Shown here: positions 1-64,000 of the stretch, piece by piece
Layout of the letters: every line of letters starts with the position of its first letter
Numbering within the stretch: the first letter of the stretch is position 1
NCBI GenBank assembly: GCA_016703425.1
Contig: JADJCA010000011.1
Coordinates: 314,050 to 378,049, forward strand
Direction: 5' to 3'
Source of the DNA: Myxococcales bacterium
GTDB taxonomy: Bacteria > Myxococcota_A > Polyangia > Polyangiales > Polyangiaceae
Length of the DNA stretch: 64,000 nucleotides
Notes under the pieces: generated by a model
Database searches by the model: none
What the model was told of the DNA's origin: nothing
Seen by the model: only the letters and a program-made list of their open reading frames with translations
Made by a program: the position numbers and the translations under genes

Positions 1-874
1 CCGAGTAGACGTGCTCGCCTTTGAGATCGACGACGGGCAAGTCGGAGGGCGTGAGAATGGCCAGATCGAGGCCGTAGCGGTCCGCCACGCTCCGCGCATA
101 GCCCTCGCTCGCGCGGAACGACGGAAGATCGGGGCGGGCGAACATGTACGCCTTGACGTGGCTCGCGCGGGCGCCGACGAGGCACGCGATGAACGACGAG
201 TCGAGCCCGCCGGAGAGCTCGCAACAAATGTCGCCGGGCGTGGCTTGAAGGAGTCGCTCCTCGACGCCGCGCACAAGCAGCTCGCGAACGCGGAGGCCCG
301 CCTCGCGGATGCCTTGCCGGCGATCGTGGTGGTAGCGCCACGCGCGGCGAACAAGCTGCCGTTCCGCGACGCCGCTTGGCGAGAGCGTCACGAGGTGACC
401 CGGCAAGACGCGTCGGACGCCGGCGAGCGGCGTCTCTGGGAGCGCATGAAGGAGCGACGGCGTTCCGACGATGAAGCGGTCGCGGTAGATCGGGTCAGGC
501 TCGCTGGCGCCCGCGAGGGCGAGCGGCAGCAAGCGGTTCGAGACCGCCCGTTGACGTTCCGCGATGAAGAGCTGCCGCGAGGCCGCGAAGCTCTTCCAAG
601 CGAGGACGTCGCAAGGGCGCGCGATGACGGCGATGAAGTCACCTTCGGCGCGGGCGAGGGCTACGTCGCCCTCGCGAAGGAACGCCTCGAGGAGCAGCAA
701 CGCGACCGCGCTCGGCGACTGACCCCCGAGAGGGGGCGCGTCCGCGCGAAGTCGATCGATGCGCCCCTCGAAGACAAGCGCGGCCTCGCCGCGCTGCGCG
801 GAGGGGTACGCTCCGGGCTCAAAGGCCACTCCGCCTTCGGCGCCCTTCACCAGAAAGCTGTCCGGCAGATGCAC
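1..874 (-). CDS. Lasso peptide cyclase (asparagine synthetase B-like, McjC/C protein). 5' (N-terminal) ~290 codons only; the gene runs off the left window edge.
   Basis: Hand translation of the minus strand in the frame occupying + triplets starting at 2 mod 3 gives ...IYRDRFIVGTPSLLHALPETPLAGVRRVLPGHLVTLSPSG...LQATPGDICCELSGGLDSSFIACLVGARASHVKAYMFARPDLPSF... The SGGLDSS PP-loop (ATP pyrophosphatase) motif is typical of AsnB-like lasso cyclases. A stop lies upstream at 884-886 and a candidate GTG start at 872-874. Not in the ORF track because the ORF is open at the window edge. Confidence 0.7.
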   Translation of the reverse strand, partial: MHLPDSFLVKGAEGGVAFEPGAYPSAQRGEAALVFEGRIDRLRADAPPLGGQSPSAVALLLLEAFLREGDVALARAEGDFIAVIARPCDVLAWKSFAASRQLFIAERQRAVSNRLLPLALAGASEPDPIYRDRFIVGTPSLLHALPETPLAGVRRVLPGHLVTLSPSGVAERQLVRRAWRYHHDRRQGIREAGLRVRELLVRGVEERLLQATPGDICCELSGGLDSSFIACLVGARASHVKAYMFARPDLPSFRASEGYARSVADRYGLDLAILTPSDLPVVDLKGEHVYS

Positions 875-942
875 GCTCGATGTCTATCAGCTCCCAAGCG
901 AGGCCGGCGCGAAGTGAGAACGTTCCGCCACCCGGTGCGCCG

Positions 943-1335
943 ATGACCGCGCACCTGTTTCTACTTTCCCTCGCGGGCACGCGCTGGCTCGGCCCCGAAC
1001 GAACGGCCGAGCTCTTGCGGCGGCTAGGAACGGCGCGACGGCGCGTGGGGCTCGCGGGGCGTCACAACACCAAGGAGGCGGTGCGCGCGCGCGTTCTCCA
1101 GGCGCTTCGGCGCGTGCCGCTCCCCATCGAGTGTTTGGACCAAGCGCTCGTGACTTGGTACCTGCTCAACTTGAAAGGTCACCCGGCGACGCTCAAGATC
1201 GGGATGCGTCTGTCGCCGGTGATCGGTCACGCGTGGGTCGATGCAGACGGGACCCTCTTCGGCGAAATCCCCGGCCTCGAAGACTTCGCCATCGTGAACG
1301 AGCTCTTGCCGTGGGGTGAGGAGGACGAGAATTGA
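943..1335 (+). CDS. Lasso peptide biosynthesis B2 protein (transglutaminase-like cysteine leader peptidase, McjB C-terminal-domain homolog).
   Basis: In-frame ATG at 943 inside track ORF 880..1335. The protein ...PIECLDQALVTWYLLNLKGHPATLKIGMRLSPVIGHAWVDADGTLFGE carries the Cys...His...Asp arrangement and the HAWV(D/E) motif characteristic of lasso B2 proteases. Divergent from the cyclase gene. Confidence 0.75.
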   Translation: MTAHLFLLSLAGTRWLGPERTAELLRRLGTARRRVGLAGRHNTKEAVRARVLQALRRVPLPIECLDQALVTWYLLNLKGHPATLKIGMRLSPVIGHAWVDADGTLFGEIPGLEDFAIVNELLPWGEEDEN

Positions 1336-1589
1336 GCGCGAAACTCGCGAAGGGTGTGTCGTTGACAGAGATCGAAGGCAAGGCCGTCCTCTTCGCGATG
1401 CGAACGGGGGACACGTTCGGCCTAAGCGAGACGGCCGCCGTCTTCCTGCGCGCCCTGCTCAAGGGGACGTTCGAAAGCGCGGTCGTTGCCGTCACCGACA
1501 GCTACGACGCCGATCCGAAAGCCGTTGGCGACGACATGCGCGAGCTCCTGGCGGAGCTCGAACGCATGAAGCTGCTCGAGCGAGCCTGA
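1332..1589 (+). CDS. PqqD-family RiPP recognition element (lasso peptide B1 protein).
   Basis: 85 aa (VSLTEIEGKAVLFAMRTGDTFGLSETAAVFLRALLKGTFESAVVAVTDSYDADPKAVGDDMRELLAELERMKLL) with the typical PqqD/RRE size and pattern. Start overlaps the B2 stop (ATGA-type coupling). Confidence 0.7.
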   Translation: MSAKLAKGVSLTEIEGKAVLFAMRTGDTFGLSETAAVFLRALLKGTFESAVVAVTDSYDADPKAVGDDMRELLAELERMKLLERA

Positions 1590-1590
1590 G

Positions 1591-1622
1591 CGACACGACG
1601 CGACGCGACGCGACGCGACGCG
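1591..1622. repeat. Pentanucleotide microsatellite (CGACG)n, about 6 copies.
   Basis: Sequence cgacacgacgcgacgcgacgcgacgcgacgcg immediately after the B1 stop codon has period 5. Confidence 0.8.
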
Positions 1623-1707
1623 TGGGAAGCGAAAGATGCGATGGCGGAAACGCACCACCCGCGCCATAGTCGGCGCTTCGAATTGGGGGGGCGACCAGGA
1701 GTACCGC

Positions 1708-2388
1708 ATGACGACTCGCCCGCTTCATTCCCTTCGCGCTTTCGCCACCCTCGCAACGTTTGGAGTCCTGACCGCCGTGGCCGCGTGCAGCAGCGACGCG
1801 ACGTCGAGTTCGCCGGCAGCATCCAGCGACGCGTCCACGACGACGAACGCCGACGGAGCCACGACTTCACAGCAAAGCGACGCGTCGACCAGCGACGCCG
1901 CAGTGACCGCCCTCGACTGCACCACCGCGAACCAATCGCTCGTGTTTTCGTCCGTCTCGGCGAACATTCAGAAAGGCGCGTTCACGACGCCGCCGGCCGG
2001 CATCAAGACGCCGAGCCAGCTCTTTCTGGAGCTGAAAGAAACCGTTTCGTCGGTCGAGCGCACCTTCGACGTCGAGTTCTACGCGACGACCTTGGCGGTA
2101 GGAAAAGCCTTCGACATCGCAACGCAAGGCGCGCCCGGTGGCGCTGACACGGCGTGGGGCAGCTACTTCGAATCGGGCGCCGGCGCACCGCCGAGCGGCG
2201 ACGTCTTCATCCCGCAGAGCGGAAAGATCACGGTCGTGTGCGCGACCGCCGACTTTCTCGGCGTGACGCTCAAGGATGTGGTGTTCGGTAGCGCCGGTGG
2301 CGGTCCGGGGGCTGTCGACGCGGCGGCGGCGGGCTCCTTCACCGCGAACGGGACGATCGTCGCGAAGCTCGTGGCCGGCACTCACTGA
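1708..2388 (+). CDS. Hypothetical lipoprotein (Ser/Thr/Asp-rich linker plus a folded C-terminal domain).
   Basis: Internal ATG at 1708 of track ORF 1636..2388 gives MTTRPLHSLRAFATLATFGVLTAVAAC: an n-region, h-region and lipobox VAAC. The rest is non-repetitive and protein-like. Confidence 0.5.
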   Translation: MTTRPLHSLRAFATLATFGVLTAVAACSSDATSSSPAASSDASTTTNADGATTSQQSDASTSDAAVTALDCTTANQSLVFSSVSANIQKGAFTTPPAGIKTPSQLFLELKETVSSVERTFDVEFYATTLAVGKAFDIATQGAPGGADTAWGSYFESGAGAPPSGDVFIPQSGKITVVCATADFLGVTLKDVVFGSAGGGPGAVDAAAAGSFTANGTIVAKLVAGTH

Positions 2389-2470
2389 GGGGCGCGCTCG
2401 ACGGGGCGCGGGGCCTTCGGGTAAAGCTGACGCGTCACGCGCCGACGCTGCGCGCAAACCTGAAGGTCCC

Positions 2471-3425
2471 ATGAGTGCCCCTGCCGCCGTCACCGCCGAG
2501 AAGCTCTTCGAGGAGGCGTTTCTTCCGCTCTACCCGGAAGACGCCGCCCGGGATCTCAAGACCGCGCGACGCGTGGACGCGAACCCAGGGCAAAACCCGA
2601 ACATCGAAGAGCACCTCCGAGAGGCAGCGCAAATCTTCGCGGCCATGGCGCCGGAAGCGCTCGGCGGCGCCGTCGACCTCGACTTCACCGACGCGAGCGT
2701 GCACCGCCTGACGCCGCTCCTGTCGGCACGAGCGCGCGACCGCTGGCGCGCCGAAGACGCCCATGGCACGGCGCGCGGCACGCTCTTCAACTTCGTCGTC
2801 CACGGCGCGGCCTACGTCGGAGAGTGCGCGAGGCGCGGCCGGGAACGCCAAGTGGCTCGTCCGTCGCCCCCTCTGGGAGAGCCTCCTGGAGCTTCGTTCC
2901 GCCGCCGGCGTCGCCGAGCTCGCGCCCTTCCACTTTTGGCTCAAGGCCCTCTCCGACGACGCGCTCGAAGGCCGCGTGGCGTCGCTCGGAGACCGCTACC
3001 GCACCCACGTCGAGACCCCCACGCTCGACGTCAGCGCGATGCCGGTGTTCCTGCCGACGGAGCGGCGCCTGCCGCGCCTCACCAAGGTTCGCTACGACGC
3101 GCTCTACAAGTACATGAGGGCGCACCTTCCCGAGATCCGCGATCTCGGGCGCGACTTTCCGAGCCCCGAGCGCTTCGACGACATGGGGCTTCGCTGGGTC
3201 GACGCTCACATCCTCGGTGGAGGACGGTTGGCGCTCCTCGCCGCCGCGGGCCGCGGCGGGGTTCACCTCTTCTGGCTCGACGGCGCCGGCTTCACCAAGG
3301 GCGCCTTCGTCGCGGGCGACGACTTCCCCGAGCCCGTCGTCGACGTGCGCGGCGAGCGCATCGTGGTGATGACGCGCGACGGGGCGCAGGACGCCGTGAG
3401 CGAAATGTTGTGGTGGGGGCCCTGA
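2471..3425 (+). pseudogene. Hypothetical protein gene with an apparent +1/-1 frameshift near 2825-2845 (sequencing indel or pseudogene).
   Basis: Protein-like sequence MSAPAAVTAEKLFEEAFLPLYPEDAARDLK...NFVVHGAAYVGECA in frame 2 continues as ...NAKWLVRRPLWESLLELRSAAGVAELAPFHFWLKALSDD...VMTRDGAQDAVSEMLWWGP in frame 0 (track ORF 2763..3425). Both overlapping long ORFs (2276..4375 +, 2787..4424 -) are Arg-rich nonsense elsewhere. Confidence 0.4.
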
Positions 3426-3515
3426 GCCGTCCGAGAGGCGCGCTCGAGCGGTGCCTCCCCCAACGCACCGCCCAGCACGCACACCCGCGAGACCGTTTGC
3501 GTCTACACTCCGCCG

Positions 3516-5183
3516 GTGCAGTTCCCCGGCAAGACCGAGACGCGGCTCGCCATCGTGATCATGAGCGTGGCCATGGCGCCGCTGCTCGTGGCCGTGCTCT
3601 TTGCGCGCTCGATGTTTTCGCAGGCCGCGTCGGTGTGGTTCAACCCGGAGGTTGGCACCGAGCTCGACCGCGGCGTGGGCCTCTACAAGGATTACGTCCG
3701 CGTCATCAAGGAGGACATGCGGCACCGCGCCGAGCTGCTCGCGGAAGACGACGCCTTGCGAGAGGCCGCGAAGAAGAAGAGCCCGGCAGACCTGGAGCGC
3801 GCGCTCGCGCCGCTGTTCGCCAAGTACCCAGACATCGTTGCCCTCAAGGTCCTGACGGAGAGCGGCGAGCTGCTCGGTCAAAGGGACCGCGGTCGGCCCG
3901 TCGACGAAGGCCGCGAGCGGAGCCTCGACGTGACCAGGCCGCTGACCCGCGACGACGCCGCCGCCTCGCTCGTCGTGACCTTCGCTGCGGACCGCAACAA
4001 GCTCGACGGCCTGGAGGCGTCGAGCGCCGTCGTGGCCAAGTATCACCAGCTCGAAGGGTCCCGCACCGATCTGTACACCGGCTACGTGACGGCCTTCGCG
4101 GCGCTCCTGGGCATCACGTCCGTCGCCACCGTAGGGCTTGGCATCTTGCTCGCGCGCGGTGTCACCAAGCGCATCAATCGGCTCGGCGCGGCCATGAACC
4201 TCGTCGCGCAGGGCGATCTCACGGCCCGCGTGCCCGTTACGGGAACCGACGAGCTGACGGAGCTGGCCTTCGGCTTCAACCGCATGCTGGACGAGATCTC
4301 GCAGACTCGCGCGCGGCTCGAATTCTTGCAGCGCTTGGGCGCTTGGCAGGAGATGGCCCAGCGGCTCGCCCATGAGATCAAGAACCCGCTCACGCCGATT
4401 CAACTCGCGGTGCAGGAGTGCCACCGAAAGTATGCGGGGGAAGATGGCAAGTACCGCTCCCTCCTCGACACGACCCTCGAGATTGTCGAAGAAGAAGTCG
4501 CGACGCTAAGGCGCCTCGTCTCGAACTTCTCCAACTTCGCACGCCTGCCGCACTCGGAGCTCCGCGACGGCAGCTTGCGCGAGTTCGTGCTCGAGTGCTC
4601 GTCGCAGCTCGGTCACCTGGAGGATGAAGGCGAGTCCATCGGCGAAGACGCGCGACGGACCAACGTCACCATCGATTGGCGTGTCCCAACGGGCGAGCTG
4701 CCGGTGGCCGTCGACCGGCAGATGCTCCGCCGCGTCGTCGTCAACTTGGTGCGCAACGCCGTGCAAGCCATTCGCGGCGCGCGCGGCGAAGGCGGGACGG
4801 TGCGCGTCTCAGCGGAGGCCGAAGGCCAGGGCGCGGTCCTTTACATCGACGACGACGGGCCCGGCATCCCCGACGAGCTGCAGGCTCGGGTCTTTGAGCC
4901 CTACTTCACCACCAAGTCTGATGGCACAGGCCTCGGCTTGGCCATCGTGAAGAAGGTCGTCGTTGAGCACGGCGGCTCCATCAGCGCGGCGAAGAGTCCC
5001 CTCGGCGGCGCGCGCTTCGCCGTTCACCTGCCGCCGCCCACGTCGTTGGCGCTCGCGGCGGCGCGCGAGGCGCGCGAGCTGGCTCTCCGCGCCGGCGTTT
5101 CGACGAGTCAGCTGGACGTCCCCGAGATCAAGGCGCTAAGGGAAGCGGCGCGGGCGAAGAAGAGCGCCCGGGAGGACGCATGA
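3516..5183 (+). CDS. Two-component sensor histidine kinase (TM, HAMP, HisKA, HATPase_c).
   Basis: H-box LAHEIKNPLTPIQLAV; N/G-box region ...LVRNAVQAI...; G2 box GTGLGLAIVKKVVVEHGGSI; N-terminal hydrophobic segment. A GTG at 3513 is an alternative start. Confidence 0.85.
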   Translation: MQFPGKTETRLAIVIMSVAMAPLLVAVLFARSMFSQAASVWFNPEVGTELDRGVGLYKDYVRVIKEDMRHRAELLAEDDALREAAKKKSPADLERALAPLFAKYPDIVALKVLTESGELLGQRDRGRPVDEGRERSLDVTRPLTRDDAAASLVVTFAADRNKLDGLEASSAVVAKYHQLEGSRTDLYTGYVTAFAALLGITSVATVGLGILLARGVTKRINRLGAAMNLVAQGDLTARVPVTGTDELTELAFGFNRMLDEISQTRARLEFLQRLGAWQEMAQRLAHEIKNPLTPIQLAVQECHRKYAGEDGKYRSLLDTTLEIVEEEVATLRRLVSNFSNFARLPHSELRDGSLREFVLECSSQLGHLEDEGESIGEDARRTNVTIDWRVPTGELPVAVDRQMLRRVVVNLVRNAVQAIRGARGEGGTVRVSAEAEGQGAVLYIDDDGPGIPDELQARVFEPYFTTKSDGTGLGLAIVKKVVVEHGGSISAAKSPLGGARFAVHLPPPTSLALAAAREARELALRAGVSTSQLDVPEIKALREAARAKKSAREDA

Positions 5184-5749
5184 CCGAGGAGCAAAAGACC
5201 GGCGGAGAGGCGCGGCTCGAACAAGAAGAGGGTGGCACGCTGCGAACCCTCGTGTTGGTCGTGCTCTTTGTGGCCGGTGTGGCGTTCGCGTCGCGGCTCG
5301 TCAGGCCGCCGGTTCATGCCCTCCAAGGCAAGCCAGCCCCGACGTTCTCCCTGGGCGCCCTCGACACGGGGAGCGGCGCGGCTGCCACCGTGTCGTTGAC
5401 CGACCTCCGTGGCAAGGTCGTGCTCCTCGATTTTTGGGCCACATGGTGCGGCCCGTGCAAGGCCCAATCGCCGATCCTCGACGGTGTGCAGCGGCGCCTC
5501 AAGGATCGCGGCCTCGTGGTCGTGGGCGTGGGAACCAACGACTCGCCGGCCGCTGCGCGGGCATGGGTCAAAGGCCACGGCATTAGCTACCCCGTGGTCA
5601 TGGACGAGGACGGCACCGTGTCCCGCGCCTACGGCGTCTCCAATTTGCCCACGCTCGTGGTGCTCGCCAAAGACGGCACCGTGCGAGCGGTGCGCGTTGG
5701 CCTGACCGACGCCTCGGAGCTCGAGCGCTTGGTCGCCGGCGTCTTGTAG
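5180..5749 (+). CDS. TlpA/ResA-family periplasmic thiol:disulfide oxidoreductase (thioredoxin fold).
   Basis: WCGPC active-site motif (FWATWCGPCKAQSP), N-terminal membrane anchor, AhpC/TSA-like layout. Confidence 0.85.
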   Translation: MTEEQKTGGEARLEQEEGGTLRTLVLVVLFVAGVAFASRLVRPPVHALQGKPAPTFSLGALDTGSGAAATVSLTDLRGKVVLLDFWATWCGPCKAQSPILDGVQRRLKDRGLVVVGVGTNDSPAAARAWVKGHGISYPVVMDEDGTVSRAYGVSNLPTLVVLAKDGTVRAVRVGLTDASELERLVAGVL

Positions 5750-5779
5750 GTTGGTGCCGAAACGCGAACGCTCCGCGGC

Positions 5780-7359
5780 TCAGCAGTCGTGGGAGTCGGC
5801 GCACGAGCTCGTCGACCCGGGAATGACGCTCGTCGACTCGTAGATCACGCGCGACTCGCAGGCGACGCCGTCCTTGGAGAAGCAGACCTCTTCGCTGCGA
5901 TGGAACCCATCGGCGCGACGCACGGCCGGCAGACGAATGCGGAGGAGCAGGGTCTTGCCATCGGGAAGGATGCCGATGTCGCGAAGGCTCGTGCCGATGC
6001 GCGTCGTCGTCTTCGCGCCGAGGTCGAGTCGGTAGAGATCGCCACCGAGGCCATCGGCGGTGGCCTTGAGCGTGAAGACCTGACCGGCGCTCGTCTGCAC
6101 GAAGCGATCGAGGGACGCGACGGGCCCGGCGAAGGCCGCGTAGCTGCGGGTCTCGAGATCGAACGTCCCGAAGGGTGCGTCGCTGCCGAAGGCGGCGCTC
6201 GCCTCGAGGCGCACCCCCTTTTCGTCGAGCGTTAGCTTCGCCTTGGCGGTGAGGCGCTCGACCTTGACCGACGCATCGACGAGCAACGACTTGCCATCGC
6301 GGGCCATGGCGAAGCGCGGCAAGGCGTGACCGATGGGCGTGAGCGTGAACTTGAGGGTCCGCGTGTCGATGACCATCAAGTGGAACGGATCGGCGCCGGC
6401 GGCGGGCACCAGCGACTTGTCGTCAAACATCGCCGCGTCCATGCGAGCCGTGTCGAGGTAGGCCACGGCGCGCTGGCCCGACGGATCCAGCGCCACGGGA
6501 CCAAACCCAGGAAGGTTCTTCAGAAACGTGGCGCCCTTCGCGTCGAAGTCGACGACGCTCACGGGGTCTGGGTTCGTCCACGTTTGCGTCGTGTTGGGCG
6601 GCCGGTCCTCGATGCAATACGTCGGCGACAGAAAGCCGCGCGAACCATCGGGCACCACCACAAGCGGCGCCGCGCAGTTGGGGACGGAGACCTTCGAGAC
6701 CGACAGGTTTGCGAGGCCTACGCTCGTGAGAACCGTCTCGGGCAGGTGATTCGACCACGTCGTCGAGCCAACGAAGACGGCGCTCTTGCCGCCGGGAAGG
6801 AACGTCACGCTCGTGGAGACGGACGCGAGGACGACCTCCCCGCGGAGCTTGCCCGTTTGCGTGTCGACGAGGGCCGCGCGGTCCGGCGCTCCCACGAGCA
6901 CCGTGCCGTCGTCTTGGCTGATGGAGAGCGTGCGCGCGTCCGTCGACGACGGTGCCACGCGCCACTTCTCGTTTCCCGTGGCCAGGTCGAGCGCGACGAG
7001 CTCGCCCTTCTTGTCCCACGCGTAGCCGACGTCACCTTCGTGCGCGAAGACGAATCGCTCGGCTTGAAAGGAGAGCTCGCGGGTCTTCTGGGCGACGACA
7101 TCGAGGAGGACGGAGACGTCGTTTCGTTGGAGGAGCGAGTAGCGCCCCGTCGGTGCAACGATCATCACGCCCGTTTGAAGGGACTCACCGGTGACGCCGC
7201 CGCTGGTGCGGTCGTTTGATTGAACGGCGCCACCTTGATCGCCGGTCGTGGGCATGGCGCAACCGACGGCGGCGCCCAGCGCGAGCACCGACACGAGAAT
7301 GCGGGCAAGGGCAGAACGTGTGCGCGAAGACGAAGCTAAGTAAGCCAAGCGGACCTCCA
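5780..7359 (-). CDS. Secreted lipoprotein with beta-propeller-like repeats and a Cys-rich C-terminus; function unknown.
   Basis: Track ORF 5780..7534. The real start is probably a TTG or GTG near 7359-7375, giving ...LARILVSVLALGAAVGC (lipobox). The rest has repeated beta-strand-rich segments. C-terminus ...CFSKDGVACESRVIYESTSVIPGSTSSCADSHDC. Confidence 0.5.
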
Positions 7360-7579
7360 ATGTTTCGGAGCAAGCGCCGGTCCAGCGGGACAAGCACGAC
7401 ACCGATCTGATGGGTGAGACTGCGCGCCGGTCCCGCGCTTCAAGGAAACGCTCGCGATTCTCGCGATTCGGTGGGACTGCGCACGGCGCCACACGAAGAC
7501 CGTGATCGCGGCGCCAGGCTGATCGACTGATCATGGCGCCGCGAGGGCGAAAGGTGCGCCGGTCGCTCTAACGCTTGCT

Positions 7580-8428
7580 CTAGGTCGGCTTGCGGATCGA
7601 GGCGCGCATCGGCAGGAAAAAGCGCGTTCCCGTGAGCTCGTTGAGGCCGGCGTACAAGTCCGTGTCGTAGGTCTCGCGCAGCGAGGCGTAGGTCATGACT
7701 TCGTCGATGGAGCCAGACGCCACGACGGCGCCCTTCTTCATGAGCACCACGCGCGACGCGTATTGAGCGGCCAGGTTGAGGTCGTGCATGACAACGAGGC
7801 AAGCGATGCGGTCTTTGGCGGTGACCTCGGCCAAGAGGTCGTAGAGGCCGAGCGCGTGCCCCACGTCGAGGAACGCCGCCGGCTCGTCCAACAGCAGGAC
7901 CTCAGGCTTCTGCGCCAGTGCTCGCGCGATGGACACCCGCTTGTGTTCCCCGCCGCTCAGCGCCGAGGCCGGGCGATGGGCGAGGTCACGAAGGTCGCAG
8001 CGCGCGAGGACATCCTCGACGATGGCTTCGTCTTCGTCGGAGGGGCGCATCCACGCCCCCTGGTGTGGCGCACGCCCCATGCGGACAATCTCCCGCACCG
8101 AGAAGGAGAACGCGATCTCCTCGGTTTGGTGCACGACGGCGAGCCGCTGGGCCACGGCCCGACGCTCCAAGTCCCCGAGGGCCGTGCCAAAGAGCCGCAC
8201 GGCGCCCGACGTGGGCGTCATCGCGCCGGCGAGGAGCTTGAGTAGCGTCGACTTGCCGGCGCCGTTGGGACCAAGGACGGCCACGAGCTCGCTGGCAGCC
8301 ACGTGCAGCGTCACGTCACGAACGACGTCGCGCGCCTCGGCGTAGCCCGCGTGGACGCGCTGGGCCTCGACTGGGTGCGCGCCTCCTGCGGCGGCTGATT
8401 CAGTTTGTTCACGCGGCGCGGCGCGCAT
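7580..8428 (-). CDS. ABC transporter ATP-binding protein, iron-siderophore/heme (FepC/HmuV) type.
   Basis: Walker A GPNGAGKST, signature LSGGEHKRV, Walker B LLLDEPAAFLD, H-loop VMHD. Confidence 0.8.
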   Translation of the reverse strand: MRAAPREQTESAAAGGAHPVEAQRVHAGYAEARDVVRDVTLHVAASELVAVLGPNGAGKSTLLKLLAGAMTPTSGAVRLFGTALGDLERRAVAQRLAVVHQTEEIAFSFSVREIVRMGRAPHQGAWMRPSDEDEAIVEDVLARCDLRDLAHRPASALSGGEHKRVSIARALAQKPEVLLLDEPAAFLDVGHALGLYDLLAEVTAKDRIACLVVMHDLNLAAQYASRVVLMKKGAVVASGSIDEVMTYASLRETYDTDLYAGLNELTGTRFFLPMRASIRKPT

Positions 8429-9061
8429 CCATTACCCTCGAGAAGCGTGAGCACGGAAAAGACAGCGCCGGGCCCGACGGGGGCCGAAGAACCCCGCGCA
8501 GCGGGGGACGACGCCAAAGCCAGCGACCCCTCGAGTCACCGGATCATCAAACGCTACTCGAATCGAAAGCTCTACGACACCAAGGAGAGCCGATACGTCA
8601 CGCTGTTGCAGATCGGTGAGCTTGTGCGGGCCGGCGACGAAGTTCGCATCGTCGACAACAAGACCAAACAAGATCTGACAGAAGTCACGCTGGCGCAGAT
8701 CATCTTCGAAGAGCAGAAGGCGAAGGGGCGCAACGTGCCCCTTCAGACGCTGAAGGGCATGATTCAGGCGCGCACCGAGAAGGTGCTCTCCGATCTTCGC
8801 GAAGGCCCCATCGGCCGTCTCATTCCAGGGCCGCCGCTCGCGGGCAAAGAGAAGGAGCCCGAGGTCGTGGAGGAGGCGCGTGAATCGAAGCCGCGCCTCG
8901 TCGAGCAGGCCAAAGTGACGCTCGAAGACTGGCAGCACCGGATGGACGACCGCATCCGCGCCATCCTGCCGAGCCTCAAGCCGTGGCACGAGCTCGAGAG
9001 CGAGGTTCGCGACCTCCGGGCGCGAGTGGCCGAGCTCGAGCGGCAGCTTCGCGAAAAGTAG
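8405..9061 (+). CDS. phaR: Polyhydroxyalkanoate synthesis repressor PhaR.
   Basis: N-terminal PHB/PHA accumulation regulator DNA-binding motif IIKRYSNRKLYDTKESRYVTL, followed by coiled-coil and charged regions typical of PhaR. Confidence 0.75.
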   Translation: MFTRRGAHPLPSRSVSTEKTAPGPTGAEEPRAAGDDAKASDPSSHRIIKRYSNRKLYDTKESRYVTLLQIGELVRAGDEVRIVDNKTKQDLTEVTLAQIIFEEQKAKGRNVPLQTLKGMIQARTEKVLSDLREGPIGRLIPGPPLAGKEKEPEVVEEARESKPRLVEQAKVTLEDWQHRMDDRIRAILPSLKPWHELESEVRDLRARVAELERQLREK

Positions 9062-9106
9062 GACACCCACCGACATCGTCCGCAAAGCGCTCGTCGCTTC
9101 TGCAAA

Positions 9107-9119
9107 GCAATAATATTGC
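9107..9119. promoter_or_regulatory. Perfect 6-1-6 palindrome GCAATAATATTGC in an AT-rich island; putative operator.
   Basis: Located between the phaR stop and the ECF sigma start. Flanked by imperfect inverted GCAAAGC/GCTTTG elements. Unusually AT-rich for this genome. Confidence 0.3.
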
Positions 9120-9264
9120 AATGCATTTGTCGCTTTGTGGCGCGAACCGCGGCGATGATTACCTTCCTCGTTCGTGGCGCACCGGCCACCCGACGAAACT
9201 CGCGGAATAGACAGGCCGCGGGGCCGGTTCGTCCCGGGAACGAAGGCGATCCGAAAGCTCTCCT

Positions 9265-9924
9265 ATGCCTATCTTGAGAAGCAGCGTGAGAACCACCCAG
9301 GCCGCGACTGACAGCTTCATGACCGAGGTCCTCGCGCACTCCGACGGCATGTACGCCGTCGCTTGCCGCCTCACGAAGAACCCGGCAGAGGCGCAGGACT
9401 TGGTGCAGGACGCGCTGGTGAAGGCCATGCGTGGGCGCGAGCAGTTCAGCCAAGGAACGAACCTCAAGGCGTGGCTCTATCGCATCCTCACGAACACCTT
9501 CATCAACACGTATCGCCGCGGGGGTCTCGAGCGAAGCGTCCTCGACGGCCCCGACGCCGATCCCTTGGCCGACGGGTGGGTGAGCGTATCGACGATGCGC
9601 CAGCTCCGCGATCCGGAGCAGGTCGCGCTTCAACCGGTCATCGAAGGCGAGGTACGCCGGGCCCTCGACGAGCTGCCGACTGAGTTTCGCCTCGCTGTGA
9701 TCCTCTGTGACGTGGAAGAATTCTCGTACGAGGAGATCTCGCAGATCATGGGGTGTCCCATTGGTACGGTGATGAGTCGATTGCACCGCGGCAGGAAGCT
9801 CCTGCAGCGGTCCCTGCTCGGCCACGCGGTCGCCATGGGGATCGTCAAGGAGGAGCCAGCAGCCGCCAAGACGGAAGAGAAGCCGGTCGACCTCGCCGCC
9901 TACCGCGCGAAGAGGGCCGTATGA
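9265..9924 (+). CDS. RNA polymerase sigma-70 factor, ECF subfamily.
   Basis: Region 2 [40 protein letters not shown]. Region 4 [39 protein letters not shown]. Confidence 0.85.
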
Positions 9925-10799
9925 GTCAGCCTTGTGAGCACCAGCACCTGCTCGAGGCTTACAACGATGGCCAGCTCGATCCAGCGACGATCCTCACCAT
10001 CGAAGCTCACCTGTCGCAGTGTGAAACGTGCCGCGAGCGGGTCCTGTTTCAGAAGGCCGTTCGAGGCTCGGTTCGGCGCGACGTGAGAAGCGAGGCGCTG
10101 CCGGAAGACGCGCGCGCTCGGTTCATGGCGGCGCTCGCCGGCGTCGCCGACGGCGAAGCCATTGACGCTCGTGAAGAGCGAGCGATGCTCCGCAAGGAAG
10201 AGCTGAGCGCTCGATCGCCCGCCGTCTCGTGGACGCTACGCTCCGCGGTGCCGCTCACCGCCGCCGCCGCGTTGGCGCTCGTATGGGGCGCTTCGGCGCA
10301 AGGCCCGCTCACCGCCCGCGCGTCGCTCTTCGGCGCGACCGCCATCGACGCGAGCCGCGAGATCTTGGACGAGCTGGTGCAGGAGCACTCGAGACCCTTG
10401 CCGCCGGAGCGCACCGATCCGAAAGACCTCCGAGAGTTCGAGCGCTACGTGGGCGTGCCGGTCAAGCCGCGCACCTTCGAGAAGGGGTCCGGCGCGAGGC
10501 TCGTGGGCGGTCGCGTGATGCCCATGCACCAAGAGCGCGCCGCGATGCTCCAATACGAGGTGGGAAGCGCGGAAGGTCCCAAGCGCGTGAGCGTGCTGAT
10601 CTACGATCCCAGGCGCATCCAAGTCGGCAGCACCGAGCTGGCGCCGCGAACGGTGGGCACGTCCGAGGTTCGCGTCGGTCGTGCCCGCGGCTACTCGGTG
10701 GCGGTCACGGAGCGCGAAGGCGTCGGCTACGCGCTCGCGAGCGACCTCGACACGGAACGCAGCGCGCAGTTCGTCAGCTTCGTCGACGACCAACCCTAG
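9921..10799 (+). CDS. Anti-sigma factor, zinc-binding (ZAS-like) N-terminal domain plus TM and a periplasmic domain.
   Basis: ATG at 9921 overlaps the sigma stop. HLLEAY...HLSQCETC gives an H-x3-C-x2-C ZAS motif. A hydrophobic segment ~residues 160-185. In frame with track ORF 9753..10799. Confidence 0.7.
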
Positions 10800-10928
10800 A
10801 CGCGCCACCACACTTGGCGACGCGGCGGCGGGCTGGCCCTGCCGCCCGCAGCGATGCGCAGCGGCGCCGCGTGGGCCTTCGCCAAAACGCTGGAAGCTCT
10901 GGGGCCTCCGTGGCATGTCTCAGGCCCC

Positions 10929-11900
10929 ATGCGCTTCGTTTTTCTGATGGACGCACTCGACCGCGTCCTGCCCGACAAGGACACGACCTTCGCCATGCAA
11001 CGGGCGGCGCAGCGACGGGGTCACACGTGCCTCTTCGCGGAGCTCCGCGACCTCTCGAACGTCGAAGGCGAGCCCCACGCCCGCGTGCGCACCATCGAGG
11101 TCTCCGACACGGCGCCGCACTTCAAGCTCGGCGAACCGAGCGACGTGCACCTCGCTACCGTTGACGCGGTCTTCATCCGCAAGGACCCGCCCTTCGACTC
11201 GAGCTACCTCTACGCGACGCTCCTCCTCGAGCGCGCTCGTGACCGGACCGTCATCGTCAACGATCCGCGGGGACTCCGCGACGCCAACGAGAAGCTCTAC
11301 GCGCTCCACTTCATTCGCCACATGCCGCGCACAGCGGTGACGGCACGCGAAGACGCCATCACGGCGTTCGTGAAGAAGGTCGGCGGCCAGGCCGTGATCA
11401 AGCCGCTCCACGGAGCCGGCGGCGCCGGCGTCTTCATGTTGCGCGAGGGCGATCCGAACGTGCGCTCCATCATCGAAACGGTGACGCGCGAAGGCGCCGA
11501 CATCGCCATGGTGCAGGAGTTTCTGCCGGCCGTGCGCCAGGGCGACAAGCGCGTCCTCTTGCTCGACGGTGAGGTCCTGGGCGGCATCAACCGCGTCCCC
11601 CGCAGCGACGACATTCGCTCGAACATCCACGTCGGCGGGTCCGCCCTCGAGACCAACGTGACCGAAGAGGAGCGCGCGGTGGTGCGCGACATCGCGCCGC
11701 GCCTACGGCGCGACGGGCTCTTCTTCGTGGGCCTCGACTTCATCGGTGGAAGACTCACCGAGGTCAACGTCACCTCGCCGACGGGCATCCAGCAGTTGAG
11801 CCGTCACCTGGGCCGCGACGTCACGGAAGACGTCATCGCCTGGGTCGAGCGGCGAGTCCACGACGCGAAGCCGCTCCCCCCCGCCAGCCTCGCGCCCTAA
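10929..11900 (+). CDS. gshB: Glutathione synthetase (ATP-grasp).
   Basis: MRFVFLMDALDRV..., RKDPPFD, ...AVIKPLHGAGGAGVF..., VQEFLP, GLDFIGGRLTEVNVTSPTG are characteristic of prokaryotic GshB. Confidence 0.85.
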   Translation: MRFVFLMDALDRVLPDKDTTFAMQRAAQRRGHTCLFAELRDLSNVEGEPHARVRTIEVSDTAPHFKLGEPSDVHLATVDAVFIRKDPPFDSSYLYATLLLERARDRTVIVNDPRGLRDANEKLYALHFIRHMPRTAVTAREDAITAFVKKVGGQAVIKPLHGAGGAGVFMLREGDPNVRSIIETVTREGADIAMVQEFLPAVRQGDKRVLLLDGEVLGGINRVPRSDDIRSNIHVGGSALETNVTEEERAVVRDIAPRLRRDGLFFVGLDFIGGRLTEVNVTSPTGIQQLSRHLGRDVTEDVIAWVERRVHDAKPLPPASLAP

Positions 11901-11907
11901 GCGTTCC

Positions 11908-12900
11908 ATGCCCGTCACAGTGATCGTTCGGACCGACGAGGCCGGCGCGTCCACGTCGCCGTCTCTTACTTTTGATGGTCCGCGCGTGGTCATCGGTCGC
12001 GGCGCCGGCTGCGACGTCCGCTTGCCCGACGCGAGCGTCAGCCATCGCCACGCCACGCTGCAAGTGACCAGCGGAGCCGTGACGTTGTCCGACGAAGGCA
12101 GCTCCAACGGGACCTTCGTCGGAAAGAAACGCCTCTCGGCCCGCGCGCCGACCACGATCAAGTCCGGCGAGCTCGTGCGCGTCGGTCGCGTATGGCTCGA
12201 GCTCCGCATCGAGGAACGGCCCGCCACCCGCGACTTGTCGATGGCCACCAAAGACATCGCCCTCGCGCTCGTCGCGCGCGCCATGCGGTCGCTCGGCGAG
12301 GAGCACGTGCCGTACGTGCGGGTCGACGCGGGCCCCGACGAAGGCGCGGAGCTCGCGCTGGCCGAAGAGGGGCGCGTCTACGTCATCGGACGGGGTGACG
12401 CCTGCGATCTGGCGCTCGGCGACGCCGATGCCTCCCGTGAGCACGTTCAGCTCGTACGCCGCGGCGGAGCGATCCTTGTTCGAGACCGCGGCTCGAAGAA
12501 CGGCGCGGACCTCGAGGGGGTGCCGCTCTCGGACGCGCGCGACGTCACCTGGAAGGCGGGGCAGTCGTTGCTCCTCGCCAACACAGTCCTCGTGCTCTTT
12601 GATCCAACGTTGTCGGCGCTCAAGAGCATCGAAGAGGCGGACGACGAGCCGCTCGCCGACGCCGACGTCCCTGCCCCGCCCGTGAGCGTGGCCGACGCCT
12701 TCGGCGAGCGCAGCGCGTCGAAAGCACCGCCCGCACCGCTGCCGATCGCGCCGCCGTCGGAGCGGCCTCGGCCGTCCGCTTCGCCGCCAGCGCGACGGAG
12801 GCCGCGGGGGGTTCAGCCGGGCGAAGCCGGATTGCTCGTCGTCGCGCTGATCATTTTGGTGCTGAGCCTCGGCGGACTGTTCTGGCTGCTCCGAACCTAG
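11908..12900 (+). CDS. Protein with two FHA domains and a C-terminal TM anchor.
   Basis: Two copies of the FHA core (VVIGRGAGCDVRLPDASVSHRHATL...SSNGTFV and VYVIGRGDACDLALGDADASREHVQL...SKNGADL). C-terminal hydrophobic stretch LLVVALIILVLSLGGLFWLL. Confidence 0.8.
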   Translation: MPVTVIVRTDEAGASTSPSLTFDGPRVVIGRGAGCDVRLPDASVSHRHATLQVTSGAVTLSDEGSSNGTFVGKKRLSARAPTTIKSGELVRVGRVWLELRIEERPATRDLSMATKDIALALVARAMRSLGEEHVPYVRVDAGPDEGAELALAEEGRVYVIGRGDACDLALGDADASREHVQLVRRGGAILVRDRGSKNGADLEGVPLSDARDVTWKAGQSLLLANTVLVLFDPTLSALKSIEEADDEPLADADVPAPPVSVADAFGERSASKAPPAPLPIAPPSERPRPSASPPARRRPRGVQPGEAGLLVVALIILVLSLGGLFWLLRT

Positions 12901-12915
12901 GGCGCCAGGGGGTGC

Positions 12916-14754
12916 TCAGCGCGAGCCGGAGCTCTGCGACGCTTCCGACTCTAGGGCCGAGAGCGTTGTCGCTTCGGCCTTGGCCGGCGCCGGCGGTGGC
13001 TTGCGACCCACGCCCGGCGGGTACGCGAGCGGCAACCCTGCGCGCGGCACCGCTTCCAGCATGGTAACGAGCTCGGCAGCGCTCTTGGGGCGATCCTGGA
13101 CGCGCTTCTTCAGGCATTGCATGACGATGTCGTCGAGCGCTTCCGGGATGTCGAGGTCGGGGCGCCGGCGACGCATCGCGATGGGCACTTGCCGTTGGTG
13201 AAGGTCCAGGAGATCGCGGCGATTGGCCGCCGTGATGGGGAGCTCACCGGTCAGCGCTTCGTAGATGAGCACGCCGAGCGCGTAGATGTCGGTCCGCGGC
13301 TCGACGGCCCCGCCAATGCATTGCTCGGGCGCCATGTATTCGGGCGTTCCGAGCGTGTAGCCCGCCTGCGTCAGCGACTCCGCCGAGGTCAACTTGCTCA
13401 TCCCGAAGTCGAGCACCTTGGAGGTGTTGTCTTCGCAAAGGAAGATGTTGCCGGGCTTGAGGTCGCGGTGCACCACACCTTTCTTGTGCGCCGCGTCGAG
13501 AGCCTTGGCGACGTCTGCGAAGACCGGGATCGCGAACGCCGGGGTGATGATGCCGTCCTTGGCGAGCTTGTCGGCGAGGGAGCGCCCATGAAGACGGTCC
13601 ATGACGACGTAAATGGAGCCATCGGGCATCTGGTCGAGATCGAGGACGCGCGCGATGTTGGGATGGTCCACGTGAACCTGGATGTAGGCCTCGCGGCGGA
13701 GACGCGCGATCTCGCCGCCGTCACGCGCCGCTGCGCCACGAAGGACCTTCACGGCGACCTCGTGCCCGAGCGTGGAGTGCTCGGCCGAATAGACGACGCC
13801 GATGCCGCCGGAGCCGATCTTGCGACCGATGCGGTACTTGCCTCCGAGGACGGTGCCCGTGAGCTCGCCGGGCGTCGCGCCGAGATCTCCGCGCAGCTCG
13901 AGCCCGCGCTCCAGCGCAGAGATGCGATTTCGCTCGAACACCCGTTCGCTCTTGTCTCGGAGCGAGCGCTCGTAGAAAAGCCCGAGAGCGGCGCCGAGTC
14001 CCCCGGCCAGGATGGCGCTGGTCACGCCGGCGATGACGCCGCCGGCGAGGAAGGCGGCGCCGCCGCAGACGACGCCCGCTCCGGCCGCAAAGCCGGGGAT
14101 CGCGCCGCGCATCGACGTTTCACGCCACTCTACCTGGTAGAGACACGAGTCGGCTCCGCGACTTATGCACGCGTCGTGCGTAACGTGGGCAGGCGCGAGA
14201 CCCCAGATGCGCGGAAGGCCACCGAGCTCGCCCCGCCGAGCGGCACACAAGAGCTCCTCGCCGGGAGCGTCGACGGACATGGGCTCATCGTTGCCGTCGT
14301 CGCGCGCGCGATAGGTCATGCGCACGGCGGCCGACCCCTTGGGGCGGTCGGCGATCTCTTCGAGCTCCCAGGTGCCGACGCGGGTCTCTTCGCGAGCGTT
14401 GGACGCCAGGTAGCGATAGGCGTCGATGGGAAATTCGGCGACGCGCAACATCCGCACGCGCGCCCCGAGCGCCTCCGGGTGGGTGATCCATTCACCGAGA
14501 TCGTGGAGGGCGCTGGGGCCGAGCGCGTCGACGATAGCGCGGAGGGCACGCTTGGCTTGCTGCGCGCTCACCCAACCGGTCTCGTTGTCGATGAGCGAAA
14601 CGTCGATGCCGGCGCCGCTGAAGAGCGCGCGGGCGACGCGCTCACCTTTCTCGGCGCGGGCTCGCAGAAGGTAGGGCTTGAGGATGGAAGCGCGCAGCTC
14701 CTCCTTGCCGCCTTGGCGCACGTGACTGCGTCCCATCGCTGCGCCTTCGGGCAT
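12916..14754 (-). CDS. Serine/threonine protein kinase with an N-terminal sensory domain and TM segment.
   Basis: Kinase subdomains GSGGIGVVY, VAVKVL, HRDLKPGNIFL, DFGMSK, TPEYMAPE. Hydrophobic segment before the kinase domain. Pro-rich tail. Confidence 0.85.
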   Translation of the reverse strand: MPEGAAMGRSHVRQGGKEELRASILKPYLLRARAEKGERVARALFSGAGIDVSLIDNETGWVSAQQAKRALRAIVDALGPSALHDLGEWITHPEALGARVRMLRVAEFPIDAYRYLASNAREETRVGTWELEEIADRPKGSAAVRMTYRARDDGNDEPMSVDAPGEELLCAARRGELGGLPRIWGLAPAHVTHDACISRGADSCLYQVEWRETSMRGAIPGFAAGAGVVCGGAAFLAGGVIAGVTSAILAGGLGAALGLFYERSLRDKSERVFERNRISALERGLELRGDLGATPGELTGTVLGGKYRIGRKIGSGGIGVVYSAEHSTLGHEVAVKVLRGAAARDGGEIARLRREAYIQVHVDHPNIARVLDLDQMPDGSIYVVMDRLHGRSLADKLAKDGIITPAFAIPVFADVAKALDAAHKKGVVHRDLKPGNIFLCEDNTSKVLDFGMSKLTSAESLTQAGYTLGTPEYMAPEQCIGGAVEPRTDIYALGVLIYEALTGELPITAANRRDLLDLHQRQVPIAMRRRRPDLDIPEALDDIVMQCLKKRVQDRPKSAAELVTMLEAVPRAGLPLAYPPGVGRKPPPAPAKAEATTLSALESEASQSSGSR

Positions 14755-14877
14755 ACCGACAGAATCTACGCCGATGGGACGGCACCGTCATCTGCAGCAG
14801 ACGCCGAAGCGCGTCGTGCATGGGTCGTGCATGGGAGGAGGTGGGAGACGCGCGCGCCACTAGCCCTCAAGAGACGC

Positions 14878-15735
14878 CTAGAACGAGCCGCTCAGTACTG
14901 CACCCGCGCCACGGGGAGCGGCGGTTGGCAAAAGGGCGACCGCCGACCGTCTGCTTCCGAGCGTGAGCCAGAGCACGCCGGCGCCCACGGCGACGAGTGA
15001 CGCACCGGCCACTGCGCCGCCGACGATCGCGCGTGTGGTCGCCGAATCGAAGTCCGCAGACGCGGAAGTGGCGCTTTCACCGAGCGGGCACACGCGCCGT
15101 CCCGACGACTCGGGGCACCGTGACTCCACGTCAGCACGACTGGACAATGCAGTGACCAAGACGACCGCACCGACGGCGACGCCAACGCCGCCGGCGCCAA
15201 CGACGATCCACGGGGCCACGCGCGGAGCGCTCTTGGGCTCCACTGGCGGCGCCGGCGGCGGTGTAGGCGCCAGCGGCGAAGCAGAAGGCGCTTCGGCGGG
15301 GGGGCCCGCTGGCGCGGCGACGGGCGGCGGAGGCGACGAGGCGGCCTTCGGCTCTTCCCGCGAGAGGTTCGCGATGCGCTTCTTCACGGCGTCCACGCTC
15401 GGGTCCGTCGGTGAGGCGCGCGCCACGAACACGTTGAGCGCCACCAAGGCTTCGGCGCGGTTCTGCGCGAGCTCGTAGGCGCGGGCGATGATGGGGAGCA
15501 GCTCGTGTTTCGTGCAATCGCGCCGGTAAGAGTCTTTGAAGTAGGTCACGGCGGTCGCGTAGTCGCCCTCGTCGAAGGAGTGACGTCCGGCGAGGTAGGC
15601 GCCGTGGGCCGCCTCTGTGTCGGCCTTGGAGGGCGCGCGGGTGCACGCCGGGTAGTTCGACTCGGCGCGGAGCGCCGGTGCAAGCGTCAACGCGAAGGCC
15701 GCGCTCGCAAGGCCCACGAGGATCTTCGCGGTCAT
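14878..15735 (-). CDS. Secreted/membrane protein with a TPR-like N-terminal domain, Pro-rich linker and C-terminal TM.
   Basis: Signal peptide MTAKILVGLASAAFALTLAPALRA. Helical TPR-like region. PPPPVAAPAGPPAEAPSASP linker. Hydrophobic C-terminal segments. Confidence 0.5.
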   Translation of the reverse strand: MTAKILVGLASAAFALTLAPALRAESNYPACTRAPSKADTEAAHGAYLAGRHSFDEGDYATAVTYFKDSYRRDCTKHELLPIIARAYELAQNRAEALVALNVFVARASPTDPSVDAVKKRIANLSREEPKAASSPPPPVAAPAGPPAEAPSASPLAPTPPPAPPVEPKSAPRVAPWIVVGAGGVGVAVGAVVLVTALSSRADVESRCPESSGRRVCPLGESATSASADFDSATTRAIVGGAVAGASLVAVGAGVLWLTLGSRRSAVALLPTAAPRGAGAVLSGSF

Positions 15736-15801
15736 GCGCCGCCGAAGGTAGAGCGAAATCCGCGACGACGCGAGTCGCGTGACGTCACGCGCCGGGGCTT
15801 G

Positions 15802-16437
15802 CTACCGAACGCCCACGGGCGTGGGAACCAAGTGCGGGTTCTTCTCGCCGGCCTTGGCCTTCTCTTCGTATTTGCTCGGGCACTTGGTGAGGATGTTCGT
15901 CGCTTCGAACGTGCCGTCGGCCTTGAGCGCGCCCTCGACGGTGAGCGCGACGTCCATGCCCGGCGTGTCTTGGAAGTTGTCGGGGACGACGCATTGAGCA
16001 AAGCGGACAGGCATCGACTGACCGCTCTTCTCCACGGAGAAGAGGTACTCGCAGGGCGACTCGCGGCGATTGAGCGAGCCCTTCACGAGCACGCCCTCCG
16101 CACGAACGGGACGGCCGAGGTACTTGTCACGCTGAGCCAAGAGCTCGTCGACGGGCTTCGAGTAGATGGCGTTGTCCTTCATGCCGGTCAGCGCCATCGT
16201 CACCACACCGCCGCCCACGGCCACGAGGACCAGCACGAGGCCCAAGCCTCCTCGCGAGGCTTGCGGCGCGGCGCGGCGAGCCGAGCGAACGGGAAGCGCG
16301 ACGGCCTCGGTCTCGTCTTGCGGGGGCTTGGCGGGCGGATCGGACATAGTTGAAACCCTGAGGGAGCGTTCATTCTGGGGGCCATGCGGCGTCGCGTCAA
16401 CGTGGCCCCACCAAGTCCCGACACAAGCGACAAGCAC
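15802..16437 (-). CDS. ccmE: Cytochrome c maturation haem chaperone CcmE homolog, CxxxY variant.
   Basis: N-terminal TM anchor then an OB-fold that aligns with CcmE (VRAEGVLVKGSLNRR..., ...VALTVEGALKADGTFEATNILTKCPSKYE). The haem-binding HxxxY is replaced by C-P-S-K-Y. No other ccm genes nearby. Confidence 0.55.
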   Translation of the reverse strand: MLVACVGTWWGHVDATPHGPQNERSLRVSTMSDPPAKPPQDETEAVALPVRSARRAAPQASRGGLGLVLVLVAVGGGVVTMALTGMKDNAIYSKPVDELLAQRDKYLGRPVRAEGVLVKGSLNRRESPCEYLFSVEKSGQSMPVRFAQCVVPDNFQDTPGMDVALTVEGALKADGTFEATNILTKCPSKYEEKAKAGEKNPHLVPTPVGVR

Positions 16438-16482
16438 CCACCTGCCCGTGGGTATAGGCGCGTCGGCGTGGCTCGGTGCCCG

Positions 16483-17073
16483 ATGCTAGAGTTGAGCCTC
16501 ATGGACGTGCTCACTGCGCCGGTCCTTGTTTTGAACAAGAACTTTGAACCCGTTCAACTGACCACGGCACGACGCGCGTTCGTCCTCCTCTATGGCGGCG
16601 CGGCCCTCGCGCTCGACGAAGAAGGCGAGACCTACGACTTCGATCTCTGGCGCTTCCTGCCGGTGCGGGACGACGACGATGGTGTGCCGACGGTCGCCGG
16701 CAGCGTGCGCGTCCCGCGCGTCGTGCACCTTCACCGCTACGACCGAACGCCGCGCCTCCAGGTGCGGCTCACGCGCCGCAACCTGATGGTTCGCGACGCG
16801 CACCAATGCCAATACTGCGGAAGGAAGCCGACCCTTCGCGAGCTCAACATCGATCACGTCCTGCCGCGCTCGCGCGGCGGCGTCGACTCGTGGGAGAACC
16901 TCGTCACATCGTGCAAGGCGTGCAACCTGCGGAAGGGCTGGAAGACCCCGGAGGAGGCCAACATGCGGCTCGCGCGCAGGCCCTTCCGTCCGAAGTGGAC
17001 CATGTCCGCGCAGATTCTCTTGGGGACCGGTTCGCGCTACCGCGAGTGGGAGCCGTTCCTTCAGGCGAGCTGA
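16483..17073 (+). CDS. HNH endonuclease.
   Basis: HNH core CQYCGRKPTLRELNIDHVLPRSRGGVDSWENLVTSCKACNLRKG. Internal ATG at 16483 of track ORF 16384..17073. Confidence 0.8.
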   Translation: MLELSLMDVLTAPVLVLNKNFEPVQLTTARRAFVLLYGGAALALDEEGETYDFDLWRFLPVRDDDDGVPTVAGSVRVPRVVHLHRYDRTPRLQVRLTRRNLMVRDAHQCQYCGRKPTLRELNIDHVLPRSRGGVDSWENLVTSCKACNLRKGWKTPEEANMRLARRPFRPKWTMSAQILLGTGSRYREWEPFLQAS

Positions 17074-17133
17074 GTCTTCGCGCAGGGAAAAAAGTCGCCT
17101 GCGTCGAACGCGTTCTTCGACGTCGAACGTTTC

Positions 17134-17541
17134 ATGGGCATGGTCCTCCGCGTCACCCGCGCGCACCGCCACGCCTGCTTCCTCGCGGCGCTCCTTGCGA
17201 GCGCCATCGCGTTCGAGCCCTCCGTTTCCGTTGCGAAGGGCTCGGCCTTTCGGGACGAAGGGAGAAGCGCGCGCCCATTCCTTGGGACCTACGACACCAA
17301 TTGGGGTCCCGTGTGGCTCCGTCTGGACCCCGAGGGCTCGCTCGTGGGCGACTACGCTGGGCCGTTCGTGGGAACCCTCGAAGGCACCGTCGTGGGGCGC
17401 CGGTACCACTTCGCTTGGCGTCAAACGAACGGCGAAGGCGGCCGCGGATACTTCGAACGAACCGAAGACGGCATCGCCGGTGAGTGGGGCAGCGGCGAGA
17501 GTGAGACCTCGGGCGGGGTCTGGTCCGGCCGACGGCGCTGA
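17134..17541 (+). CDS. Small secreted hypothetical protein.
   Basis: Signal-peptide-like N-terminus (HACFLAALLASAIAFEPSVSVA), then non-repetitive Gly/Trp/Tyr-containing sequence. Confidence 0.4.
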   Translation: MGMVLRVTRAHRHACFLAALLASAIAFEPSVSVAKGSAFRDEGRSARPFLGTYDTNWGPVWLRLDPEGSLVGDYAGPFVGTLEGTVVGRRYHFAWRQTNGEGGRGYFERTEDGIAGEWGSGESETSGGVWSGRRR

Positions 17542-17544
17542 GCG

Positions 17545-18025
17545 CTAGCGCGCGTCGCCGATGAGCTCGCCGTTGTCGCAGCGCCCCCACAGGGTCCAAG
17601 CGCCCGACTCGCAGACGAAGACGTCTTCGCACGCGCAGCAGCTCCCCGGGCACCCGGAGGCGAAGCCCAAGGAGCAGTCTGGGAACGCGAGGTCGAGGCA
17701 GCCGGGGCCACCGAACGCGCCCGACGACATCGACAGAGACGTCGCGCGGGGAGACGTTCGCGTCGCTCACGGACGCCTCGACGGCGACGGAGGCGTCGCG
17801 AGCCGCGCACGTTCGGTCGAGCCGCCACGAGCCGGAGGCCTGGCAAACGTAGACTGCCGCGCAGGCCGGATCGACGCACGCGTTGTCGCGACGCGGACAG
17901 CCGCCGGCGGGGATGTCGACACAAGGCACGGGAGGTGGCAACTCGGGTGCGCACGCGACGAACGCCGCCGCGCCGGCAAACGCGACGAGGACCGCCAGCG
18001 CGAGGGGCGAGGCTCGAAGGCTCAT
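17545..18025 (-). CDS. Secreted Cys-rich protein, apparently frameshifted near 17740-17760; downstream of the kinase gene and overlapping its stop.
   Basis: Frame A (track 17153..18025) starts MSLRASPLALAVLVAFAGAAAFVACAPELPPPVPCVDIPAGGCPRRDNACVDPACAAVYVCQASGSW... then degenerates into Arg-rich nonsense after ~100 aa. The adjacent frame (track 17545..17730) continues ...GFASGCPGSCCACEDVFVCESGAWTLWGRCDNGELIGDAR to a stop. Both parts are Cys-rich and similar in composition. Confidence 0.4.
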
Positions 18026-19620
18026 TGGAGCTTGGTGAACCCGTTGCGCTTCGTGGCGCCCTTGCTCGGCGGTTTCGCGGTCGGCGCTCGGTCTGCGGGA
18101 CGAAACACCACGAGCGTCGCGAGGTCGGCGCTGGCGGTGCCGCCGTCGAGGACGAGGTCTGCTTCGGCGCTCACGCCGTCGGCGGCAAAGGCCCGCAAGC
18201 GATAAGGAGTCTTTGGCTCAGCCGCGAGCTCAACGACGACGGCGTCGCCGGGCGGCGAGAGCGTTCGCTCGATGTCGTCGACGATGACGCGCGCGGCCAC
18301 GATGGGGAGCTGCACGACCACGCGGCGGGGCTGCGGCGGCGGCAGCGCGATGGCCGACAGCGACGAAGGCGGCTGCGTCGCGGCGACGCGGGACGTCGGC
18401 CTCGTGATGAAGAGGGCGACGAGTGCCAGCACCACGAGGCCGGCTACCGCCAGCAACGCCCAGCGCAACGGAAGGGCCCGGCGCGGCGGTTGAGTCTCTT
18501 CGACGAGGTAGCGGTCGGAAGCGAGCTCGGTGCCAAGCGCGCCAAAGAGCTCCGGCGTGGAGTGCGGCGCCGACGGCACCGGCGAGGGCCTTAGCGTGAG
18601 GCCAGTCGCGACAAACAGCCGTTCCGCTTCGTCGTCGCCCACGACGCGACGAACGGCCTGGTGAAGCACGCGCATGCGCGGGGAGAACACGGCCTCGACG
18701 ACCCGTGTTACCTCCTCACGTCGCGCCACCCGCACGTCGAGAGCCTCGAGGGCCGCGATGAACTCGCCGGCCGAGGGGTAGCGAACCGCGAGGTCGCGAG
18801 ACAACGCGCGCGCGATCACCTCGTCGAGGACCGCCGGCACGTGCGACGCGCCAACGCTCCGGAGCCGCGGGATGTTGTTGTGGAGCACCGCGGCGAGGAC
18901 CTGCGCCGGCTCTTCGCCGCGAAAGAGGCGGCGCCCCGCGAGCGTCTCCCAGAGCACGACGCCCATGGCGAAGACGTCGCTCTGGACCGTGCAAATGCGC
19001 CTGGCGTCGACGCGCTCCGGCGCCATGTAGGCGAGCTTGCCCTTGACCTCGTGCGTCCGTGTAACCTGCACGCGATGGTCGGCTTTCGCCACACCGAAGT
19101 CGGTGAGCCGAGACAGCCCGTCAGCGCCGACGAGGACGTTGTGCGGGCTCACGTCGCGGTGGATGATCCCAAGTGGCGTTCCGCCTTCGTCGGCGAGCTC
19201 GTGCGCCGCACGCAGACCCAGGAGGGCGTCGAGCGCGATGCGCATCGCGACGGGCACGTCGAGGGCGCGGCCCGCGTCGGCCAACTGGCGGCGAAGCTCG
19301 ACGAGGGAGGCGCCTTCGACGTAGTCCATGACGACGAAGGGGACGTCGCCGTCGAAGCCGAGTTCGCGAACGCGGACCACGTTGGGGTGACGGATGGCCG
19401 ACGCGAGGCGCGCCTCGTCGACGAGCATCGACACGTAGACGGGATCGCGAACGAGGTGCGGGTGCGGTCGCTTCAGCGCCACCAGCGGCAACGCCGGTAG
19501 CGCCGCGCGCGCCAGGTACACGGTCGCCATGCCGCCGGCGGCAAGCTCCACGAGAAGCTCGTAGCCGGAGACGGTCCCGGCCGGCGCCGCTCTCGTCTGT
19601 GCGATTTCCCGAGTCTCCAA
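18022..19620 (-). CDS. Serine/threonine protein kinase with a C-terminal TM and extracytoplasmic domain.
   Basis: Kinase motifs: GGMATVYLA, ALKRPHP, HRDVSPHNVLV, DFGVAK, LAYMAPER. Hydrophobic stretch LLAVAGLVVLALVALFI. Confidence 0.85.
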   Translation of the reverse strand: METREIAQTRAAPAGTVSGYELLVELAAGGMATVYLARAALPALPLVALKRPHPHLVRDPVYVSMLVDEARLASAIRHPNVVRVRELGFDGDVPFVVMDYVEGASLVELRRQLADAGRALDVPVAMRIALDALLGLRAAHELADEGGTPLGIIHRDVSPHNVLVGADGLSRLTDFGVAKADHRVQVTRTHEVKGKLAYMAPERVDARRICTVQSDVFAMGVVLWETLAGRRLFRGEEPAQVLAAVLHNNIPRLRSVGASHVPAVLDEVIARALSRDLAVRYPSAGEFIAALEALDVRVARREEVTRVVEAVFSPRMRVLHQAVRRVVGDDEAERLFVATGLTLRPSPVPSAPHSTPELFGALGTELASDRYLVEETQPPRRALPLRWALLAVAGLVVLALVALFITRPTSRVAATQPPSSLSAIALPPPQPRRVVVQLPIVAARVIVDDIERTLSPPGDAVVVELAAEPKTPYRLRAFAADGVSAEADLVLDGGTASADLATLVVFRPADRAPTAKPPSKGATKRNGFTKLQ

Positions 19621-19648
19621 GAGGTGCCTGATCTGGTATCACCGAACC

Positions 19649-20317
19649 ATGACGACCTCCTCGCGGTCCACTACGTCCCGTCCTCGTCTCGGCGCCAACC
19701 CTGGTTCGGTGGGCCGCCTCGTCGTCCTCTTGGTCGGCTTCGCGGCAGCCTGCGGCGGCGGCTCAGCCATCGGCCCGGCCGGGTCCGTGGAGCCGACGGC
19801 GCCGCCCGGCGCGACGCCGCCGCCCTCGGGCGGCGTGGACCCGAGCAAGGGCGGCGGGCCGACGACGTCCACAACGCCGGCCAGCTCCACGCTCCCCGAC
19901 GGCGGTGAGCTTCAAGGCGCCAAGCTCCAGTCGGCCACGAAGACAACGACGATCGAGACCAAGGGCGAGAGCGGACCCAAGGGCGGCTCGCAGGAGCCCG
20001 GTCGGCGGCGCGAAGACATCCAGGCCGTTATTGTGGCGCGGCGCGACGACGCCCGGAAGTGTTACGACGACGCGCTCAAGGCGCATCCGGGCATCGAAGG
20101 AGACTTGGTCGTCAAGTGGACCATCGATCCGAAGGGACAGCCGACGGACGTCGCGGTGGACGACGGCAAGAGCCAGATCCACGAGCCTTCGGTGGGCCAA
20201 TGTGTCGTGGACATCATCAAGAAGATCAAGTTCGCCGAAAGCGCCAAGGGCTTCGAGACGCGAACGAACTACCCGTTCAATTTCAGGCCGCGGGGCCCGC
20301 AGCCGGCGAAGAAGTAA
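19649..20317 (+). CDS. Lipoprotein with an AgmX/PglI-type (TonB-C-like) C-terminal domain.
   Basis: Lipobox LLVGFAAACGGG. C-terminal domain REDIQAVIVARRDDARKCYDDALKAHPGIEGDLVVKWTIDPKGQP...GQCVVDIIKKIKFAESAKGFETRTNYPFNF matches the myxobacterial AgmX/PglI C-terminal domain pattern. Confidence 0.6.
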   Translation: MTTSSRSTTSRPRLGANPGSVGRLVVLLVGFAAACGGGSAIGPAGSVEPTAPPGATPPPSGGVDPSKGGGPTTSTTPASSTLPDGGELQGAKLQSATKTTTIETKGESGPKGGSQEPGRRREDIQAVIVARRDDARKCYDDALKAHPGIEGDLVVKWTIDPKGQPTDVAVDDGKSQIHEPSVGQCVVDIIKKIKFAESAKGFETRTNYPFNFRPRGPQPAKK

Positions 20318-20333
20318 GGGCGCGGCGGGCAGG

Positions 20334-21206
20334 TTAGGACGGCGGCGCGCCGGGAAGCACGACCTTCGCGAGAAGCCCCCATTGCGTCCACCAGGCGAAC
20401 CACGCCGCGAGTTTTTGAGAGACGTCTTCTTCCGTGAGCCCCATCGCGAGGGCTCGCTCGCACGCTTGTCCCAGCGGGAGCCCCTCCTTCAAGGCGGCGA
20501 GCACAGCGTGCGAGGCCGGCTCGAGCTCGTAGGAGCGGAGAGCGTCGCCGACGCGAAAGATCGCCAAGTGCACCTCGCGCTCGGCGGGCCGCGGCACCTC
20601 CGGGGCGCGACCCTCGGCGCGCACCGCTTCGCGGAAGTCATGGGTAGCAAACCGTGTGACCACGAGCCGAAGCGGCGCCTGGAGCTCAAAGCGCGCGAGG
20701 AGTACCGCGTCGGGCGCGGCCGTCGCGAGAGGCGTGGCATCGAACGGCGTGGGGTCGGCGGCGTGGTACGCGTCGATGAAAGCCCACTCGATGCGCGCAC
20801 ACTCGGCAAGCAGAGGGTCGTTGGAATACGGCAGCTCGCTCGCGACAAAGCGCTCCATGTCCTCGCTCAAGAAGCGCAGGTCGTGGTGGGAGGGCGGAAA
20901 GCGCTCCAGGTATCGCTCTCGAGCGCGCGGAAGCCGTCCCCCCAAGAGCTGGACGAGCGTCGGGAAGTCCTCTTTCAGTGAAGCGATGTGACGGAGCCAA
21001 AACTGCTCGCGGTAGACGTCGACCTGCTCGATGGGCGAAAGCGTGCGGCTGCCACGCGCGAGGGCGCTAACGGCGGCAGTGTCCGCGTCCAGGGCGAGCG
21101 GGAGCGGCCGCCTGATGGCCTCGGCGAGCAGGGCCTGAGCGCGGAGCAAAGACTCCGGAGGCGTGGGCTCCTTCGGGAACGCGTCGGCCTCGTCGACGAT
21201 GCTCAC
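20334..21206 (-). CDS. DUF2063-family partner protein of an MNIO (DUF692) enzyme (BufC/TglI-like, RRE-containing).
   Basis: N-terminal DUF2063 signature region ...IEQVDVYREQFWLRHIASLKEDFPTLVQLLGGRLPRARERYLERFPPSHHDLRFLSEDMERFV. Start overlaps the stop of the DUF692 gene. Confidence 0.75.
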   Translation of the reverse strand: MSIVDEADAFPKEPTPPESLLRAQALLAEAIRRPLPLALDADTAAVSALARGSRTLSPIEQVDVYREQFWLRHIASLKEDFPTLVQLLGGRLPRARERYLERFPPSHHDLRFLSEDMERFVASELPYSNDPLLAECARIEWAFIDAYHAADPTPFDATPLATAAPDAVLLARFELQAPLRLVVTRFATHDFREAVRAEGRAPEVPRPAEREVHLAIFRVGDALRSYELEPASHAVLAALKEGLPLGQACERALAMGLTEEDVSQKLAAWFAWWTQWGLLAKVVLPGAPPS

Positions 21207-22125
21207 GGCTCACCGCCGAGCGAGTGGGCGACTTCACGGGAAGGCGCTGTGGGTCCCAGAGGTCCCAGCACCTCGCGCCGAACCTTCCGAGCTAGCGAGG
21301 CCTCAGCCGCCAGCGTCGCCCAAGGCGGGATGTCCTCATCCCACTCGATGAGCGTAGAGACGGCGCCGGTCCGCGCGAGGGCTCGACGATAGAGCGCCCA
21401 AACAGGATCCGACACCTTGTCGGAGTGCGTGTCGAGGAGATACTTGCCCTTGTCGGTGTGCCCCGCGAGGTGCATCTGAATGACCCGATCGCCGGCGACG
21501 GTATCGATGTATCGCTCTGCGTCGAAGCCGTGGTTCTGCGCGCTCACGAAGACGTTGTTGCAGTCGAGGAGGACGCCGCAGTCGGCGCGGTGAGCCAGCT
21601 CCGCCACGAACTCGTCTTCCGGCATGCCGTCGCTCACAAAGGTCATGTAGCTCGACGCGTTCTCGATGCCGAAGGGCAAGCCGACGAAGTCCTGCACGCA
21701 CCTTATGCGGTCGGCGATGTAGCGGAGGTTCTCCTTGGTGAACGGGAGCGGCAAGAGATCATGCAGCTGAGATGACGCCGTGCCGGTCCAGCAGAGGTGG
21801 TCGGTGAACCAAGCGGGGCGCACGCGCTCGGCGAGAACGCGAAGCTCCTTCAAGTAGTCGCGGTCGAGCGGTCTTGAGGAGCCGATGGAGAGCGAGACCC
21901 CGTGGAGAACGACGGGGCGTCGGTCGAGAAGTTTCGAGAGATTGCTGAGGGGGCGCCCACCCTCGAGCATGAAGTTTTCGCTGATGACCTCGAACCAATC
22001 GATTTCCGAGAGCGGGTCACCGGGGGTGCGTCGTCGCGCTCGCCAAAGATGTCCGGGTAGTGGCGCGGTCTCGCGCCGACGCCAACACCCAAGTCCGGGA
22101 TGCGGTGCCGCTCTCTGAAGCCCAT
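21203..22125 (-). CDS. DUF692 / multinuclear non-heme iron-dependent oxidase (MNIO; MbnB/TglH/BufB family); apparent 1-nt frameshift at a C5 homopolymer (~22002-22006).
   Basis: Track ORFs 21850..22125 (MGFRERHRIPDLGVGVGARPRHYPDIFGERDDAPP...) and 21203..21970 (...MLEGGRPLSNLSKLLDRRPVVLHGVSLSIGSS...) join after a single-base shift to give ...HYPDIFGERDDAPPGDPLSEIDWFEVISENFMLEGGRP... This matches the conserved DUF692 N-terminus (GLGLR..H...VDWFEVISENF). Downstream: TIM-barrel-like ...GLPFGIENASSYM..., ...HLAGH... . Confidence 0.75.
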
Positions 22126-22147
22126 GCGCCGGACACTAGCGCGATTT

Positions 22148-22188
22148 CACAAAAGAGAAACGCCAGGCCGACCGAAGCCGACCTGGCG
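22148..22188 (-). terminator. Attenuator / partial intrinsic terminator hairpin between the precursor gene and the MNIO gene.
   Basis: On the coding (minus) strand: CGCCAGGUCGGCUUCGGUCGGCCUGGCG (7-bp GC-rich outer stem) followed by UUUCUCUUUUGUG. Lies 40 nt after the precursor stop and ~25 nt before the DUF692 start. Confidence 0.4.
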
Positions 22189-22228
22189 AGTCTCAAGGGA
22201 GCGTGCCGACGTTACCGTCGGCGACGAC

Positions 22229-22462
22229 TCACTTCTTTGCGCTGCAGCCTTCCTTCTTGTCACCGCCGGGAGCCGCGGGGGCCGCCGGGGCGCCGGGCGC
22301 CGCGGCCGCGCCGCTGCAGGAACCCTTGCCGCTGCAGGAGGCCTTCGCGCCGGGGGCGGCAACGTCCGTCGGAGCCTTCGGGGGCTCGGGAGCGCCGCCG
22401 CAAGCCGCGAGCGAGCCCATGAGGATTCCGGAGACTGCAGTAATCGCGAGCGCCTTGTTCAT
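22229..22462 (-). CDS. Candidate MNIO substrate precursor: 77-aa Cys-containing peptide with a lipoprotein signal peptide.
   Basis: MNKALAITAVSGILMGSLAACGG (lipobox LAAC) then Pro/Ala/Gly-rich core ...KASCSGKGSCSGAAAAPGAPAAPAAPGGDKKEGCSAKK with three additional Cys in C-S-G / C-S-A contexts. RBS GAGAGG 8 nt upstream. Immediately 5' of the DUF692/DUF2063 genes on the same strand. Confidence 0.6.
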   Translation of the reverse strand: MNKALAITAVSGILMGSLAACGGAPEPPKAPTDVAAPGAKASCSGKGSCSGAAAAPGAPAAPAAPGGDKKEGCSAKK

Positions 22463-22605
22463 GATGTCAAACCTCTCTCAGCGCCGGCACTTCACCGGCA
22501 AACGTGAGCGCCGCGCTGGGCGCCATACTCCGGAGCTTCGTGGGCTCCGGGCCCTCGCCAACAGCATGCTGGCTAAAGCGAGGGCGAAGCCTAGCGGCCA
22601 TCTCG

Positions 22606-22640
22606 TGATTTGCGCCACTTTTTTTTTGCTTGCTAGATTT
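22606..22640. promoter_or_regulatory. AT-rich divergent promoter region (T9 run, TTGCTTGCTAGATTTG).
   Basis: cactttttttttgcttgctagatttgtgcgaaagg is strongly AT-biased in a ~70% GC background. It lies between the divergently oriented precursor/MNIO operon and the + strand hypothetical gene. Confidence 0.35.
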
Positions 22641-22718
22641 GTGCGAAAGGTCTGCGCGTTCGTGGCTTCGCCAGTCGGTTGTCGCTGGTCTGCTGTGTCC
22701 CGTACGATTCGGGGACCC

Positions 22719-24332
22719 GTGGTTAGCCTCCTTACCCGCCCGTCGTTGCCGCCGGGACGCGACATCTTCTCCGATCTGCTCGGTGAGGTACGTTCCGCTC
22801 GGCGCGAGGACACGCTCGCGCGCGAAGAGTGGTTTGGTCGCCTTGCGGGGCCCGGTGAGAACGAGCGACTCGTCGCGACAGCGAACGTCTTTGAGCTCGA
22901 TACACTCCTCAAGGGGCTCCTTACGTTCAAGAACCCCAGGAATCACCCGGGCCCCTCCAAGCGCACAACGCCGGTGGTGGCCCAAGACTTCCGCGAGCAG
23001 CTCGTCTTCGTGGCGGAAGGCCTCGAGCGACTCCTCGACCTCACCCGGGCGCTCGTCCCTGAGGGGACGTCACGCGCGAAGGTCTTCGAGGAGTACCTCG
23101 CCTCCATGGCGCAAGAGGACGAGACCGGTAGCCCTCACGAGGACGCGCAAACACCCGACCAGGCACTCCTCCAGCTCCGAGCCGCGCTCGCGAACCACCA
23201 TGAGATCGGCGCTGGCCTCGCGCGCCTGCCGCGCGTGACCTTCCGCCTCTTTCATGCGGTGTTGGCGACGGCGGAGCGAGACGTCTTGAGGTCTCGCTAC
23301 TTTTCGCCGACGGGCCCGCTGGAGTTCCGCCCCGAATACGATCGCATCGAGAGCCGCCAGATCCTCGAGCTTGCCCGCAACGTCCCCGGTGAACAGAGCC
23401 GACAGCTCGTGGCCGTGACCTTCTTGGCGCTGTTTCGCCTCCTTCGGTACGTCGACCTCGCGGACGAAATCGTCCGCCGCCCCGAGGACCCGACGGTGCG
23501 CGGAGCGGCCTTCTTGGTGCTAGCGGTCCTCCGCTCCGACGCGCGCGGGTTGACCGACGAACTGCGGCAGCGGGCGGGTCGGCTTCTCGCCGAAGGCTAC
23601 GAGCGGAGCGTCTTTCGCGTTCACGCGCGGGACGTCGGACGACGCTTCGACGCCCTCCGCGCCGATGGACACAAGATGCTCGAGATCAAAGCCGCGCTCG
23701 AAGGTGTCGCCGCGAACCTCCGCCTCGAGCTTCGGCGAACCTTCGAACACGACTTGATGGCGCCTGAGCTGGCGCCTTCCGTTGACGTCATGCGCGAGCG
23801 CGTGGCGTTGGTGTCGAAGAACCTCAGGCCCGCGTTCCAGAACGCCATCCTCTTCCTGGGGAAGGCGCTGGGCGTTCGCCTCGACGAAGACGGCGTCTTC
23901 GACGACGTGGCGGCCAAGCGCAACCTCTCGGAGCGCTTGCGGCGGGACGTGTGGATGTTTGCGCAGATCGTTCGCGCCTTCTCCGACAAGGCCAACGCCA
24001 GCAAGGGCGCCGAAGTGCCCTGGACTGGACCGTCCCCGCTGCGCTTCGTACGCGAGTTCTTGCGCTACTTCCGAGCCATGGGCGTGCCGCTCTTGCGAGC
24101 GGCCGACTACCCGCGCATCGACGCCTTCATCCAGACGATGAGCGGTCTTGAGGAGGCCGATCTCGTCGAGCCGGGACGGCTCGAGCACGCCGTCGCGGAG
24201 GCTTCCACGTTCCACGCGTTCTTGCTCGAGTTGGTGGCCAGCATCGGTCAACGCGACGAGCTTGTGTCGACGCCCTTCGACAAGCGAGCCGCCGCGCAGG
24301 CGCTCAAGCTCTACCTCGGCGCCGCCGACTGA
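22719..24332 (+). CDS. Hypothetical protein (~537 aa), divergent from the MNIO operon.
   Basis: Track ORF 22203..24332. The first ~170 codons are antisense to the precursor gene and promoter. Protein-like sequence begins around the GTG at 22719 (VVSLLTRPSLPPGRDIFSDLLGEV...). No recognisable motifs. Confidence 0.45.
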   Translation: MVSLLTRPSLPPGRDIFSDLLGEVRSARREDTLAREEWFGRLAGPGENERLVATANVFELDTLLKGLLTFKNPRNHPGPSKRTTPVVAQDFREQLVFVAEGLERLLDLTRALVPEGTSRAKVFEEYLASMAQEDETGSPHEDAQTPDQALLQLRAALANHHEIGAGLARLPRVTFRLFHAVLATAERDVLRSRYFSPTGPLEFRPEYDRIESRQILELARNVPGEQSRQLVAVTFLALFRLLRYVDLADEIVRRPEDPTVRGAAFLVLAVLRSDARGLTDELRQRAGRLLAEGYERSVFRVHARDVGRRFDALRADGHKMLEIKAALEGVAANLRLELRRTFEHDLMAPELAPSVDVMRERVALVSKNLRPAFQNAILFLGKALGVRLDEDGVFDDVAAKRNLSERLRRDVWMFAQIVRAFSDKANASKGAEVPWTGPSPLRFVREFLRYFRAMGVPLLRAADYPRIDAFIQTMSGLEEADLVEPGRLEHAVAEASTFHAFLLELVASIGQRDELVSTPFDKRAAAQALKLYLGAAD

Positions 24333-24464
24333 GCGACACGACGCCGCGACGAAACGGTCGCGTTGGCAGGGGCGTCGCGCCGCGACAAGCGCGTCGCAGC
24401 GACGCCAAAACGCAGCCGATTTCGCGACAGGGATGCCTGGCACGCCCGGTGCTGTTGGCGCGCC

Positions 24465-25766
24465 ATGAACCGCATCAAGGCCGCTGGACTGGCTTTCTCC
24501 ATCGCCCTCACGGGCGCGTGCGCCGCACACGACGACGGCATGACCTCCGAGTCCAACCTCGGCGAGAGCCAAGCTCTCCTCTCGGGAGCTGTCGCGCCGC
24601 GCGCCGCCTTCGGCTCCAACCCCGGCGGGCTCAAGCTCTACGAGTACGTACCGAAGCCGCTCACGGTCGGGGCGCCGCTGGTGCTCGTGCTTCACGGCTG
24701 CACGCAGAGCGCCGCCGACGCGACCCACTGGGGCTGGAACGAGCTGGCCGATCAAGCCGGCTTCGTCGTGGGTTATCCCGAGCAGCAGACGGCGAACAAT
24801 TCGGTGCGCTGCTTCAACTGGGGCGGCGAATACGGCGACCTCGCGAACCTCCAGCGCGGCAAGGGCGAGAACGAGTCGCTGAAGCAAATGGTCTCCGCGC
24901 TGGTTGCCGCGCACGGGCTCGACGCGAAGCGCGTCTACGTGGTGGGCTTCTCGGCGGGGGCCGCCATGGCGCTGGTCGCCGCCGCAGCCTGGCCCGACGT
25001 GTTCGCGGGGGCCGCGTCGCTGTCGGGGATCCCTTACGCGTGCAACGCCACCTACTCGGAGGTCTTCACGTGCCAGAACCCGGGCGTGGACCGGACGCCG
25101 AAAGACTGGGGCGATCGCGTGCGGAAAGCGTTTCCGAGCTTCAGTGGCTCGTTCCCAAAGGTGAGCGTTTGGCAGGGCGCGACCGATACGACGGTCGGCA
25201 CCAAAAACCGACGTGAGATCGTCAAGCAATGGACGAACGTCCACGGCGCGTCCGACACCGCGACGTCGACGGACACGGTCGATGGCGCGAAGCGCGAGCG
25301 CTTCGCCGACGGCACCGGAAAGATCGTCGTCGAGAGCTACGAGGTCCCGGGCATGACCCACGGCGTGTCGGTCGCGCCGTCGCAAGGTTGCGGCAAGGTT
25401 GCCGCCTACTCCTTCGACAAGGGAATCTGCACGTCGCGCCGCGTCGCTGAGTTCTTCGGCCTCGTGGCGGCCGCGCCGCCAGCCCTCTTGCCAGACGGCG
25501 GCATCGCGCCTCCTTCTCCGGCCACCCTGCCGGACGGCGGCGTCGCACCGAGCGGCGCACAGGGCGGCGCGCCTGCTGCCGGTGGAGCGTCAGGCAAAGG
25601 CGCGGGAGCGACGACGAACGACACGCCCAGCGACCCGCGCACGGCGGCGAGCACCTGCGGCGTTTCGTCGACGCGGGCGCCGGGCTCCTTCGCGCTCGCG
25701 GTCGTCGGCCTCTTTGGTCTAGGCCTCGTGTCGCGCCGAACGCGACGCTCGCGAGGTGCCGCATGA
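24465..25766 (+). CDS. Esterase, PHB-depolymerase family, with a MYXO-CTERM sorting signal.
   Basis: Signal peptide MNRIKAAGLAFSIALTGACAA. LVLVLHGCTQSAAD...GWNELADQAGFVVGYPEQ...CFNW matches esterase_phb (extracellular PHB depolymerase) family motifs. GFSAG nucleophile elbow. C-terminus ...CGVSSTRAPGSFALAVVGLFGLGLVSRRTRRSR is a MYXO-CTERM tail. Confidence 0.8.
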   Translation: MNRIKAAGLAFSIALTGACAAHDDGMTSESNLGESQALLSGAVAPRAAFGSNPGGLKLYEYVPKPLTVGAPLVLVLHGCTQSAADATHWGWNELADQAGFVVGYPEQQTANNSVRCFNWGGEYGDLANLQRGKGENESLKQMVSALVAAHGLDAKRVYVVGFSAGAAMALVAAAAWPDVFAGAASLSGIPYACNATYSEVFTCQNPGVDRTPKDWGDRVRKAFPSFSGSFPKVSVWQGATDTTVGTKNRREIVKQWTNVHGASDTATSTDTVDGAKRERFADGTGKIVVESYEVPGMTHGVSVAPSQGCGKVAAYSFDKGICTSRRVAEFFGLVAAAPPALLPDGGIAPPSPATLPDGGVAPSGAQGGAPAAGGASGKGAGATTNDTPSDPRTAASTCGVSSTRAPGSFALAVVGLFGLGLVSRRTRRSRGAA

Positions 25767-27004
25767 GCGCGGTTTCAATCTGGCGCGAGCCCACGGCGAC
25801 GCAATACCGAACGTTCTTTGCCGCCTGGAGCGGCTGGGTGTTGGACGCGTTCGACTTCACGATCTTCTTGCTCGTGATGCCGCACATCGAGGCCGAGTTC
25901 GGCGTCAAGAACGTCGCCACGACGGCCTCCATCGCGCTGACGCTCCTGGCGCGGCTCGTCGGCGGTTACGTGGCCGGCAAGGCCGCCGATCGTTGGGGGA
26001 GGCGATTGCCGTTGCTCCTGTCGATCGTGTGGTTTGCGCTCTGCGATGGCGCCGTCGCGCTGGCGCCGAGCTTCACCGCGGTGCTTGTACTCCGCACGCT
26101 GTTCGGTTTCGGCATGGGCGCTGAGTGGACGAGCGGCACGACGCTGGCGATGGAAAACTGGCCGGCGCGCAGCCGCGGCATCGCCTCCGGCGTCCTTCAG
26201 GGCAGCTGGGCCATCGGGTACCTCTTGGCGGCCGCCGTCTCGGCCTTCGTCGTCCCGCGTTTTGGCTGGCGGGGCCTCTTCGTGGTCGCCGCGTTGCCGG
26301 CGCTCTTGGTGCTGCCGATGCGTTTCGCGATCCCCGAGAGCGACGAGTGGAAGTCGGCGCGAGGCAAGACGGAACGGCTCGCCACGTTGCGCGAGGTCTT
26401 CCGCAAGTACCCCACGCTGCTTGGGCGAACGCTGTGGGCCTCTTTCGCGATGGCCGCCGGCTTCGGCGCCTACTACGCCATCACGGGGCTCTACCCGTCG
26501 ATGCTCGTCGCCGAGCACGGAATGGACGCCGCGGCCGTCGCCAAGCTCGTCGCGATCTTCAACGTGGGCATGATGGTGGGCGCTGTGGGCTGCGGCTACT
26601 TGGCCAGCCGAAGCGGCACGACTTGGGGCCTCGCGGCGCCGGCCGCGATCTCGCTCCTGGTGCTGCCGCTCTACGTCGGCATGGGGAGCACGTCGCTCGC
26701 GCTCGGGGCGCTCCTGGCGGGCGCTTTTGGCGTCGGCTTTTCGGGCGTCACGCCGATGCTCTTGACGGGGCTGTTCCCCGCCGAGGCGCGCGCTCGCCTC
26801 GTGGGGATCGTCTACCACGTGGGCGCGCTCTTCGCGGGCTTCATGCCGATGCTCGTCGCGGCCTTGGCAAAGCAGATGCCGCTGTCGCGGGCCATCTGGA
26901 TCACGGCAACGGCACTCGAAGTTCTGCTGGTCTTGCTCGTGGTCTTCCGAAAGCGCGATGAGTCGTCCGCAACGACGCCGGCCGAGGTCGAGGTGATGTC
27001 ATGA
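25763..27004 (+). CDS. MFS transporter.
   Basis: 12-TM pattern. MFS motif A-like GKAADRWGRR. The long antisense ORF 25775..26818 (-) is Arg-rich nonsense. Confidence 0.85.
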   Translation: MSAVSIWREPTATQYRTFFAAWSGWVLDAFDFTIFLLVMPHIEAEFGVKNVATTASIALTLLARLVGGYVAGKAADRWGRRLPLLLSIVWFALCDGAVALAPSFTAVLVLRTLFGFGMGAEWTSGTTLAMENWPARSRGIASGVLQGSWAIGYLLAAAVSAFVVPRFGWRGLFVVAALPALLVLPMRFAIPESDEWKSARGKTERLATLREVFRKYPTLLGRTLWASFAMAAGFGAYYAITGLYPSMLVAEHGMDAAAVAKLVAIFNVGMMVGAVGCGYLASRSGTTWGLAAPAAISLLVLPLYVGMGSTSLALGALLAGAFGVGFSGVTPMLLTGLFPAEARARLVGIVYHVGALFAGFMPMLVAALAKQMPLSRAIWITATALEVLLVLLVVFRKRDESSATTPAEVEVMS

Positions 27005-28128
27005 AGCTCGGTCTTGCGATTATTTCCTTGAGCGCCCTTGGCTACTTGATGGCCCTACCCGCCTGTCTCACCTCGGAAGTGAGCGTGAACGACCTCGCCG
27101 CCAAGACCAATGGCGGTGCGTTCTCTGCGGCCGGCTCCGATCCCTCCGACAACGCGGCGAGCGCCGACTCCTCGGCCATTCGGTACCGTGAGCTCGCGGC
27201 CCACCCCGGCTGCACCACCGACGGCCTCACGTATCCGGCAGCCGCCATCCCCGGCTACACGTGCGCCGCCAAGGGCTACGAGCCGGCCTCCGAGGACGCG
27301 CAGAAGCCCATCGTCCTCTTGGTCCACGGCAACTCGTCAACGCCGGCCGACTACGAGAGGTTTCCGAAGGACGACCCGAACGCTCTCCCGATGCTGTCGG
27401 AGCGGCTCGCGGCTTCCGGCTTTCGGAGCTACGCCGTCGACTTCCGCATCGACAAGGTCGACGACCCGAACCAGAACAACGACACGGAGAACGCGGCGAA
27501 GAACTTCGACCACGGCTGGGCCGTGCCGATCCTCGAGCACCTCATCGACTCGGTGATGACGGCGAACCCGGGCCGCAAGGTCTCGCTGGTGGGCTTCTCG
27601 GTCGGGCCGACGATCATTCGCGATGCGCTGCGCCGCTTGCACCGGGCCAAGAAGAAGCCCTTCGAACGGATCGCCGCGTTGGTCTTCGCCGCCGGCGGCC
27701 ATCACGGCGTCTCGACGTTCCGCAAACTCTGTGGGCCAAACCCGACCATGCGCGGGCGCGTGGCTTGCGAGCTGGGAGATCGCACGGCCTTCGCACCGAC
27801 GGAGCTGTCAAAGCCGCTAAACGGCCCCGACGGCGCCTTCGAGGCGCCCTGCGCCGACGGAGCCTCGGCCTTCGGCCAGAAGGGCGTCTGCGGGAAGAAC
27901 ACGGTGCGCATCACCACCGTCGTCATGAAGGACATCAAGGACGGCACCTACCAGGACGAGTTCGTCTCGGAAGGCGCCAGCGCGCTCAAGGGCGCCCAGA
28001 ACCTCACGGTGCCCCTCGAGGCGAGCGATCCCACGGGCTACTTCCTGAAAGGACTCTTCAAGAACCACTACGGCGCGCTGCGGAGCGAAGCGGCGCTGTC
28101 GCTCATCTTGGCGGCCCTCGAGAAGTAG
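27001..28128 (+). CDS. Secreted alpha/beta-hydrolase (lipase/esterase-like) lipoprotein.
   Basis: Signal/lipobox MKLGLAIISLSALGYLMALPAC. VLLVHGNSSTP (oxyanion region). GFSVG (GxSxG nucleophile). Confidence 0.7.
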   Translation: MKLGLAIISLSALGYLMALPACLTSEVSVNDLAAKTNGGAFSAAGSDPSDNAASADSSAIRYRELAAHPGCTTDGLTYPAAAIPGYTCAAKGYEPASEDAQKPIVLLVHGNSSTPADYERFPKDDPNALPMLSERLAASGFRSYAVDFRIDKVDDPNQNNDTENAAKNFDHGWAVPILEHLIDSVMTANPGRKVSLVGFSVGPTIIRDALRRLHRAKKKPFERIAALVFAAGGHHGVSTFRKLCGPNPTMRGRVACELGDRTAFAPTELSKPLNGPDGAFEAPCADGASAFGQKGVCGKNTVRITTVVMKDIKDGTYQDEFVSEGASALKGAQNLTVPLEASDPTGYFLKGLFKNHYGALRSEAALSLILAALEK

Positions 28129-28218
28129 CCGCGCCCTCGCGCCGGCGCCGCCCGCGCGTGTTGCCTTTTGCACGTTTCAGCGCCGCGCCAACGCGCGCGG
28201 GGCCCGGAGTCCGTTCGT

Positions 28219-29637
28219 CCCATGAAGCACATGTTGTCCGCCGCTTCGCCGGCAAGTTCACGCGCGCGCCGACGGCTGGAGGTCGGCGCGGCCGTTGTCG
28301 CGCTCATCCTCGGTGCACGGCTCGCGGAAGCGAGGCCCCAGCAGACCGACGAAACCAAGGAGCCGCCGGCGGCGCCGGACACACCGACCGCGAACCCGAA
28401 CGAGGCGCCTCCGCCGGAGACGCGCCGCAAGGAGCCGCCGGAGCCAGGCGGCGCAACGGGTTCCGTCGTCGCCGCCGATGCGTCCGCAGCGAAGTCTGGG
28501 TCCGCGCCCGGCCCTCTCGCCCTAGAGCTCACGCCCTACGTCGCCATCGCCGGCGGCTTGAAGGTCGACAACGTCATCGACAAGGAGCGCGAGGATCGGG
28601 ATGACCGCGTGGTGACCTTCGCGGTCGCGCGGTTCGGTGTCATGGGGCGCTTGGGCGCGCACGCATTGGTGCAGAGCGAGCTCATGGCTTCAGGGGGTGT
28701 GGGGCTCCACGGAGCGAGCGCCTACGAAGGGCAAGCGGCGCTCCAGGTCCGGCAACAGCTCGTTCGGGTGACCTATGCGCCGCTCGCCCTCGAGGTCGGC
28801 CGCATCCTCGACGAAGCGAGCGTCGACTACACGTCGGCGCACGTGCAGGACACCTTGCTTCAAGACACGGCGACGCGCGATCCGCTCCTCTACAGCGGCC
28901 TAAACCTCGGCAACGGCGGCCGCGTCAGCGTGGAGGTCGTGCCGCGACTCCGGCTCGCCCTGACCTTCAACGCCGGCAACCCCGTCTCGACCACCGCGAC
29001 CTTGGCCGTCGGCGGGACGTTTCCGCCCTTTGAACGCATCTACACGCAGGCCTACCAGGCCGTGAACCAAGGGCCCAACCACTTCCCTGACGACACGTTT
29101 CACTCGATGGTGCTGACGCCGAGCGTGCTCTACACGGGCGGCGACGTCGAGGTGAAGGTCGCGGCGCAGGGCTTCGACATCAACACCAACACCACGCGCG
29201 CCGGCGACGATCACGTCCGCGGGTACAACGTGCGCGGCACGATGCGCGTGAAGCTCCTCGGCGACACCCTCTCGCCGTTCGCGTCGGCGGCCTACACGCG
29301 CAACGACACGCTCGAGCCCAACGCGCTCGACCGCCGCTCGCCGGACCGATACCAGGCGGTTAACTTGGGCGGCGGCGTCGACGTGCACGTGGCGCGGCGC
29401 CACGCGGGGCGCGAAGAAGCGGCCGACGGGGTGGGCGCGCAGCTTCAGCAGGTGCAGTTTCAAGTCGGCGACGGGCTCGTCACGACGCTCCGCTACGCGA
29501 ACCTGGGTGGGAGCTACTGGCTAACGCCGAACGTTGCGCTCGGCGCGCGCGCCGCGCTCTGGGTGCAGCAACAGAAGGGCGGCGCCGACATCGGCGAGCG
29601 AACGTTCACCGTGGGCCTCCGGGCCGTCGTGCCATAG
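28219..29637 (+). CDS. Secreted hypothetical protein, possibly an outer-membrane beta-barrel.
   Basis: Internal ATG at 28219 (MKHMLSAASPASS...AAVVALILGARLAEA). Low-complexity Pro/Glu linker, then alternating amphipathic beta-strand-like segments. Ends ...GLRAVVP. Confidence 0.5.
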   Translation, partial: PMKHMLSAASPASSRARRRLEVGAAVVALILGARLAEARPQQTDETKEPPAAPDTPTANPNEAPPPETRRKEPPEPGGATGSVVAADASAAKSGSAPGPLALELTPYVAIAGGLKVDNVIDKEREDRDDRVVTFAVARFGVMGRLGAHALVQSELMASGGVGLHGASAYEGQAALQVRQQLVRVTYAPLALEVGRILDEASVDYTSAHVQDTLLQDTATRDPLLYSGLNLGNGGRVSVEVVPRLRLALTFNAGNPVSTTATLAVGGTFPPFERIYTQAYQAVNQGPNHFPDDTFHSMVLTPSVLYTGGDVEVKVAAQGFDINTNTTRAGDDHVRGYNVRGTMRVKLLGDTLSPFASAAYTRNDTLEPNALDRRSPDRYQAVNLGGGVDVHVARRHAGREEAADGVGAQLQQVQFQVGDGLVTTLRYANLGGSYWLTPNVALGARAALWVQQQKGGADIGERTFTVGLRAVVP

Positions 29638-29683
29638 CGCGGCTCTTCATCCTGCCCCGCGGGCGGGCCGGGGCGGGCGCCGG

Positions 29684-30340
29684 CTATTTTGCCAACGACG
29701 CTACCGGGACGAAGCGAACCGAGTAGCTGACGACCTTCTTGCCGTGGGGCGAGCGTTCGAAGTCGATGCTCTTCCAGAACGCGACGGCACACTCGACGAA
29801 GCCTTCGCCACGAAGCGTCGTCCGCGGGTTGGCGACCTTGGCGCGCCCGCCATCGGCCTCGATGGTCAGGTCCACACCGAACTCACCCTGCTTTGCGGGG
29901 TTCACACGCCCGAAGCACGCGGCCAACTCTGGATAGCGGGGCTCCGCGGAGCGAAGGAACGGCTGCTTGGTCACTTCATCGAAGGGACCGCCACCGACGT
30001 GCATGCCGATGGACACGACCTTCGCGCGCGCGCCCGATGTGCCGGCGGCGTCGACGGGCGACGCATCGACGCTTAGACCTCCGTCCGCGCTCTTCCGTGA
30101 GGGCGGGTCCGACGCCACCGGCGCGGGGACCGGAGTCGGCCCGGAGTGCGCGCTGGAGTTGGTGGCAGCGGCGACGGGCGGGGAGTCGTCGAGCGCCGGA
30201 GCCGGCGAGGTCTTGCTCGCGGCCCCTTGCGGCGTGCAGCCGAGGGCGGCGAGGAGCGATGCCCAGAGGCAAAGGCGAGCTGGCACGGCGCGATGATGAC
30301 GGAAGAGAACGACAGAAGAGAAGGAAGTGTCGAAGGACAA
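29684..30340 (-). CDS. Lipoprotein with an AgmX/PglI-type C-terminal domain (paralog of 19649..20317).
   Basis: LCLWASLLAALGC lipobox. C-terminal domain ...PFDEVTKQPFLRSAEPRYPELAACFGRVNPAKQGEFGVDLTIEADGGRAKVANP...GFVECAVAFWKSIDFERS...VSYSVRFVP. The start is probably an internal GTG. Confidence 0.6.
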   Translation of the reverse strand: MSFDTSFSSVVLFRHHRAVPARLCLWASLLAALGCTPQGAASKTSPAPALDDSPPVAAATNSSAHSGPTPVPAPVASDPPSRKSADGGLSVDASPVDAAGTSGARAKVVSIGMHVGGGPFDEVTKQPFLRSAEPRYPELAACFGRVNPAKQGEFGVDLTIEADGGRAKVANPRTTLRGEGFVECAVAFWKSIDFERSPHGKKVVSYSVRFVPVASLAK

Positions 30341-30412
30341 AACTCGAAGGGCGCCGTCCTTGTTAGAACGGCGCCCTTCGGGGTTGGGTCAAGGCCCGGG
30401 GTGGGGAGAGGG

Positions 30413-30709
30413 TTACTCTTCCCCGTCGTCGTGGCCGGCGCCCGACGTGGGCGCTCCGCCCAACATCGACGGGACACCCGCCGGCGGCGAAGCTTTCGCT
30501 TTTGCCCCAGAGGACTTGGCGCGGCCGGCGGACGGGGCCCGCTTGGCGGCCGCGCGGCCAGGGGCCTTTCTAGCTGGCTTTTTTGCAGCCTTCTTCTTGG
30601 CGCCGCCGGCCTTTTTCGCGGCCTTGCGCTTCGGCGCCTTCTTTGCCGTCTTGCCGGCAGCCTTCTTGGTCGTCTTGGTCTTCTTCGCAGCCTTCTTCTT
30701 AGCAGCCAT
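30413..30709 (-). CDS. Lysine/alanine-rich histone H1-like nucleoid protein.
   Basis: MAAKKKAAKKTKTTKKAAGKTAKKAPKRKAAKKAGGAKKKAAKK... (98 aa). ATG at 30707-30709 preceded by GGAGGG. Embedded in a longer spurious track ORF (30413..31177). Confidence 0.65.
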   Translation of the reverse strand: MAAKKKAAKKTKTTKKAAGKTAKKAPKRKAAKKAGGAKKKAAKKPARKAPGRAAAKRAPSAGRAKSSGAKAKASPPAGVPSMLGGAPTSGAGHDDGEE

Positions 30710-30859
30710 TCTCGATCCCTCCTGAGAAGGTATGACGTGACGTATATGGTCACCTACGTCATCTGTCAAACAAAAAAGTTGCCTTCGTGCACAAAGGGCT
30801 TGCGTCTGGCTCGTCGCAACCCTAGCCGCCCGCGCGCTTTTCGCTCGACGTTTCTCGAG

Positions 30860-30952
30860 TCGATCACGCGATCGCGCCGTCTTGAAATTGGGTTGTTCGC
30901 GCGCGTGATTTTTTTTTCGATCGAGGTGATCGCGATGAGGTGATCGCGCGCG
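30860..30952. promoter_or_regulatory. Repeat-containing regulatory region in the 520-bp divergent intergenic spacer (histone-like gene to OmpA-family gene).
   Basis: Direct repeats GAGGTGATCGCG at 30923-30934 and 30937-30948. Related GATCACGCGATCGCG at 30862-30876. CGCGCGTGAT followed by a T9 run at 30900-30917. Confidence 0.3.
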
Positions 30953-31233
30953 TCGACGTTGATGACATCGGGTGTGCTCCCTGGATGGCGAGCGCGCTCG
31001 CGACCGTCGAGAGGCGACCGTCTCGTGTCGCTCGACGTGCCGCGAGCGAGGCGCACGGGTCTTCGGCACCGGAACTGTGAGCGTCCGAGCGCGCGTCGCG
31101 GAGCGGCCATCCAGTTCTCCCGCGCCTTGACGACGACTTCCAGCGAACGGTACCGTCCTCGTGCTTCGATGCACCAACGGCTCGACGGACTCGCCGCGCG
31201 CTGCGCCGGCTGACCGTCATAGGAGGTTACGAG

Positions 31234-32043
31234 ATGCGTTTGGCTCACATGCTGGTCGTTGCGGCGGCCACCCTCGCACTGGGCTGCGGGCACACCGACG
31301 AAGAGATGGCGGACAAGCAGCGCGAGATCGACAAGCTCGCCGCCGAGCTCAAGGCCGCCAAGACGCAAATGGCCTCGGATCAAGCGAAGTTCCACGACTC
31401 GCAGGCGCAGATCGAGTCGCTCCGCGCGCAGCTCAAGCAGGCCGGCATCACGGAGGGCAAGATGCAGCAGGCGCTCTCCGAGTACAAGCTGCGAGCCGAC
31501 CAGTTGGCGGCCATCGAGGCCCGCTACCGGGACCTCAAGGCGCGTCTCGAGAAGCTCACGCAAGTGGGGCTCAAGGTCGCCGTGCGGAACAACCGCATGG
31601 TCATCCAGCTCCCTGGCGACGTGCTCTTCGACTCAGGGAAGGACGAGCTCAAGCCGCAAGGCAAAGAGGTCCTCTTGCAGGTCGCCGACGTCGTCGGCAA
31701 AGACAGCGACCTCTCGAAGCGCATGTTCCAAGTGGCGGGGCACACCGACAACCAGAAGTACGCGGGCCCGTTCCGCGACAACTGGGGCCTTTCTCTTGCG
31801 CGCTCGCACCGCGTCCTCGGCTCTTTGATCACGCCGCCCAAGCCCAGCAAGGACGGCAAGAAGAACGATGGAGGCGGCGGCCTGAACCCCAAGAACTGGT
31901 CAGCGTCGGGCTACGGCGAGAGCGATCCCATCGCGGGAAGCGTGGAAACGCAGGCCAACGACGACAAGCAGAAGAACCGTCGCGTCGAGCTGGTGCTCCA
32001 GCCGAACGTCGAAGAGATGCTCAACCTCGGCACGCTGAAGTAG
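31234..32043 (+). CDS. OmpA-family lipoprotein with an N-terminal coiled coil.
   Basis: Lipobox LALGCG. Coiled-coil region (KQREIDKLAAELKAAKTQ...). OmpA_C-like domain with NRRVELVL. Confidence 0.8.
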   Translation: MRLAHMLVVAAATLALGCGHTDEEMADKQREIDKLAAELKAAKTQMASDQAKFHDSQAQIESLRAQLKQAGITEGKMQQALSEYKLRADQLAAIEARYRDLKARLEKLTQVGLKVAVRNNRMVIQLPGDVLFDSGKDELKPQGKEVLLQVADVVGKDSDLSKRMFQVAGHTDNQKYAGPFRDNWGLSLARSHRVLGSLITPPKPSKDGKKNDGGGGLNPKNWSASGYGESDPIAGSVETQANDDKQKNRRVELVLQPNVEEMLNLGTLK

Positions 32044-32157
32044 CCGCGTTCCCCGTCATCGAGGGCCGACGCTCACCCGGTGAGCGCGGCCCTCGTTGGT
32101 TTTGTTACCCGGCATTCGTTGCCCCTCGACACCGTTCGAAACCAGCAAGGACTCCCA

Positions 32158-33095
32158 TGCGCGTAGCGACCATCGACATCGGAACCAACACGGTGCTCCT
32201 GCTCGTGGCCGAGGCCGGTGCCGACGGGACGCTCGAGCCGATCCTCGAGCGGGCGACGATCACTCGCCTCGGGCAAGGCGTTGACAAGACCAAGGCGCTC
32301 GCGCCGGAGGCGCTGGCGCGAACCACGACGTGCATCGATGCCTACGCCGATCTGATTCTTGCCCATGGGGTCACAGCCATCGACGTCGTCGGGACAAGCG
32401 CGATGCGCGACGCGGCGGGGGGCGCCGACCTCGCGGCCTACGTAAAGAACAAGCTTGGCGTCCCGGCCCGCGTCATCAGCGGTGAGGAGGAGGCGCGCCT
32501 TACCTTCGAGGGCGCGCTCGTGGGGCTCAACGTGGGCCCGCGCGCGACGGTCTTCGACATTGGCGGGGGCAGCACGGAGGTCGTCCAAGGCACGTGCGCT
32601 TCGCCAACGGCCGACGCCCGCGTCGAGTTTGCCGTCAGCTACGACATGGGCAGCGTGCGGATGACCGAGCGGCACCTGCACCACGACCCGCCGACAAGCG
32701 AAGAGTGCGCCCAAGCGACGGCCGACATCGATGCCATCGCAAAGACCCTGCCGCCCCTGGCCCAGGGCGAGCGCCCCGTTGCCATCGCCGGCACCATGAC
32801 AACGCTCGCCGCCATCGCCATCGACCTCGCTCCCTACGACAGCGCTCGCATTCACGGCCTGGAGCTCGAGGTCGCGACGCTCGTCGCCACCACCGAGCGC
32901 CTGCTGCGACTTCCGCTCGCCGAGCGGCGCAACGTTCGAGGGCTCGAACCCAAACGTGCCGACGTCATCGTCGGCGGCGCCCTCGTAGCCACCCGACTCC
33001 TCAAGCGGTGGGGCGCGGAGCGCGTGACGTTCTCGGATCGGGGTGTCCGCTGGGGGCTAGCGCTTGCACTCTGCAAACGAGCCGCTACCATGTAG
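32158..33095 (+). CDS. Ppx/GppA-family phosphatase (exopolyphosphatase / pppGpp phosphohydrolase).
   Basis: MRVATIDIGTNTVLLLVAE... (actin-like ATPase fold N-terminus of Ppx/GppA), DIGGGSTE. Internal ATG of the longer track ORF 31161..33095. Confidence 0.8.
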
Positions 33096-33359
33096 TCCGG
33101 TGTGTTCGCTGCGTATCTGCCGGCAAGGCCTGCGAAATGCCTCTGTCTGACCGAATGCTACATCTGGTCATTGACGGATAGGAGCCCGGCAAACTAGAGT
33201 GGCGAGGGCTAAGCGTCCGCCCTGATTCCGTCTCCGGTCTCGAAGACGAACGAAGGTTGGTGCGAAGGAAGCCGCGGACCGCTCGCCTGTTCAGTAGGGG
33301 CGCGGCGTCACCGCACGGCGGGTGGGGTCTCCCAAAAAGACTCGCGGGGGCGACGAGGA

Positions 33360-33872
33360 GTGACAATGCAGGGTGGCGCTGAGGTCAAATTCAAGGTCGG
33401 TGACAAGGCCGTCTACCCCGCCCAGGGCGTAGCGGAAGTCATCAAGATCGAGGAGAAGGACATCGGTGGCACTCGCCAGCGGTTCTACGTCCTTCGCATC
33501 CTCGACACAGACCGCAAGATCATGGTCCCGGTCAGCAACGCCAGCGCCGTCGGCCTCCGCCAGGTGATCAGCGAGCAAGAGATCCGCGAGATCTTCGACA
33601 TCCTCCGCGAGCGCACCATCGCCTTCGACAACCAAACGTGGAACCGCCGCTACCGCGGGTTCATGGACAAGATCAAGACGGGCTCGATCTACGACGTCGC
33701 AGAGGTCTTCCGCGATCTCTATCGGCTCAAGACCGACAAACAGTTGTCGTTCGGCGAGCGGCGCATGCTCGACACCGCACGGTCGCTCATCGTCAAAGAG
33801 ATCGCGATCGCGCGCGAGCAGACGGAAGAGCAAGTGAAGAACGAGATCGAGAGCATCTTCCTCACGAACTGA
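33360..33872 (+). CDS. cdnL: CarD-family transcriptional regulator (CdnL-like).
   Basis: FKVGDKAVYPAQGVAEVIKIEEKDIGGTRQRFYVLRIL (RNAP-interacting Tudor-like domain) and a C-terminal helical domain. 170 aa, as for CdnL. Confidence 0.85.
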   Translation: MTMQGGAEVKFKVGDKAVYPAQGVAEVIKIEEKDIGGTRQRFYVLRILDTDRKIMVPVSNASAVGLRQVISEQEIREIFDILRERTIAFDNQTWNRRYRGFMDKIKTGSIYDVAEVFRDLYRLKTDKQLSFGERRMLDTARSLIVKEIAIAREQTEEQVKNEIESIFLTN

Positions 33873-33942
33873 GCAAGCGGTTCACGGTGGGCGCGGCCCG
33901 CGGGAGGCGCCAACGCTGCGATCGCCTGAGATCGAAGGCGGT

Positions 33943-34170
33943 CTACGGCTCGTCGAGTAGGCCGAACTCCCATTTTTCGCCCGGCTCGCGGAGGCCCGCC
34001 ACGGCCGATTCGACGCGGCGCAAGAGCTCGTCGGCGGCAGCTGCCGGTGAGGCTTTGACGCCCACGGCGACGCCACCCTCCCAGAGCCACACCTTCGCGC
34101 CGGCGACGCCGTCGACGCCGTAGACCAACTCGAGCGTTCTACGCAGCCGCGGCGGCAGGGCATCGCTCAC
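33943..34170 (-). CDS. Small hypothetical protein, last gene of the NosL operon.
   Basis: 75 aa. Start overlaps the NosL stop (ATGA). No recognisable motif. Confidence 0.35.
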   Translation of the reverse strand: MSDALPPRLRRTLELVYGVDGVAGAKVWLWEGGVAVGVKASPAAAADELLRRVESAVAGLREPGEKWEFGLLDEP

Positions 34171-34607
34171 GGTGCGCCCTCGTCTTTGAGAATCGCTTGG
34201 GTCACGTCCCCAAGCTTGTACGTCCGCCGCCCGCGGTGGTCACCCATGAACTTCTGCACCTTGTCGGGGTGCACGGGGACGAGCTCCGGCCCCATGGGGC
34301 CTTCGACGTCGCTGCCGGCGACGAAGACGACCTCATCGCCGCGAAGGCTGGCTTGGCTGTAGTGCTCGCGGACGTGAAGCTCGGGCATCTTGGCCAGCGG
34401 CGCCTTGGCGAGACGGGCCGCGAGCGCGCAGCGGGGCGTGTCGAAAACGCGAGTGCCGCTGTCGTCCTTGAGCTCCGCGCGGAAAGGGCTGCGCTCGTCG
34501 ACGAGCATGCCGCAATGGGGGCAGCGGACTCGCGACGCGCTGCCGCTGCCTTTGGCGCGGCACGACAGGGAGAGCAACGCGAGGAGGAGGAGCGAGCGGC
34601 GCGTCAT
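34167..34607 (-). CDS. nosL: NosL-family copper-binding lipoprotein.
   Basis: MTRRSLLLLALLSLSC lipobox. RCPHCGMLVDE...FDTPRCAL...HVREHY...VFVAGSDVEGPMGPELVPVHPDKVQKFMGDHRG matches the NosL consensus (C.hCGM...FD...C...PMG...). Internal ATG of track ORF 34167..35351. Confidence 0.7.
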   Translation of the reverse strand: MTRRSLLLLALLSLSCRAKGSGSASRVRCPHCGMLVDERSPFRAELKDDSGTRVFDTPRCALAARLAKAPLAKMPELHVREHYSQASLRGDEVVFVAGSDVEGPMGPELVPVHPDKVQKFMGDHRGRRTYKLGDVTQAILKDEGAP

Positions 34608-35626
34608 GGGAAGAGGAAGACGCCACCGGTATGCCATGCGTAGCGGACAATGGGCATAAGCCCCACAACGAACGCGACGAGGAACGCGCCCGCGCTCCGG
34701 CCGAAGCGCGTGCGCGCAAACAGAAGCGACAGCGCTGGCTCGCGCGATAGGAGCCACGCCGTGACGGCGCCGAGGGCCCAGACGACGCCCGCGTAGAGGG
34801 CACCGAAGAGGGGGAAGCCGATGGCCCCGACGTCGCCATGAAGCAGGCAAAACGGGCAGAGGTGGTGCGGCGTCTCGAAGGCGTGGGGAGCGACGCCGAA
34901 GACGACGGCGAGGACTCCAAGGGCGGACGCTAAGACCGCCACGGCGCCGGCAGCTAGCATGGCGCCCGTGTTTGGACGCCGCGCCACGCGCGCGCCCGCG
35001 ATGACGGCGAGCAGCACGAAGGCGCCGCCCGTCACGGTGACGCCGAGGCGCGGCAACGAGACGTGGCCGGGGCCCGCCGCGAGCGCGGTGTCCAGTTCGG
35101 CCGAGCAACAGGAGGCGGTCGCCGACAGGTCGAGCTCGAGGAGAAACAGGGTGCTCAGCGCGGCGTGGATCAGCGCGAGCGGCGCGAGGACCGCGGTGGC
35201 GCGCGCGAGGGCCCGAGCGAGCGTCAGTCGAGGCATCAAGGCATCGAACGCGTAGAGCTGCGCGAGCACCCCCCCAAGGACGGCCAGCGCGACGGAGAGC
35301 GCGAGGGCGGGCACGCCGTAGCGGTTGGCACCAAAGACGCCATAGGCGCACATGGCGCCACGCAGCGAGTGCGACAGCCGGTCGGCGGTGAGGACCCCGA
35401 GGCCGAGGTCAAGGACCGCGCCCACGGCGGCGACGCGCGCGAGGATCTGCGCGAGCTCCACGCGTCGTTCGATGAGGAGCTGCCCCTCGGTGGCGGCGGA
35501 CTTCTCCGCGAGATCTGCTGAACGAAGCAGGCGCAGCGCGGTGCTGGCGGCGCGGATGAAGAGCGCGGCGAGCGTCACGGCCGACGCGAGCCGCAAGAGC
35601 ACGAAAGGCTGGAGGAGGTTGGTCAC
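34604..35626 (-). CDS. Polytopic membrane protein with conserved Cys/His motifs (SCCS loop; HHLCPFCLLHG at a TM start); unknown family.
   Basis: ~8 hydrophobic segments. Motifs ...LSATASCCSAELD... and ...FETPHHLCPFCLLHGDVGAIGFPLFGALYAG... Translationally coupled to the ABC ATPase upstream and NosL downstream. Confidence 0.55.
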   Translation of the reverse strand: MTNLLQPFVLLRLASAVTLAALFIRAASTALRLLRSADLAEKSAATEGQLLIERRVELAQILARVAAVGAVLDLGLGVLTADRLSHSLRGAMCAYGVFGANRYGVPALALSVALAVLGGVLAQLYAFDALMPRLTLARALARATAVLAPLALIHAALSTLFLLELDLSATASCCSAELDTALAAGPGHVSLPRLGVTVTGGAFVLLAVIAGARVARRPNTGAMLAAGAVAVLASALGVLAVVFGVAPHAFETPHHLCPFCLLHGDVGAIGFPLFGALYAGVVWALGAVTAWLLSREPALSLLFARTRFGRSAGAFLVAFVVGLMPIVRYAWHTGGVFLFP

Positions 35627-36390
35627 GCGTCTCCCGTGAGGCGGCCATTCTGGAGGGACTCGACGCGCACGCGCGCGCGCGGCACCGTTCGAGTGAGACC
35701 GTCCACGAGGCGCGGATCGTGCGTGGCGACCACGATGGCGCGCCCTTCCTCGGTCAATGTCGCGAGATCCTCCGCCAATCGCCTCGACGCGCCTTCGTCG
35801 AGGTGCGCCGTAGGCTCATCGAGCAGGACGATGGCAGGGTCGCGCACCAGCGCTCGGCACATGGCCACGCGCGCGGCTTCGCCACCGGAGCGCACGGCGG
35901 CTTTCGCGCCGACGAGCGGCGTGAGCTCAAACCGGGCGAGGAGCGCCTCCGCACGTTCGCGATCGGCGCGGGACTCGCCATCGGGCACACACGACAACAG
36001 AACGTTGGCGCGCACCGACAAGCCGCGGAGCAACTGCGCGTCTTGGAAGACGAACCCCACGTTGCGGCGACGTACCTCCGACTTGTGGGCGTCTCGCAGA
36101 CGGGACGTGGCGACGCCATCGATACGAACCTCTCCGCTGGTGGGCGCGAGCATGGCACCCAGCATCGCGAGCAGCGTGGTCTTGCCGCTGCCGCTCTGGC
36201 CTTGAAGCACCAGCAACTCGCCTCGATCGACGCGCAGCGACACGCCGTCGACAACCGTGCGACGCCCTCGACCATCGGGCACTCGTTTCACGAGGGCTTC
36301 GGCTTCGAGGGTCGCGCGCGCAGGCACGAGCGGCGTTGGCGGCGCGCTGGCCATCGTGCCGGGCGTGTTGGCGAGCATGGTGGCGAGCAT
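35623..36390 (-). CDS. ABC transporter ATP-binding protein (FtsE/LolD-like).
   Basis: Walker A GQSGSGKTT. Degenerate signature RSGGEAARV. Walker B IVLLDEPTAHLD. H-loop VATHD. Confidence 0.85.
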   Translation of the reverse strand: MLATMLANTPGTMASAPPTPLVPARATLEAEALVKRVPDGRGRRTVVDGVSLRVDRGELLVLQGQSGSGKTTLLAMLGAMLAPTSGEVRIDGVATSRLRDAHKSEVRRRNVGFVFQDAQLLRGLSVRANVLLSCVPDGESRADRERAEALLARFELTPLVGAKAAVRSGGEAARVAMCRALVRDPAIVLLDEPTAHLDEGASRRLAEDLATLTEEGRAIVVATHDPRLVDGLTRTVPRARVRVESLQNGRLTGDA

Positions 36391-36575
36391 GATGGCGAGA
36401 GATTGATAGGGCAGCGGGCGGGGGGATGCCTTCGTGTTCGGGCCGTGGTGGCTATTTTTTCAAAGTGTGCCACCATGTGCCTTCGTGACACGGGCGCCCT
36501 GGCTGGGGTGTTTGGCGTGCATCTACGTCGTTGAAATAACTAGTGGCACTGGTTGTGCTGAGGGTTCTTGGGGCG

Positions 36576-36923
36576 ATGCGCACGAACGATCGACGAATCC
36601 GCTGGATGCTGGTGGCGAGCCTCACGGCCCTCGCCGCCGCGTGCACGCTGAATCCGCAGCCGATTCCCCCTGGCTTGACGGAAAAGTCGAGCGACGGGCC
36701 CGACGCCGGCGCGCCTTTCGCCGGCGCCGCAAGTGACGCCAGCACGACCACGAACCCCTCGGATCCGAATCGCGAAGGCGGCGTCGCCGAGGCGGATGCG
36801 AGCCCGCCGTCACCTCTTCTCGATGCGGGCGTTCAGCCCAGCGACGCGGGCGCCGACGCGACGCTCGACGCCGGGGCTGACGCCACCGGCGTCGCCAGCA
36901 GTGACGGAGGAGACGCAGGATGA
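36576..36923 (+). CDS. Acidic low-complexity lipoprotein (paralog 1), conserved C-T-LNPQPIPPG N-terminus.
   Basis: MRTNDRRIRWMLVASLTALAAACTLNPQPIPPG..., then an Asp/Ala/Gly/Ser-rich tail. Stop overlaps the start of paralog 2 (ATGA). Confidence 0.5.
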   Translation: MRTNDRRIRWMLVASLTALAAACTLNPQPIPPGLTEKSSDGPDAGAPFAGAASDASTTTNPSDPNREGGVAEADASPPSPLLDAGVQPSDAGADATLDAGADATGVASSDGGDAG

Positions 36924-37240
36924 AGCGGCGGCTCCTCTTAGCTTTGCTCGTTGTCGCTTCGGCGGCCGTCGCCTGTTCGTTGAATCCGCAGCCCATCCCT
37001 CCGGGCGTCGACGAGCCGGCCAACGCCGGCCGAAGCGACGCCAAAACCGGGAGCGACGCCGCGTCACCTCCGCAGGTCTCGACGGGCGGAGGCGACGCCG
37101 GTTCCGGGTCTCAAGGCTCGGACGCCGCTACGCCGGACGGCGCGAGCAACGGCGTCACGGATGAGGGGGGTGTGACCGACGCCGCCGCCGACGGCACCAT
37201 CGCACCGGGCGACGCCGCGTCGGACGCCCCCGCCGACTGA
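36920..37240 (+). CDS. Acidic low-complexity lipoprotein (paralog 2).
   Basis: MKRRLLLALLVVASAAVACSLNPQPIPPG..., then an Asp/Gly/Ser/Ala-rich tail. Confidence 0.55.
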   Translation: MKRRLLLALLVVASAAVACSLNPQPIPPGVDEPANAGRSDAKTGSDAASPPQVSTGGGDAGSGSQGSDAATPDGASNGVTDEGGVTDAAADGTIAPGDAASDAPAD

Positions 37241-37283
37241 CGCGTCCGTTGGTCCGCGCCTCGAAACGCCGCTAACGCGTTCT

Positions 37284-37826
37284 TCAGGGCTTGGCAGCGC
37301 GTGAGACGACGTACTCGTCCATCACCGACGCCGCGATGTCCGCGAGGATGCCGTCAGTCACGCGCAATCGGCGCGAGAGGTTCCGCGCGATGTTCAGCGT
37401 GATGAGCGCATAGGCCTTGAGATCGTGTCGGTAGAGCGCGTCGAGATCTTCCGTCGTGATGCGCAAGAGCCTCGTGGGTCCGAGGGCACGAACGGTGGCG
37501 GAGCGCGTCTGGACGTCGATGAGCGACATCTCTCCAAAGCAGTCGCCGGGACCGAGGATCGCGATGCGCGTCGCGCGACCGCGGCGACTGCTCTTCAGCA
37601 CCTCCAGCTCGCCATCGAGCACGACATACATCTCACGGGCCGCGTCGCCCTCGCGGAAGATGGCGTCGCCGGCGCCGACGCGCTGCGCCTTGAGCGACCG
37701 GGCGAGGTATTCGAGGACGTCCTCGAAGAGCGCACCAAAGAGCCCGATGTCCCTGAGCTGCGCCGCCGCGACCGGGGGATCGACGGGAATGCCTCGCTGC
37801 GAACTGCGTTCCGTCGTGTGCGCCAT
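37284..37826 (-). CDS. Cyclic nucleotide-binding domain protein.
   Basis: cNMP-binding cassette ...IFREGDAAREMYVVLDGELEV...LGPGDCFGEMSLID...RSATVRA. Confidence 0.8.
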   Translation of the reverse strand: MAHTTERSSQRGIPVDPPVAAAQLRDIGLFGALFEDVLEYLARSLKAQRVGAGDAIFREGDAAREMYVVLDGELEVLKSSRRGRATRIAILGPGDCFGEMSLIDVQTRSATVRALGPTRLLRITTEDLDALYRHDLKAYALITLNIARNLSRRLRVTDGILADIAASVMDEYVVSRAAKP

Positions 37827-37913
37827 TCCTTGGGATTACGCCGCCTCGAGGGCAATGACAAGGAAGCGCTTCCGTCCACCACACGCGGGGGGCGCCGCGG
37901 CGGAGCCTCGCCC

Positions 37914-38369
37914 TCACCCCCGCGGCGAGCCGAGCGTTCGACTGAAGACCATCCGCGCGCGGCCCGGCCCCGCGTAGTCGGAGACCTCGACGGAGTCCCA
38001 ACCGAGCGCCAGGTGAAACTGAATCGACCCTTCGTACCCGCGCGTCGTGATGGCCTTCATGCGCTCGCAGCCAGCGGCTCGACACTCGTCGGTAAACGTC
38101 TCGTAAAGGAGCCGGCCCACCCCTCGACGACGGTAGTCGGGGTTGATGCCGACGAGGTGCACGTACCCCGTCGAGACGGGCTCAGCGGCTACGAAGCCCA
38201 GCAGAAATCCGATCATGCCCTCGTCGGGATCTTCCGCGATGAGCGCGCGGGCTCCGAGCTCGTAGAAGAAAATCGGATGGGCGAAGGTGCTGATGGGGCC
38301 ACCCCACCAGTGATCGATGACCTCAACGATGCGATCGAAATCGCCCTTGGTGATGCGACGGGTTCGCAT
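37914..38369 (-). CDS. GNAT-family N-acetyltransferase.
   Basis: Acetyl-CoA binding motif A region ...GINPDYRRRGVGRLLY.... Internal ATG (MRTRRITKGDF) of track ORF 37914..38402. Confidence 0.8.
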   Translation of the reverse strand: MRTRRITKGDFDRIVEVIDHWWGGPISTFAHPIFFYELGARALIAEDPDEGMIGFLLGFVAAEPVSTGYVHLVGINPDYRRRGVGRLLYETFTDECRAAGCERMKAITTRGYEGSIQFHLALGWDSVEVSDYAGPGRARMVFSRTLGSPRG

Positions 38370-38506
38370 GAGGGTGCAGCGTCCGACGGAACCGCCCCTC
38401 AAGCAAGCCCAACGGCGAAGGCGCCGGCTCCGCCTCGCGCAGAGCGATGGGGGCCTCAGCGGCGGAGACGGCGAACTTCCCTTCGTTTCACCTTACGCAA
38501 GGCACT

Positions 38507-39196
38507 ATGCTGGCCGCCGTGCTCATCGCTCCGTCCATCTTGTCTGCCGACTGGACACGCCTCGGCGAGGAGGTGGCCCGCGTCGAGGCCGCCGGCGCCG
38601 ACTGGCTTCACCTCGACGTGATGGACGGTCGTTTCGTGCCGAACATCACCATCGGACCCCCGGTGGTGAAGGCGCTGCGTCGCATCACGAAGCTCCCGCT
38701 CGACGTGCACCTCATGATCGTCGAGCCGGAACGTTACGTGGAGGCCTTCGCCGAGGCGGGCGCGGACACCATCACAGTGCACGTCGAGGCGAGCACGCAC
38801 CTGCACCGAACGTTGCAGTCGATCCGCGCCCTCAAGAAGCGCGCCGGTGTCACGCTGAACCCGGCCACGAGCCACGAGACGCTCCGTTACGCGCTCGACC
38901 AGGCCGATCTGGTCCTCGTCATGAGCGTCAACCCTGGCTTCGGAGGGCAGTCGTTCCTGGAGCTCGTCTTGCCGAAGGTCCGCGCGATTCGCGAGATGAT
39001 CGACCAAACGGGGCGGCCCATTGACCTCGAGATCGACGGCGGCATCGACGCGCGCACGGCGGCGTTGGCGGCAGAGGCCGGCGCCAGGGTCTTTGTAGCT
39101 GGAAACGCGGTCTTCTCGCGGCCCGACACGGCGGAGGCCATTCGCGGCATTCGCGATTCGGCGCTGCGCGGCGCCGCAAATGCGGGCCCCGCGTGA
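38507..39196 (+). CDS. rpe: Ribulose-phosphate 3-epimerase.
   Basis: IAPSILSAD...LHLDVMDGRFVPNIT...DVHLMI...VHVEA...VNPGFGGQSF...IDGGI are all Rpe signatures. Internal ATG of the track ORF. Confidence 0.9.
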   Translation: MLAAVLIAPSILSADWTRLGEEVARVEAAGADWLHLDVMDGRFVPNITIGPPVVKALRRITKLPLDVHLMIVEPERYVEAFAEAGADTITVHVEASTHLHRTLQSIRALKKRAGVTLNPATSHETLRYALDQADLVLVMSVNPGFGGQSFLELVLPKVRAIREMIDQTGRPIDLEIDGGIDARTAALAAEAGARVFVAGNAVFSRPDTAEAIRGIRDSALRGAANAGPA

Positions 39197-40599
39197 ACAG
39201 GCACTCGCTCGCGGCGGTCACGGCGGTCGTCCTCGGTTGCTCGGGCGCCTCGCCCGCGCCGGCGCAAGAGCCAACGACAACGACGCCGCCACCCCTGGTG
39301 GCATCAACGCCGCTTGACGCCGGCGCGCCGGTGGCCCGCGTCGCCGCCGGCGGCGACGACACGCGCCGCATCGCGCGCATGCTAAAGAAGGTTTCCGAGG
39401 CGCGCGGTCTCGTCGCCAAGAGCGAGGTGCCGGGAAGAACCCTCGACCGAGTCGCGCTGCTCGACCGCGTGAAGGCCCACGTCGCCCGCGAGGTGCCCAA
39501 GGCGGCGATTCGCAACGAGGGCCTCTCCATGAAGCTCCTCGGCTTGCTGCCCACCAACTTCGACTACGAAGCCGAGACCTACGCGCTGCTCGAGGCGCAG
39601 CTCGCGGGCTACTACGAGCCCGCCGACCGCACGATGTACATGGCCGCAGACCTCGACGACGACAACGCAAAGGCGACGCTCGCGCACGAGCTCGTGCACG
39701 CGCTCCAAGACCAACACTGGGATCTGGGCGTGCGCTCAAAGTACAAGCCCGGCAAGAGCGACCTCTCGGCCACCACCTCGGCGCTAGCCGAGGGCGACGC
39801 CACGAGCGCCATGTTCGACGTGCTCATCGCGGGCTCGGGGCGCACGGCCATCGATCTGCCCGCCGAGGTCTTCACGCAACAGATCATGGCCAACGTCAGC
39901 TCGGGGCCCAGCGCGCGGGCTCCGCACGCGATGCGCGTCGCGCTGGTGGCGCCCTACGTCTTCGGCACGCTCTTCGTCCACGCGCTACGCACGAAAGGCG
40001 GCTGGCCGCTCGTGAACCGCGCCTGGGCCGAGGGCGTTCAGTCCACGGAGCAAATCCTCCACCCGGAGAAGTGGCTCGCCAAGGAGGCGCCGCTCGTCGT
40101 CCCGGCCCCCGACGCGCAGAGCTTCGGCGCCGGCTTCTGCGAGCTCGACACCGACACCTTCGGCGAGCTGGGCCTGCGGCTCACCTTCGGCGAATGGATC
40201 GACGAGTCGCGCGCCGAGAGCATCGCGCGCGGGTGGGGGGGTGATCGCGCCACGCTCGCCACGAGGGGCGACGAGGTGGCCTTGGCACTCCGAATTGTCT
40301 ACGACGAGAAAGCCGGGTCGAAGCGGCGCACCGGCGCCGAGGCGGCGTTCGCGGCGCTCGTCGAGGGCTTCGAAGCCAAACAGGTCGGCGCTGCCAAGGC
40401 GGGGGCGAAGAGCGCGAAGAGCCAGACCTTCGCGTGCTTCGAGCGGCCCGAGACGGGTCCACTCTCGTTCCTCGTGAAAGAGCGCGAGCTGATCCTCATC
40501 GCAGGGCCGACGCGAACGGGCGCAAGCTCGTGGACCGCGACCGGTCAATGCAAGAACGCCCGCGTCGTCGCGGACACGATCCTTGGCCAGAAGCGGTGA
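39193..40599 (+). CDS. Putative zinc metalloprotease lipoprotein (HExxH).
   Basis: Lipobox AVVLGCSG. HELVHALQD zincin motif. Otherwise unassigned. Confidence 0.55.
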   Translation: MNRHSLAAVTAVVLGCSGASPAPAQEPTTTTPPPLVASTPLDAGAPVARVAAGGDDTRRIARMLKKVSEARGLVAKSEVPGRTLDRVALLDRVKAHVAREVPKAAIRNEGLSMKLLGLLPTNFDYEAETYALLEAQLAGYYEPADRTMYMAADLDDDNAKATLAHELVHALQDQHWDLGVRSKYKPGKSDLSATTSALAEGDATSAMFDVLIAGSGRTAIDLPAEVFTQQIMANVSSGPSARAPHAMRVALVAPYVFGTLFVHALRTKGGWPLVNRAWAEGVQSTEQILHPEKWLAKEAPLVVPAPDAQSFGAGFCELDTDTFGELGLRLTFGEWIDESRAESIARGWGGDRATLATRGDEVALALRIVYDEKAGSKRRTGAEAAFAALVEGFEAKQVGAAKAGAKSAKSQTFACFERPETGPLSFLVKERELILIAGPTRTGASSWTATGQCKNARVVADTILGQKR

Positions 40600-40701
40600 C
40601 GGGCTTTCACGGCCAGGCGCGGCGCCGCGCGCATCCCCGCGGATTATCCGAGCGCCGCGCGCCGGAGCGCGTCGTTCCGCATCGAGCGAGGTGACCTCGC
40701 A

Positions 40702-41265
40702 TCAACGTTCCCCCGTCGACGGGGGACGGCCGAAGGCGCACCCAATCCGGCGAGGTGTGCAGTCGCGCTCAAGCACGAGGCGCGAGTTCCGGATGCCGGC
40801 CGGCGCAAAAATGCTCAGCGAAGGGTCTCGCTCGCTGACGAACATGTTGTCCCGGAAGACGAACCGACAGTCCGGATCTCCGCGTTCGCACGCTCCGAGG
40901 ATGAGGCTCGCGCCGGGGCGTGCTGGGCCCTCGATGCGAATCGACAGAGTGGAATCGCTGCTCACGAGCCGTCCCCCGAGGTAGGTCCATCCAAACGCGG
41001 GCGACGGGGACGGGTACAGCTCCATGGCGTAGAGCTTCGCCCCCGCGGCGGCGAGGGGACGACGCTCCGCATCGAGCGGCACCATGGCAACGTCGCTCAG
41101 GCGAAAACCGCCCGTGTCGAGAGACTGCGCCAACACCAAGGCCGTGGGCGGCGCACCGACAAGCTCATCGTTCGCGGTTCCTGATTCTGAATCCTCGAAC
41201 GAGGGGTCGGCAGGCGCGCAGGCGGCTAGACCGACAAGCAGGGCGAAACCGGATGCTCGAATCAT
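40702..41265 (-). CDS. Hypothetical lipoprotein.
   Basis: MIRASGFALLVGLAACAPAD lipobox. Non-repetitive remainder with two Cys pairs. Confidence 0.45.
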   Translation of the reverse strand: MIRASGFALLVGLAACAPADPSFEDSESGTANDELVGAPPTALVLAQSLDTGGFRLSDVAMVPLDAERRPLAAAGAKLYAMELYPSPSPAFGWTYLGGRLVSSDSTLSIRIEGPARPGASLILGACERGDPDCRFVFRDNMFVSERDPSLSIFAPAGIRNSRLVLERDCTPRRIGCAFGRPPSTGER

Positions 41266-41434
41266 GGGCTGGCTCACGCAATCCATGTGCCGGCACGACG
41301 CTCGCGCCTTCGGCTCCGCCGCCGACGCATTCGCGTGAGTCTCCGCTTCGTACCCGAGCGCGACCCCCGCCGTACCGACGCCATCGCCCGCTACAGCCCC
41401 CAGCGCGTGGGGAGGTTACGCTTCGCGCTCGGCG

Positions 41435-42109
41435 TCACTCGACGGCGCAGCCGTCCACCACGCGCCGTCCCTCGAAGTCGAGGAAGAAGCCCGTGTCGCG
41501 GAAGAGCGGGAAGTCGAAAGTGAGCTGCGCGCTCCAACGGGGCGCGGCGTCACCGAGGTAGACCGTCAGCGACAGGAGGGCCTGCGCCGCCTCCGGCTCG
41601 TCGACGAGCGGAGGAAAACGTTCGGCGAGGGCCGGCGCGAGCGTGCCACCCCAAGAGCCGCGGAGGAACTCGCGCACCTTCGCGAGCCGAGCGATGCACG
41701 CCTCCGTGGGCGGCGCGTCGAGCTCGACGCGAACGGGGAACGGATCGCGGATGCCGACGTTCACGTGCATCGTGCCGGCCCAACGGCCTTCCGCCTCGAG
41801 GACGTTCTGGAAACCGTGAGCCACGGCCGAAGGCGGCGGCGGAACCGACGAGAGAAACTTCTCGACGGCTTCCGCAAGCTCTTGGTCTTCCGCCAAGAGC
41901 TCCGAGACGCCGTCTTGATCGAGGAGCCACTCGGCAAGATCGGTCCCGCGTCGAAGCGGACGCGGCTGGTGCTCGAGGAAGTCGGCGAGGCCCGGCGCGA
42001 GGCCCCGAACGCTCGACGGCGAGTCGAGCTCCACGAGGCCGCGTTCAGCGAGATCCGCAAGGAGGCGTTCGGCGTCGGCGGGCTCGAGGTCGAAAGCGGC
42101 GTGGGGCAT
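41435..42109 (-). CDS. Hypothetical protein.
   Basis: 224-aa ORF with balanced, acidic composition. Far more protein-like than the Arg-rich ORFs overlapping it. Confidence 0.4.
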   Translation of the reverse strand: MPHAAFDLEPADAERLLADLAERGLVELDSPSSVRGLAPGLADFLEHQPRPLRRGTDLAEWLLDQDGVSELLAEDQELAEAVEKFLSSVPPPPSAVAHGFQNVLEAEGRWAGTMHVNVGIRDPFPVRVELDAPPTEACIARLAKVREFLRGSWGGTLAPALAERFPPLVDEPEAAQALLSLTVYLGDAAPRWSAQLTFDFPLFRDTGFFLDFEGRRVVDGCAVE

Positions 42110-42225
42110 CGCCGGGAACTCTCATCGCGGAGCACACTTAGTCAAGGCAAAGCGCACGGCCGTAAGCGAAAAAAGATCGGCGCCTGCGGAAAGACGCGCG
42201 CGGCAAAGACCGGACCGCGACGCGA

Positions 42226-43488
42226 TCAGCGTTCGAGCGCGAGCGTTGAGGGCCGCGGCGCGCAACAGAGTTCGCGAACGAGATGGAGGCCGGCGTAGGC
42301 CGCGAGCTTTTGGACCTGCGTGCGGTCGCCGGGGAACCTTCGCTCCTTCACCACGAGGCCACCGGGCCACGCGACAGCGAGGAAGACGGTGCCGACGGGC
42401 TTCTCGTCGCTGCCACCGGAGGGGCCGGCGATGCCCGTCACGGCCAACGCGACGTCGGCGCCAGACACGTGCTTCACGCCCTCGGCCATCGCCGCGGCGA
42501 CCTCGCTGCTGACGGCGCCGTGGCCACGGATGACCTCCTCGCCGACGCCGAGCATGCGCGTCTTCGCGGTGTTCGCGTAGGTCACTGCGTCGACCACCAA
42601 GACCTCGCTCGCGCCGGGCTCTTTGGTGAGCAGGTGCCCAATCAGGCCGCCAGTGCACGACTCGGCGATGGCGAGCTTGTAGCTGCGGCTCCGCAGCTCT
42701 CGCCCGAGGACGCCGGCGAAGGTGTCGTCACCCTCGCCGTAAATGACGTCGGCGATGCGCATGCGCACTTCTTGGGTGGCGCGCTCTGCGAGGTCTCGCG
42801 CTTCGGACGCCGGCGAGGTGCGCGCCAAGACCTTGACCTCGATCTCAGGAAAGTGAGCTCGATAGCCGATCGTGACGCCGGGGAAGAGCTCTTCGACGCC
42901 GCGGAGACGCTCGCCCACGACGCTCTCCGGCAGGCCGAACGTGCGTAGCCGGACTTGGTAGCTCTCCTGCGGCGCCAGCGCGCGGATGCGCGGCACGACT
43001 TGCTCGTCGAACATGCGGCGCATCTCCGCCGGGACGCCCGGCATGAAGAACGCGAGCGCCTCGCCGATGCGCACCGAAAAGCCCGGCGCCGTTCCGATGG
43101 GGTTCGGCAAGATCTCGGCCCCCGCGGGGAAGTCCGCTTGCTTCATGTTCGAGTCGGACATGGTGCGGCCGAGCCGCTCGAAGCGACGACGGATGGCTTC
43201 GAGCGACGGTTCGTCGCGAACCAGCGCCGCACCAAGCATCGTCGCCACAGCGTCGGTCGTCAGGTCGTCGGTCGTGGGCCCGAGGCCGCCGGTGCAGACG
43301 AGAACGCGGCAGCCGCGAGCGAGCCGATCGAGCACGCCGAGGATCCTCGGCTTGTCGTCGGCCACGGAGATGTTCTCGACGACCTCGAACCCGAGATCCG
43401 TCAGCGCCGCCGAAAGCCACGCGGCGTTGCTGTTGAGGAGCTCGCCACGGACGAGTTCGGTCCCGATGCTCAAGACGGCGGCTGTCAT
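42226..43488 (-). CDS. cinA: CinA-family competence/damage-inducible protein (NMN amidohydrolase).
   Basis: N-terminal MoCF-biosynthesis-like domain (AAVLSIGTELVRGELLNSNAAWL...VLVCTGGLGPTTDDLT) and a C-terminal CinA domain. Confidence 0.85.
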   Translation of the reverse strand: MTAAVLSIGTELVRGELLNSNAAWLSAALTDLGFEVVENISVADDKPRILGVLDRLARGCRVLVCTGGLGPTTDDLTTDAVATMLGAALVRDEPSLEAIRRRFERLGRTMSDSNMKQADFPAGAEILPNPIGTAPGFSVRIGEALAFFMPGVPAEMRRMFDEQVVPRIRALAPQESYQVRLRTFGLPESVVGERLRGVEELFPGVTIGYRAHFPEIEVKVLARTSPASEARDLAERATQEVRMRIADVIYGEGDDTFAGVLGRELRSRSYKLAIAESCTGGLIGHLLTKEPGASEVLVVDAVTYANTAKTRMLGVGEEVIRGHGAVSSEVAAAMAEGVKHVSGADVALAVTGIAGPSGGSDEKPVGTVFLAVAWPGGLVVKERRFPGDRTQVQKLAAYAGLHLVRELCCAPRPSTLALER

Positions 43489-43670
43489 GGGATCCCCGAG
43501 GGTAGCCGCAGACCCGGGAGGTCGTCAGCGGACTTTGCGGGTGCCGCTGTAGGTAGCGTGGCTGGGCCGAAAGGGCACAGGCCACGTCGTGTACGGACCT
43601 TCACGCCACGGAAAACTCAGCCAAAACTGCGAGGCGAGTCCCTGGCGCGGCGGTTGCTGCGTGGGCTGCC

Positions 43671-44624
43671 GTGAAGCGCGCAGCTCCCAGAATTGTGCGG
43701 ACGTTGGTCGCCGTCGCGTTCGCCGCCGGCACCATCGTGCAAGCGCATGCCGCTCATGCGGACGGCTCGCTGCGGCGCTTTCAGGAGCCGCACCGGCCCC
43801 CTCCGACGTCATCGTCGAGCTCCTCGTCGTCGGACTCGTCAGAGGACAGCGACGGCTCGACCCACAAGAAGAAGAGCACCGGCGCATCGATCGTCGGTGG
43901 CATTCTCTCGGCCCTCTTCTCCGGCGGGTCGGGGTCCCATCAGACCGCGACCGACGACGAGCCGCCGGTGGTCGACGATCGCGCTGAGATTGAGGCCCTC
44001 GTGCTCCGCCGACGCCTCGCCACGACGATCTACTCCGACGACGGTGGCAGCGCCTACGTGAGTCCATACCGCCGAGACGAGGGCGCGGACGGCAGCGTGA
44101 CGGCGCGCCGCGTCGCGTTCCAACGCAACGGCGAGCTGCGCGGCGGTGGCTTCTTCGCGGTGAACGAGGAGGTCGCCTCGCACGACGCCAACTTGAACGG
44201 TTTCGTGGGGCTCTTCATGCTCGGCGCCGGTTGGGAGCGCTTCTACGAGCCCAATCGGGCTGCAAAGACCTTCGACACCCTCGACGTGTTTCGTGCGCGC
44301 CTCGGGCCCAACGTGCTCGGCGCAACGGTGTCGGCGCTCGAGCTCTACGCACTCGCTGGTGGCTCACTCATGCACGGGTTCGGCGAGACCATCCCGAAGT
44401 TCGACCTGGCGCTCGAAGCGCGCGCTTATCCCGTGAGGCCGCTCGCGTTCTACGCCGGCGCGACGACGAGCCTCGGCGCCCACGGCCCACCCATCCTCGA
44501 CGGGCGCCTCGAAGGAGGCGTATCGCTCGGTCGAGTCGATCTGCGGGCGGGCTTCCGAGCGCTCAAGCAGCAGCCGGAGCAGAGCTTTCTCGGGCCTGTG
44601 GTCAGCCTGCAGGTAAGGCTGTAG
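43671..44624 (+). CDS. Secreted hypothetical protein.
   Basis: Signal peptide MKRAAPRIVRTLVAVAFAAGTIVQAHA. Ser-rich linker. Non-repetitive C-terminal domain. Confidence 0.5.
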   Translation: MKRAAPRIVRTLVAVAFAAGTIVQAHAAHADGSLRRFQEPHRPPPTSSSSSSSSDSSEDSDGSTHKKKSTGASIVGGILSALFSGGSGSHQTATDDEPPVVDDRAEIEALVLRRRLATTIYSDDGGSAYVSPYRRDEGADGSVTARRVAFQRNGELRGGGFFAVNEEVASHDANLNGFVGLFMLGAGWERFYEPNRAAKTFDTLDVFRARLGPNVLGATVSALELYALAGGSLMHGFGETIPKFDLALEARAYPVRPLAFYAGATTSLGAHGPPILDGRLEGGVSLGRVDLRAGFRALKQQPEQSFLGPVVSLQVRL

Positions 44625-44634
44625 ACCGCACGCA

Positions 44635-45459
44635 TCAAGGTTCGTAGACGCACCGAAGGCCGACGTCGTCGAGTCTTTCGGTCTTCGCGAGCTCGCGTCG
44701 CGACCAGGTGCGAAGCTCGGCGGCTAGCTCGGTGCGCCACGAACCACCTCGCACCGCCGCAACGGCGCTCGCCGCATCACCACGGGTCCACTCGGCGACG
44801 TTGCCAGCGAGATCGTAAATGCCCGAGGCGGTGGCCCCCGAAGCGTGGGCCCCTACGGTGTCGGCGCCCCCTGCCCCGCGAGCGCAGGGGCCCGTCGCGA
44901 GGCCCCAAGCGGCGCGACGGCAAACGGCGCCCGTGTCGCCCCACGGATAGCGCGAGCCGCGAAGGCCCGCCGCCGCAGCGATCCATTGGTCGTCGGTCGG
45001 GAGCGCGCCGCCGCGCGCGACGCAAAAGGCTGACGCCTCTTCGTGACCGACCCCCGCCATCGCGCGCAGCCCGTCCTCGGCGGGCTCGCCGTCGGTCTTC
45101 GTCGCGGCCTTTTGAGCGCGCTGCCACTCGGCGCGCGTGATCTCGAAGGCGTCGATGGCGAACGTCTTCACCCGAAGCTCGCGGGGCGTCACCTGCCCTT
45201 GCGCCTCCCAGTCGGACGGCCCGAGCGTGAGCGTCGTGTCGGGGACGACGACGCGCGAAGGCGGAGCGGAGCAGGCGCCCGAAGCGACGACGAGGGGCGC
45301 TGGACACCCTTCGGGGCGGCAGAGCCCTGCGCGGGACGTGAAGCCATCGCCGCAACGCGCCTCGTCGCGCTCGCGCCGCGCGTAGCCAATCGCGAGGGCG
45401 ACGGCGAGAGCCGCCGCGACGACGATCGCCAGCGTCGCGCGCGAAGGCCGGACCGTCAT
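44635..45459 (-). CDS. Formylglycine-generating-enzyme (FGE-sulfatase/SUMF1) domain protein.
   Basis: C-terminal ...GNVAEWT...RGGSW...VGLRCVYEP matches the FGE-sulfatase domain. Internal ATG (MTVRPSRATL...) of track ORF 44635..45537. TM/signal segment. Confidence 0.75.
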   Translation of the reverse strand: MTVRPSRATLAIVVAAALAVALAIGYARRERDEARCGDGFTSRAGLCRPEGCPAPLVVASGACSAPPSRVVVPDTTLTLGPSDWEAQGQVTPRELRVKTFAIDAFEITRAEWQRAQKAATKTDGEPAEDGLRAMAGVGHEEASAFCVARGGALPTDDQWIAAAAGLRGSRYPWGDTGAVCRRAAWGLATGPCARGAGGADTVGAHASGATASGIYDLAGNVAEWTRGDAASAVAAVRGGSWRTELAAELRTWSRRELAKTERLDDVGLRCVYEP

Positions 45460-45472
45460 GGGCGAAGGCCCC

Positions 45473-46228
45473 TCATCCGCGGACGTCGCAGGCCAAGACG
45501 CCGATGCCTTCGATGTCGATTTCGAGGCGATCGCCACCGACCAACGGCCCCACGCCGCTCGGCGTTCCGGTGACGAGCAAGTCGCCCGGCTCGAGCGTCA
45601 TCATGCGGCTCGCGTAAGCGACGAGCGCTGCGACCGAGAAAACCATCTGGCTCGTCCGACCATCCTGGCGGGTCACGCCGTTGACGCGGCAGCGCACGGC
45701 GAGATCACGCGGATCGAGCCGCGTTTCGACGACGGGACCGACGGGACAGAACGTGTCGAAGCCCTTGGCGCGGGACCACTGGCCATCGCTTTTTTGGAGG
45801 TCGCGAGCGGTGATGTCCCCGACGCACGTGTAGCCGTAGACGAAGTCGAGCGCCTCTTGCTCGCGGACCGCCTTCGCCCGCGTGCCGATCACGACGCCGA
45901 GCTCCGCTTCGTGTTCCACGCGCTTGCTTTCCGCTGGCAGGACGATGGCGTCGCCGGGACCGATCAGCGAAGAGCTCGGCTTCAAGAAGAGGAGCGGCTC
46001 CTTGGGCACCTCGTTGCCGAGCTCTTTCGCATGCTCGGCATAGTTGCGACCGACGCAGAGAATCTTGGGCGGCAGGACCGGCGCCAGGAGCCGCTGCGTT
46101 CGCCAAGGTAGGGCCGCCCCATCGCGACGGCCCCCAAGCCACGGGGGCGCATCGAGCGGGAACGCCCTGTCGCCATCGATTTCTGCGAACACCGGGCCCG
46201 AGGGGAGCGCGAGACGAACGATCTGCAC
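45473..46228 (-). CDS. Fumarylacetoacetate hydrolase (FAH) family protein.
   Basis: ...KILCVGRNYAEHAKE...EHEAELGVVIG...GDLLVTGTPSGVG... are FAH-family motifs. Confidence 0.85.
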   Translation of the reverse strand: MQIVRLALPSGPVFAEIDGDRAFPLDAPPWLGGRRDGAALPWRTQRLLAPVLPPKILCVGRNYAEHAKELGNEVPKEPLLFLKPSSSLIGPGDAIVLPAESKRVEHEAELGVVIGTRAKAVREQEALDFVYGYTCVGDITARDLQKSDGQWSRAKGFDTFCPVGPVVETRLDPRDLAVRCRVNGVTRQDGRTSQMVFSVAALVAYASRMMTLEPGDLLVTGTPSGVGPLVGGDRLEIDIEGIGVLACDVRG

Positions 46229-46368
46229 CGCATGCTTGTCTCACGGCGCTCCGAGCGCTTGCAAGGCAGGCGAGGGCGGCGGCGGGCGAAGGCGGCGACG
46301 ACGGGCAGGCGCGCGAGGCTAGGCGCAGCCGTGGCGCGCCCCTACCATCAGCCCGCCCAAAGCCGCCC

Positions 46369-47232
46369 ATGAACATCCGCCTCGCCTTTTCACCCGACAG
46401 CGATGACCTCTTCATGTTCTACGCGCTCGTCGCGGGAAAGATCGACACCGGGGGCCTGACGTTCACCGCCGAGCGTGCCGACACCGAGAGCCTCAACGCG
46501 CGCGCCGATGCCGGCGACGTCGACGTGCTCGCCGTCTCGATCGCGCGCTACGCCACCATTCACGAGCGCTACCAGCTGCTGCCCCACGGCGCGTCCGTTG
46601 GTCGAGGCTATGGGCCCGTTGTTGTGACCGTGCCCGGCGGAGCCACGTCGCTCGACGACCTCCGCGAGAAGCGTGTCGGAATCCCGGGCGCACGCACGAC
46701 GGCGGCGCTGGTGCTCCGCATCTTGATGGGCGCGCGTCCGTATGAGCCGGTGGTGCTCCCCATCTCGCCTTACGCCCGAACCTTTGAGGCGTTGCGCGGC
46801 GGCGAGGTCGCGGCGGCGTTGCTCATCCACGAGGGTCGCTTGACCTACGAGCGCGAAGGATTCGCCCGCGTGCTCGACATCGGCGAAGCGTGGGCCTCGC
46901 AAACCGGCGGCTTGCCCCTTCCGCTCGGCGGCAACGTCATCCGCCGCGACCTCGGCGCGCCGCTCATCGCCAAGGTTTCAGACCTCTGCCGTAAGTCCAT
47001 CGAGTGGGCCATCGCGCACCACGACGAGGTGGCCCAGGCGCTGCTCGCGGCCGATGAGCGCGCCGACGTGGGCCTCGACGCGGGCCTCCTCAATCGGTAC
47101 CTCGCGATGTACGCGAACGAGGACACGCGCGACATGCGCGAAGACGTCGTCCGGGCGATGGCCGAGCTCTTCCGTCGCGGCGCCGACGCAGGGGTCTTTC
47201 TGGGGAATGTGCCCCTCGATTTGGCCCCGTGA
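46369..47232 (+). CDS. MqnA/MqnD-family protein (futalosine-pathway menaquinone biosynthesis; SBP-like fold).
   Basis: MNIRLAFSPDSDDLFMFYALVAG... is the characteristic N-terminus of MqnA/MqnD. Which of the two cannot be decided by eye. Confidence 0.7.
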   Translation: MNIRLAFSPDSDDLFMFYALVAGKIDTGGLTFTAERADTESLNARADAGDVDVLAVSIARYATIHERYQLLPHGASVGRGYGPVVVTVPGGATSLDDLREKRVGIPGARTTAALVLRILMGARPYEPVVLPISPYARTFEALRGGEVAAALLIHEGRLTYEREGFARVLDIGEAWASQTGGLPLPLGGNVIRRDLGAPLIAKVSDLCRKSIEWAIAHHDEVAQALLAADERADVGLDAGLLNRYLAMYANEDTRDMREDVVRAMAELFRRGADAGVFLGNVPLDLAP

Positions 47233-47406
47233 AGCTGCGACGCGACAGACCTCACGCGACCAAACCAGGTCCATCCCGGCCCGCGGGGCGGGGGCCCCTC
47301 GATCCATGCGGGGCCCACATTTCGGGACGGTAGCCCCGGTTGTCGCGGGGTTGTCTGGGAGTTGGCAATAAGAGCGTTTGGCGCGACCCTTGCGAAGAGG
47401 TTGCCC

Positions 47407-49389
47407 ATGCTTTCCCTCCGCCGCCGCCAACTCCTTCAGTCCCTCGCCGCTGGCGCGGGGCTCTCCGCCATCCCTACCCTCGGCTGCTCCGCGAACGCGG
47501 AGGAGGAAGAGGTCACGCTCGATGAGCTCGACGCCAAGGCGACGGCGCTCTCGAAGGTGAAGAAGATCGTGGTTCTCATGATGGAGAATCGCTCCTTCGA
47601 CCACTACTTCGGGCACCTGTCGATCGCGAAGGCCCAGGGCGGTGAAGGCGTCGAGAAGTACAACTACGATCCCCGTCGACCGGACCAGCGCCCCGGCGAC
47701 CGCCGCGTCAACGGCCTGACCGGCAGCGAGTGGAACCCGAAGGCTCCGAACGGCAAAGAGGCCGACGGCGTGAAGGTCTTCTACGCCCACGACAAGCAGC
47801 TCGGCTACAGCATCGGCGACATCAACCACGAGTGGGTCGAGTGCCACAACCAGTGGAACCCCGTTCGCGTCGCGCCCGGTCAGCTCCCGAAGCAAGGCAA
47901 GATGGACGGCTTCATCATCGAGCACCTCCGCGATCGCGGCGAGCTCGGCGACCTCGGTCCGGCCTGGGGCGCCACGTGTGACGCGTTCCAGCAGATTTGC
48001 ACCGACGGCACTCAGAACGCGAGCGCCCTGCTTTGCGGCGCCGAGGCCGGCAAGGACGCGTCCGTCGAGCTCAAGCTCGCGGCCTGCGGGCACGCCGACT
48101 CGCCGATGTCGTATTACAAGCGAAGCGACACGCCGGTCTTCCACGCGATCTACGACCGCTTCGTTCTCTGCGACAACTGGTACGCGTCGGTCTGCGGGCC
48201 GACCTGGCCCAACCGCTACTACGTTCACAGCGGCACCGCCGGCGGCGCCATCGGCACCGACGTCAAGCGCGACTCGCGCCACGACCTCGACACCATCTTC
48301 AAGGTGCTCCGCGACTCGAACATCAACTTCTACAACTTCTACGTCGATGCCCCGCTCATTCAGGCGATGTATGGCAACGACGCGACCAACTTTGCTGACG
48401 CGAACCGCGGCATGGCCAACGTGTTCGCGGGCAACAGCCCCGCGGGCAAGCTCTTCGTGGACGCCGCCAAGGCGAAGAAGGGCTGGCTCGAGAATCTGAT
48501 CCGCAGCGTCGCTCAGGACCGTTCCTTCGAGGAGCGCTGCAAGGTCGGCGACCTGCCGCCCGTCTCGTACATCGAGCCGCCGTATTTCTCTGCCGACGAT
48601 CACCCGCCGCACGACATCCAAATGGGGCAGGCGTTCGTCAAGAGCGTCTACAACATGCTCTACGGCAAGACGGCGAACCGTAAGCAGGCGAGCGAGACGC
48701 TCCTCGTCATCATGTACGACGAGCACGGCTCGTTCTACGACCACCAGGATCCGGGCGTCGCGTTCGCTTCCTCGTCAGCCGACAAAGACGCCGATCGCAA
48801 CTTCAAGCCGCTCGGCTTCCGCGTCCCCGCCATGGTCCTGGGCCCGATGGTGAAGAAGGCGCACGTTTCGCACACGGTCTACGACCATAGCTCGGTCCTT
48901 CGGACCATCTACAACTGGGCCGCCGTTCACGCGAGCATCAACTCGGGCATCTTCACCAAGTGCAGCCCCGGCAAGGAAACCCCCTGCAAGGCAGCTGTCC
49001 GCGGCGTGCAGACGCAGGAGATGATCGACGAGGTCTACCGCGCTGGCTTCCCGACGGACCATCCGCTGCGGCCGCTCCACGCGCAACAAGCCGTGAACGT
49101 CATCCACAAGCCGATGCTCCGCGTCCTCGCGGCCAACGACATCTCCGACTGCCTCGATCCGAACTACGAAGGCACCGAGTCGACCTACAACCCCGGGACC
49201 ACGATGCCCTTCATGCCCGAGGTGAAGACGAAGGAAGGCCTCGTGCTTGCCAGCATGCAGTTCAGTCACGGGCAGGCAGGCGTTGCGGCGGCGCTCGGCG
49301 TCAAGCAGCCCTCGTTCCGTCAGAAGACCGAGGCCGTCAAGATCGTCATGGAGCACATGTATCGCCTCGGCGCCGTCAACATCGGCTGA
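47407..49389 (+). CDS. Phosphoesterase-family phospholipase C (non-haemolytic PLC / AcpA-like), Tat-exported.
   Basis: Tat motif LSLRRRQLLQSLAAGAGL. IVVLMMENRSFDHYFGHL phosphoesterase N-terminal motif. ~660 aa. Confidence 0.8.
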   Translation: MLSLRRRQLLQSLAAGAGLSAIPTLGCSANAEEEEVTLDELDAKATALSKVKKIVVLMMENRSFDHYFGHLSIAKAQGGEGVEKYNYDPRRPDQRPGDRRVNGLTGSEWNPKAPNGKEADGVKVFYAHDKQLGYSIGDINHEWVECHNQWNPVRVAPGQLPKQGKMDGFIIEHLRDRGELGDLGPAWGATCDAFQQICTDGTQNASALLCGAEAGKDASVELKLAACGHADSPMSYYKRSDTPVFHAIYDRFVLCDNWYASVCGPTWPNRYYVHSGTAGGAIGTDVKRDSRHDLDTIFKVLRDSNINFYNFYVDAPLIQAMYGNDATNFADANRGMANVFAGNSPAGKLFVDAAKAKKGWLENLIRSVAQDRSFEERCKVGDLPPVSYIEPPYFSADDHPPHDIQMGQAFVKSVYNMLYGKTANRKQASETLLVIMYDEHGSFYDHQDPGVAFASSSADKDADRNFKPLGFRVPAMVLGPMVKKAHVSHTVYDHSSVLRTIYNWAAVHASINSGIFTKCSPGKETPCKAAVRGVQTQEMIDEVYRAGFPTDHPLRPLHAQQAVNVIHKPMLRVLAANDISDCLDPNYEGTESTYNPGTTMPFMPEVKTKEGLVLASMQFSHGQAGVAAALGVKQPSFRQKTEAVKIVMEHMYRLGAVNIG

Positions 49390-49425
49390 CCGAATCGGGG
49401 CGCACCGGAGCGCCAAATAGACGAA

Positions 49426-49461
49426 GGGCCGCCGCGGATACCGCGACGGCCCTTTTTCTTT
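49426..49461. terminator. Bidirectional Rho-independent terminator between convergent genes.
   Basis: GGGCCGCCGCGG-ATA-CCGCGACGGCCC (11/12 bp stem) followed by TTTTTCTTT. ~35 nt after the PLC stop and before the stop of the convergent lipoprotein gene. Confidence 0.6.
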
Positions 49462-49487
49462 GGCAAGCGAGAGCGTTTAGCCCTGCT

Positions 49488-49931
49488 TCAACCGCACTGA
49501 GAGCTGAGGCTGGTCAACGCGGCGGCGCAGCTCGATGCTTGACCCGTGTCGACGACACTCTGGCACGTGGTCTTCGTGGAACCCGTGAGCGAATCGCAGC
49601 ACGTCTGCAGGTCTTCGCACGCGGTGGCGCTGCCACCCTCCGGCACGGGGCCGCCGGCCTCGATGATCACGCTGGCTTCGATCGGTGTGCCAGCCTCCTT
49701 GATGGTGATCGAACCGCCATCGCGGCTAGTGGCCGGCGGATCCGCCGAGCTGCCCTGACCGGTCTTCGAGCCTGCCGACTCGTTGCCCGAAAGAACGGTT
49801 CCCGGAGACTCGAACGTGTCGCCGGGGGCCTCGCGCGTATAGGACAGGGACGTGTAGGTGCCCGGACCGCCGCTCGAGCACGCGCCCACGAAGAGCGCGC
49901 CCCAGAGCGAAAGATGAAGCTTGTTTCGCAT
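49488..49931 (-). CDS. Hypothetical lipoprotein with a Cys-rich C-terminal region.
   Basis: Lipobox LWGALFVGAC. C-terminus ...ATACEDLQTCCDSLTGSTKTTCQSVVDTGQASSCAAALTSLSSQCG. Confidence 0.5.
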   Translation of the reverse strand: MRNKLHLSLWGALFVGACSSGGPGTYTSLSYTREAPGDTFESPGTVLSGNESAGSKTGQGSSADPPATSRDGGSITIKEAGTPIEASVIIEAGGPVPEGGSATACEDLQTCCDSLTGSTKTTCQSVVDTGQASSCAAALTSLSSQCG

Positions 49932-49940
49932 GGGAACCTC

Positions 49941-50762
49941 TCAGAAGTAGTAGAGCGCGGCGATGTTGTTGGTGAAGAGCGCCCACGGATCGCTTTGAAC
50001 CGTGGTGCCGAACGCGAGCGTGTCGGTCGCGCTGCTGTTGGTGCCGTTCGGCGTGTCTTGCGACTGCTTCGTCGCGATGCGCGCCATGTTCATACCCACT
50101 GAGCCTTGCAGCGAAAGCTGCGGCACGCCAATGAATCCGAACTGGATCTCGGCGCCGGCACGGGCGCCGAGCTCGATGCGCGAGCCGGTGCGGCTCGTGT
50201 CGGGCTGGCCCTGCTGCTTCAGCGTTGATGTTCCACCGGCGAGGAGGAGCTCCGGAACGATGGTGAAGGTGAAGTGCTTGCCGTACGCGAGCGCCACGGG
50301 CACGCCGGCCTTGACGCCGCCGACGAGGACGCCCGGCTGCTCGACGGTTTGCGTCTGGTTGCCGTTGACGTTTTCCGCCGAGCCCGACTGGGTGCGGAGG
50401 CCGAGCGACACGTCGAGGCCGATGCGGTCGCTCATCCAGTAACGCATGCCGATGAACGGCGCGGTGACGAGGCCGAGGCCCGCGACGGGGATCTGCGAGA
50501 CGCCCATGTAGCCGACGGCAAAACGCCCGACGACCTGCTCGTGATCGCTGGGCCCTTCCGGGGCCGCAGCACCAGCGGCCGGCGCCGCAGGGGCCGCGGG
50601 AGGCGTGGGCTTCGGAAGCATCGAGGTGGAGTTGGCGTCGCCGCCCGTGGAAACACTTCCGCCGACGCTGCCGCCGACAGTGCTCGTGTCCTGGGCCGCA
50701 GACGTGCGGGCGCCGAAGAGACAAAGTGCTGCAGCCGAGACGGCCAAGATCGATCGAATCAT
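49941..50762 (-). CDS. Outer-membrane beta-barrel protein (OmpA-N/OmpW-like).
   Basis: Signal peptide MIRSILAVSAAALCLFGARTSAAQ. Alternating beta-strand pattern. C-terminal aromatic ...AALYYF typical of OMPs. Confidence 0.6.
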   Translation of the reverse strand: MIRSILAVSAAALCLFGARTSAAQDTSTVGGSVGGSVSTGGDANSTSMLPKPTPPAAPAAPAAGAAAPEGPSDHEQVVGRFAVGYMGVSQIPVAGLGLVTAPFIGMRYWMSDRIGLDVSLGLRTQSGSAENVNGNQTQTVEQPGVLVGGVKAGVPVALAYGKHFTFTIVPELLLAGGTSTLKQQGQPDTSRTGSRIELGARAGAEIQFGFIGVPQLSLQGSVGMNMARIATKQSQDTPNGTNSSATDTLAFGTTVQSDPWALFTNNIAALYYF

Positions 50763-50900
50763 GATTGGGGTTCCTCTCCTCTCAACGGCGGGAGCTAAAG
50801 CCGAAGCCTCGCCCCCGGTCAAGGCCGTTTCGCCCTAAGTGCCCCTCCGGCCTGCGTAAACTTGTGCAAACGTGGCCTCAGAGGAAGATTCCGGGCATCG

Positions 50901-51752
50901 ATGCGTATCTGGAGGCTCGTTTTCGTACTGCTCGTCTTCGTCGCGTGCCGTCGCGACGCCGGCGGTGGCGGCGCGGGCGTCGACGCCCGGCCGATTCGCG
51001 TCGTATCGCTGTCGCCCTCCACCACCGAGACGCTCTTTGCGCTCGGCGCTGGCGCCGTCGTCGTGGGTCGCTCGCGGTATTGCAACACGCCACCGGAGGC
51101 CCGCGCGGTCCCCGTCGTCGGCGGCTACACCGATCCGAACTTCGAGGCGATCTTCGCCGCGACACCCACGCTCGTGGTCGGCGCTCGCGGTCCTGCGGGC
51201 CCTGCGCTCGCGAGCCGCCTCGCGGAGCGCGGCATCGCCACGATGTTCCCTGAGACGGAGACGGTCAGCGCGATTCACGAGTCGATCCTCGCGCTCGGCG
51301 CCGCCGTCGGTCAGGGCGAGAGGGCGCGCGCGCTGGTTGGCGCCTCGTCGGAGCGAATCGCGAAGACCGCGGCTCGCATCGGCGGCAAGAGGCGGCCTCG
51401 CGTGCTTCTGCTCTTCGACTTGGAGCCGCTCGTCGCCGCGGGGCCGAAGAGCTTCCCCGACGAGCTCCTGCGCCTCGCCGGCGGAGACAACGTGGTCACG
51501 GAAGGGCCGCCCTACCCCGTCTTGAGCCTCGAGCGCGTGCTGGCCCTCGATCCCGACATCATCCTCGACACCACGGTCGCCATGACCAAAGCGCCGACGC
51601 GCATCCACAAGGACACGCCCGGCCTATCTTCGCTGCGCGCGACGCGCGAAGGCCGCGTCGTCGGCATCGACGACGAGAGCGTCTTGCGGCCCGGTCCGCG
51701 CGTGGCCGAGGCCGTGGAGCGTTTCGCCCGCGCGCTCCACGGCGAGCGCTAG
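50901..51752 (+). CDS. ABC transporter periplasmic substrate-binding protein, BtuF/FecB (cobalamin/iron-siderophore) type.
   Basis: ...IRVVSLSPSTTETLFALGAG..VVGRSRYCN.P....VPVVGGYTDPNFEAI.A..PTLVV... matches class III SBPs. Signal peptide. Confidence 0.75.
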   Translation: MRIWRLVFVLLVFVACRRDAGGGGAGVDARPIRVVSLSPSTTETLFALGAGAVVVGRSRYCNTPPEARAVPVVGGYTDPNFEAIFAATPTLVVGARGPAGPALASRLAERGIATMFPETETVSAIHESILALGAAVGQGERARALVGASSERIAKTAARIGGKRRPRVLLLFDLEPLVAAGPKSFPDELLRLAGGDNVVTEGPPYPVLSLERVLALDPDIILDTTVAMTKAPTRIHKDTPGLSSLRATREGRVVGIDDESVLRPGPRVAEAVERFARALHGER

Positions 51753-51761
51753 CGAGCGCGT

Positions 51762-53093
51762 TTACTCAGGAGAACCGTCGGCGGTTTCGGCGGCGACGCT
51801 GGCAGCCGGCGTGCCCGGCGCATCGCCGCGAAGCGTCATCGCGACGAGGAGTGCGACGCCCATGCCGATGGCGCCAGCAATGTAAGGTGCACGCATCGAG
51901 ATCGCGCCGTAAACGTAGCCGCCGAAGGCCGGGCCGATGACCCGAGCCAACGCGGCGAACGACTGGTTCGTCCCCAAGACGGCGCCCTGCCGCGTGGCAT
52001 CGGCGCGTTTCGAGACGAAGGCGGAGACCGTCGGCTGTGTGATCCCGTTGCCGAGCGCCAAGAGGCCCGACGCGGCGTAGAGCAAGCTGCGGCCGAGGCT
52101 AGGCGAGAGCGCGATGCCTGCGAACGCGAGACACTGGAGGGCCGTCCCGACGCGGACGAGGCTCGCCTCAGCGTAGCGCCTCGTCAGCGGACGAATGAGG
52201 CCGCCCTGCACGACCGCGGCGACGACGCCGATGAACGCGAGGAGAATCCCCGTGTCGACCTGGTCCATACCGAAGGCGTCTTTGTTCAAGTAGCGGAAGG
52301 TCTGATCGAGGTTCGTGAAGGCCACGACGATGAGAAAGTTCACCAGGATGGCCCTGGCGAGCGGCGCGTCGGCGAGGACGGCGCGCGCGTGACCCATGTC
52401 GATGGGCGCGAGCGTTCGGCGCGGACCGAGCGGCGGAAGCGACGTGCCCGTCGACTCGGGGGGGCTCGCAGAGCCGGGACGTGACGAAGGCCTCGCGCGG
52501 CGCTCCGGCGGCAAGGACTCGGGGAGACCGAACCAAACCCAGATGAAGTTCACGAGCGAGAGCGCCGCCGCGGCGAAGCAAGCGACGACGTCGGTCTTCC
52601 TGTTGACCGTAATCTTTGCGAGCAGTCCTCCCATCGCGGGCCCAAGAATGAACCCGATGCCAAAGGCCATGCCGACCATGCCCATGCCGCGGGCGCGGTC
52701 TTTCGGCGTCGTGATGTCGGCGATGTAGGCTGACGCGGTGCCCAGGTTGGCCGTCGCAATGCCACCAAAAGCGCGCGCGGCGAAGAGCCACGCGACGCTG
52801 TGGCCGTAGGCGAGACCGAGCCCGAGGCCCAGCATCGTGAGGCCGCTCGCGAAGACCGACCAGACGAGGATCGGCCGACGACCCACGCGGTCCGAGAGAC
52901 GGCCCCAGATGGGGACGAAGAGAAACTGCATCAGCGAATAGATCGCGCCGAGGAGCGTGCCGACGAACGCCGTCGTTCCGAAGCCGTCGCGGGCTTCTTC
53001 CGCGAGAAACGGAATGACGAGACCGAAGCCCAAGAGGTCGAGCACGATGGTGAGGAAGATCGCGCCCAGCGAGGGGTTTCGCTTTGCCTTCAT
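51762..53093 (-). CDS. MFS transporter (drug:H+ antiporter-like).
   Basis: 12 TM. GRLSDRVGRRP motif A. Start overlaps the tlyA stop (ATGA). Confidence 0.85.
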   Translation of the reverse strand: MKAKRNPSLGAIFLTIVLDLLGFGLVIPFLAEEARDGFGTTAFVGTLLGAIYSLMQFLFVPIWGRLSDRVGRRPILVWSVFASGLTMLGLGLGLAYGHSVAWLFAARAFGGIATANLGTASAYIADITTPKDRARGMGMVGMAFGIGFILGPAMGGLLAKITVNRKTDVVACFAAAALSLVNFIWVWFGLPESLPPERRARPSSRPGSASPPESTGTSLPPLGPRRTLAPIDMGHARAVLADAPLARAILVNFLIVVAFTNLDQTFRYLNKDAFGMDQVDTGILLAFIGVVAAVVQGGLIRPLTRRYAEASLVRVGTALQCLAFAGIALSPSLGRSLLYAASGLLALGNGITQPTVSAFVSKRADATRQGAVLGTNQSFAALARVIGPAFGGYVYGAISMRAPYIAGAIGMGVALLVAMTLRGDAPGTPAASVAAETADGSPE

Positions 53094-53899
53094 GGCGCCT
53101 CGCGAAGGGCGAGGACGAAGGCCTCGACGTTGCCCTTGGGGCCAGCGACCGGCGAATCGCACGTGGTGACGACGCGAAAGCCCGAGGTTCTGACCTCTTC
53201 GAGGACCTTTTGGATGGTCCCTTCGCGAAGCGCTTCGTCGCGCACGACGCCGTGGCTCCGCGAAGCTTCTTCGCGACCCACCTCGAACTGCGGCTTGATG
53301 AGCGCCACGAGCGAGCCGCCAGGCGACACCGTTCGAGCGAGCGCCGGCAAGAGGAGGCCGAGACCGATGAACGACGCGTCCACGACGGCGAGGTCAACGA
53401 GGCCGCCGATGACCTCCGGCGTGAGCGTGCGACCGTTGGTGCGCTCGTGGACCGCCACGCGCGGATCGACCCGCAGCTTGTGGGCCAGTTGGCCGTAGCC
53501 GACGTCGACGGCGACGACCTCTTTGGCGCCGCGCTGGAGCAAGCAATCGGTGAAGCCGCCGGTGGAGGCGCCCATGTCGAGGCACCGGAGGCCCGCGACA
53601 GCGACACCGAAGGTGGTGAGCGCGCCGTCGAGCTTGAGGCCGCCGCGCGAGACGAAGGGGTTGTCGGACCCTTTGACGGTCACGTCGGCGTCGTCTTTCA
53701 CCGGCACGCCGGCCTTGTCGACGCGCTCGCCATCGACGAAGACCGTCCCGGCGAGGATCATCGCCTGGGCCCGCGCCCGCGACGGAGCCAAGCCCCGGGT
53801 CACGAGGAGCTGGTCGAGGCGCGCTTTCACGCCGCGGAAATAGCACAGAAGCGTTGGGTTTTTGCCGATGAGGCGCCGCGTCGGGCAAACTGAGGCCAT
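53090..53899 (-). CDS. tlyA: TlyA-family rRNA (cytidine-2'-O)-methyltransferase.
   Basis: S4 domain ARLDQLLVTRGLAPSRARAQ. FtsJ-like MTase LDMGASTGGFTDCLL...VVAVDVGYGQL. The true start is probably a GTG near 53830. Confidence 0.8.
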   Translation of the reverse strand: MASVCPTRRLIGKNPTLLCYFRGVKARLDQLLVTRGLAPSRARAQAMILAGTVFVDGERVDKAGVPVKDDADVTVKGSDNPFVSRGGLKLDGALTTFGVAVAGLRCLDMGASTGGFTDCLLQRGAKEVVAVDVGYGQLAHKLRVDPRVAVHERTNGRTLTPEVIGGLVDLAVVDASFIGLGLLLPALARTVSPGGSLVALIKPQFEVGREEASRSHGVVRDEALREGTIQKVLEEVRTSGFRVVTTCDSPVAGPKGNVEAFVLALREAP

Positions 53900-54650
53900 G
53901 GCCGTCCCCCCGACCGATGCCGCCGCAGCCGCTGGCGCGCCCTCCCGGGCCGGCGCTTGGGTCGACCTGTCGCTGACGCTCCCGATCTTCCTCGTCTACC
54001 ACTTCGGCGTCGTCTTCCTGAACGTTCGCAACGCGACCGACTGGGTCACGACCAACCTCATGGCCGTCTCGGAGGGGTCAACGGGCGTCTATTTGCTCCT
54101 CACGGCCTCCATCGGCGTGGTCTTCGCCGGCTTCTTCTCGTGGCTCGGTCGCGGGCAGGCGTTCAAGACGGGAAAGTTCGTGCAAGTCCTCGTGGAGGGC
54201 ACGGCCTACGCCATCGTGATGCGGCTCACGGGCGCCTGGGCCGCAGGCCTCTTCTTGGGCCCCCACACAGGCAAGGAAGGCTTCGCAAGCGGCGTCATCA
54301 CGTCCTTCGGCGCGGGGTTTTACGAAGAGCTCGCGTTCCGCGTCATCCTCTTCGGCTTCGGTGGTCAGCTCGTCGCGTGGCTCGTCACCGGCGAGCCGTT
54401 TCGTGCGCTCACCGGCGGCTCGCGGCTCTCCGCGCGAGGCTTCTTCGTCATCGCGCTTTGGGGCGCCGCCTGCGCGCTCCTGTTCAGCGGCGTCCACTAC
54501 ATTGGGCCGCTAAGGGACACGTTCACGCTGCCATCGTTCGCCTTCCGCGCGGCGCTCGGCGCGGTGCTCACGCTCATCTACGCGTTCCGCGGCTTCGCGA
54601 CCGCCGTGTGGGCCCACGCCATCTACGACGTTTGGGTGGTGGTGTTCTAG
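53898..54650 (+). CDS. CPBP-family intramembrane glutamic endopeptidase (CAAX protease-like).
   Basis: EELAFRVILFG (motif 1), ...SGVHY..., HAIYDVWVV (motif 3). Multiple TM. Confidence 0.75.
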   Translation: MAVPPTDAAAAAGAPSRAGAWVDLSLTLPIFLVYHFGVVFLNVRNATDWVTTNLMAVSEGSTGVYLLLTASIGVVFAGFFSWLGRGQAFKTGKFVQVLVEGTAYAIVMRLTGAWAAGLFLGPHTGKEGFASGVITSFGAGFYEELAFRVILFGFGGQLVAWLVTGEPFRALTGGSRLSARGFFVIALWGAACALLFSGVHYIGPLRDTFTLPSFAFRAALGAVLTLIYAFRGFATAVWAHAIYDVWVVVF

Positions 54651-54659
54651 ACTCGCGCC

Positions 54660-55007
54660 ATGCTCCGCGACGCACTTCGCCTCCTCATCCTCGTTCTCAT
54701 CGTCTGGGTTCTCTACAAGCGTTTCGGAGGAAAGATCATGGGCGCCAAGGCACGGGAGCTGGTCGGTGCGGGGGCTCTGCTGCTCGACGTACGAACGCCA
54801 TCGGAGTTTTCCGGTGGGCACCTTCAAGGCGCCATCAACATCCCCGTCTCGGAGCTCGGCGCACGCGTGGCCGAGCTAGGCGAAGATCGCGCGCGTCCCA
54901 TCGTTGTCTATTGCGCGAGCGGCATGCGCAGCGCGTCGGCCAAGACGACGCTCCGCGGCCTGGGCTTCGCGGACGTGCACGATCTCGGCGGCATGAACCG
55001 CTGGTGA
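54660..55007 (+). CDS. Rhodanese-like domain protein with an N-terminal TM.
   Basis: ...LLLDVRTPSEFSGGHLQGAINIP...VVYCASGMRSA... Active-site Cys loop CASGMRS. Confidence 0.8.
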   Translation: MLRDALRLLILVLIVWVLYKRFGGKIMGAKARELVGAGALLLDVRTPSEFSGGHLQGAINIPVSELGARVAELGEDRARPIVVYCASGMRSASAKTTLRGLGFADVHDLGGMNRW

Positions 55008-55039
55008 TCGCCGTCGCCGGTCCGTGTTATCAGCGGAGA

Positions 55040-56086
55040 ATGTCCCTCCGTTTCGCGTTCTGTTTCGCGGCCCTCTCGGCAACGCTCGTCACGACCACGC
55101 TCACCCTGATCCCTGCCTCCGTCGCGCAGGCGGCCGATCCGGAGCCGCCGGCGAGCGAGTGCACGGTGCTCAACTACGCGGCCTACGCCAACCCGGCCGA
55201 CGGCGCCGCCGACGCGTACATGTTCTCCGGTTCGTGCAAGTTCAACGTTGCGCCGGCCGGCAAGCCCCCGGCCTTCGAGAGGATCCACGTTCAGATCGAG
55301 GGCGAGTGGTCGCCGAAGCTCAAGCGCGCGTCAGAGATCGTCAAGATGGTACGGCCGGAAGGTACGCGGACGTTTTCGACCTGGGCCACGTGTGACGCGA
55401 ACCCCTTCATCATGGGGTCCGCGCCGGTTTGCAAAGATCGGGGCATGGGCGGCCAGGACTTCGCCCTCAACATCCGCCGCGACGACGCACCGCTCGCCAA
55501 GTCGCGCGTGAACGCAGCGGCCGTGGCAGCGCTGACGGCGCGCTTGGATTCGCGCGCGAAGCTACGCTACGTCGGCCTCATCAAGGACCTGGTTCTCGCG
55601 CCGGACCAGCGCCCGGTGGGCCAAGAAACGACGGCGCGCGTCAGCTTCGTGGGCGGCGCGGCCGCGTGCCCCATGGAGATCGACTTCGGCGACGGCTACG
55701 TGCGCAACGCGACCTCGCCCGACGAGGCGACGCTCACGCTCGGGAGCCACGCGTACCAGAAGGCGGGGACCTACGACGTCGTGGCCCGCGCCCTTCCCGG
55801 CTGCAGCGGCAGCGCCACGAGCAAGATGACGGTGACGGCCCCGCCGGGCGCCGCAACTCCGCCCCCGGCGCCGACGGGCAACGGCACCCTCATCGCCGTC
55901 GCCGTCGGCGGGAGCTGCACCTTCTCGGTCAACGGCGCCGCCAAGGGCACGAGCTCGCAGCTCAAGCTGTCGGTGCCGCCGGGCACGTATTCGGTGACGT
56001 GCAAGCCGGCGTCCGGTGCCCAGAAGACCCGCTCGGTCATCATCAAGTCGGGCGAACCCGCGATGGCGATGTTCAAGCTGCAGTAG
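55040..56086 (+). CDS. Secreted hypothetical protein.
   Basis: Internal ATG of track ORF 53957..56086. Signal peptide MSLRFAFCFAALSATLVTTTLTLIPASVAQA. Non-repetitive Cys-containing extracellular domain. Confidence 0.55.
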   Translation: MSLRFAFCFAALSATLVTTTLTLIPASVAQAADPEPPASECTVLNYAAYANPADGAADAYMFSGSCKFNVAPAGKPPAFERIHVQIEGEWSPKLKRASEIVKMVRPEGTRTFSTWATCDANPFIMGSAPVCKDRGMGGQDFALNIRRDDAPLAKSRVNAAAVAALTARLDSRAKLRYVGLIKDLVLAPDQRPVGQETTARVSFVGGAAACPMEIDFGDGYVRNATSPDEATLTLGSHAYQKAGTYDVVARALPGCSGSATSKMTVTAPPGAATPPPAPTGNGTLIAVAVGGSCTFSVNGAAKGTSSQLKLSVPPGTYSVTCKPASGAQKTRSVIIKSGEPAMAMFKLQ

Positions 56087-56308
56087 CGCTGGGCTCGCCC
56101 CTTCGCAGCCCCCCCGCGCGGGGTATGGGCCCCCCACGCTTCGTGTTGGAGCGGGAGGTTTCCATGTGCGCTCGATCCAGCGCTCCGCTGCGACGCGCGC
56201 GCTTGCGATGGGAAAACAGGCGGAACGCCGGCTCCGACGGCGGCCGGCGACGGCACATGAGTTGCTCGTTGCTCTCCATGCCGCGACGTGCGGCAACTGG
56301 AGGCTCCG

Positions 56309-57211
56309 ATGACGACTTCGCATGCTTGGCGCGCCCTCACGATTGGTCTGTTCACCGTAGCCTTGGGGCTCACCACGGGCTGCAGTGGCGGCGCCGAGAG
56401 CGAAGAGCCTGCGGGGGACGGCACGGCGGAGGGCGCGGTCGAGCTACGCGATGACGTCCTCGCCGGTGGCGGACGCTTCGCCGTCACGCAGGTCAGTGAC
56501 GGCCAGTGGGTGTGGAACCTCAAGGCCAGAAACGGCGAGACGGTCCTCCAATCGGAGCGCTATGCGTCGAAGCAAAACGCTGAGAAGGGCATCGCGTCGG
56601 TCCTGCGCAACATCTTCAACGACGCGCGCATCGAGCTAAGGGAGAACCTCTCCTTCGCGGTGATGGCGAAGAACGGCCAGGAAGTCGGGCGCAGCGAGCG
56701 CTACGCAACGGCGAGCAATCGGACGCGTGCCATCGCCGGCATCCGCGCGCTCGTGGCCGGCTTCGCGGAGCAGGACTCGGAGGCGCCGTCGCCGCCGATG
56801 GCGGGCCTCGAGGTGCCCACGAACCAAGTCCTCGTCGTGCCCGCTGGTGACGGCTTCCGAATTCGCCTCGTCGACGCGAGGGGCAAGCTCTACGCGCGCA
56901 TGCCCGGGGGCAAGAAGCTCTCGAACGCGGAGCTGGAGGAGTGGTTCTTTGCGTTCGAGGGGCTCACGTTGAACGCGCGAGACGAGCACGGCTTGCCGAT
57001 TTCGCAGGGCGGCGCGATGGAGAACGTGCAGGTGCTTCAGGGGTCCGCCGGGTGGTACTTCCACTTCGTCGACTTCGACCGCAACGCCCAAGGCCTCTAC
57101 GAGCGACGCATCCTGATGACGAGCCCGAAGACCGACTATCCGTCGGAGAGCGCAGCGCGCGAGGCCGCGAAGGCCGCGATGGACGTGCTCGACCACTCGC
57201 CCATGGGTTGA
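56309..57211 (+). CDS. Lipoprotein with tandem YegP/DUF1508-like domains.
   Basis: Lipobox LGLTTGCSG. Repeated segments resembling the UPF0339/YegP domain (GGRFAVTQVSDGQWVWNLKARNGETVLQSERYASKQNAEKGIASV; AVMAKNGQEVGRSERYATASNRTRAIAGI; GWYFHFVDFDRNAQGLYERRILMTSPKTDYPSESAAREAAKAAM). Confidence 0.55.
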   Translation: MTTSHAWRALTIGLFTVALGLTTGCSGGAESEEPAGDGTAEGAVELRDDVLAGGGRFAVTQVSDGQWVWNLKARNGETVLQSERYASKQNAEKGIASVLRNIFNDARIELRENLSFAVMAKNGQEVGRSERYATASNRTRAIAGIRALVAGFAEQDSEAPSPPMAGLEVPTNQVLVVPAGDGFRIRLVDARGKLYARMPGGKKLSNAELEEWFFAFEGLTLNARDEHGLPISQGGAMENVQVLQGSAGWYFHFVDFDRNAQGLYERRILMTSPKTDYPSESAAREAAKAAMDVLDHSPMG

Positions 57212-57242
57212 GCGGCGCGGCGCCTCGGGCCGCCGACGAGCC

Positions 57243-58115
57243 TCACCGACGCGCGATGAGGGCGACGCCTGCGAGGCTCACGGCGGCGGCCGCCAGCGTC
57301 ATGACGGTGACCGTTTCGCCGCCGTAGGCGTAACCGAGGACGACGGCGACGAGCGGATTCACGTACGCGTAGGACGTCGCGAGCACGGGGCGCACGTTTC
57401 GCAAGAGCCAGCTGTAGGCCGTAAAGGCCAGCACGGAGCCGAAGAGCGTTAGGTAAAGGACGGCGGCGAGCGAGCGTGCGGAAGGCACTTGGAGCACGCG
57501 CTCGCCCGTGGCGATCGCGAGCGCGACGAGGGTGACGCCACCGACGACCATCTGCGTCGCCGTTGCCATGGCACCCTTCGGAAGCGGCAGCTTGCCGCTC
57601 ATCACCGAGCCGGCGGCCCACGCGACGGGTGCCATCAAGAGGACCAGTCCGCGCGCATCGAAGAGGAGTCCGCCGCCGAGGTTCAAGAGGACGACGCCCG
57701 CAAAGCCGAGCGCGAGCCCGAGCCATTCGCGCCCGCTAGCGCGCAGCCCCGCGAGGCGCGCGAAGGCGGCGGCCCAGATGGGCATCGATGCGACAACGAC
57801 AGCGGCAACGCTCGACGAGACGGATTGCTCGGCGATGGCGAGGGCGCCGTTGCCGAAGGTCAAGAGGAGCACGCCGATCTTCGCGCTCGCGAGCCACTCG
57901 GTGCGCGTCGGAGCCGGTGCGCCGCGGAGCCGTAGGAAGGCGTACATGCCACCGCCAGCGAGCAGAAACCGCGGGCCCGCCATCGTGAACGGCGGGAGCG
58001 TCTCGAGAGCCACGCGCATCGCGAAGTAAGTCGAACCCCAGACGACGTAGACAGACAAGAGCGCGAGCGCGACGAGCGCGTTGCGCGGCGCGACCGGCTG
58101 CGTCGGCGCGGTCAT
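57243..58115 (-). CDS. EamA/DMT-superfamily transporter.
   Basis: 10 TM. Duplicated EamA domains (..VWGSTYFAMRVAL.. etc.). Confidence 0.8.
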   Translation of the reverse strand: MTAPTQPVAPRNALVALALLSVYVVWGSTYFAMRVALETLPPFTMAGPRFLLAGGGMYAFLRLRGAPAPTRTEWLASAKIGVLLLTFGNGALAIAEQSVSSSVAAVVVASMPIWAAAFARLAGLRASGREWLGLALGFAGVVLLNLGGGLLFDARGLVLLMAPVAWAAGSVMSGKLPLPKGAMATATQMVVGGVTLVALAIATGERVLQVPSARSLAAVLYLTLFGSVLAFTAYSWLLRNVRPVLATSYAYVNPLVAVVLGYAYGGETVTVMTLAAAAVSLAGVALIARR

Positions 58116-58349
58116 CGAATCACGGCGAAGAGCTCCGCCGAGAGCGGCTCCCTGTCCTCACGCCACGGAGGTGCCTCCCGAACCGCGTCGACGGGCGCCG
58201 AACAGACTGAGCAGGGCTGTCGAACGCGGTGGCGATGGCGCCGACGGTAAGCACGGCTCGCAGCATACTCGCTCCAGCGGGAGTGGAGCTCGAGCGTCGT
58301 GACGGGTCGCACGCTCGCGGTCGTCGCCGCCAAGACGTAACGTGCCTCC

Positions 58350-58751
58350 ATGCGCGTCCTCTTCCTCTACGCGGAACGATTTCGATTTCGGACGCACCAC
58401 AAGGCGCTTGAGAGCGCCCCCGACGACGACCGCGACGTGACGGTGACGAACGCGGCGCTGGCTTTCGTCCACGCCGAGCCTGACGACGGCGCCGAGCAAG
58501 AGACGAAGCTCGTGAAGAACCTCAAGTGGGTCGCGGGGAAGTTCGAGTCCAAGCGTTGCGTCCTTCACTACTTCGCTCACCTCGGCGAGGCGCGCCTCGA
58601 GGCGGAGGCTACGAGAGCGCTCCTTGAGCGCGTGCGGTCGCGCCTCTCGGGTGCCGGCTATGAGGTCGTCGTCACACCCTTTGGGCACTTTTGCGATCTG
58701 GGGATTGAGCTCCCCGGTGACTCGATGGCGCGGATCTACAAGCAATTCTAG
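58350..58751 (+). CDS. Small protein resembling the archaeal-type threonyl-tRNA synthetase editing domain (tRNA-Thr_ED-like); tentative.
   Basis: 133 aa: MRVLFLYAERFRF...LAFVHAEPDD...CVLHYFAHLGEARLEAEATRALLERVRSRLSGAGYEVVVTPFGHFCDLGIELPG. The pattern recalls the stand-alone tRNA-Thr_ED family; assignment by memory only. Confidence 0.35.
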   Translation: MRVLFLYAERFRFRTHHKALESAPDDDRDVTVTNAALAFVHAEPDDGAEQETKLVKNLKWVAGKFESKRCVLHYFAHLGEARLEAEATRALLERVRSRLSGAGYEVVVTPFGHFCDLGIELPGDSMARIYKQF

Positions 58752-59373
58752 CGGGCGAATCAGCCTCGCCGCTTCGGGGCGGCGAAGGCCTGAGCTCATC
58801 CGCGGGGACGTGCAAGGCGTGCAGCTCAACCGCGTGGCTACCGGGACGCGACTTGACACCGGTGGGACGGCGGCGCAAAAGCATGGGTCCGTGTTTCGCA
58901 ATGTTTTGTGGCTCATCGCCTTCGTCGTCGGCATGCTCGGCGTGAGCAGGTCGGCCACGACGAGCAGGCTGGCAATAACCGTCGCCGAAGCGGGCTCGCG
59001 AGCCGTGGTTTCGCAGGCGGCGGCCCGCCCCACGGCGGGGCAGCCTTCCCAACGCGGGACGTTGCGCCACGCGCACCACGACGCCGGGTGCGATCAGACC
59101 GGGGAGGTCGAGGCCGACGACCTGGGCGAGGTCGACGACGCCGACCCCTTTGGTCCGGCAAACGGAGTCGACGACGAGGACGCCGAAGACGCCATGGTGG
59201 CCACGTGCCGCCTCGATCTCTCGCGCTTGCGTACCGAGACGCGACCTCAACCGTGTTCCCTAGTGGCCGCACGCCCCGGAAGCCGCGACGTCGACATTCC
59301 GCCACCGCGGAGCGCCTAGCTTCAGGTCACTCTCGGGCCGCGTTCGGCCCTGAGCAGCGGTGGTTCGTCGGAG

Positions 59374-60636
59374 GTGCTGGTGTCTCTTATCCAACTGGGC
59401 ATGAGTTGTGTCGTCGCCTTTGGGTTGACGTTGGTCGCCGCGGAAGCGCGCGCCGCCGACGAGGGCCCGGTGTCGTTGACGCTAGCCGAGAGCCTCGCCC
59501 GCGCCGAGGCGCAGGCGCCGGAGGTCATCATGGCAGGCCACGAGCTGCGCGACGCAGCGGCGCGCCGCGTCGGCGCTGGCCTCATATTGCCCTCAAACCC
59601 CCGGCTCTCGGTCGACGCGCGACCCGTGCTCCGAGGCGGCTCGCTGAGCGACGTCGGCTACGCCGCGACGGCAGACATGCTCTTCGAACCTGGCGGAGCG
59701 CCTAGGGCTCGCGTCGAAGAGGCCGACCGCTTCAAGAGCCTGGCGCAGTCGGAGCTCCGCATCCACCGACTCTCGGCTCGAGCGCGAGCGTTCTCCGCGT
59801 ACCTTCGCGCCCTCATCGCCGAGCAGCGTGTGAGGGAGTCGCGCGCCGCTGTAGAGCTAGGGGAGCGCGTTCTCAGCGCCTCCCGCGACCGAGCCGACGC
59901 GGGCGCGTCCGGTGACATCGAACGCAGCCTGGCGGAGAGCGAACTCGGTCTGTCCCGTGCCTCGCTCAGCGCCGAGGAGCAACGGCAGTTCGACTACGTC
60001 ATGGACCTTCGCGATGCGATGGACCTTCCGGCCGACACGGGCGTCACGCTGACGACGCCCCTCACGGACCCGCAGCCCGTGCCTCCGCCGGCAACGCTGG
60101 TGCCGAAGGCCGTCTCGTCGCGCGCCGATCTCGATACGATTCGCCGTCGCATCGACCTCTTGCTGGCAACGGAGACGCGCCTCGAACGGGAGACCTTCCC
60201 GAAGGTCGGAGGCTACGTGGGCGTCGACGCGACGCCACTGTCACCCATGGTGGGCATCGTCGGGGTGTCCGTAGAGCTACCGGTGGCGCAGCGGAACCAG
60301 GGGCCACTCGCGCGCACCGCAGCCCAAAGGACCGGCGAGGAAGAGCACCTCGTGCTGGAGGCGCGCCGCATCGTGCGCGAGGTCTACGCGACGCACGCGA
60401 TCTTCGAGGCGCGGAGGCGGGAGCTCGGCATCTTGACGATCACGGCCCTGCCGGCGGCGGAACGCACGCTGGTGCTCGTCGAGAGCGGCTGGCGCTCCGG
60501 CCGCTTCGACATTTTTCGCGTCGTGAGCGCGGCACGCGACCTCGCGCGTGTCCGCACCGCGCGGCTCGACGCGCTCGAAACGGCTTGGCTCGCGCGCATC
60601 GCCATTGACCGCGCCGTTGGAGGACTCGAACCATGA
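59374..60636 (+). CDS. czcC: Outer-membrane efflux protein, CzcC/TolC family.
   Basis: Signal peptide. Two-repeat helical/beta architecture typical of OEP. First gene of an operon with an RND adaptor and an HME-RND pump. Confidence 0.8.
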   Translation: MLVSLIQLGMSCVVAFGLTLVAAEARAADEGPVSLTLAESLARAEAQAPEVIMAGHELRDAAARRVGAGLILPSNPRLSVDARPVLRGGSLSDVGYAATADMLFEPGGAPRARVEEADRFKSLAQSELRIHRLSARARAFSAYLRALIAEQRVRESRAAVELGERVLSASRDRADAGASGDIERSLAESELGLSRASLSAEEQRQFDYVMDLRDAMDLPADTGVTLTTPLTDPQPVPPPATLVPKAVSSRADLDTIRRRIDLLLATETRLERETFPKVGGYVGVDATPLSPMVGIVGVSVELPVAQRNQGPLARTAAQRTGEEEHLVLEARRIVREVYATHAIFEARRRELGILTITALPAAERTLVLVESGWRSGRFDIFRVVSAARDLARVRTARLDALETAWLARIAIDRAVGGLEP

Positions 60637-61847
60637 GTGGTGAAGCCGGTAACCCGACAACCAAGAGCCGCGGCCTCGTGAGCGTGGGCGTCCCCAGTCC
60701 ACGCGCTCGGGTATTGCGAGTGGTTGCGGTGGCGAGCCTGGTGATCGGCGTCGGCCTTGCGGTCATGGTCGCGCTCAAGAAGACCAAGGTCCCCGACGCC
60801 TCTGTAGCGCCACCGCGAGACGTGGCACGTCTCGACGGGAAGTGGATCCGCTTCTCCAAAGAATTCGCGCTCCGCGCCGGCATTGAATCGGCCGTCGTCG
60901 AGCAGGCGTCTTTGGAGCCGACCATCAGCGTCACGGGCGCCGCAACATTCGACCCGGAGGCCGTCGCGGCTGTTGGCGCCCGAATCGCCGGGCGCGTCCG
61001 CAAGGTGGTGAAGTACCCTGGCGACGCCGTGAAGCGGGGCGAAGTGCTTGCGGAGCTGGAGAGCGCCGAGCTAGGCCAGGCGCAAGCGGCGGTGTTGTCT
61101 GCGCGGGCTCACGTGGAGGCCGCGACGGCGAACGAGGCCCGCGAGAAGCAGCTCGCCGAGGCCCGTGTTTCGTCGATGCGTGACTTCGAGCTTGCGCGCG
61201 CCACAGCGCAAGCGACACGAGCCGAACTTCACGCGGCGGAGCAGAAGGTGCGCGCGCTGGGTGGCGCTGGCGGCGGCGAAATCGGTGTCATGGCGCTGAC
61301 GTCACCGATCGACGGCAAGGTCGTCGAGCTGCGCGCGTCACGCGGTCAGTCTGTGGAGCCCAGCCACACCGTCTTCAAGGTCGCCGACATCCGCTCGTTG
61401 TGGATCGAGTTGGCCGTCTTCGAGCGAGAGCTGGGCCACGTTCGCCGTGGCGACGTCGTCGAGATGTCGCCACAGACAAACACGCAGATGCTCGTGCGCG
61501 GGAAGGTCGCCCACGTTGGAGACATCATCGACCTCGACACGCGAAGCGCGCAGGTGCGCGTCGAGATCGACAATCGAGAAGAGAAGCTTCGGCCTGGGCA
61601 GTCCGTGATCGCGAGGATCCACACGCAGACGGCGCCGCTATCGGTCGTCGTCCCACGAGACGCGGTCACCACAGTAGACGGCAAAGCCACGGTGTTCTTG
61701 GTGCACGAGGAGACGGCCGTTGAGCCCCGCGCGGTGATCGTCGGCTCGCGCGACGGAACCCGCGTCCAGATCAAGCAAGGTCTGGAGGTTGGCGAGCGAG
61801 TCGTGGTGAAGGGCGTCTTCGCGCTCAAGTCCGAGGTCTTTCGATGA
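60633..61847 (+). CDS. czcB: RND efflux periplasmic adaptor subunit (CzcB/CusB family).
   Basis: N-terminal TM. Biotinyl/lipoyl-like hairpin and beta-barrel domains (..VSVTGAATFDPE..; ..SPIDGKVVELRASRGQSVEP..). ATGA overlap with the upstream gene. Confidence 0.85.
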   Translation: MSGEAGNPTTKSRGLVSVGVPSPRARVLRVVAVASLVIGVGLAVMVALKKTKVPDASVAPPRDVARLDGKWIRFSKEFALRAGIESAVVEQASLEPTISVTGAATFDPEAVAAVGARIAGRVRKVVKYPGDAVKRGEVLAELESAELGQAQAAVLSARAHVEAATANEAREKQLAEARVSSMRDFELARATAQATRAELHAAEQKVRALGGAGGGEIGVMALTSPIDGKVVELRASRGQSVEPSHTVFKVADIRSLWIELAVFERELGHVRRGDVVEMSPQTNTQMLVRGKVAHVGDIIDLDTRSAQVRVEIDNREEKLRPGQSVIARIHTQTAPLSVVVPRDAVTTVDGKATVFLVHEETAVEPRAVIVGSRDGTRVQIKQGLEVGERVVVKGVFALKSEVFR

Positions 61848-61869
61848 TGAAGCGACGAAACGCCGCCCG

Positions 61870-64000
61870 ATGTTAACAAGCCTCATCGAAATATCGGTCC
61901 GCTTCCGGATCATGGTGCTCACCCTCTTCGTCGTCCTCCTCGCGGCCGGCGGATGGGCCGCCACCACACTTCCGATCGACGCCATCCCTGACGTGTCCAC
62001 GACTCAGGTCTCGGTGCTCACCGAGGCGCCGGGCCTCTCTCCCATCGAGATTGAGCGCACCGTGACGTTCCCCATGGAGGCGGCGCTCAACGGAACCCCC
62101 AACCTGGTAGAACTTCGCTCTGTTTCGCGCTCAGGCCTCTCGGCAGTGACCGTCATCTTCAAAGACGGAACAGACCTCTGGCTCGCGCGCCAGATCGTGT
62201 TGGAGCGCGTGCGGAGCGTTGAATCCGACCTGCCAAAGATTGCGAAGAAGCCCGAACTGTCTCCCGTCTCGGGAGGCCTCGGCGAGATCTACCAGTTCGT
62301 GGTTCGCTCCGACCAGCACTCGCCGACCCAGCTGCGAACGATCCTCGATTGGGAGGTGCTGCCAAAGCTCCGAAGCGTTCCCGGCATCATCGAGGTCAAC
62401 ACGATGGGAGGCGACCTCAAGCAGTACCAGGTGCTGATCGATCGTGGTCGCCTCCGGGCCCATGAGATGACACTTCGCGAGGTAGCGAGCGCCCTCGAAA
62501 GCTCGAACCTGAGCGTCGGTGGCGGCTATCTAGACCGCAGCAGCGAGTCCTTCTCGCTGACCGGCGTCGGTCTCTTGCGCAACGAGGAAGAGATCGGCAA
62601 CGTCGTCTTGCGAACCGGCCGCGATGGCACGCCGCTTCTCGTCAAGAACGTCGCGACCGTGCGCGTCGGGGCGGCCCTCCGTCACGGCGTCATCACCCGC
62701 GATGGCGAGGGCGAAGCCGTTACCGGCATCGTGATGATGCTCGTAGGCGCCAACAGCCGCGACGTCGTTCATGCGGTGAAGCGGCGTGTCGTCGAGATCC
62801 AAAAGACCCTCCCGCCGGGCGTGATCATCGACCCGATCTACGACCGCTCCGACTTCGTGGGACGCACCCTTTCGACCGTCATGAAGAACCTCGTGGAGGG
62901 GGTCCTGGTCGTGACGTTCGTGCTGGCGCTCCTCTTGGGCACGGTGCGTGGCGCGCTGGTCGTCGTCGCCGGCATCCCAGCGTCGATGGCCATCGCGCTC
63001 TTTGGCATGCACCTCTTCGGCGTCACCGGCGACCTGATGAGTCTCGGCGCCATCGACTTCGGGTTCCTCGTCGACGGTCCCATCGTCATCCTAGAAGCGG
63101 TGATGGCAGCGGCGTCCGGCGCGCAGCTCGCATCGGCGGCCCGCGCGCGCGCCTATGCCAAGATCGCAGCCTCGGTGGCTCGGCCCGTCGCGTTCGCTGT
63201 GGCGATCATCATGCTGGTGTACCTGCCATTGCTCACGCTCGAAGGGATCGAGGGCAAGATGTTTCGGCCTATGGCCGTGACCATGGCCTGCGCGCTCTTC
63301 GGCGCTCTCGTCTACTCCGTTCTCTTCTTCCCGGCACTCCTTGTGACCTTCGTGCCGCCGCCGAAGAAGGGCGGCGCGACCTGGCTCTCGCGGCTCGAGG
63401 AGGCCTACGGCGAAACGCTGCGGCGCGCTATTGGGATGCGCTGGGTACTCTTGGGCGCGTTCACCGTCGCGCTCGCCGGCGCTGTCCTTCTCCTGGCGCG
63501 CGCCGGCGCAGACTTTCTGCCTCGCATCGAAGAAGGCGACGCCGTCGTCACCATTCGCCGTGCCCCATCGATGAGTCTGGCTCAAGCGAAGGAGCTCGAC
63601 CTTGCCGCCGAGCGCGTCCTCAGGCGCTTCCCCGAGGTCGTCACCTCGCTGGCCATGACGGGCCGCGCCGAGGTGGCCATCGACCCGGTGGGCAACGACA
63701 ACACCGACATCTTCGTCCACTTGAAGCCCAAGGAGCAGTGGACCACGACGCCAGATTTCGACGAGCTCTCGACGCGCATCAAGAACGCCATCGAGTCCGA
63801 CGTGCCGGGCACGTTCGTTTCCGTCTCGCAACCGATCGAGGACAAGACAAACGAGCTCATCTCCGGTTCACGCGCCGACGTACAGATCGCCCTGTTTGGC
63901 GACGAGCTGACCGAGCTCAAGAAGCTCAGCGAGGCGGTCGGCGGCGTGGCCCGCACCGTCCGTGGTGCCGGCGACGTGCGCGTCGAGCGCGTTCTTGGTG
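61870..64000 (+). CDS. czcA: Heavy-metal efflux RND permease (CzcA/CusA family), 5' ~710 codons; the gene continues beyond the window.
   Basis: MLTSLIEISVRFRIMVLTLFVVLLAAGGWAATTLPIDAIPDVSTTQVSVLTEAPGLSPIEIERTVTFPMEAALNGTP... is the canonical HME-RND N-terminus. Not in the ORF track because it is open at the window end. Confidence 0.85.
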   Translation, partial: MLTSLIEISVRFRIMVLTLFVVLLAAGGWAATTLPIDAIPDVSTTQVSVLTEAPGLSPIEIERTVTFPMEAALNGTPNLVELRSVSRSGLSAVTVIFKDGTDLWLARQIVLERVRSVESDLPKIAKKPELSPVSGGLGEIYQFVVRSDQHSPTQLRTILDWEVLPKLRSVPGIIEVNTMGGDLKQYQVLIDRGRLRAHEMTLREVASALESSNLSVGGGYLDRSSESFSLTGVGLLRNEEEIGNVVLRTGRDGTPLLVKNVATVRVGAALRHGVITRDGEGEAVTGIVMMLVGANSRDVVHAVKRRVVEIQKTLPPGVIIDPIYDRSDFVGRTLSTVMKNLVEGVLVVTFVLALLLGTVRGALVVVAGIPASMAIALFGMHLFGVTGDLMSLGAIDFGFLVDGPIVILEAVMAAASGAQLASAARARAYAKIAASVARPVAFAVAIIMLVYLPLLTLEGIEGKMFRPMAVTMACALFGALVYSVLFFPALLVTFVPPPKKGGATWLSRLEEAYGETLRRAIGMRWVLLGAFTVALAGAVLLLARAGADFLPRIEEGDAVVTIRRAPSMSLAQAKELDLAAERVLRRFPEVVTSLAMTGRAEVAIDPVGNDNTDIFVHLKPKEQWTTTPDFDELSTRIKNAIESDVPGTFVSVSQPIEDKTNELISGSRADVQIALFGDELTELKKLSEAVGGVARTVRGAGDVRVERVLG

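Follow-up and report, generated by a model that had tools for sequence, protein, structure and literature searches.

At its left edge the window, by which we mean the whole 64,000-nucleotide stretch of DNA that was analysed, carries the first part of a cyclase gene (C) on the minus strand and, head-to-head with it, two short plus-strand genes that encode a leader peptidase (B2) and a RiPP recognition element (B1). These are very probably three of the four genes of a minimal split-B lasso-peptide cluster, the fourth, the precursor gene (A), lying about 1 kb outside the window. The features of this edge are:

1-874, minus strand: lasso cyclase C, first 291 of 626 aa, with a GTG start at 874-872 (VHLPDSF...) and its 3' part off the left edge
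194-214, minus strand: PP-loop ATP-binding motif SGGLDSS of the cyclase, residues 221-227
875-942, no strand assigned: divergent intergenic region between the cyclase gene and the B2-B1 operon, 68 bp, delimited by the gene starts
943-1335, plus strand: B2 leader peptidase (transglutaminase-like Cys protease), 130 aa, matching NF033537 and PF13471
1332-1589, plus strand: B1 RiPP recognition element (PqqD-like), 85 aa, matching PF05402 and TbiB1

The product of 943-1335 matches the NCBIfam model NF033537, "lasso peptide biosynthesis B2 protein", with an E-value of 3.5e-18 and 66.2 bits (cut-off 33) and the Pfam family PF13471 with 65.3 bits (cut-off 26). It contains the motifs ECLDQ (1129-1143) and GHAWVD (1225-1242), which bears out the B2 cysteine protease with a HAWVD motif that an earlier reading, made from the sequence alone, had placed here. 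Cys64 of ECLDQ and His96 of GHAW are invariant in eight sequences including the characterised BsfB2, and homologues align with B2 over its full length, which backs the start at 943. No PDB sequence matched B2. B1, whose TTG start overlaps the B2 stop by 4 bp, matches PqqD (PF05402) with 37.4 bits (cut-off 23.4), in line with the PqqD-like recognition element (RRE) that had been read behind B2, and in the PDB it matches the lasso RRE TbiB1 (5V1U, E 7.9e-4). Against the lasso-specific model NF033530 it scores 49.9 bits, under the cut-off of 70, which counts against the assignment of the cluster, and there is a sub-threshold match to TIGR04353, a PqqD model of a kinase system (27.9 bits, cut-off 35). 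A role of this gene in PQQ biosynthesis was considered and ruled out, its neighbours being B2 and the cyclase, with no Pqq family among them. Judged by sequence comparison, the matches of the window genes lie far beyond chance.

The 68 bp at 875-942 are common to the cyclase gene and the B2-B1 operon, and both promoters must therefore sit there. A scan for consensus sigma-70 promoters, which is uninformative for this organism, found none. Just two terminator-like sites turned up, both overlapping the start of B2 (about positions 9992-10013 of the related contig L007, introduced below); they are likewise uninformative, being fewer than the 2.9 expected from shuffled sequence. Rfam revealed no RNA family in the window.

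The minus-strand gene had been read as an asparagine-synthetase-like lasso cyclase with an SGGLDSS motif that runs off the left edge, and this description holds. Its 291 residues in the window match the Pfam family Asn_synthase (PF00733) with an E-value of 4e-8 and 33.7 bits (cut-off 21) and agree without exception with residues 1-291 of P0009, a 626-aa database protein listed by NCBI as "MAG: asparagine synthase [Myxococcales bacterium]", by which the window organism is a Myxococcota MAG. The motif residues S221, G222, G223, L224, D225, S226 and S227 are invariant in 34 family cyclases. The full-length cyclase of the closest related contig (L007/L001) also has 626 aa, and Asn_synthase is its only domain (PF00733, 55.8 bits). 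A search with the cyclase returned 142 homologues at E < 1e-20, all named ones being called asparagine synthase. These annotations and the generic nature of the Pfam family would suit an ordinary asparagine synthetase that has unrelated neighbours by chance, an explanation whose probability we put close to nil. The housekeeping enzyme asparagine synthetase B is ruled out by a score of 60.4 bits against TIGR01536 (cut-off 267) and by the full-length L007 protein, in which Cys2 is absent (the N-terminus reads MHLPDS) and a search for a GATase/glutaminase domain gave no match; besides, the gene is always head-to-head with a lasso B2 gene, and a PqqD protein and a conserved precursor are always close by. 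Where the sequence-only reading had allowed for a full-length AsnB in the flank, and hence for no cluster, the flank as recovered from L007 holds the remainder of this cyclase together with a precursor gene.

The lasso-cyclase models of NCBIfam stand on the other side of the balance, as NF033561 (71.5 bits, cut-off 300) and NF033535 (27.5 bits, cut-off 525) both score far under their cut-offs; they are narrow models, of the kinds "subfamily" and "exception". In an AlphaFold2 model of the full-length L007 cyclase (pLDDT 88.4) the fold is the one expected for a lasso cyclase, the nearest structures being TsnB9, beta-lactam synthetase, carbapenam synthetase and AsnB (Foldseek E-values of 6e-17 to 1e-13 for the best matches). 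The sole PDB sequence match is CarA (E 2e-6), and no lasso cyclase is among the PDB matches. With beta-lactam synthetase, carbapenam synthetase and TsnB9 the cyclase has a two-domain fold and the PP-loop in common at 14-17% identity, but those enzymes act on small molecules and not on peptides.

A tblastn search with the precursor across the whole 64 kb window found nothing, which agrees with the earlier statement that no precursor is visible in it. The left flank was recovered by exact-sequence look-ups of B1 and B2, which led to seven contigs; those that supplied the flank are 96.5-99.1% identical to the window, and the best of them (L001/L007), a 455-kb contig of assembly GCA_964269505.1, is 99.1% identical over 11.6 kb. 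The precursor sequence is thus taken from this relative and not from the window's own contig, a point to be weighed against the assignment of the cluster. In L007 the gene lies on the plus strand and ends at position 8059, which corresponds to about -1115 to -999 in window coordinates, i.e., some 1.0-1.1 kb left of base 1. It encodes 38 residues, MKKNYTKPVIVQLGNVANIKSNSTGPSSDGKKYAGFFK, which the favoured cut divides into the leader MKKNYTKPVIVQLGNVANIK and the core SNSTGPSSDGKKYAGFFK. The leftward extension that had been proposed as a check, scanning for a short lasso ORF, therefore did lead to a precursor, whereas the core pattern proposed for that scan, with Thr at -2, would miss it because the family lacks Thr(-2).

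Gene callers give the precursor 54 aa from a TTG start; the 38-aa form starts at an internal GTG and is preferred because an AAGGAG ribosome-binding site lies 6 nt upstream of it, and equivalent sites are present in the precursor gene of every relative. All five strain-level contigs that reach the precursor region encode an identical peptide, the gene differing by synonymous changes only. The leader bears Y-x-K-P-x-[LIV]-x3-G, and the Y-x-x-P-x-[ILV] type of leader motif is the one bound by the RRE (PMC10368454). Outside the window there is hence what is looked for in a precursor: a short ORF by the enzymes, a YxxPxL leader and an Asp at core position 7-9. The gene runs toward the cyclase gene and overlaps the cyclase 3' end by 8 bp in L007 and in a second contig, L010.

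The same peptide family occurs beside C, B2 and B1 in more than 30 loci of Alphaproteobacteria, Betaproteobacteria and Myxococcota, with the gene order shuffled. A protein search with the 54-aa call as query found 8 relatives, a scan with a back-translated pattern found the family in 8 GTDB species genomes (Xanthobacteraceae, Afipia, Beijerinckiaceae, a betaproteobacterium and a Polyangiaceae MAG), and the same kind of scan found it in 15 metagenome contigs. By way of the cyclase homologues, cultured Afipia (Oligotropha) carboxidovorans OM5, Tardiphaga alba and three more divergent loci were added; in the finished genomes of A. carboxidovorans OM5 and T. alba the precursor gene is uncalled in the gene tables used. 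The consensus reads M-K-x-Y-x-K-P-x-[LIV]-x-[QK]-[LI]-G-x4-I-K-[S/G/A]-N-[S/H/A]-T-G-P-S-[S/T/V]-D-G-[K/R/Q]-[K/Q]-Y-[A/S/Y]-G-[F/V/Y]-F-K. Among 12 loci, the last 18 codons (the core) differ pairwise by 400 synonymous and 72 non-synonymous changes and the 16 leader codons by 290 synonymous and 369 non-synonymous ones, so that the core is much more constrained than the leader, the reverse of the usual RiPP pattern. The enzymes of the family loci are just 40-50% identical while the core is near-invariant, and such constancy across three bacterial classes suggests that its structure or its target is under tight constraint. A full-text literature search for "KYAGFFK" returned no match; a taxonomic paper lists antiSMASH "lassopeptide" clusters without a known homologue in some Afipia genomes.

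The cluster of the window species is laid out as A> <C B2> B1>. Both the divergent transcription of the cyclase gene and the position of B1 behind B2 had been called unusual from the sequence, and only the second of these stands. C and B2 are head-to-head in 18 of the 18 related loci that hold both genes, and A converges on C in 13 loci, while the position of B1 shifts from locus to locus and is directly behind B2 in the window species only. In about 12 loci A stands at the head of an operon made up of a PIMT-like methyltransferase gene, A, D and B1. The genes to the left of the cluster encode proteins of 332, 353, 545 and 124 aa that have no family matches save a weak one to YkuD, and tblastn with the 332-aa and 353-aa proteins found no counterpart in ten other family loci (L010, L016 and L017-L024). 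To the right, the downstream lipoprotein, histidine kinase and thioredoxin genes were not seen beside the cluster in other family loci either, and both sets of neighbours are excluded from the cluster for this reason.

In relatives the cluster is accompanied by transporter genes, either for a McjD-like half-transporter or for an ABC-2 pair. At this locus, neither the exporter that had been expected left of the edge along with the precursor nor the ABC exporter or isopeptidase for which a leftward scan had been suggested came to light: no exporter, immunity gene or isopeptidase was found in about 8 kb to the left (the L007 flank) or in the 64 kb window. Homologues of the D-type or ABC-2 transporters above 30% identity were found neither in the window nor in the L007 flanks, where generic ABC ATPases match at 25-30%. 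Among the well-sampled species, the one of the window alone has no transporter, the stretch covered being about 8 kb on the left and 62 kb on the right; in a further locus, L044, a full exporter was likewise not seen, but its contig is short. The lack of an exporter or immunity gene at the locus, together with a product that is predicted, speaks against the lasso cluster as we read it. It may also mean that an intact cluster is silent or that its product is not secreted, the ABC exporter having been lost and the peptide being retained or exported by an unlinked transporter. We regard this as rather unlikely, since strains with 96.5-99.1% identity to the window have all four genes intact, the purely synonymous changes in the precursor gene argue for continued selection, and L044, albeit on its short contig, resembles the window in showing no full exporter.

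Thr at -2 is absent under every cut site, position -2 being Ile, Lys or Ser/Gly/Ala, and the only nearby Thr would place Pro at +1 and Asp at +4. As Asp is the only acidic residue, three choices exist for residue 1, and rings of 7, 8 and 9 residues would start at the variable S/H/A position, at Asn and at the Ser/Gly/Ala position, respectively. We consider the last of these, a Ser1-Asp9 ring formed after a cut behind Ile(-2)-Lys(-1), the most likely product and on balance a probable one. The residue that follows the invariant Ile-Lys is only Ser, Gly (in L021, L042 and L044) or Ala (in L030), with both Ser codon families in use, and the neighbouring leader positions take four to six different residues. 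Ser, Gly and Ala are canonical lasso residues for position 1, and the sole acidic residue comes to lie at position 9. The Ile-Lys pair mirrors Ile(-2)-Arg(-1)/Gly1 of BsfA (the slash marks the cut), whose cleavage at ...AIIR/G, with Ile(-2) followed by a basic residue, is proven by experiment (PMC10368454); Ile(-2) in the present family depends on the predicted cut site. The RRE tyrosine proposed as the contact of Thr(-2) is replaced by Thr28 in the window B1 and by Ser in relatives, which we also count in favour of Ser1-Asp9. What argues against Ser1-Asp9 is the leader motif, which would stand at Y(-16)/P(-13)/I(-11)/G(-7), one residue short of the canonical -17/-14/-12/-8.

If the canonical register is imposed instead, Asn becomes residue 1, and B2 would cut one residue later, with Lys at -2 and Ser/Gly/Ala at -1, to give the 17-residue NSTGPSSD-GKKYAGFFK with an Asn1-Asp8 ring (monoisotopic mass 1771.853). 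Tyr, Pro, Ile/Leu and Gly then fall exactly on -17, -14, -12 and -8 (PMC10368454), Asn is invariant throughout the family, and metanodin offers one experimental precedent for Asn as ring residue 1 (PMC12670498), but metanodin itself keeps Thr(-2), and Lys(-2) is without precedent. Position -1, which is normally variable, would moreover be held to Ser/Gly/Ala over both Ser codon families. The spacing of the leader motif is not fixed, Tyr being at -15 in paeninodin-type leaders, which lessens the weight of the exact register, and we judge the Asn1-Asp8 product possible, if doubtful. A ring of 7 from the variable Ser/His/Ala residue to Asp, giving STGPSSD-GKKYAGFFK (monoisotopic mass 1657.810), is highly improbable. 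Seven-residue rings do exist, as in the xanthomonins, and Ser and Ala would be acceptable first residues, but about half of the family has His at this position, for which there is no precedent as residue 1; the first residue would also be the most variable position of the core, and the register of the leader would be shifted the other way, by +1.

Taking the Ser1-Asp9 product as the preferred one, the pathway can be sketched by analogy with established lasso biosynthesis. The sequences show which genes are present, how they are laid out and that a conserved precursor exists, while the cut site, ring, threading and activity are inferred. B1 would bind the Y-x-x-P-x-[ILV] motif of the leader, B2 would remove the 20-residue leader after Ile(-2)-Lys(-1) by means of Cys64 and His96, and the cyclase would adenylate the side chain of Asp9 through its SGGLDSS PP-loop and link it to the amine of Ser1 around the threaded tail. 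This would yield a class II lasso peptide of 18 residues, SNSTGPSSD-GKKYAGFFK, whose ring has 9 residues and in which Tyr13 and Phe16/Phe17 are likely to act as plugs; its predicted net charge is about +2 and its monoisotopic mass 1858.885.

The class to which the cluster belongs is well known, although this member is uncharacterised; in function it is a standard split-B class II lasso pathway. In common with the split-B class II clusters of the lariatin, fusilassin and TbiB1 type it has a YxxPxL precursor, a PqqD-like RRE, a Cys protease, a PP-loop cyclase and one Asp as the sole acceptor at core position 7-9, and since the core is free of Cys there would be no disulfides, as in those systems. 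It departs from them in lacking Thr(-2), in the change of the RRE tyrosine to Thr/Ser, in the divergent C and B2 genes, in the run of A into the 3' end of C (the 8 bp overlap of L007 and L010), in a core that is more conserved than the leader and in the lack of an exporter at this locus. The closest parallel for the likely cut is BsfA/BsfB1/BsfB2 of Bradymonas sediminis (PMC10368454), which likewise combines a YxxPxL leader and split B proteins with a host of deltaproteobacterial/Myxococcota type; the probable I-K/S here and I-R/G in BsfA both consist of a beta-branched hydrophobic residue, a basic one and then a small one. The present B2 is 25% identical to BsfB2, and the leader motif would lie one residue nearer to the cut than in BsfA, with a predicted ring of 9 and not 8. 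Every Ile/Val(-2) cluster found was accompanied by a kinase or phosphotransferase gene (PMC10368454), whereas Pfam families of the HPr-kinase-like kinases/phosphotransferases are absent from the called genes of L001-L016 and L040-L044. With no kinase in any locus examined, the family does not belong to this kinase-linked group. Metanodin, from a soil metagenome (PMC12670498), resembles the peptide of this cluster in that its precursor was missed by automatic annotation and in its uncultured, environmental origin, as well as in Asn as a ring residue should the Asn1-Asp8 alternative apply; it differs in its Thr(-2), and its core sequence is unrelated.

A more far-reaching joint reading would see here a widespread, unstudied lasso family with a novel rule of B1/B2 recognition, antisense control between A and C, and a role other than that of an antibiotic. 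The recognition rule would be either a kinase-free Ile(-2) combined with a shortening of the leader register, or a Lys(-2), which is unprecedented, combined with a ring that begins at Asn1; transcription of A into the cyclase 3' end would provide a built-in antisense control of cyclase expression; and a shared role, for instance in signalling or in binding a conserved cellular target, would account for the conservation of the core. Taken as a whole, this combination seems to us improbable.

The mining of genomes for lasso peptides, which are sought as stable scaffolds and antibiotics, leans heavily on Thr(-2), a rule that the family described here breaks. To specialists it is of interest for a non-Thr cut site in the absence of a kinase, for a core near-frozen over three bacterial classes and for the convergent overlap of A and C. 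It offers a single, highly conserved peptide that is makeable from a cultured strain, and it constitutes a natural test of how B1 and B2 find their cut site when both Thr(-2) and a kinase are lacking.

In two loci the precursor gene runs towards the cyclase gene and shares its last 8 bp with it:

L007 (455-kb contig of assembly GCA_964269505.1), 8052-8059: convergent 8-bp overlap of precursor and cyclase genes
L010 (a locus with the same precursor family), 10107-10114: convergent 8-bp overlap of precursor and cyclase genes

In the other family members the two genes lie 7-157 bp apart. Since a terminator cannot fit between overlapping genes, precursor transcripts in L007 and L010 must, judging from this arrangement, read antisense into the cyclase gene.

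Behind the cluster, near-identical strains differ in two places:

1590-1622 of the window: (GCGAC)n pentanucleotide repeat, 6.6 copies, directly 3' of the B1 stop codon
2471-3425 of the window: gene for a 317-aa hypothetical protein, with a 1-bp insertion near 2841

By eye, the aligned sequences show that the repeat varies in copy number, being about 2 units shorter than in the window in L003 and L005 and 3 units shorter in L001 (the same contig as L007). The 1-bp insertion breaks the frame of the hypothetical gene in the window, so that the gene is a pseudogene or the assembly is wrong at this base; the L001 copy is intact.

In one Polyangia-like relative, L042, a repeat-protein gene is inserted at the B2/exporter junction, and this locus holds two transporter types, the D-type exporter and an ABC-2 transporter. 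In L016, of the Xanthobacteraceae/Afipia branch, a small ORF is called that is probably spurious, because it has no lasso features and, when used as a query against other loci, gave no counterpart there.

L042, 3244-4542: 432-aa RCC1/WD40-repeat protein, between B2 and the D-type ABC exporter
L016, 1545-1691: 48-aa ORF, between precursor and exporter gene

In two finished genomes of cultured strains the precursor gene is uncalled:

L040 (CP002826.1, Afipia carboxidovorans OM5), about 2046-2160: lasso precursor gene
L041 (CP036498.1, Tardiphaga alba), about 2111-2225: lasso precursor gene

Their cores differ at 3 positions (…SNSTGPSTDGKKYSGFFK in T. alba versus …SNHTGPSSDGKKYAGFFK in OM5), and the pattern scan missed the T. 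alba precursor because of an Ala14-to-Ser change.

Directly 5' of the precursor, the Xanthobacteraceae/Afipia branch carries a PIMT/PCMT-like O-methyltransferase gene (PF01135, 77.9 bits), also upstream of the precursor in L018-L020, L025, L028, L029, L031, L035 and L037:

L016, 296-1258: PIMT/PCMT-like O-methyltransferase
L040, 975-1892: PIMT/PCMT-like O-methyltransferase

One paper describes PIMT-linked lasso clusters from actinobacteria and firmicutes only. The core contains a single Asp, presumed to be the ring acceptor, and no Glu; with this Asp in the ring, the C-terminus would be the sole free carboxylate in the core.

Follow-up and report, generated by a model that had tools for sequence, protein, structure and literature searches.

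A NosL-family lipoprotein encoded with an ABC ATPase and an undescribed eight-helix membrane protein in Polyangiaceae: a candidate copper-handling module

We analysed a 64,000-nucleotide stretch of contig JADJCA010000011.1 from a Myxococcales bacterium of the family Polyangiaceae (hereafter the window) and studied a gene cluster on its minus strand. The cluster comprises an ABC ATPase, a protein with eight transmembrane (TM) helices (8TM protein), a NosL-family lipoprotein and an ORF of 75 aa (Table 1), all lying where the first-pass annotation had placed them. The genes meet in three 4-nt overlaps, GTGA between the ATPase and 8TM genes, ATGA between the 8TM and NosL genes, and GTGA between NosL and the 75-aa ORF, and their GC3 (0.80-0.87) is the same as that of the window's other genes. 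The annotation had described a four-gene operon with ATGA-type overlaps; its ORFs, strand and 4-nt overlaps were reproduced, but the conserved unit consists of three genes (ATPase, 8TM and NosL), not four. The 75-aa gene falls outside this unit: its 51 homologues are all from the Polyangiaceae/Labilithrix clade, with 51-72% identity (higher than for the operon genes), and it is always located between NosL and CarD and always found together with CarD synteny. In at least three related genomes (loci L002/L005, L013 and L017) it is on the opposite strand, and elsewhere it is separated from NosL by 50-290 nt; only the overlap in this window would place it in the operon. It is therefore probably a clade-specific neighbour and not a member of the module. 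Its product had no significant match in Pfam or the PDB; hits to ZT_dimer and HMA, from one member each (E 0.006-0.19), were treated as noise.

Table 1. Features of the NosL locus (coordinates refer to the window)
Feature	Position	Strand	Remarks
ABC ATPase, MacB/LolD/FtsE type	35623..36390	-	PF00005; stop overlaps the GTG of the 8TM gene (GTGA)
8TM protein, 340 aa, undescribed family	34604..35626	-	no Pfam/NCBIfam match
NosL-family lipoprotein, 146 aa	34167..34607	-	PF05573 above cut-off; ligands kept
75-aa ORF, clade-specific neighbour	33943..34170	-	GTGA overlap with the NosL stop codon
Tandem motif GGCACA-N3-TGGCACA	36466..36481	-	upstream of the ATPase gene; aligned in related loci

The assignment of the third gene to NosL, made earlier by eye, was confirmed by a PF05573 match of 47.9 bits (gathering cut-off 24) covering profile positions 8-130 of 131. 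To our knowledge, NosL has been studied solely as a chaperone for nitrous oxide reductase. Searched as a single sequence against the PDB, the window protein returned zinc-finger noise alone and a profile was needed; the profile of 17 NosLs from the module matched the solved NosL chains 7osf_H (2e-13) and 7og7_A (2.5e-10), with CPHCGM and GPMG of the window protein aligned to CHVCGM and GAMG of these chains. The Cu(I) ligands of NosL are Cys62, Met64 and Met145 in S. denitrificans numbering (PMC8457098), and the ligand positions in the window protein, C32 and M34 (CPHCGM) and M105 (GPMG), are invariant in the 17 sequences. The structural Zn ligands are Cys59, Cys88 and Asp92 (PMC8457098); at these positions C29 and D56 are invariant and C60 is at least 90% conserved. 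The metal sites of the window NosL read C29-x-x-C32-G-M34, D56...C60 and M105, with Asp ahead of Cys among the Zn ligands, the swap known from clade II NosL (PMC8457098). A Sec signal peptide with the lipobox MTRRSLLLLALLSLS-C16 was read from the sequence, and 15 of the 17 aligned relatives have the lipobox Cys, which L084 and L086 lack. The authors of the NosL study noted some homologues outside nos clusters and described, besides the structural Zn, a fold common to MerB (PMC8457098). That the family also holds Zn counts against a copper-specific reading of this protein.

The ATPase matched PF00005 (1.5e-30), and its top NCBIfam matches were LolD (152.7 bits), FtsE and MacB, in agreement with the FtsE/LolD-like class proposed for it before. 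All of these matches are under the equivalog cut-offs, and the protein is therefore a relative, not an orthologue, of any named system. ATPases of the MacB/LolD/FtsE class usually have FtsX permeases as partners. The window protein has intact Walker A, Walker B, H-loop and signature motifs (the signature reading RSGGE here and LSGGE in relatives), and the catalytic motifs are also intact in 57 relatives without an adjacent FtsX gene, which argues against decay of the ATPase. Its start may lie anywhere between 36390 and about 36354, since homologues measure about 225-232 aa and the ATG at 36390 would give 255 aa.

The 8TM protein has a predicted N-out topology, and three predicted periplasmic loops, on the same side as NosL, carry the motifs M92-C93, S172-C173-C174 and P253-x-H255-x-C257-P-F-C260; a long, helical hairpin with D38, Q49 and E53 is predicted on the cytoplasmic side. 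This fits the Cys/His-motif polytopic membrane protein of the first-pass annotation. Among 74 family sequences, M92, C93, C173 and C174 are present in all, C257 and P258 as well as Q49 and E53 in 73, and H255 and F259 in 72, whereas at position 260 Cys (57 sequences) alternates with Asp (16). The only residues that are invariant or nearly so across the family are soft metal ligands on the three predicted periplasmic loops and the cytoplasmic Gln/Glu pair. Neither Pfam nor NCBIfam, ABC-2 models included, contained a matching family, the family profile matched no PDB sequence (hmmsearch, E<=10), and comparison of the fold matched no known ABC transporter membrane domain. The suspicion that the membrane partner is unrelated to NosY is thus upheld (eight TM helices versus the six of ABC-2), and the protein is not a standard ABC permease as far as these family models reach. 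Judged by sequence, it is a member of a large family without a name (847 representative clusters at 50% identity, E<=0.001; at least 592 metagenome loci) with a length of about 320-345 aa and the motifs GAMCAxG, (S/T)CC and PxHxCPF(C/D), all of which the window protein carries. An internal duplication was rejected (hhalign of the N-terminal against the C-terminal half, probability 0.5%).

Conservation of the gene neighbourhood across Myxococcota, proposed earlier as a check, was found: the ATPase gene is directly upstream of the 8TM gene in 60 of 74 Polyangia loci (and in 53/55 metagenome loci), and NosL adjoins the 8TM gene in 64 of 75, including loci without the surrounding CarD synteny. In Anaeromyxobacter, a Rubrivivax-type contig, Sandaracinaceae and metagenomes the operon forms part of a larger module in the fixed order small TM protein, FtsX permease, ATPase and 8TM protein; in metagenome loci FtsX directly precedes the ATPase in 36/39 cases and the small-protein gene is upstream in 34/37. 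The FtsX permeases of the module (376-396 aa) have a MacB-like periplasmic domain, with LolC/E as best models, far under cut-off. This wider module often has genes for redoxin, SCO1 and a P1B ATPase in its vicinity, together with one or two copies of NosL. A redoxin gene is located directly 3' of it in 38/62 metagenome loci, P1B ATPases with HMA domains recur in 16 loci, and DsbD_2 recurs in 14. The contig of the Rubrivivax type shows the order SCO1-SenC, DUF2946, NosL, NosL, small protein, FtsX, ATPase, 8TM and cytochrome c; DUF2946, which occurs beside the module in this one locus, is CutF-like (PMC8456105). In the Polyangiaceae/Labilithrix clade ATPase-8TM-NosL alone are kept. About 50 genomes retain them (37-68% identity), the ATPase motifs intact and the ligand residues invariant, which implies purifying selection. 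No related FtsX gene was present within 6 kb of the operon in these genomes, and among the best 120 homologues of a Sandaracinaceae module FtsX (at least 53% identity) none was named Labilithrix or located on a long contig carrying the reduced operon. We regard the window operon as a reduced descendant of the larger module, whose FtsX and small-protein genes have ceased to be its neighbours in this clade. A full-text literature search found no description of a NosL-FtsX-ABC module. The SAO selenoprotein ABC system (Haft and Gwadz preprint), considered for its CC/CU motifs, has MetI-type permeases and is unrelated.

Within the window itself, Pfam searches of 20 large ORFs revealed no NosZ, NosD or ABC-2 permease, as the first reading had claimed, and related loci contained none either. 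The window ORFs tested likewise yielded no redoxin, SCO1, P1B ATPase or candidate cuproenzyme client, and tblastn with six permeases of the module type gave no FtsX in the 64 kb (best E 0.28). An MNIO gene (21203-22125) and RND efflux genes (59374-64000), the latter annotated as czcCBA, had been suggested as possible associates of the operon. They are 12 and 23 kb away, respectively, and do not recur beside the module outside close relatives; these data give no sign of a link.

We infer that the module handles copper. The link to copper comes from the conservation of the NosL ligands, the neighbours of the relatives (SCO1/SenC and redoxin; P1B ATPase and DsbD_2; DUF2946) and the soft-ligand motifs of the 8TM protein. 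At the inner membrane and in the periplasm, the conserved three-gene operon might serve to handle a soft metal ion, with Cu(I) as the most probable one, a reading on which we are evenly divided. The first-pass annotation had suggested an uncharacterised copper-trafficking system; an undescribed module in a copper context is retained from this suggestion, but the operon is no self-contained system with a separate design, as the window holds a reduced form. In the mechanism that we envisage, Cu(I) would be swapped by ligand exchange between NosL and the periplasmic site of the 8TM protein, the ATPase would dock on the cytoplasmic hairpin of the latter, leaving the ATPase as the sole cytoplasmic partner of the module, and ATP hydrolysis would cause a conformational change by which the ion may be released or translocated. 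Such a relay would parallel the step in which NosL passes its Cu(I) on to NosDFY, a complex driven by ATP. Like NosDFYL, the window operon combines a NosL lipoprotein that has the same ligands for Cu(I) and Zn with an ABC ATPase and a membrane protein, and it probably also uses ATP to pass on periplasmic Cu(I) from the chaperone. However, it lacks NosZ, the NosD beta-helix protein and the ABC-2 permease NosY; its ATPase is of the MacB/LolD/FtsE type, the partner is an unrelated Cys-rich protein with eight TM helices, and relatives use an FtsX permease. Routes of copper to oxidases through Sco1/SenC, PCuAC, TlpA and CcoI resemble the wider module, which is repeatedly found beside SCO1, redoxins and a P1B ATPase, and they share the theme of reduced thiol ligands passing periplasmic Cu(I), whereas such genes were not found among the window ORFs tested and the ABC ATPase with 8TM protein has no counterpart in these routes.

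In the window's clade, the 8TM protein may be the only partner of the ATPase, or else a permease is encoded elsewhere in the genome. The latter is possible, though we lean against it: the ATPase would serve an FtsX-type permease and a small TM partner encoded elsewhere, and the 8TM protein and NosL would be accessory, periplasm-facing parts, which is compatible with a role in copper handling. The class of the ATPase and the position of FtsX directly before it in the metagenome loci speak for such an arrangement, as do five split modules (L048, L054, L062, L069 and L072), in which the ATPase travels with the small protein and FtsX, away from 8TM-NosL. The usual partnership of this class with FtsX and the pairing in the split loci are the reason why direct contact between ATPase and 8TM protein stays putative. 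Against a permease encoded elsewhere stand the missing related FtsX, both in the 64-kb window and up to 6 kb from the operon in the clade genomes, and the lack of any Labilithrix or reduced-operon contig among the best 120 FtsX homologues. Furthermore, the overlap or adjacency of ATPase and 8TM genes is the most constant feature of all module variants, and the near-invariant Gln/Glu hairpin of the 8TM protein has no other obvious partner. Mechanotransducing type VII ABC systems (MacB, LolCDE, FtsEX) have the same ATPase subfamily, and in the relatives the ATPase follows an FtsX permease; they differ in that the window has no FtsX permease and that the 8TM and small TM proteins of the wider module are known from no type VII system. 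The opposite extreme would be that the Cys/Met/His-bearing 8TM protein is a new membrane domain coupled directly to the ABC ATPase. In Polyangiaceae, whose form lacks FtsX, it would by itself carry Cu(I) through or out of the inner membrane to NosL, as an ABC-type copper transporter that differs in fold from all solved ABC transporters and needs no P-type ATPase, a proposal that we consider doubtful.

The CxxC motif and the vicinal Cys pair on a flexible periplasmic loop might also indicate a membrane thiol-disulfide oxidoreductase like DsbB, VKOR or CcdA. The 8TM protein would then keep the cysteines of periplasmic partners such as redoxin, SCO1 and NosL in the proper redox state, and the ABC part would export a reductant or drive the cycle. 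A thioredoxin-fold redoxin directly downstream in many metagenome loci and DsbD and DsbD_2 nearby are consistent with such a role. We think it unlikely, because the second Cys of CxxC is Asp in 16 of 74 members, an interchange which is incompatible with a redox disulfide and fits a metal ligand instead. The invariant Met and His beside the cysteines also resemble metal ligands, DsbB, VKOR and CcdA were matched neither by sequence (Pfam, PDB) nor by a specific fold, and the locus has no redoxin gene in the window's clade.

If the ligands bind metal, the metal might be another thiophilic ion (Zn, Cd, Hg or Ag) that the module detoxifies. Vicinal Cys pairs and Cys-Pro motifs are known in Hg, Cd and Zn transporters, and MerT and MerF use vicinal Cys-Cys pairs for Hg(II). 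The 8TM protein resembles MerT/MerF and the CPx P1B ATPases in having vicinal Cys-Cys and Cys-Pro-x-Cys at the membrane boundary, a likeness at the level of motifs, but no relation in sequence or fold was detected, and it differs by its eight TM helices and genetic coupling to an ABC ATPase. The structural Zn and MerB-like fold of NosL, and the P1B ATPases beside the wider module whose metal was not typed, would suit such an ion too. This explanation is improbable given the three invariant Cu(I) ligands of NosL, the co-located SCO1/SenC and CutF-like DUF2946, which are copper-specific in the literature, and the lack of recurrent mer, czc or zinc-specific genes beside the module. The LolD-like ATPase, the distant LolC/E match of the FtsX permeases and the lipoprotein nature of NosL might suggest that the module is a Lol-like system dedicated to taking NosL out of the inner membrane. 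This is very improbable, since the window has no such permease, two module NosLs lack the lipobox Cys and a sorting role would leave the invariant Met, Cys and His residues of the 8TM protein unexplained. That the operon is a functionless, decaying remnant, as the loss of FtsX, small-protein, redoxin and SCO1 genes from the locus and the RSGGE signature might suggest, is scarcely tenable in view of its retention with intact motifs and invariant ligands across the clade.

The locus points to a large family of membrane proteins that has no name, and to a widespread, fixed module of several bacterial phyla, seen in Myxococcota, Betaproteobacteria and many metagenomes. If the module is a copper relay, copper trafficking in the bacterial periplasm would gain a branch driven by an ABC ATPase, and NosL a second, nos-independent job, with Labilithrix luteola (reduced form) and Sandaracinus amylolyticus (full form) as cultured hosts. 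As a natural variant, the FtsX-less form lends itself to testing which partner the ATPase requires.

Upstream of the ATPase gene, the tandem motif of the window corresponds to a TGGCNCA-N3-TG(G/A)CACA consensus aligned in 13 related loci. A sigma-54 promoter was rejected for the operon, as the spacing GG-N9-GC is non-canonical; the tandem TGGCACA repeat may be a regulator-binding or promoter element.

The minus strand of the window (G+C content 69%) carries four ORFs in succession, encoding an ABC ATPase (PF00005, 1.5e-30), an eight-helix membrane protein (hereafter 8TM protein), a NosL lipoprotein and a 75-aa product, and all three junctions (gcGTGAcc, ccATGAcg and ccGTGAgc) are 4-nt start/stop overlaps. 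Third-position G+C is 0.80-0.87 in the four frames and matches that of other genes in the window. The top curated matches of the ATPase are LolD, FtsE and MacB, each far under the NCBIfam equivalog cut-off. The ORFs, junctions and Pfam matches confirm the overlapping operon described in the first-pass annotation; all four genes are present in the window, but the fourth does not belong to the conserved module. The 51 homologues of the 75-aa gene, all from the window's clade (Polyangiaceae/Labilithrix) and always located between NosL and CarD, are 51-72% identical to the window copy, a closer match than the operon genes show. Three or more related genomes (loci L002/L005, L013 and L017) carry the gene in inverted orientation, and elsewhere in the clade a gap of 50-290 nt separates it from NosL. 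Its product lacks a signal peptide and any Pfam, NCBIfam or PDB match, and in the window it may be co-transcribed with the operon.

Features of the window discussed in the text
Feature	Coordinates	Strand	Remarks
ABC ATPase	36390-35623	-	255 aa
8TM membrane protein	35626-34604	-	340 aa
NosL	34607-34167	-	146 aa; start is an ATG inside a longer mechanical ORF
75-aa ORF	34170-33943	-	75 aa
Tandem GGCACA-N3-TGGCACA	36466-36481	-	upstream of ATPase gene
Sigma-54-type -24/-12 element TGGCACTGGTTGTGCT	36544-36559	+	2 window matches versus 0.05 expected
Paralogous lipoprotein genes	~36576-36923; 36920-37240		small, Asp/Gly/Ala-rich
584-aa ORF	5780-7534	-	coding-like G+C bias; no Pfam family
MNIO gene with DUF2063 partner	20334-22125		real, by domain matches
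MNIO (MbnB/TglH/ChrH) gene	21203-22125	-	apparently frameshift-split
MNIO, frame -2 part	22125-22042	-	matches residues 1-28 of a relative's protein
MNIO, frame -1 part	22003-21260	-	matches residues 33-280 of a relative's protein
Candidate RiPP precursor	22229-22462	-	77 aa; upstream of MNIO gene
709-aa ORF	22203-24332	+	coding-like G+C bias; no Pfam family
OEP/HlyD_D23/ACR_tran efflux genes	59374-64000	+	real, by domain matches; run off window end

The earlier assignment of the third product to NosL was borne out by Pfam, where it passes PF05573 over nearly its full length (47.9 bits, cut-off 24). The single window sequence did not reach the solved NosL chains in the PDB; a profile of 17 NosLs drawn from the module matches those of P. 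stutzeri, from the NosDFYL complex (7osf_H, 2e-13), and S. denitrificans (7og7_A, 2.5e-10). In the crystal structure of the latter, Cu(I) is bound by Cys62, Met64 and Met145, and Zn by Cys59, Cys62, Cys88 and Asp92, the last two being swapped in position in clade II NosL; some homologues occur outside nos clusters (PMC8457098). The window equivalents are C29-P-H-C32-G-M34, F-D56-T-P-R-C60 (in the swapped order) and G-P-M105-G, of which C29, C32, M34, D56 and M105 are invariant among the 17 module NosLs and C60 is at least 90% conserved. The N-terminus shows a signal with a lipobox cysteine (LSLS-C16). The window protein is a genuine NosL-type chaperone whose Cu(I)/Zn site is complete in its ligand residues.

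The 8TM protein matched no Pfam or NCBIfam family and founds an unnamed family. Its 348 close homologues (all about 340 aa; those named belong to Polyangiaceae and Labilithrix) are annotated as hypothetical and carry no Pfam domain, as do nine distant members. A search of 1.84 billion representative proteins by profile gave 847 clusters with E<=0.001, of which 550 reached E<=1e-10, nearly all matched at full length, with Anaeromyxobacter sp. and Rubrivivax sp. among the named members. The AlphaFold2 model is confident (pLDDT 86.9, pTM 0.87) and has eight long helices. The protein shows no detectable internal duplication, and comparison with solved structures turned up no specific relative: Foldseek found no PDB match at E<=0.001, and the family HMM matched no PDB sequence even at E<=10. 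Lys plus Arg amount to 14.4 in odd loops versus 6.1 in even loops and termini, and the N-terminus and loops 2, 4 and 6 are therefore predicted to be periplasmic. Conservation across 74 diverse members falls almost wholly on two kinds of residue: soft ligands in the predicted periplasmic loops (M92, C93, C173 and C174 in 74/74; C257 and P258 in 73/74; H255 and F259 in 72/74) and residues of the long, predicted cytoplasmic TM1-TM2 hairpin (Q49 and E53 in 73/74; D38 in 63/74). The predicted topology puts the conserved Met, Cys and His ligands on the NosL side of the membrane, and the alternation at position 260 (Cys in 57, Asp in 16 of the 74) suits a metal ligand, not a redox disulfide.

Among 79 loci from species-representative genomes, all of class Polyangia, NosL follows the 8TM gene in 64/75 and the ATPase gene precedes it in 60/74; the linkage also holds in loci lacking the CarD, Ppx and cNMP synteny of close relatives, and hence is not mere inherited gene order. 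Distant 8TM members lie in a larger, very regular module comprising a small transmembrane protein (small), an FtsX permease, the ATPase and the 8TM protein: an AT-rich organism has redoxin, small, FtsX, ATPase, 8TM, NosL, DUF3187; Anaeromyxobacter has multihaem cytochrome, NosL, small, FtsX, ATPase, 8TM; a Rubrivivax-type contig has SCO1-SenC, DUF2946, NosL, NosL, small, FtsX, ATPase, 8TM, cytochrome c; and two further contigs carry the module. CutF-like copper proteins have DUF2946 as their closest Pfam model (PMC8456105). Domain searches assigned the small protein to no family; the module permeases are FtsX/MacB_PCD proteins with weak similarity to LolC/E. A metagenome scan recovered at least 592 8TM loci; in the best 80 of these, searched with HMMs built from module proteins, the ATPase was directly upstream in 53/55, FtsX was present in 36/39, the small protein in 34/37, a redoxin directly downstream in 38/62 and NosL within 4.5 kb in 13/20. 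Clustering of the remaining flanking ORFs yielded a P1B ATPase with HMA and HMA_2 (16 loci), a DsbD_2 membrane protein (14), a 213-aa protein without Pfam match (13), a TonB-dependent receptor (5) and DsbD (4). Copper chaperones, thiol reductants and a P-type ATPase for heavy metals are recurrent neighbours of the wider module. In metagenome loci L092-L171 the module often sits inside a larger island with the P1B ATPase, DsbD_2 and the 213-aa protein (e.g., L140 894-3353, L120 5897-6697, L102 7013-7651).

The window carries a reduced form of this module. In other Polyangia, small-FtsX-ATPase lies directly upstream of 8TM (L049, L055, L057, L058, L061, L067) or near it (L059, L060), or else forms a unit of its own a few kb off (L048, L054, L062, L069, L072); in the Sandaracinaceae locus L060, an ABC1 atypical kinase gene (4615-5922) is inserted between ATPase and 8TM. 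No FtsX or small gene was found within 6 kb in about 50 loci of the Polyangiaceae/Labilithrix clade, nor within the 64-kb window, and the best 120 homologues of one Sandaracinaceae module FtsX are named Sandaracinaceae or Sandaracinus, never Labilithrix. The ATPase of the clade is nevertheless under selection, because Walker A, LSGGE (RSGGE in the window), Walker B and the H-loop are kept in all these genomes; it looks functional and is translationally coupled to its 8TM partner.

We suggest that NosL and the 8TM site might pass Cu(I) from one to the other through ligand exchange, and that the conserved cytoplasmic hairpin might sense ATP hydrolysis, which would drive release or translocation; the ATP-coupled step would parallel NosL and NosDFY. 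This relay has roughly an even chance of being correct. The main uncertainty is architectural: the ATPase might act not on the 8TM protein directly but through an unlinked FtsX permease, a possibility clearly short of even, with which a copper role is compatible. NosDFYL, the closest known system, shares the chaperone family and the involvement of an ABC ATPase, whereas NosZ, NosD and an ABC-2 permease are absent here (20 large window ORFs scanned), the ATPase comes from a different subfamily and the membrane partner is a new one. With its ATPase and FtsX permease the wider module recalls type VII ABC systems, although these lack two of its fixed components; a full-text literature search found no description of such a module. 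The operon would combine NosL with an ABC-coupled metal relay, with an uncharacterised protein family at its core.

The remaining alternatives are weaker than the architectural one. A thiol-redox role is unlikely, being weakened by the Cys/Asp alternation and by the lack of a redoxin gene at the window locus, and it is followed in rank by a soft metal other than copper, against which the copper-specific neighbours of the module speak. A Lol-like sorter of NosL is very improbable, and least probable of all is an operon in decay.

A functional link to the MNIO locus and the czcCBA-like genes found no support: the former is 12 kb and the latter 23 kb from the operon, with unrelated genes between, and the flanking-ORF comparison did not find them recurring beside the module outside close relatives. 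The RND operon is of heavy-metal type, with a CusB-like HlyD_D23 protein. The apparent split of the MNIO gene points to a pseudogene or to an error in the sequence. The candidate precursor combines a lipoprotein-like signal with a downstream SCSGKGSCSG...GCSAKK segment, and its ORF runs over the mechanical start of the opposite-strand 709-aa ORF. It shares 52% identity with a relative's precursor containing four copies of KASCSANGGQ; alongside MNIO and DUF2063 it makes up what resembles a bufferin-type locus.

Divergently from the ATPase operon, the sigma-54-type element precedes two paralogous lipoprotein genes whose products share the motif C-[TS]-LNPQPIPPG, and both the element (TGGCAC-N5-xTGCTT) and the pair of genes are conserved at the corresponding position of related loci. 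The tandem motif is kept as TGGCNCA-N3-TG(G/A)CACA in 13 related loci; as its spacing falls one base below that of a sigma-54 promoter, it may serve as a binding site for a regulator.
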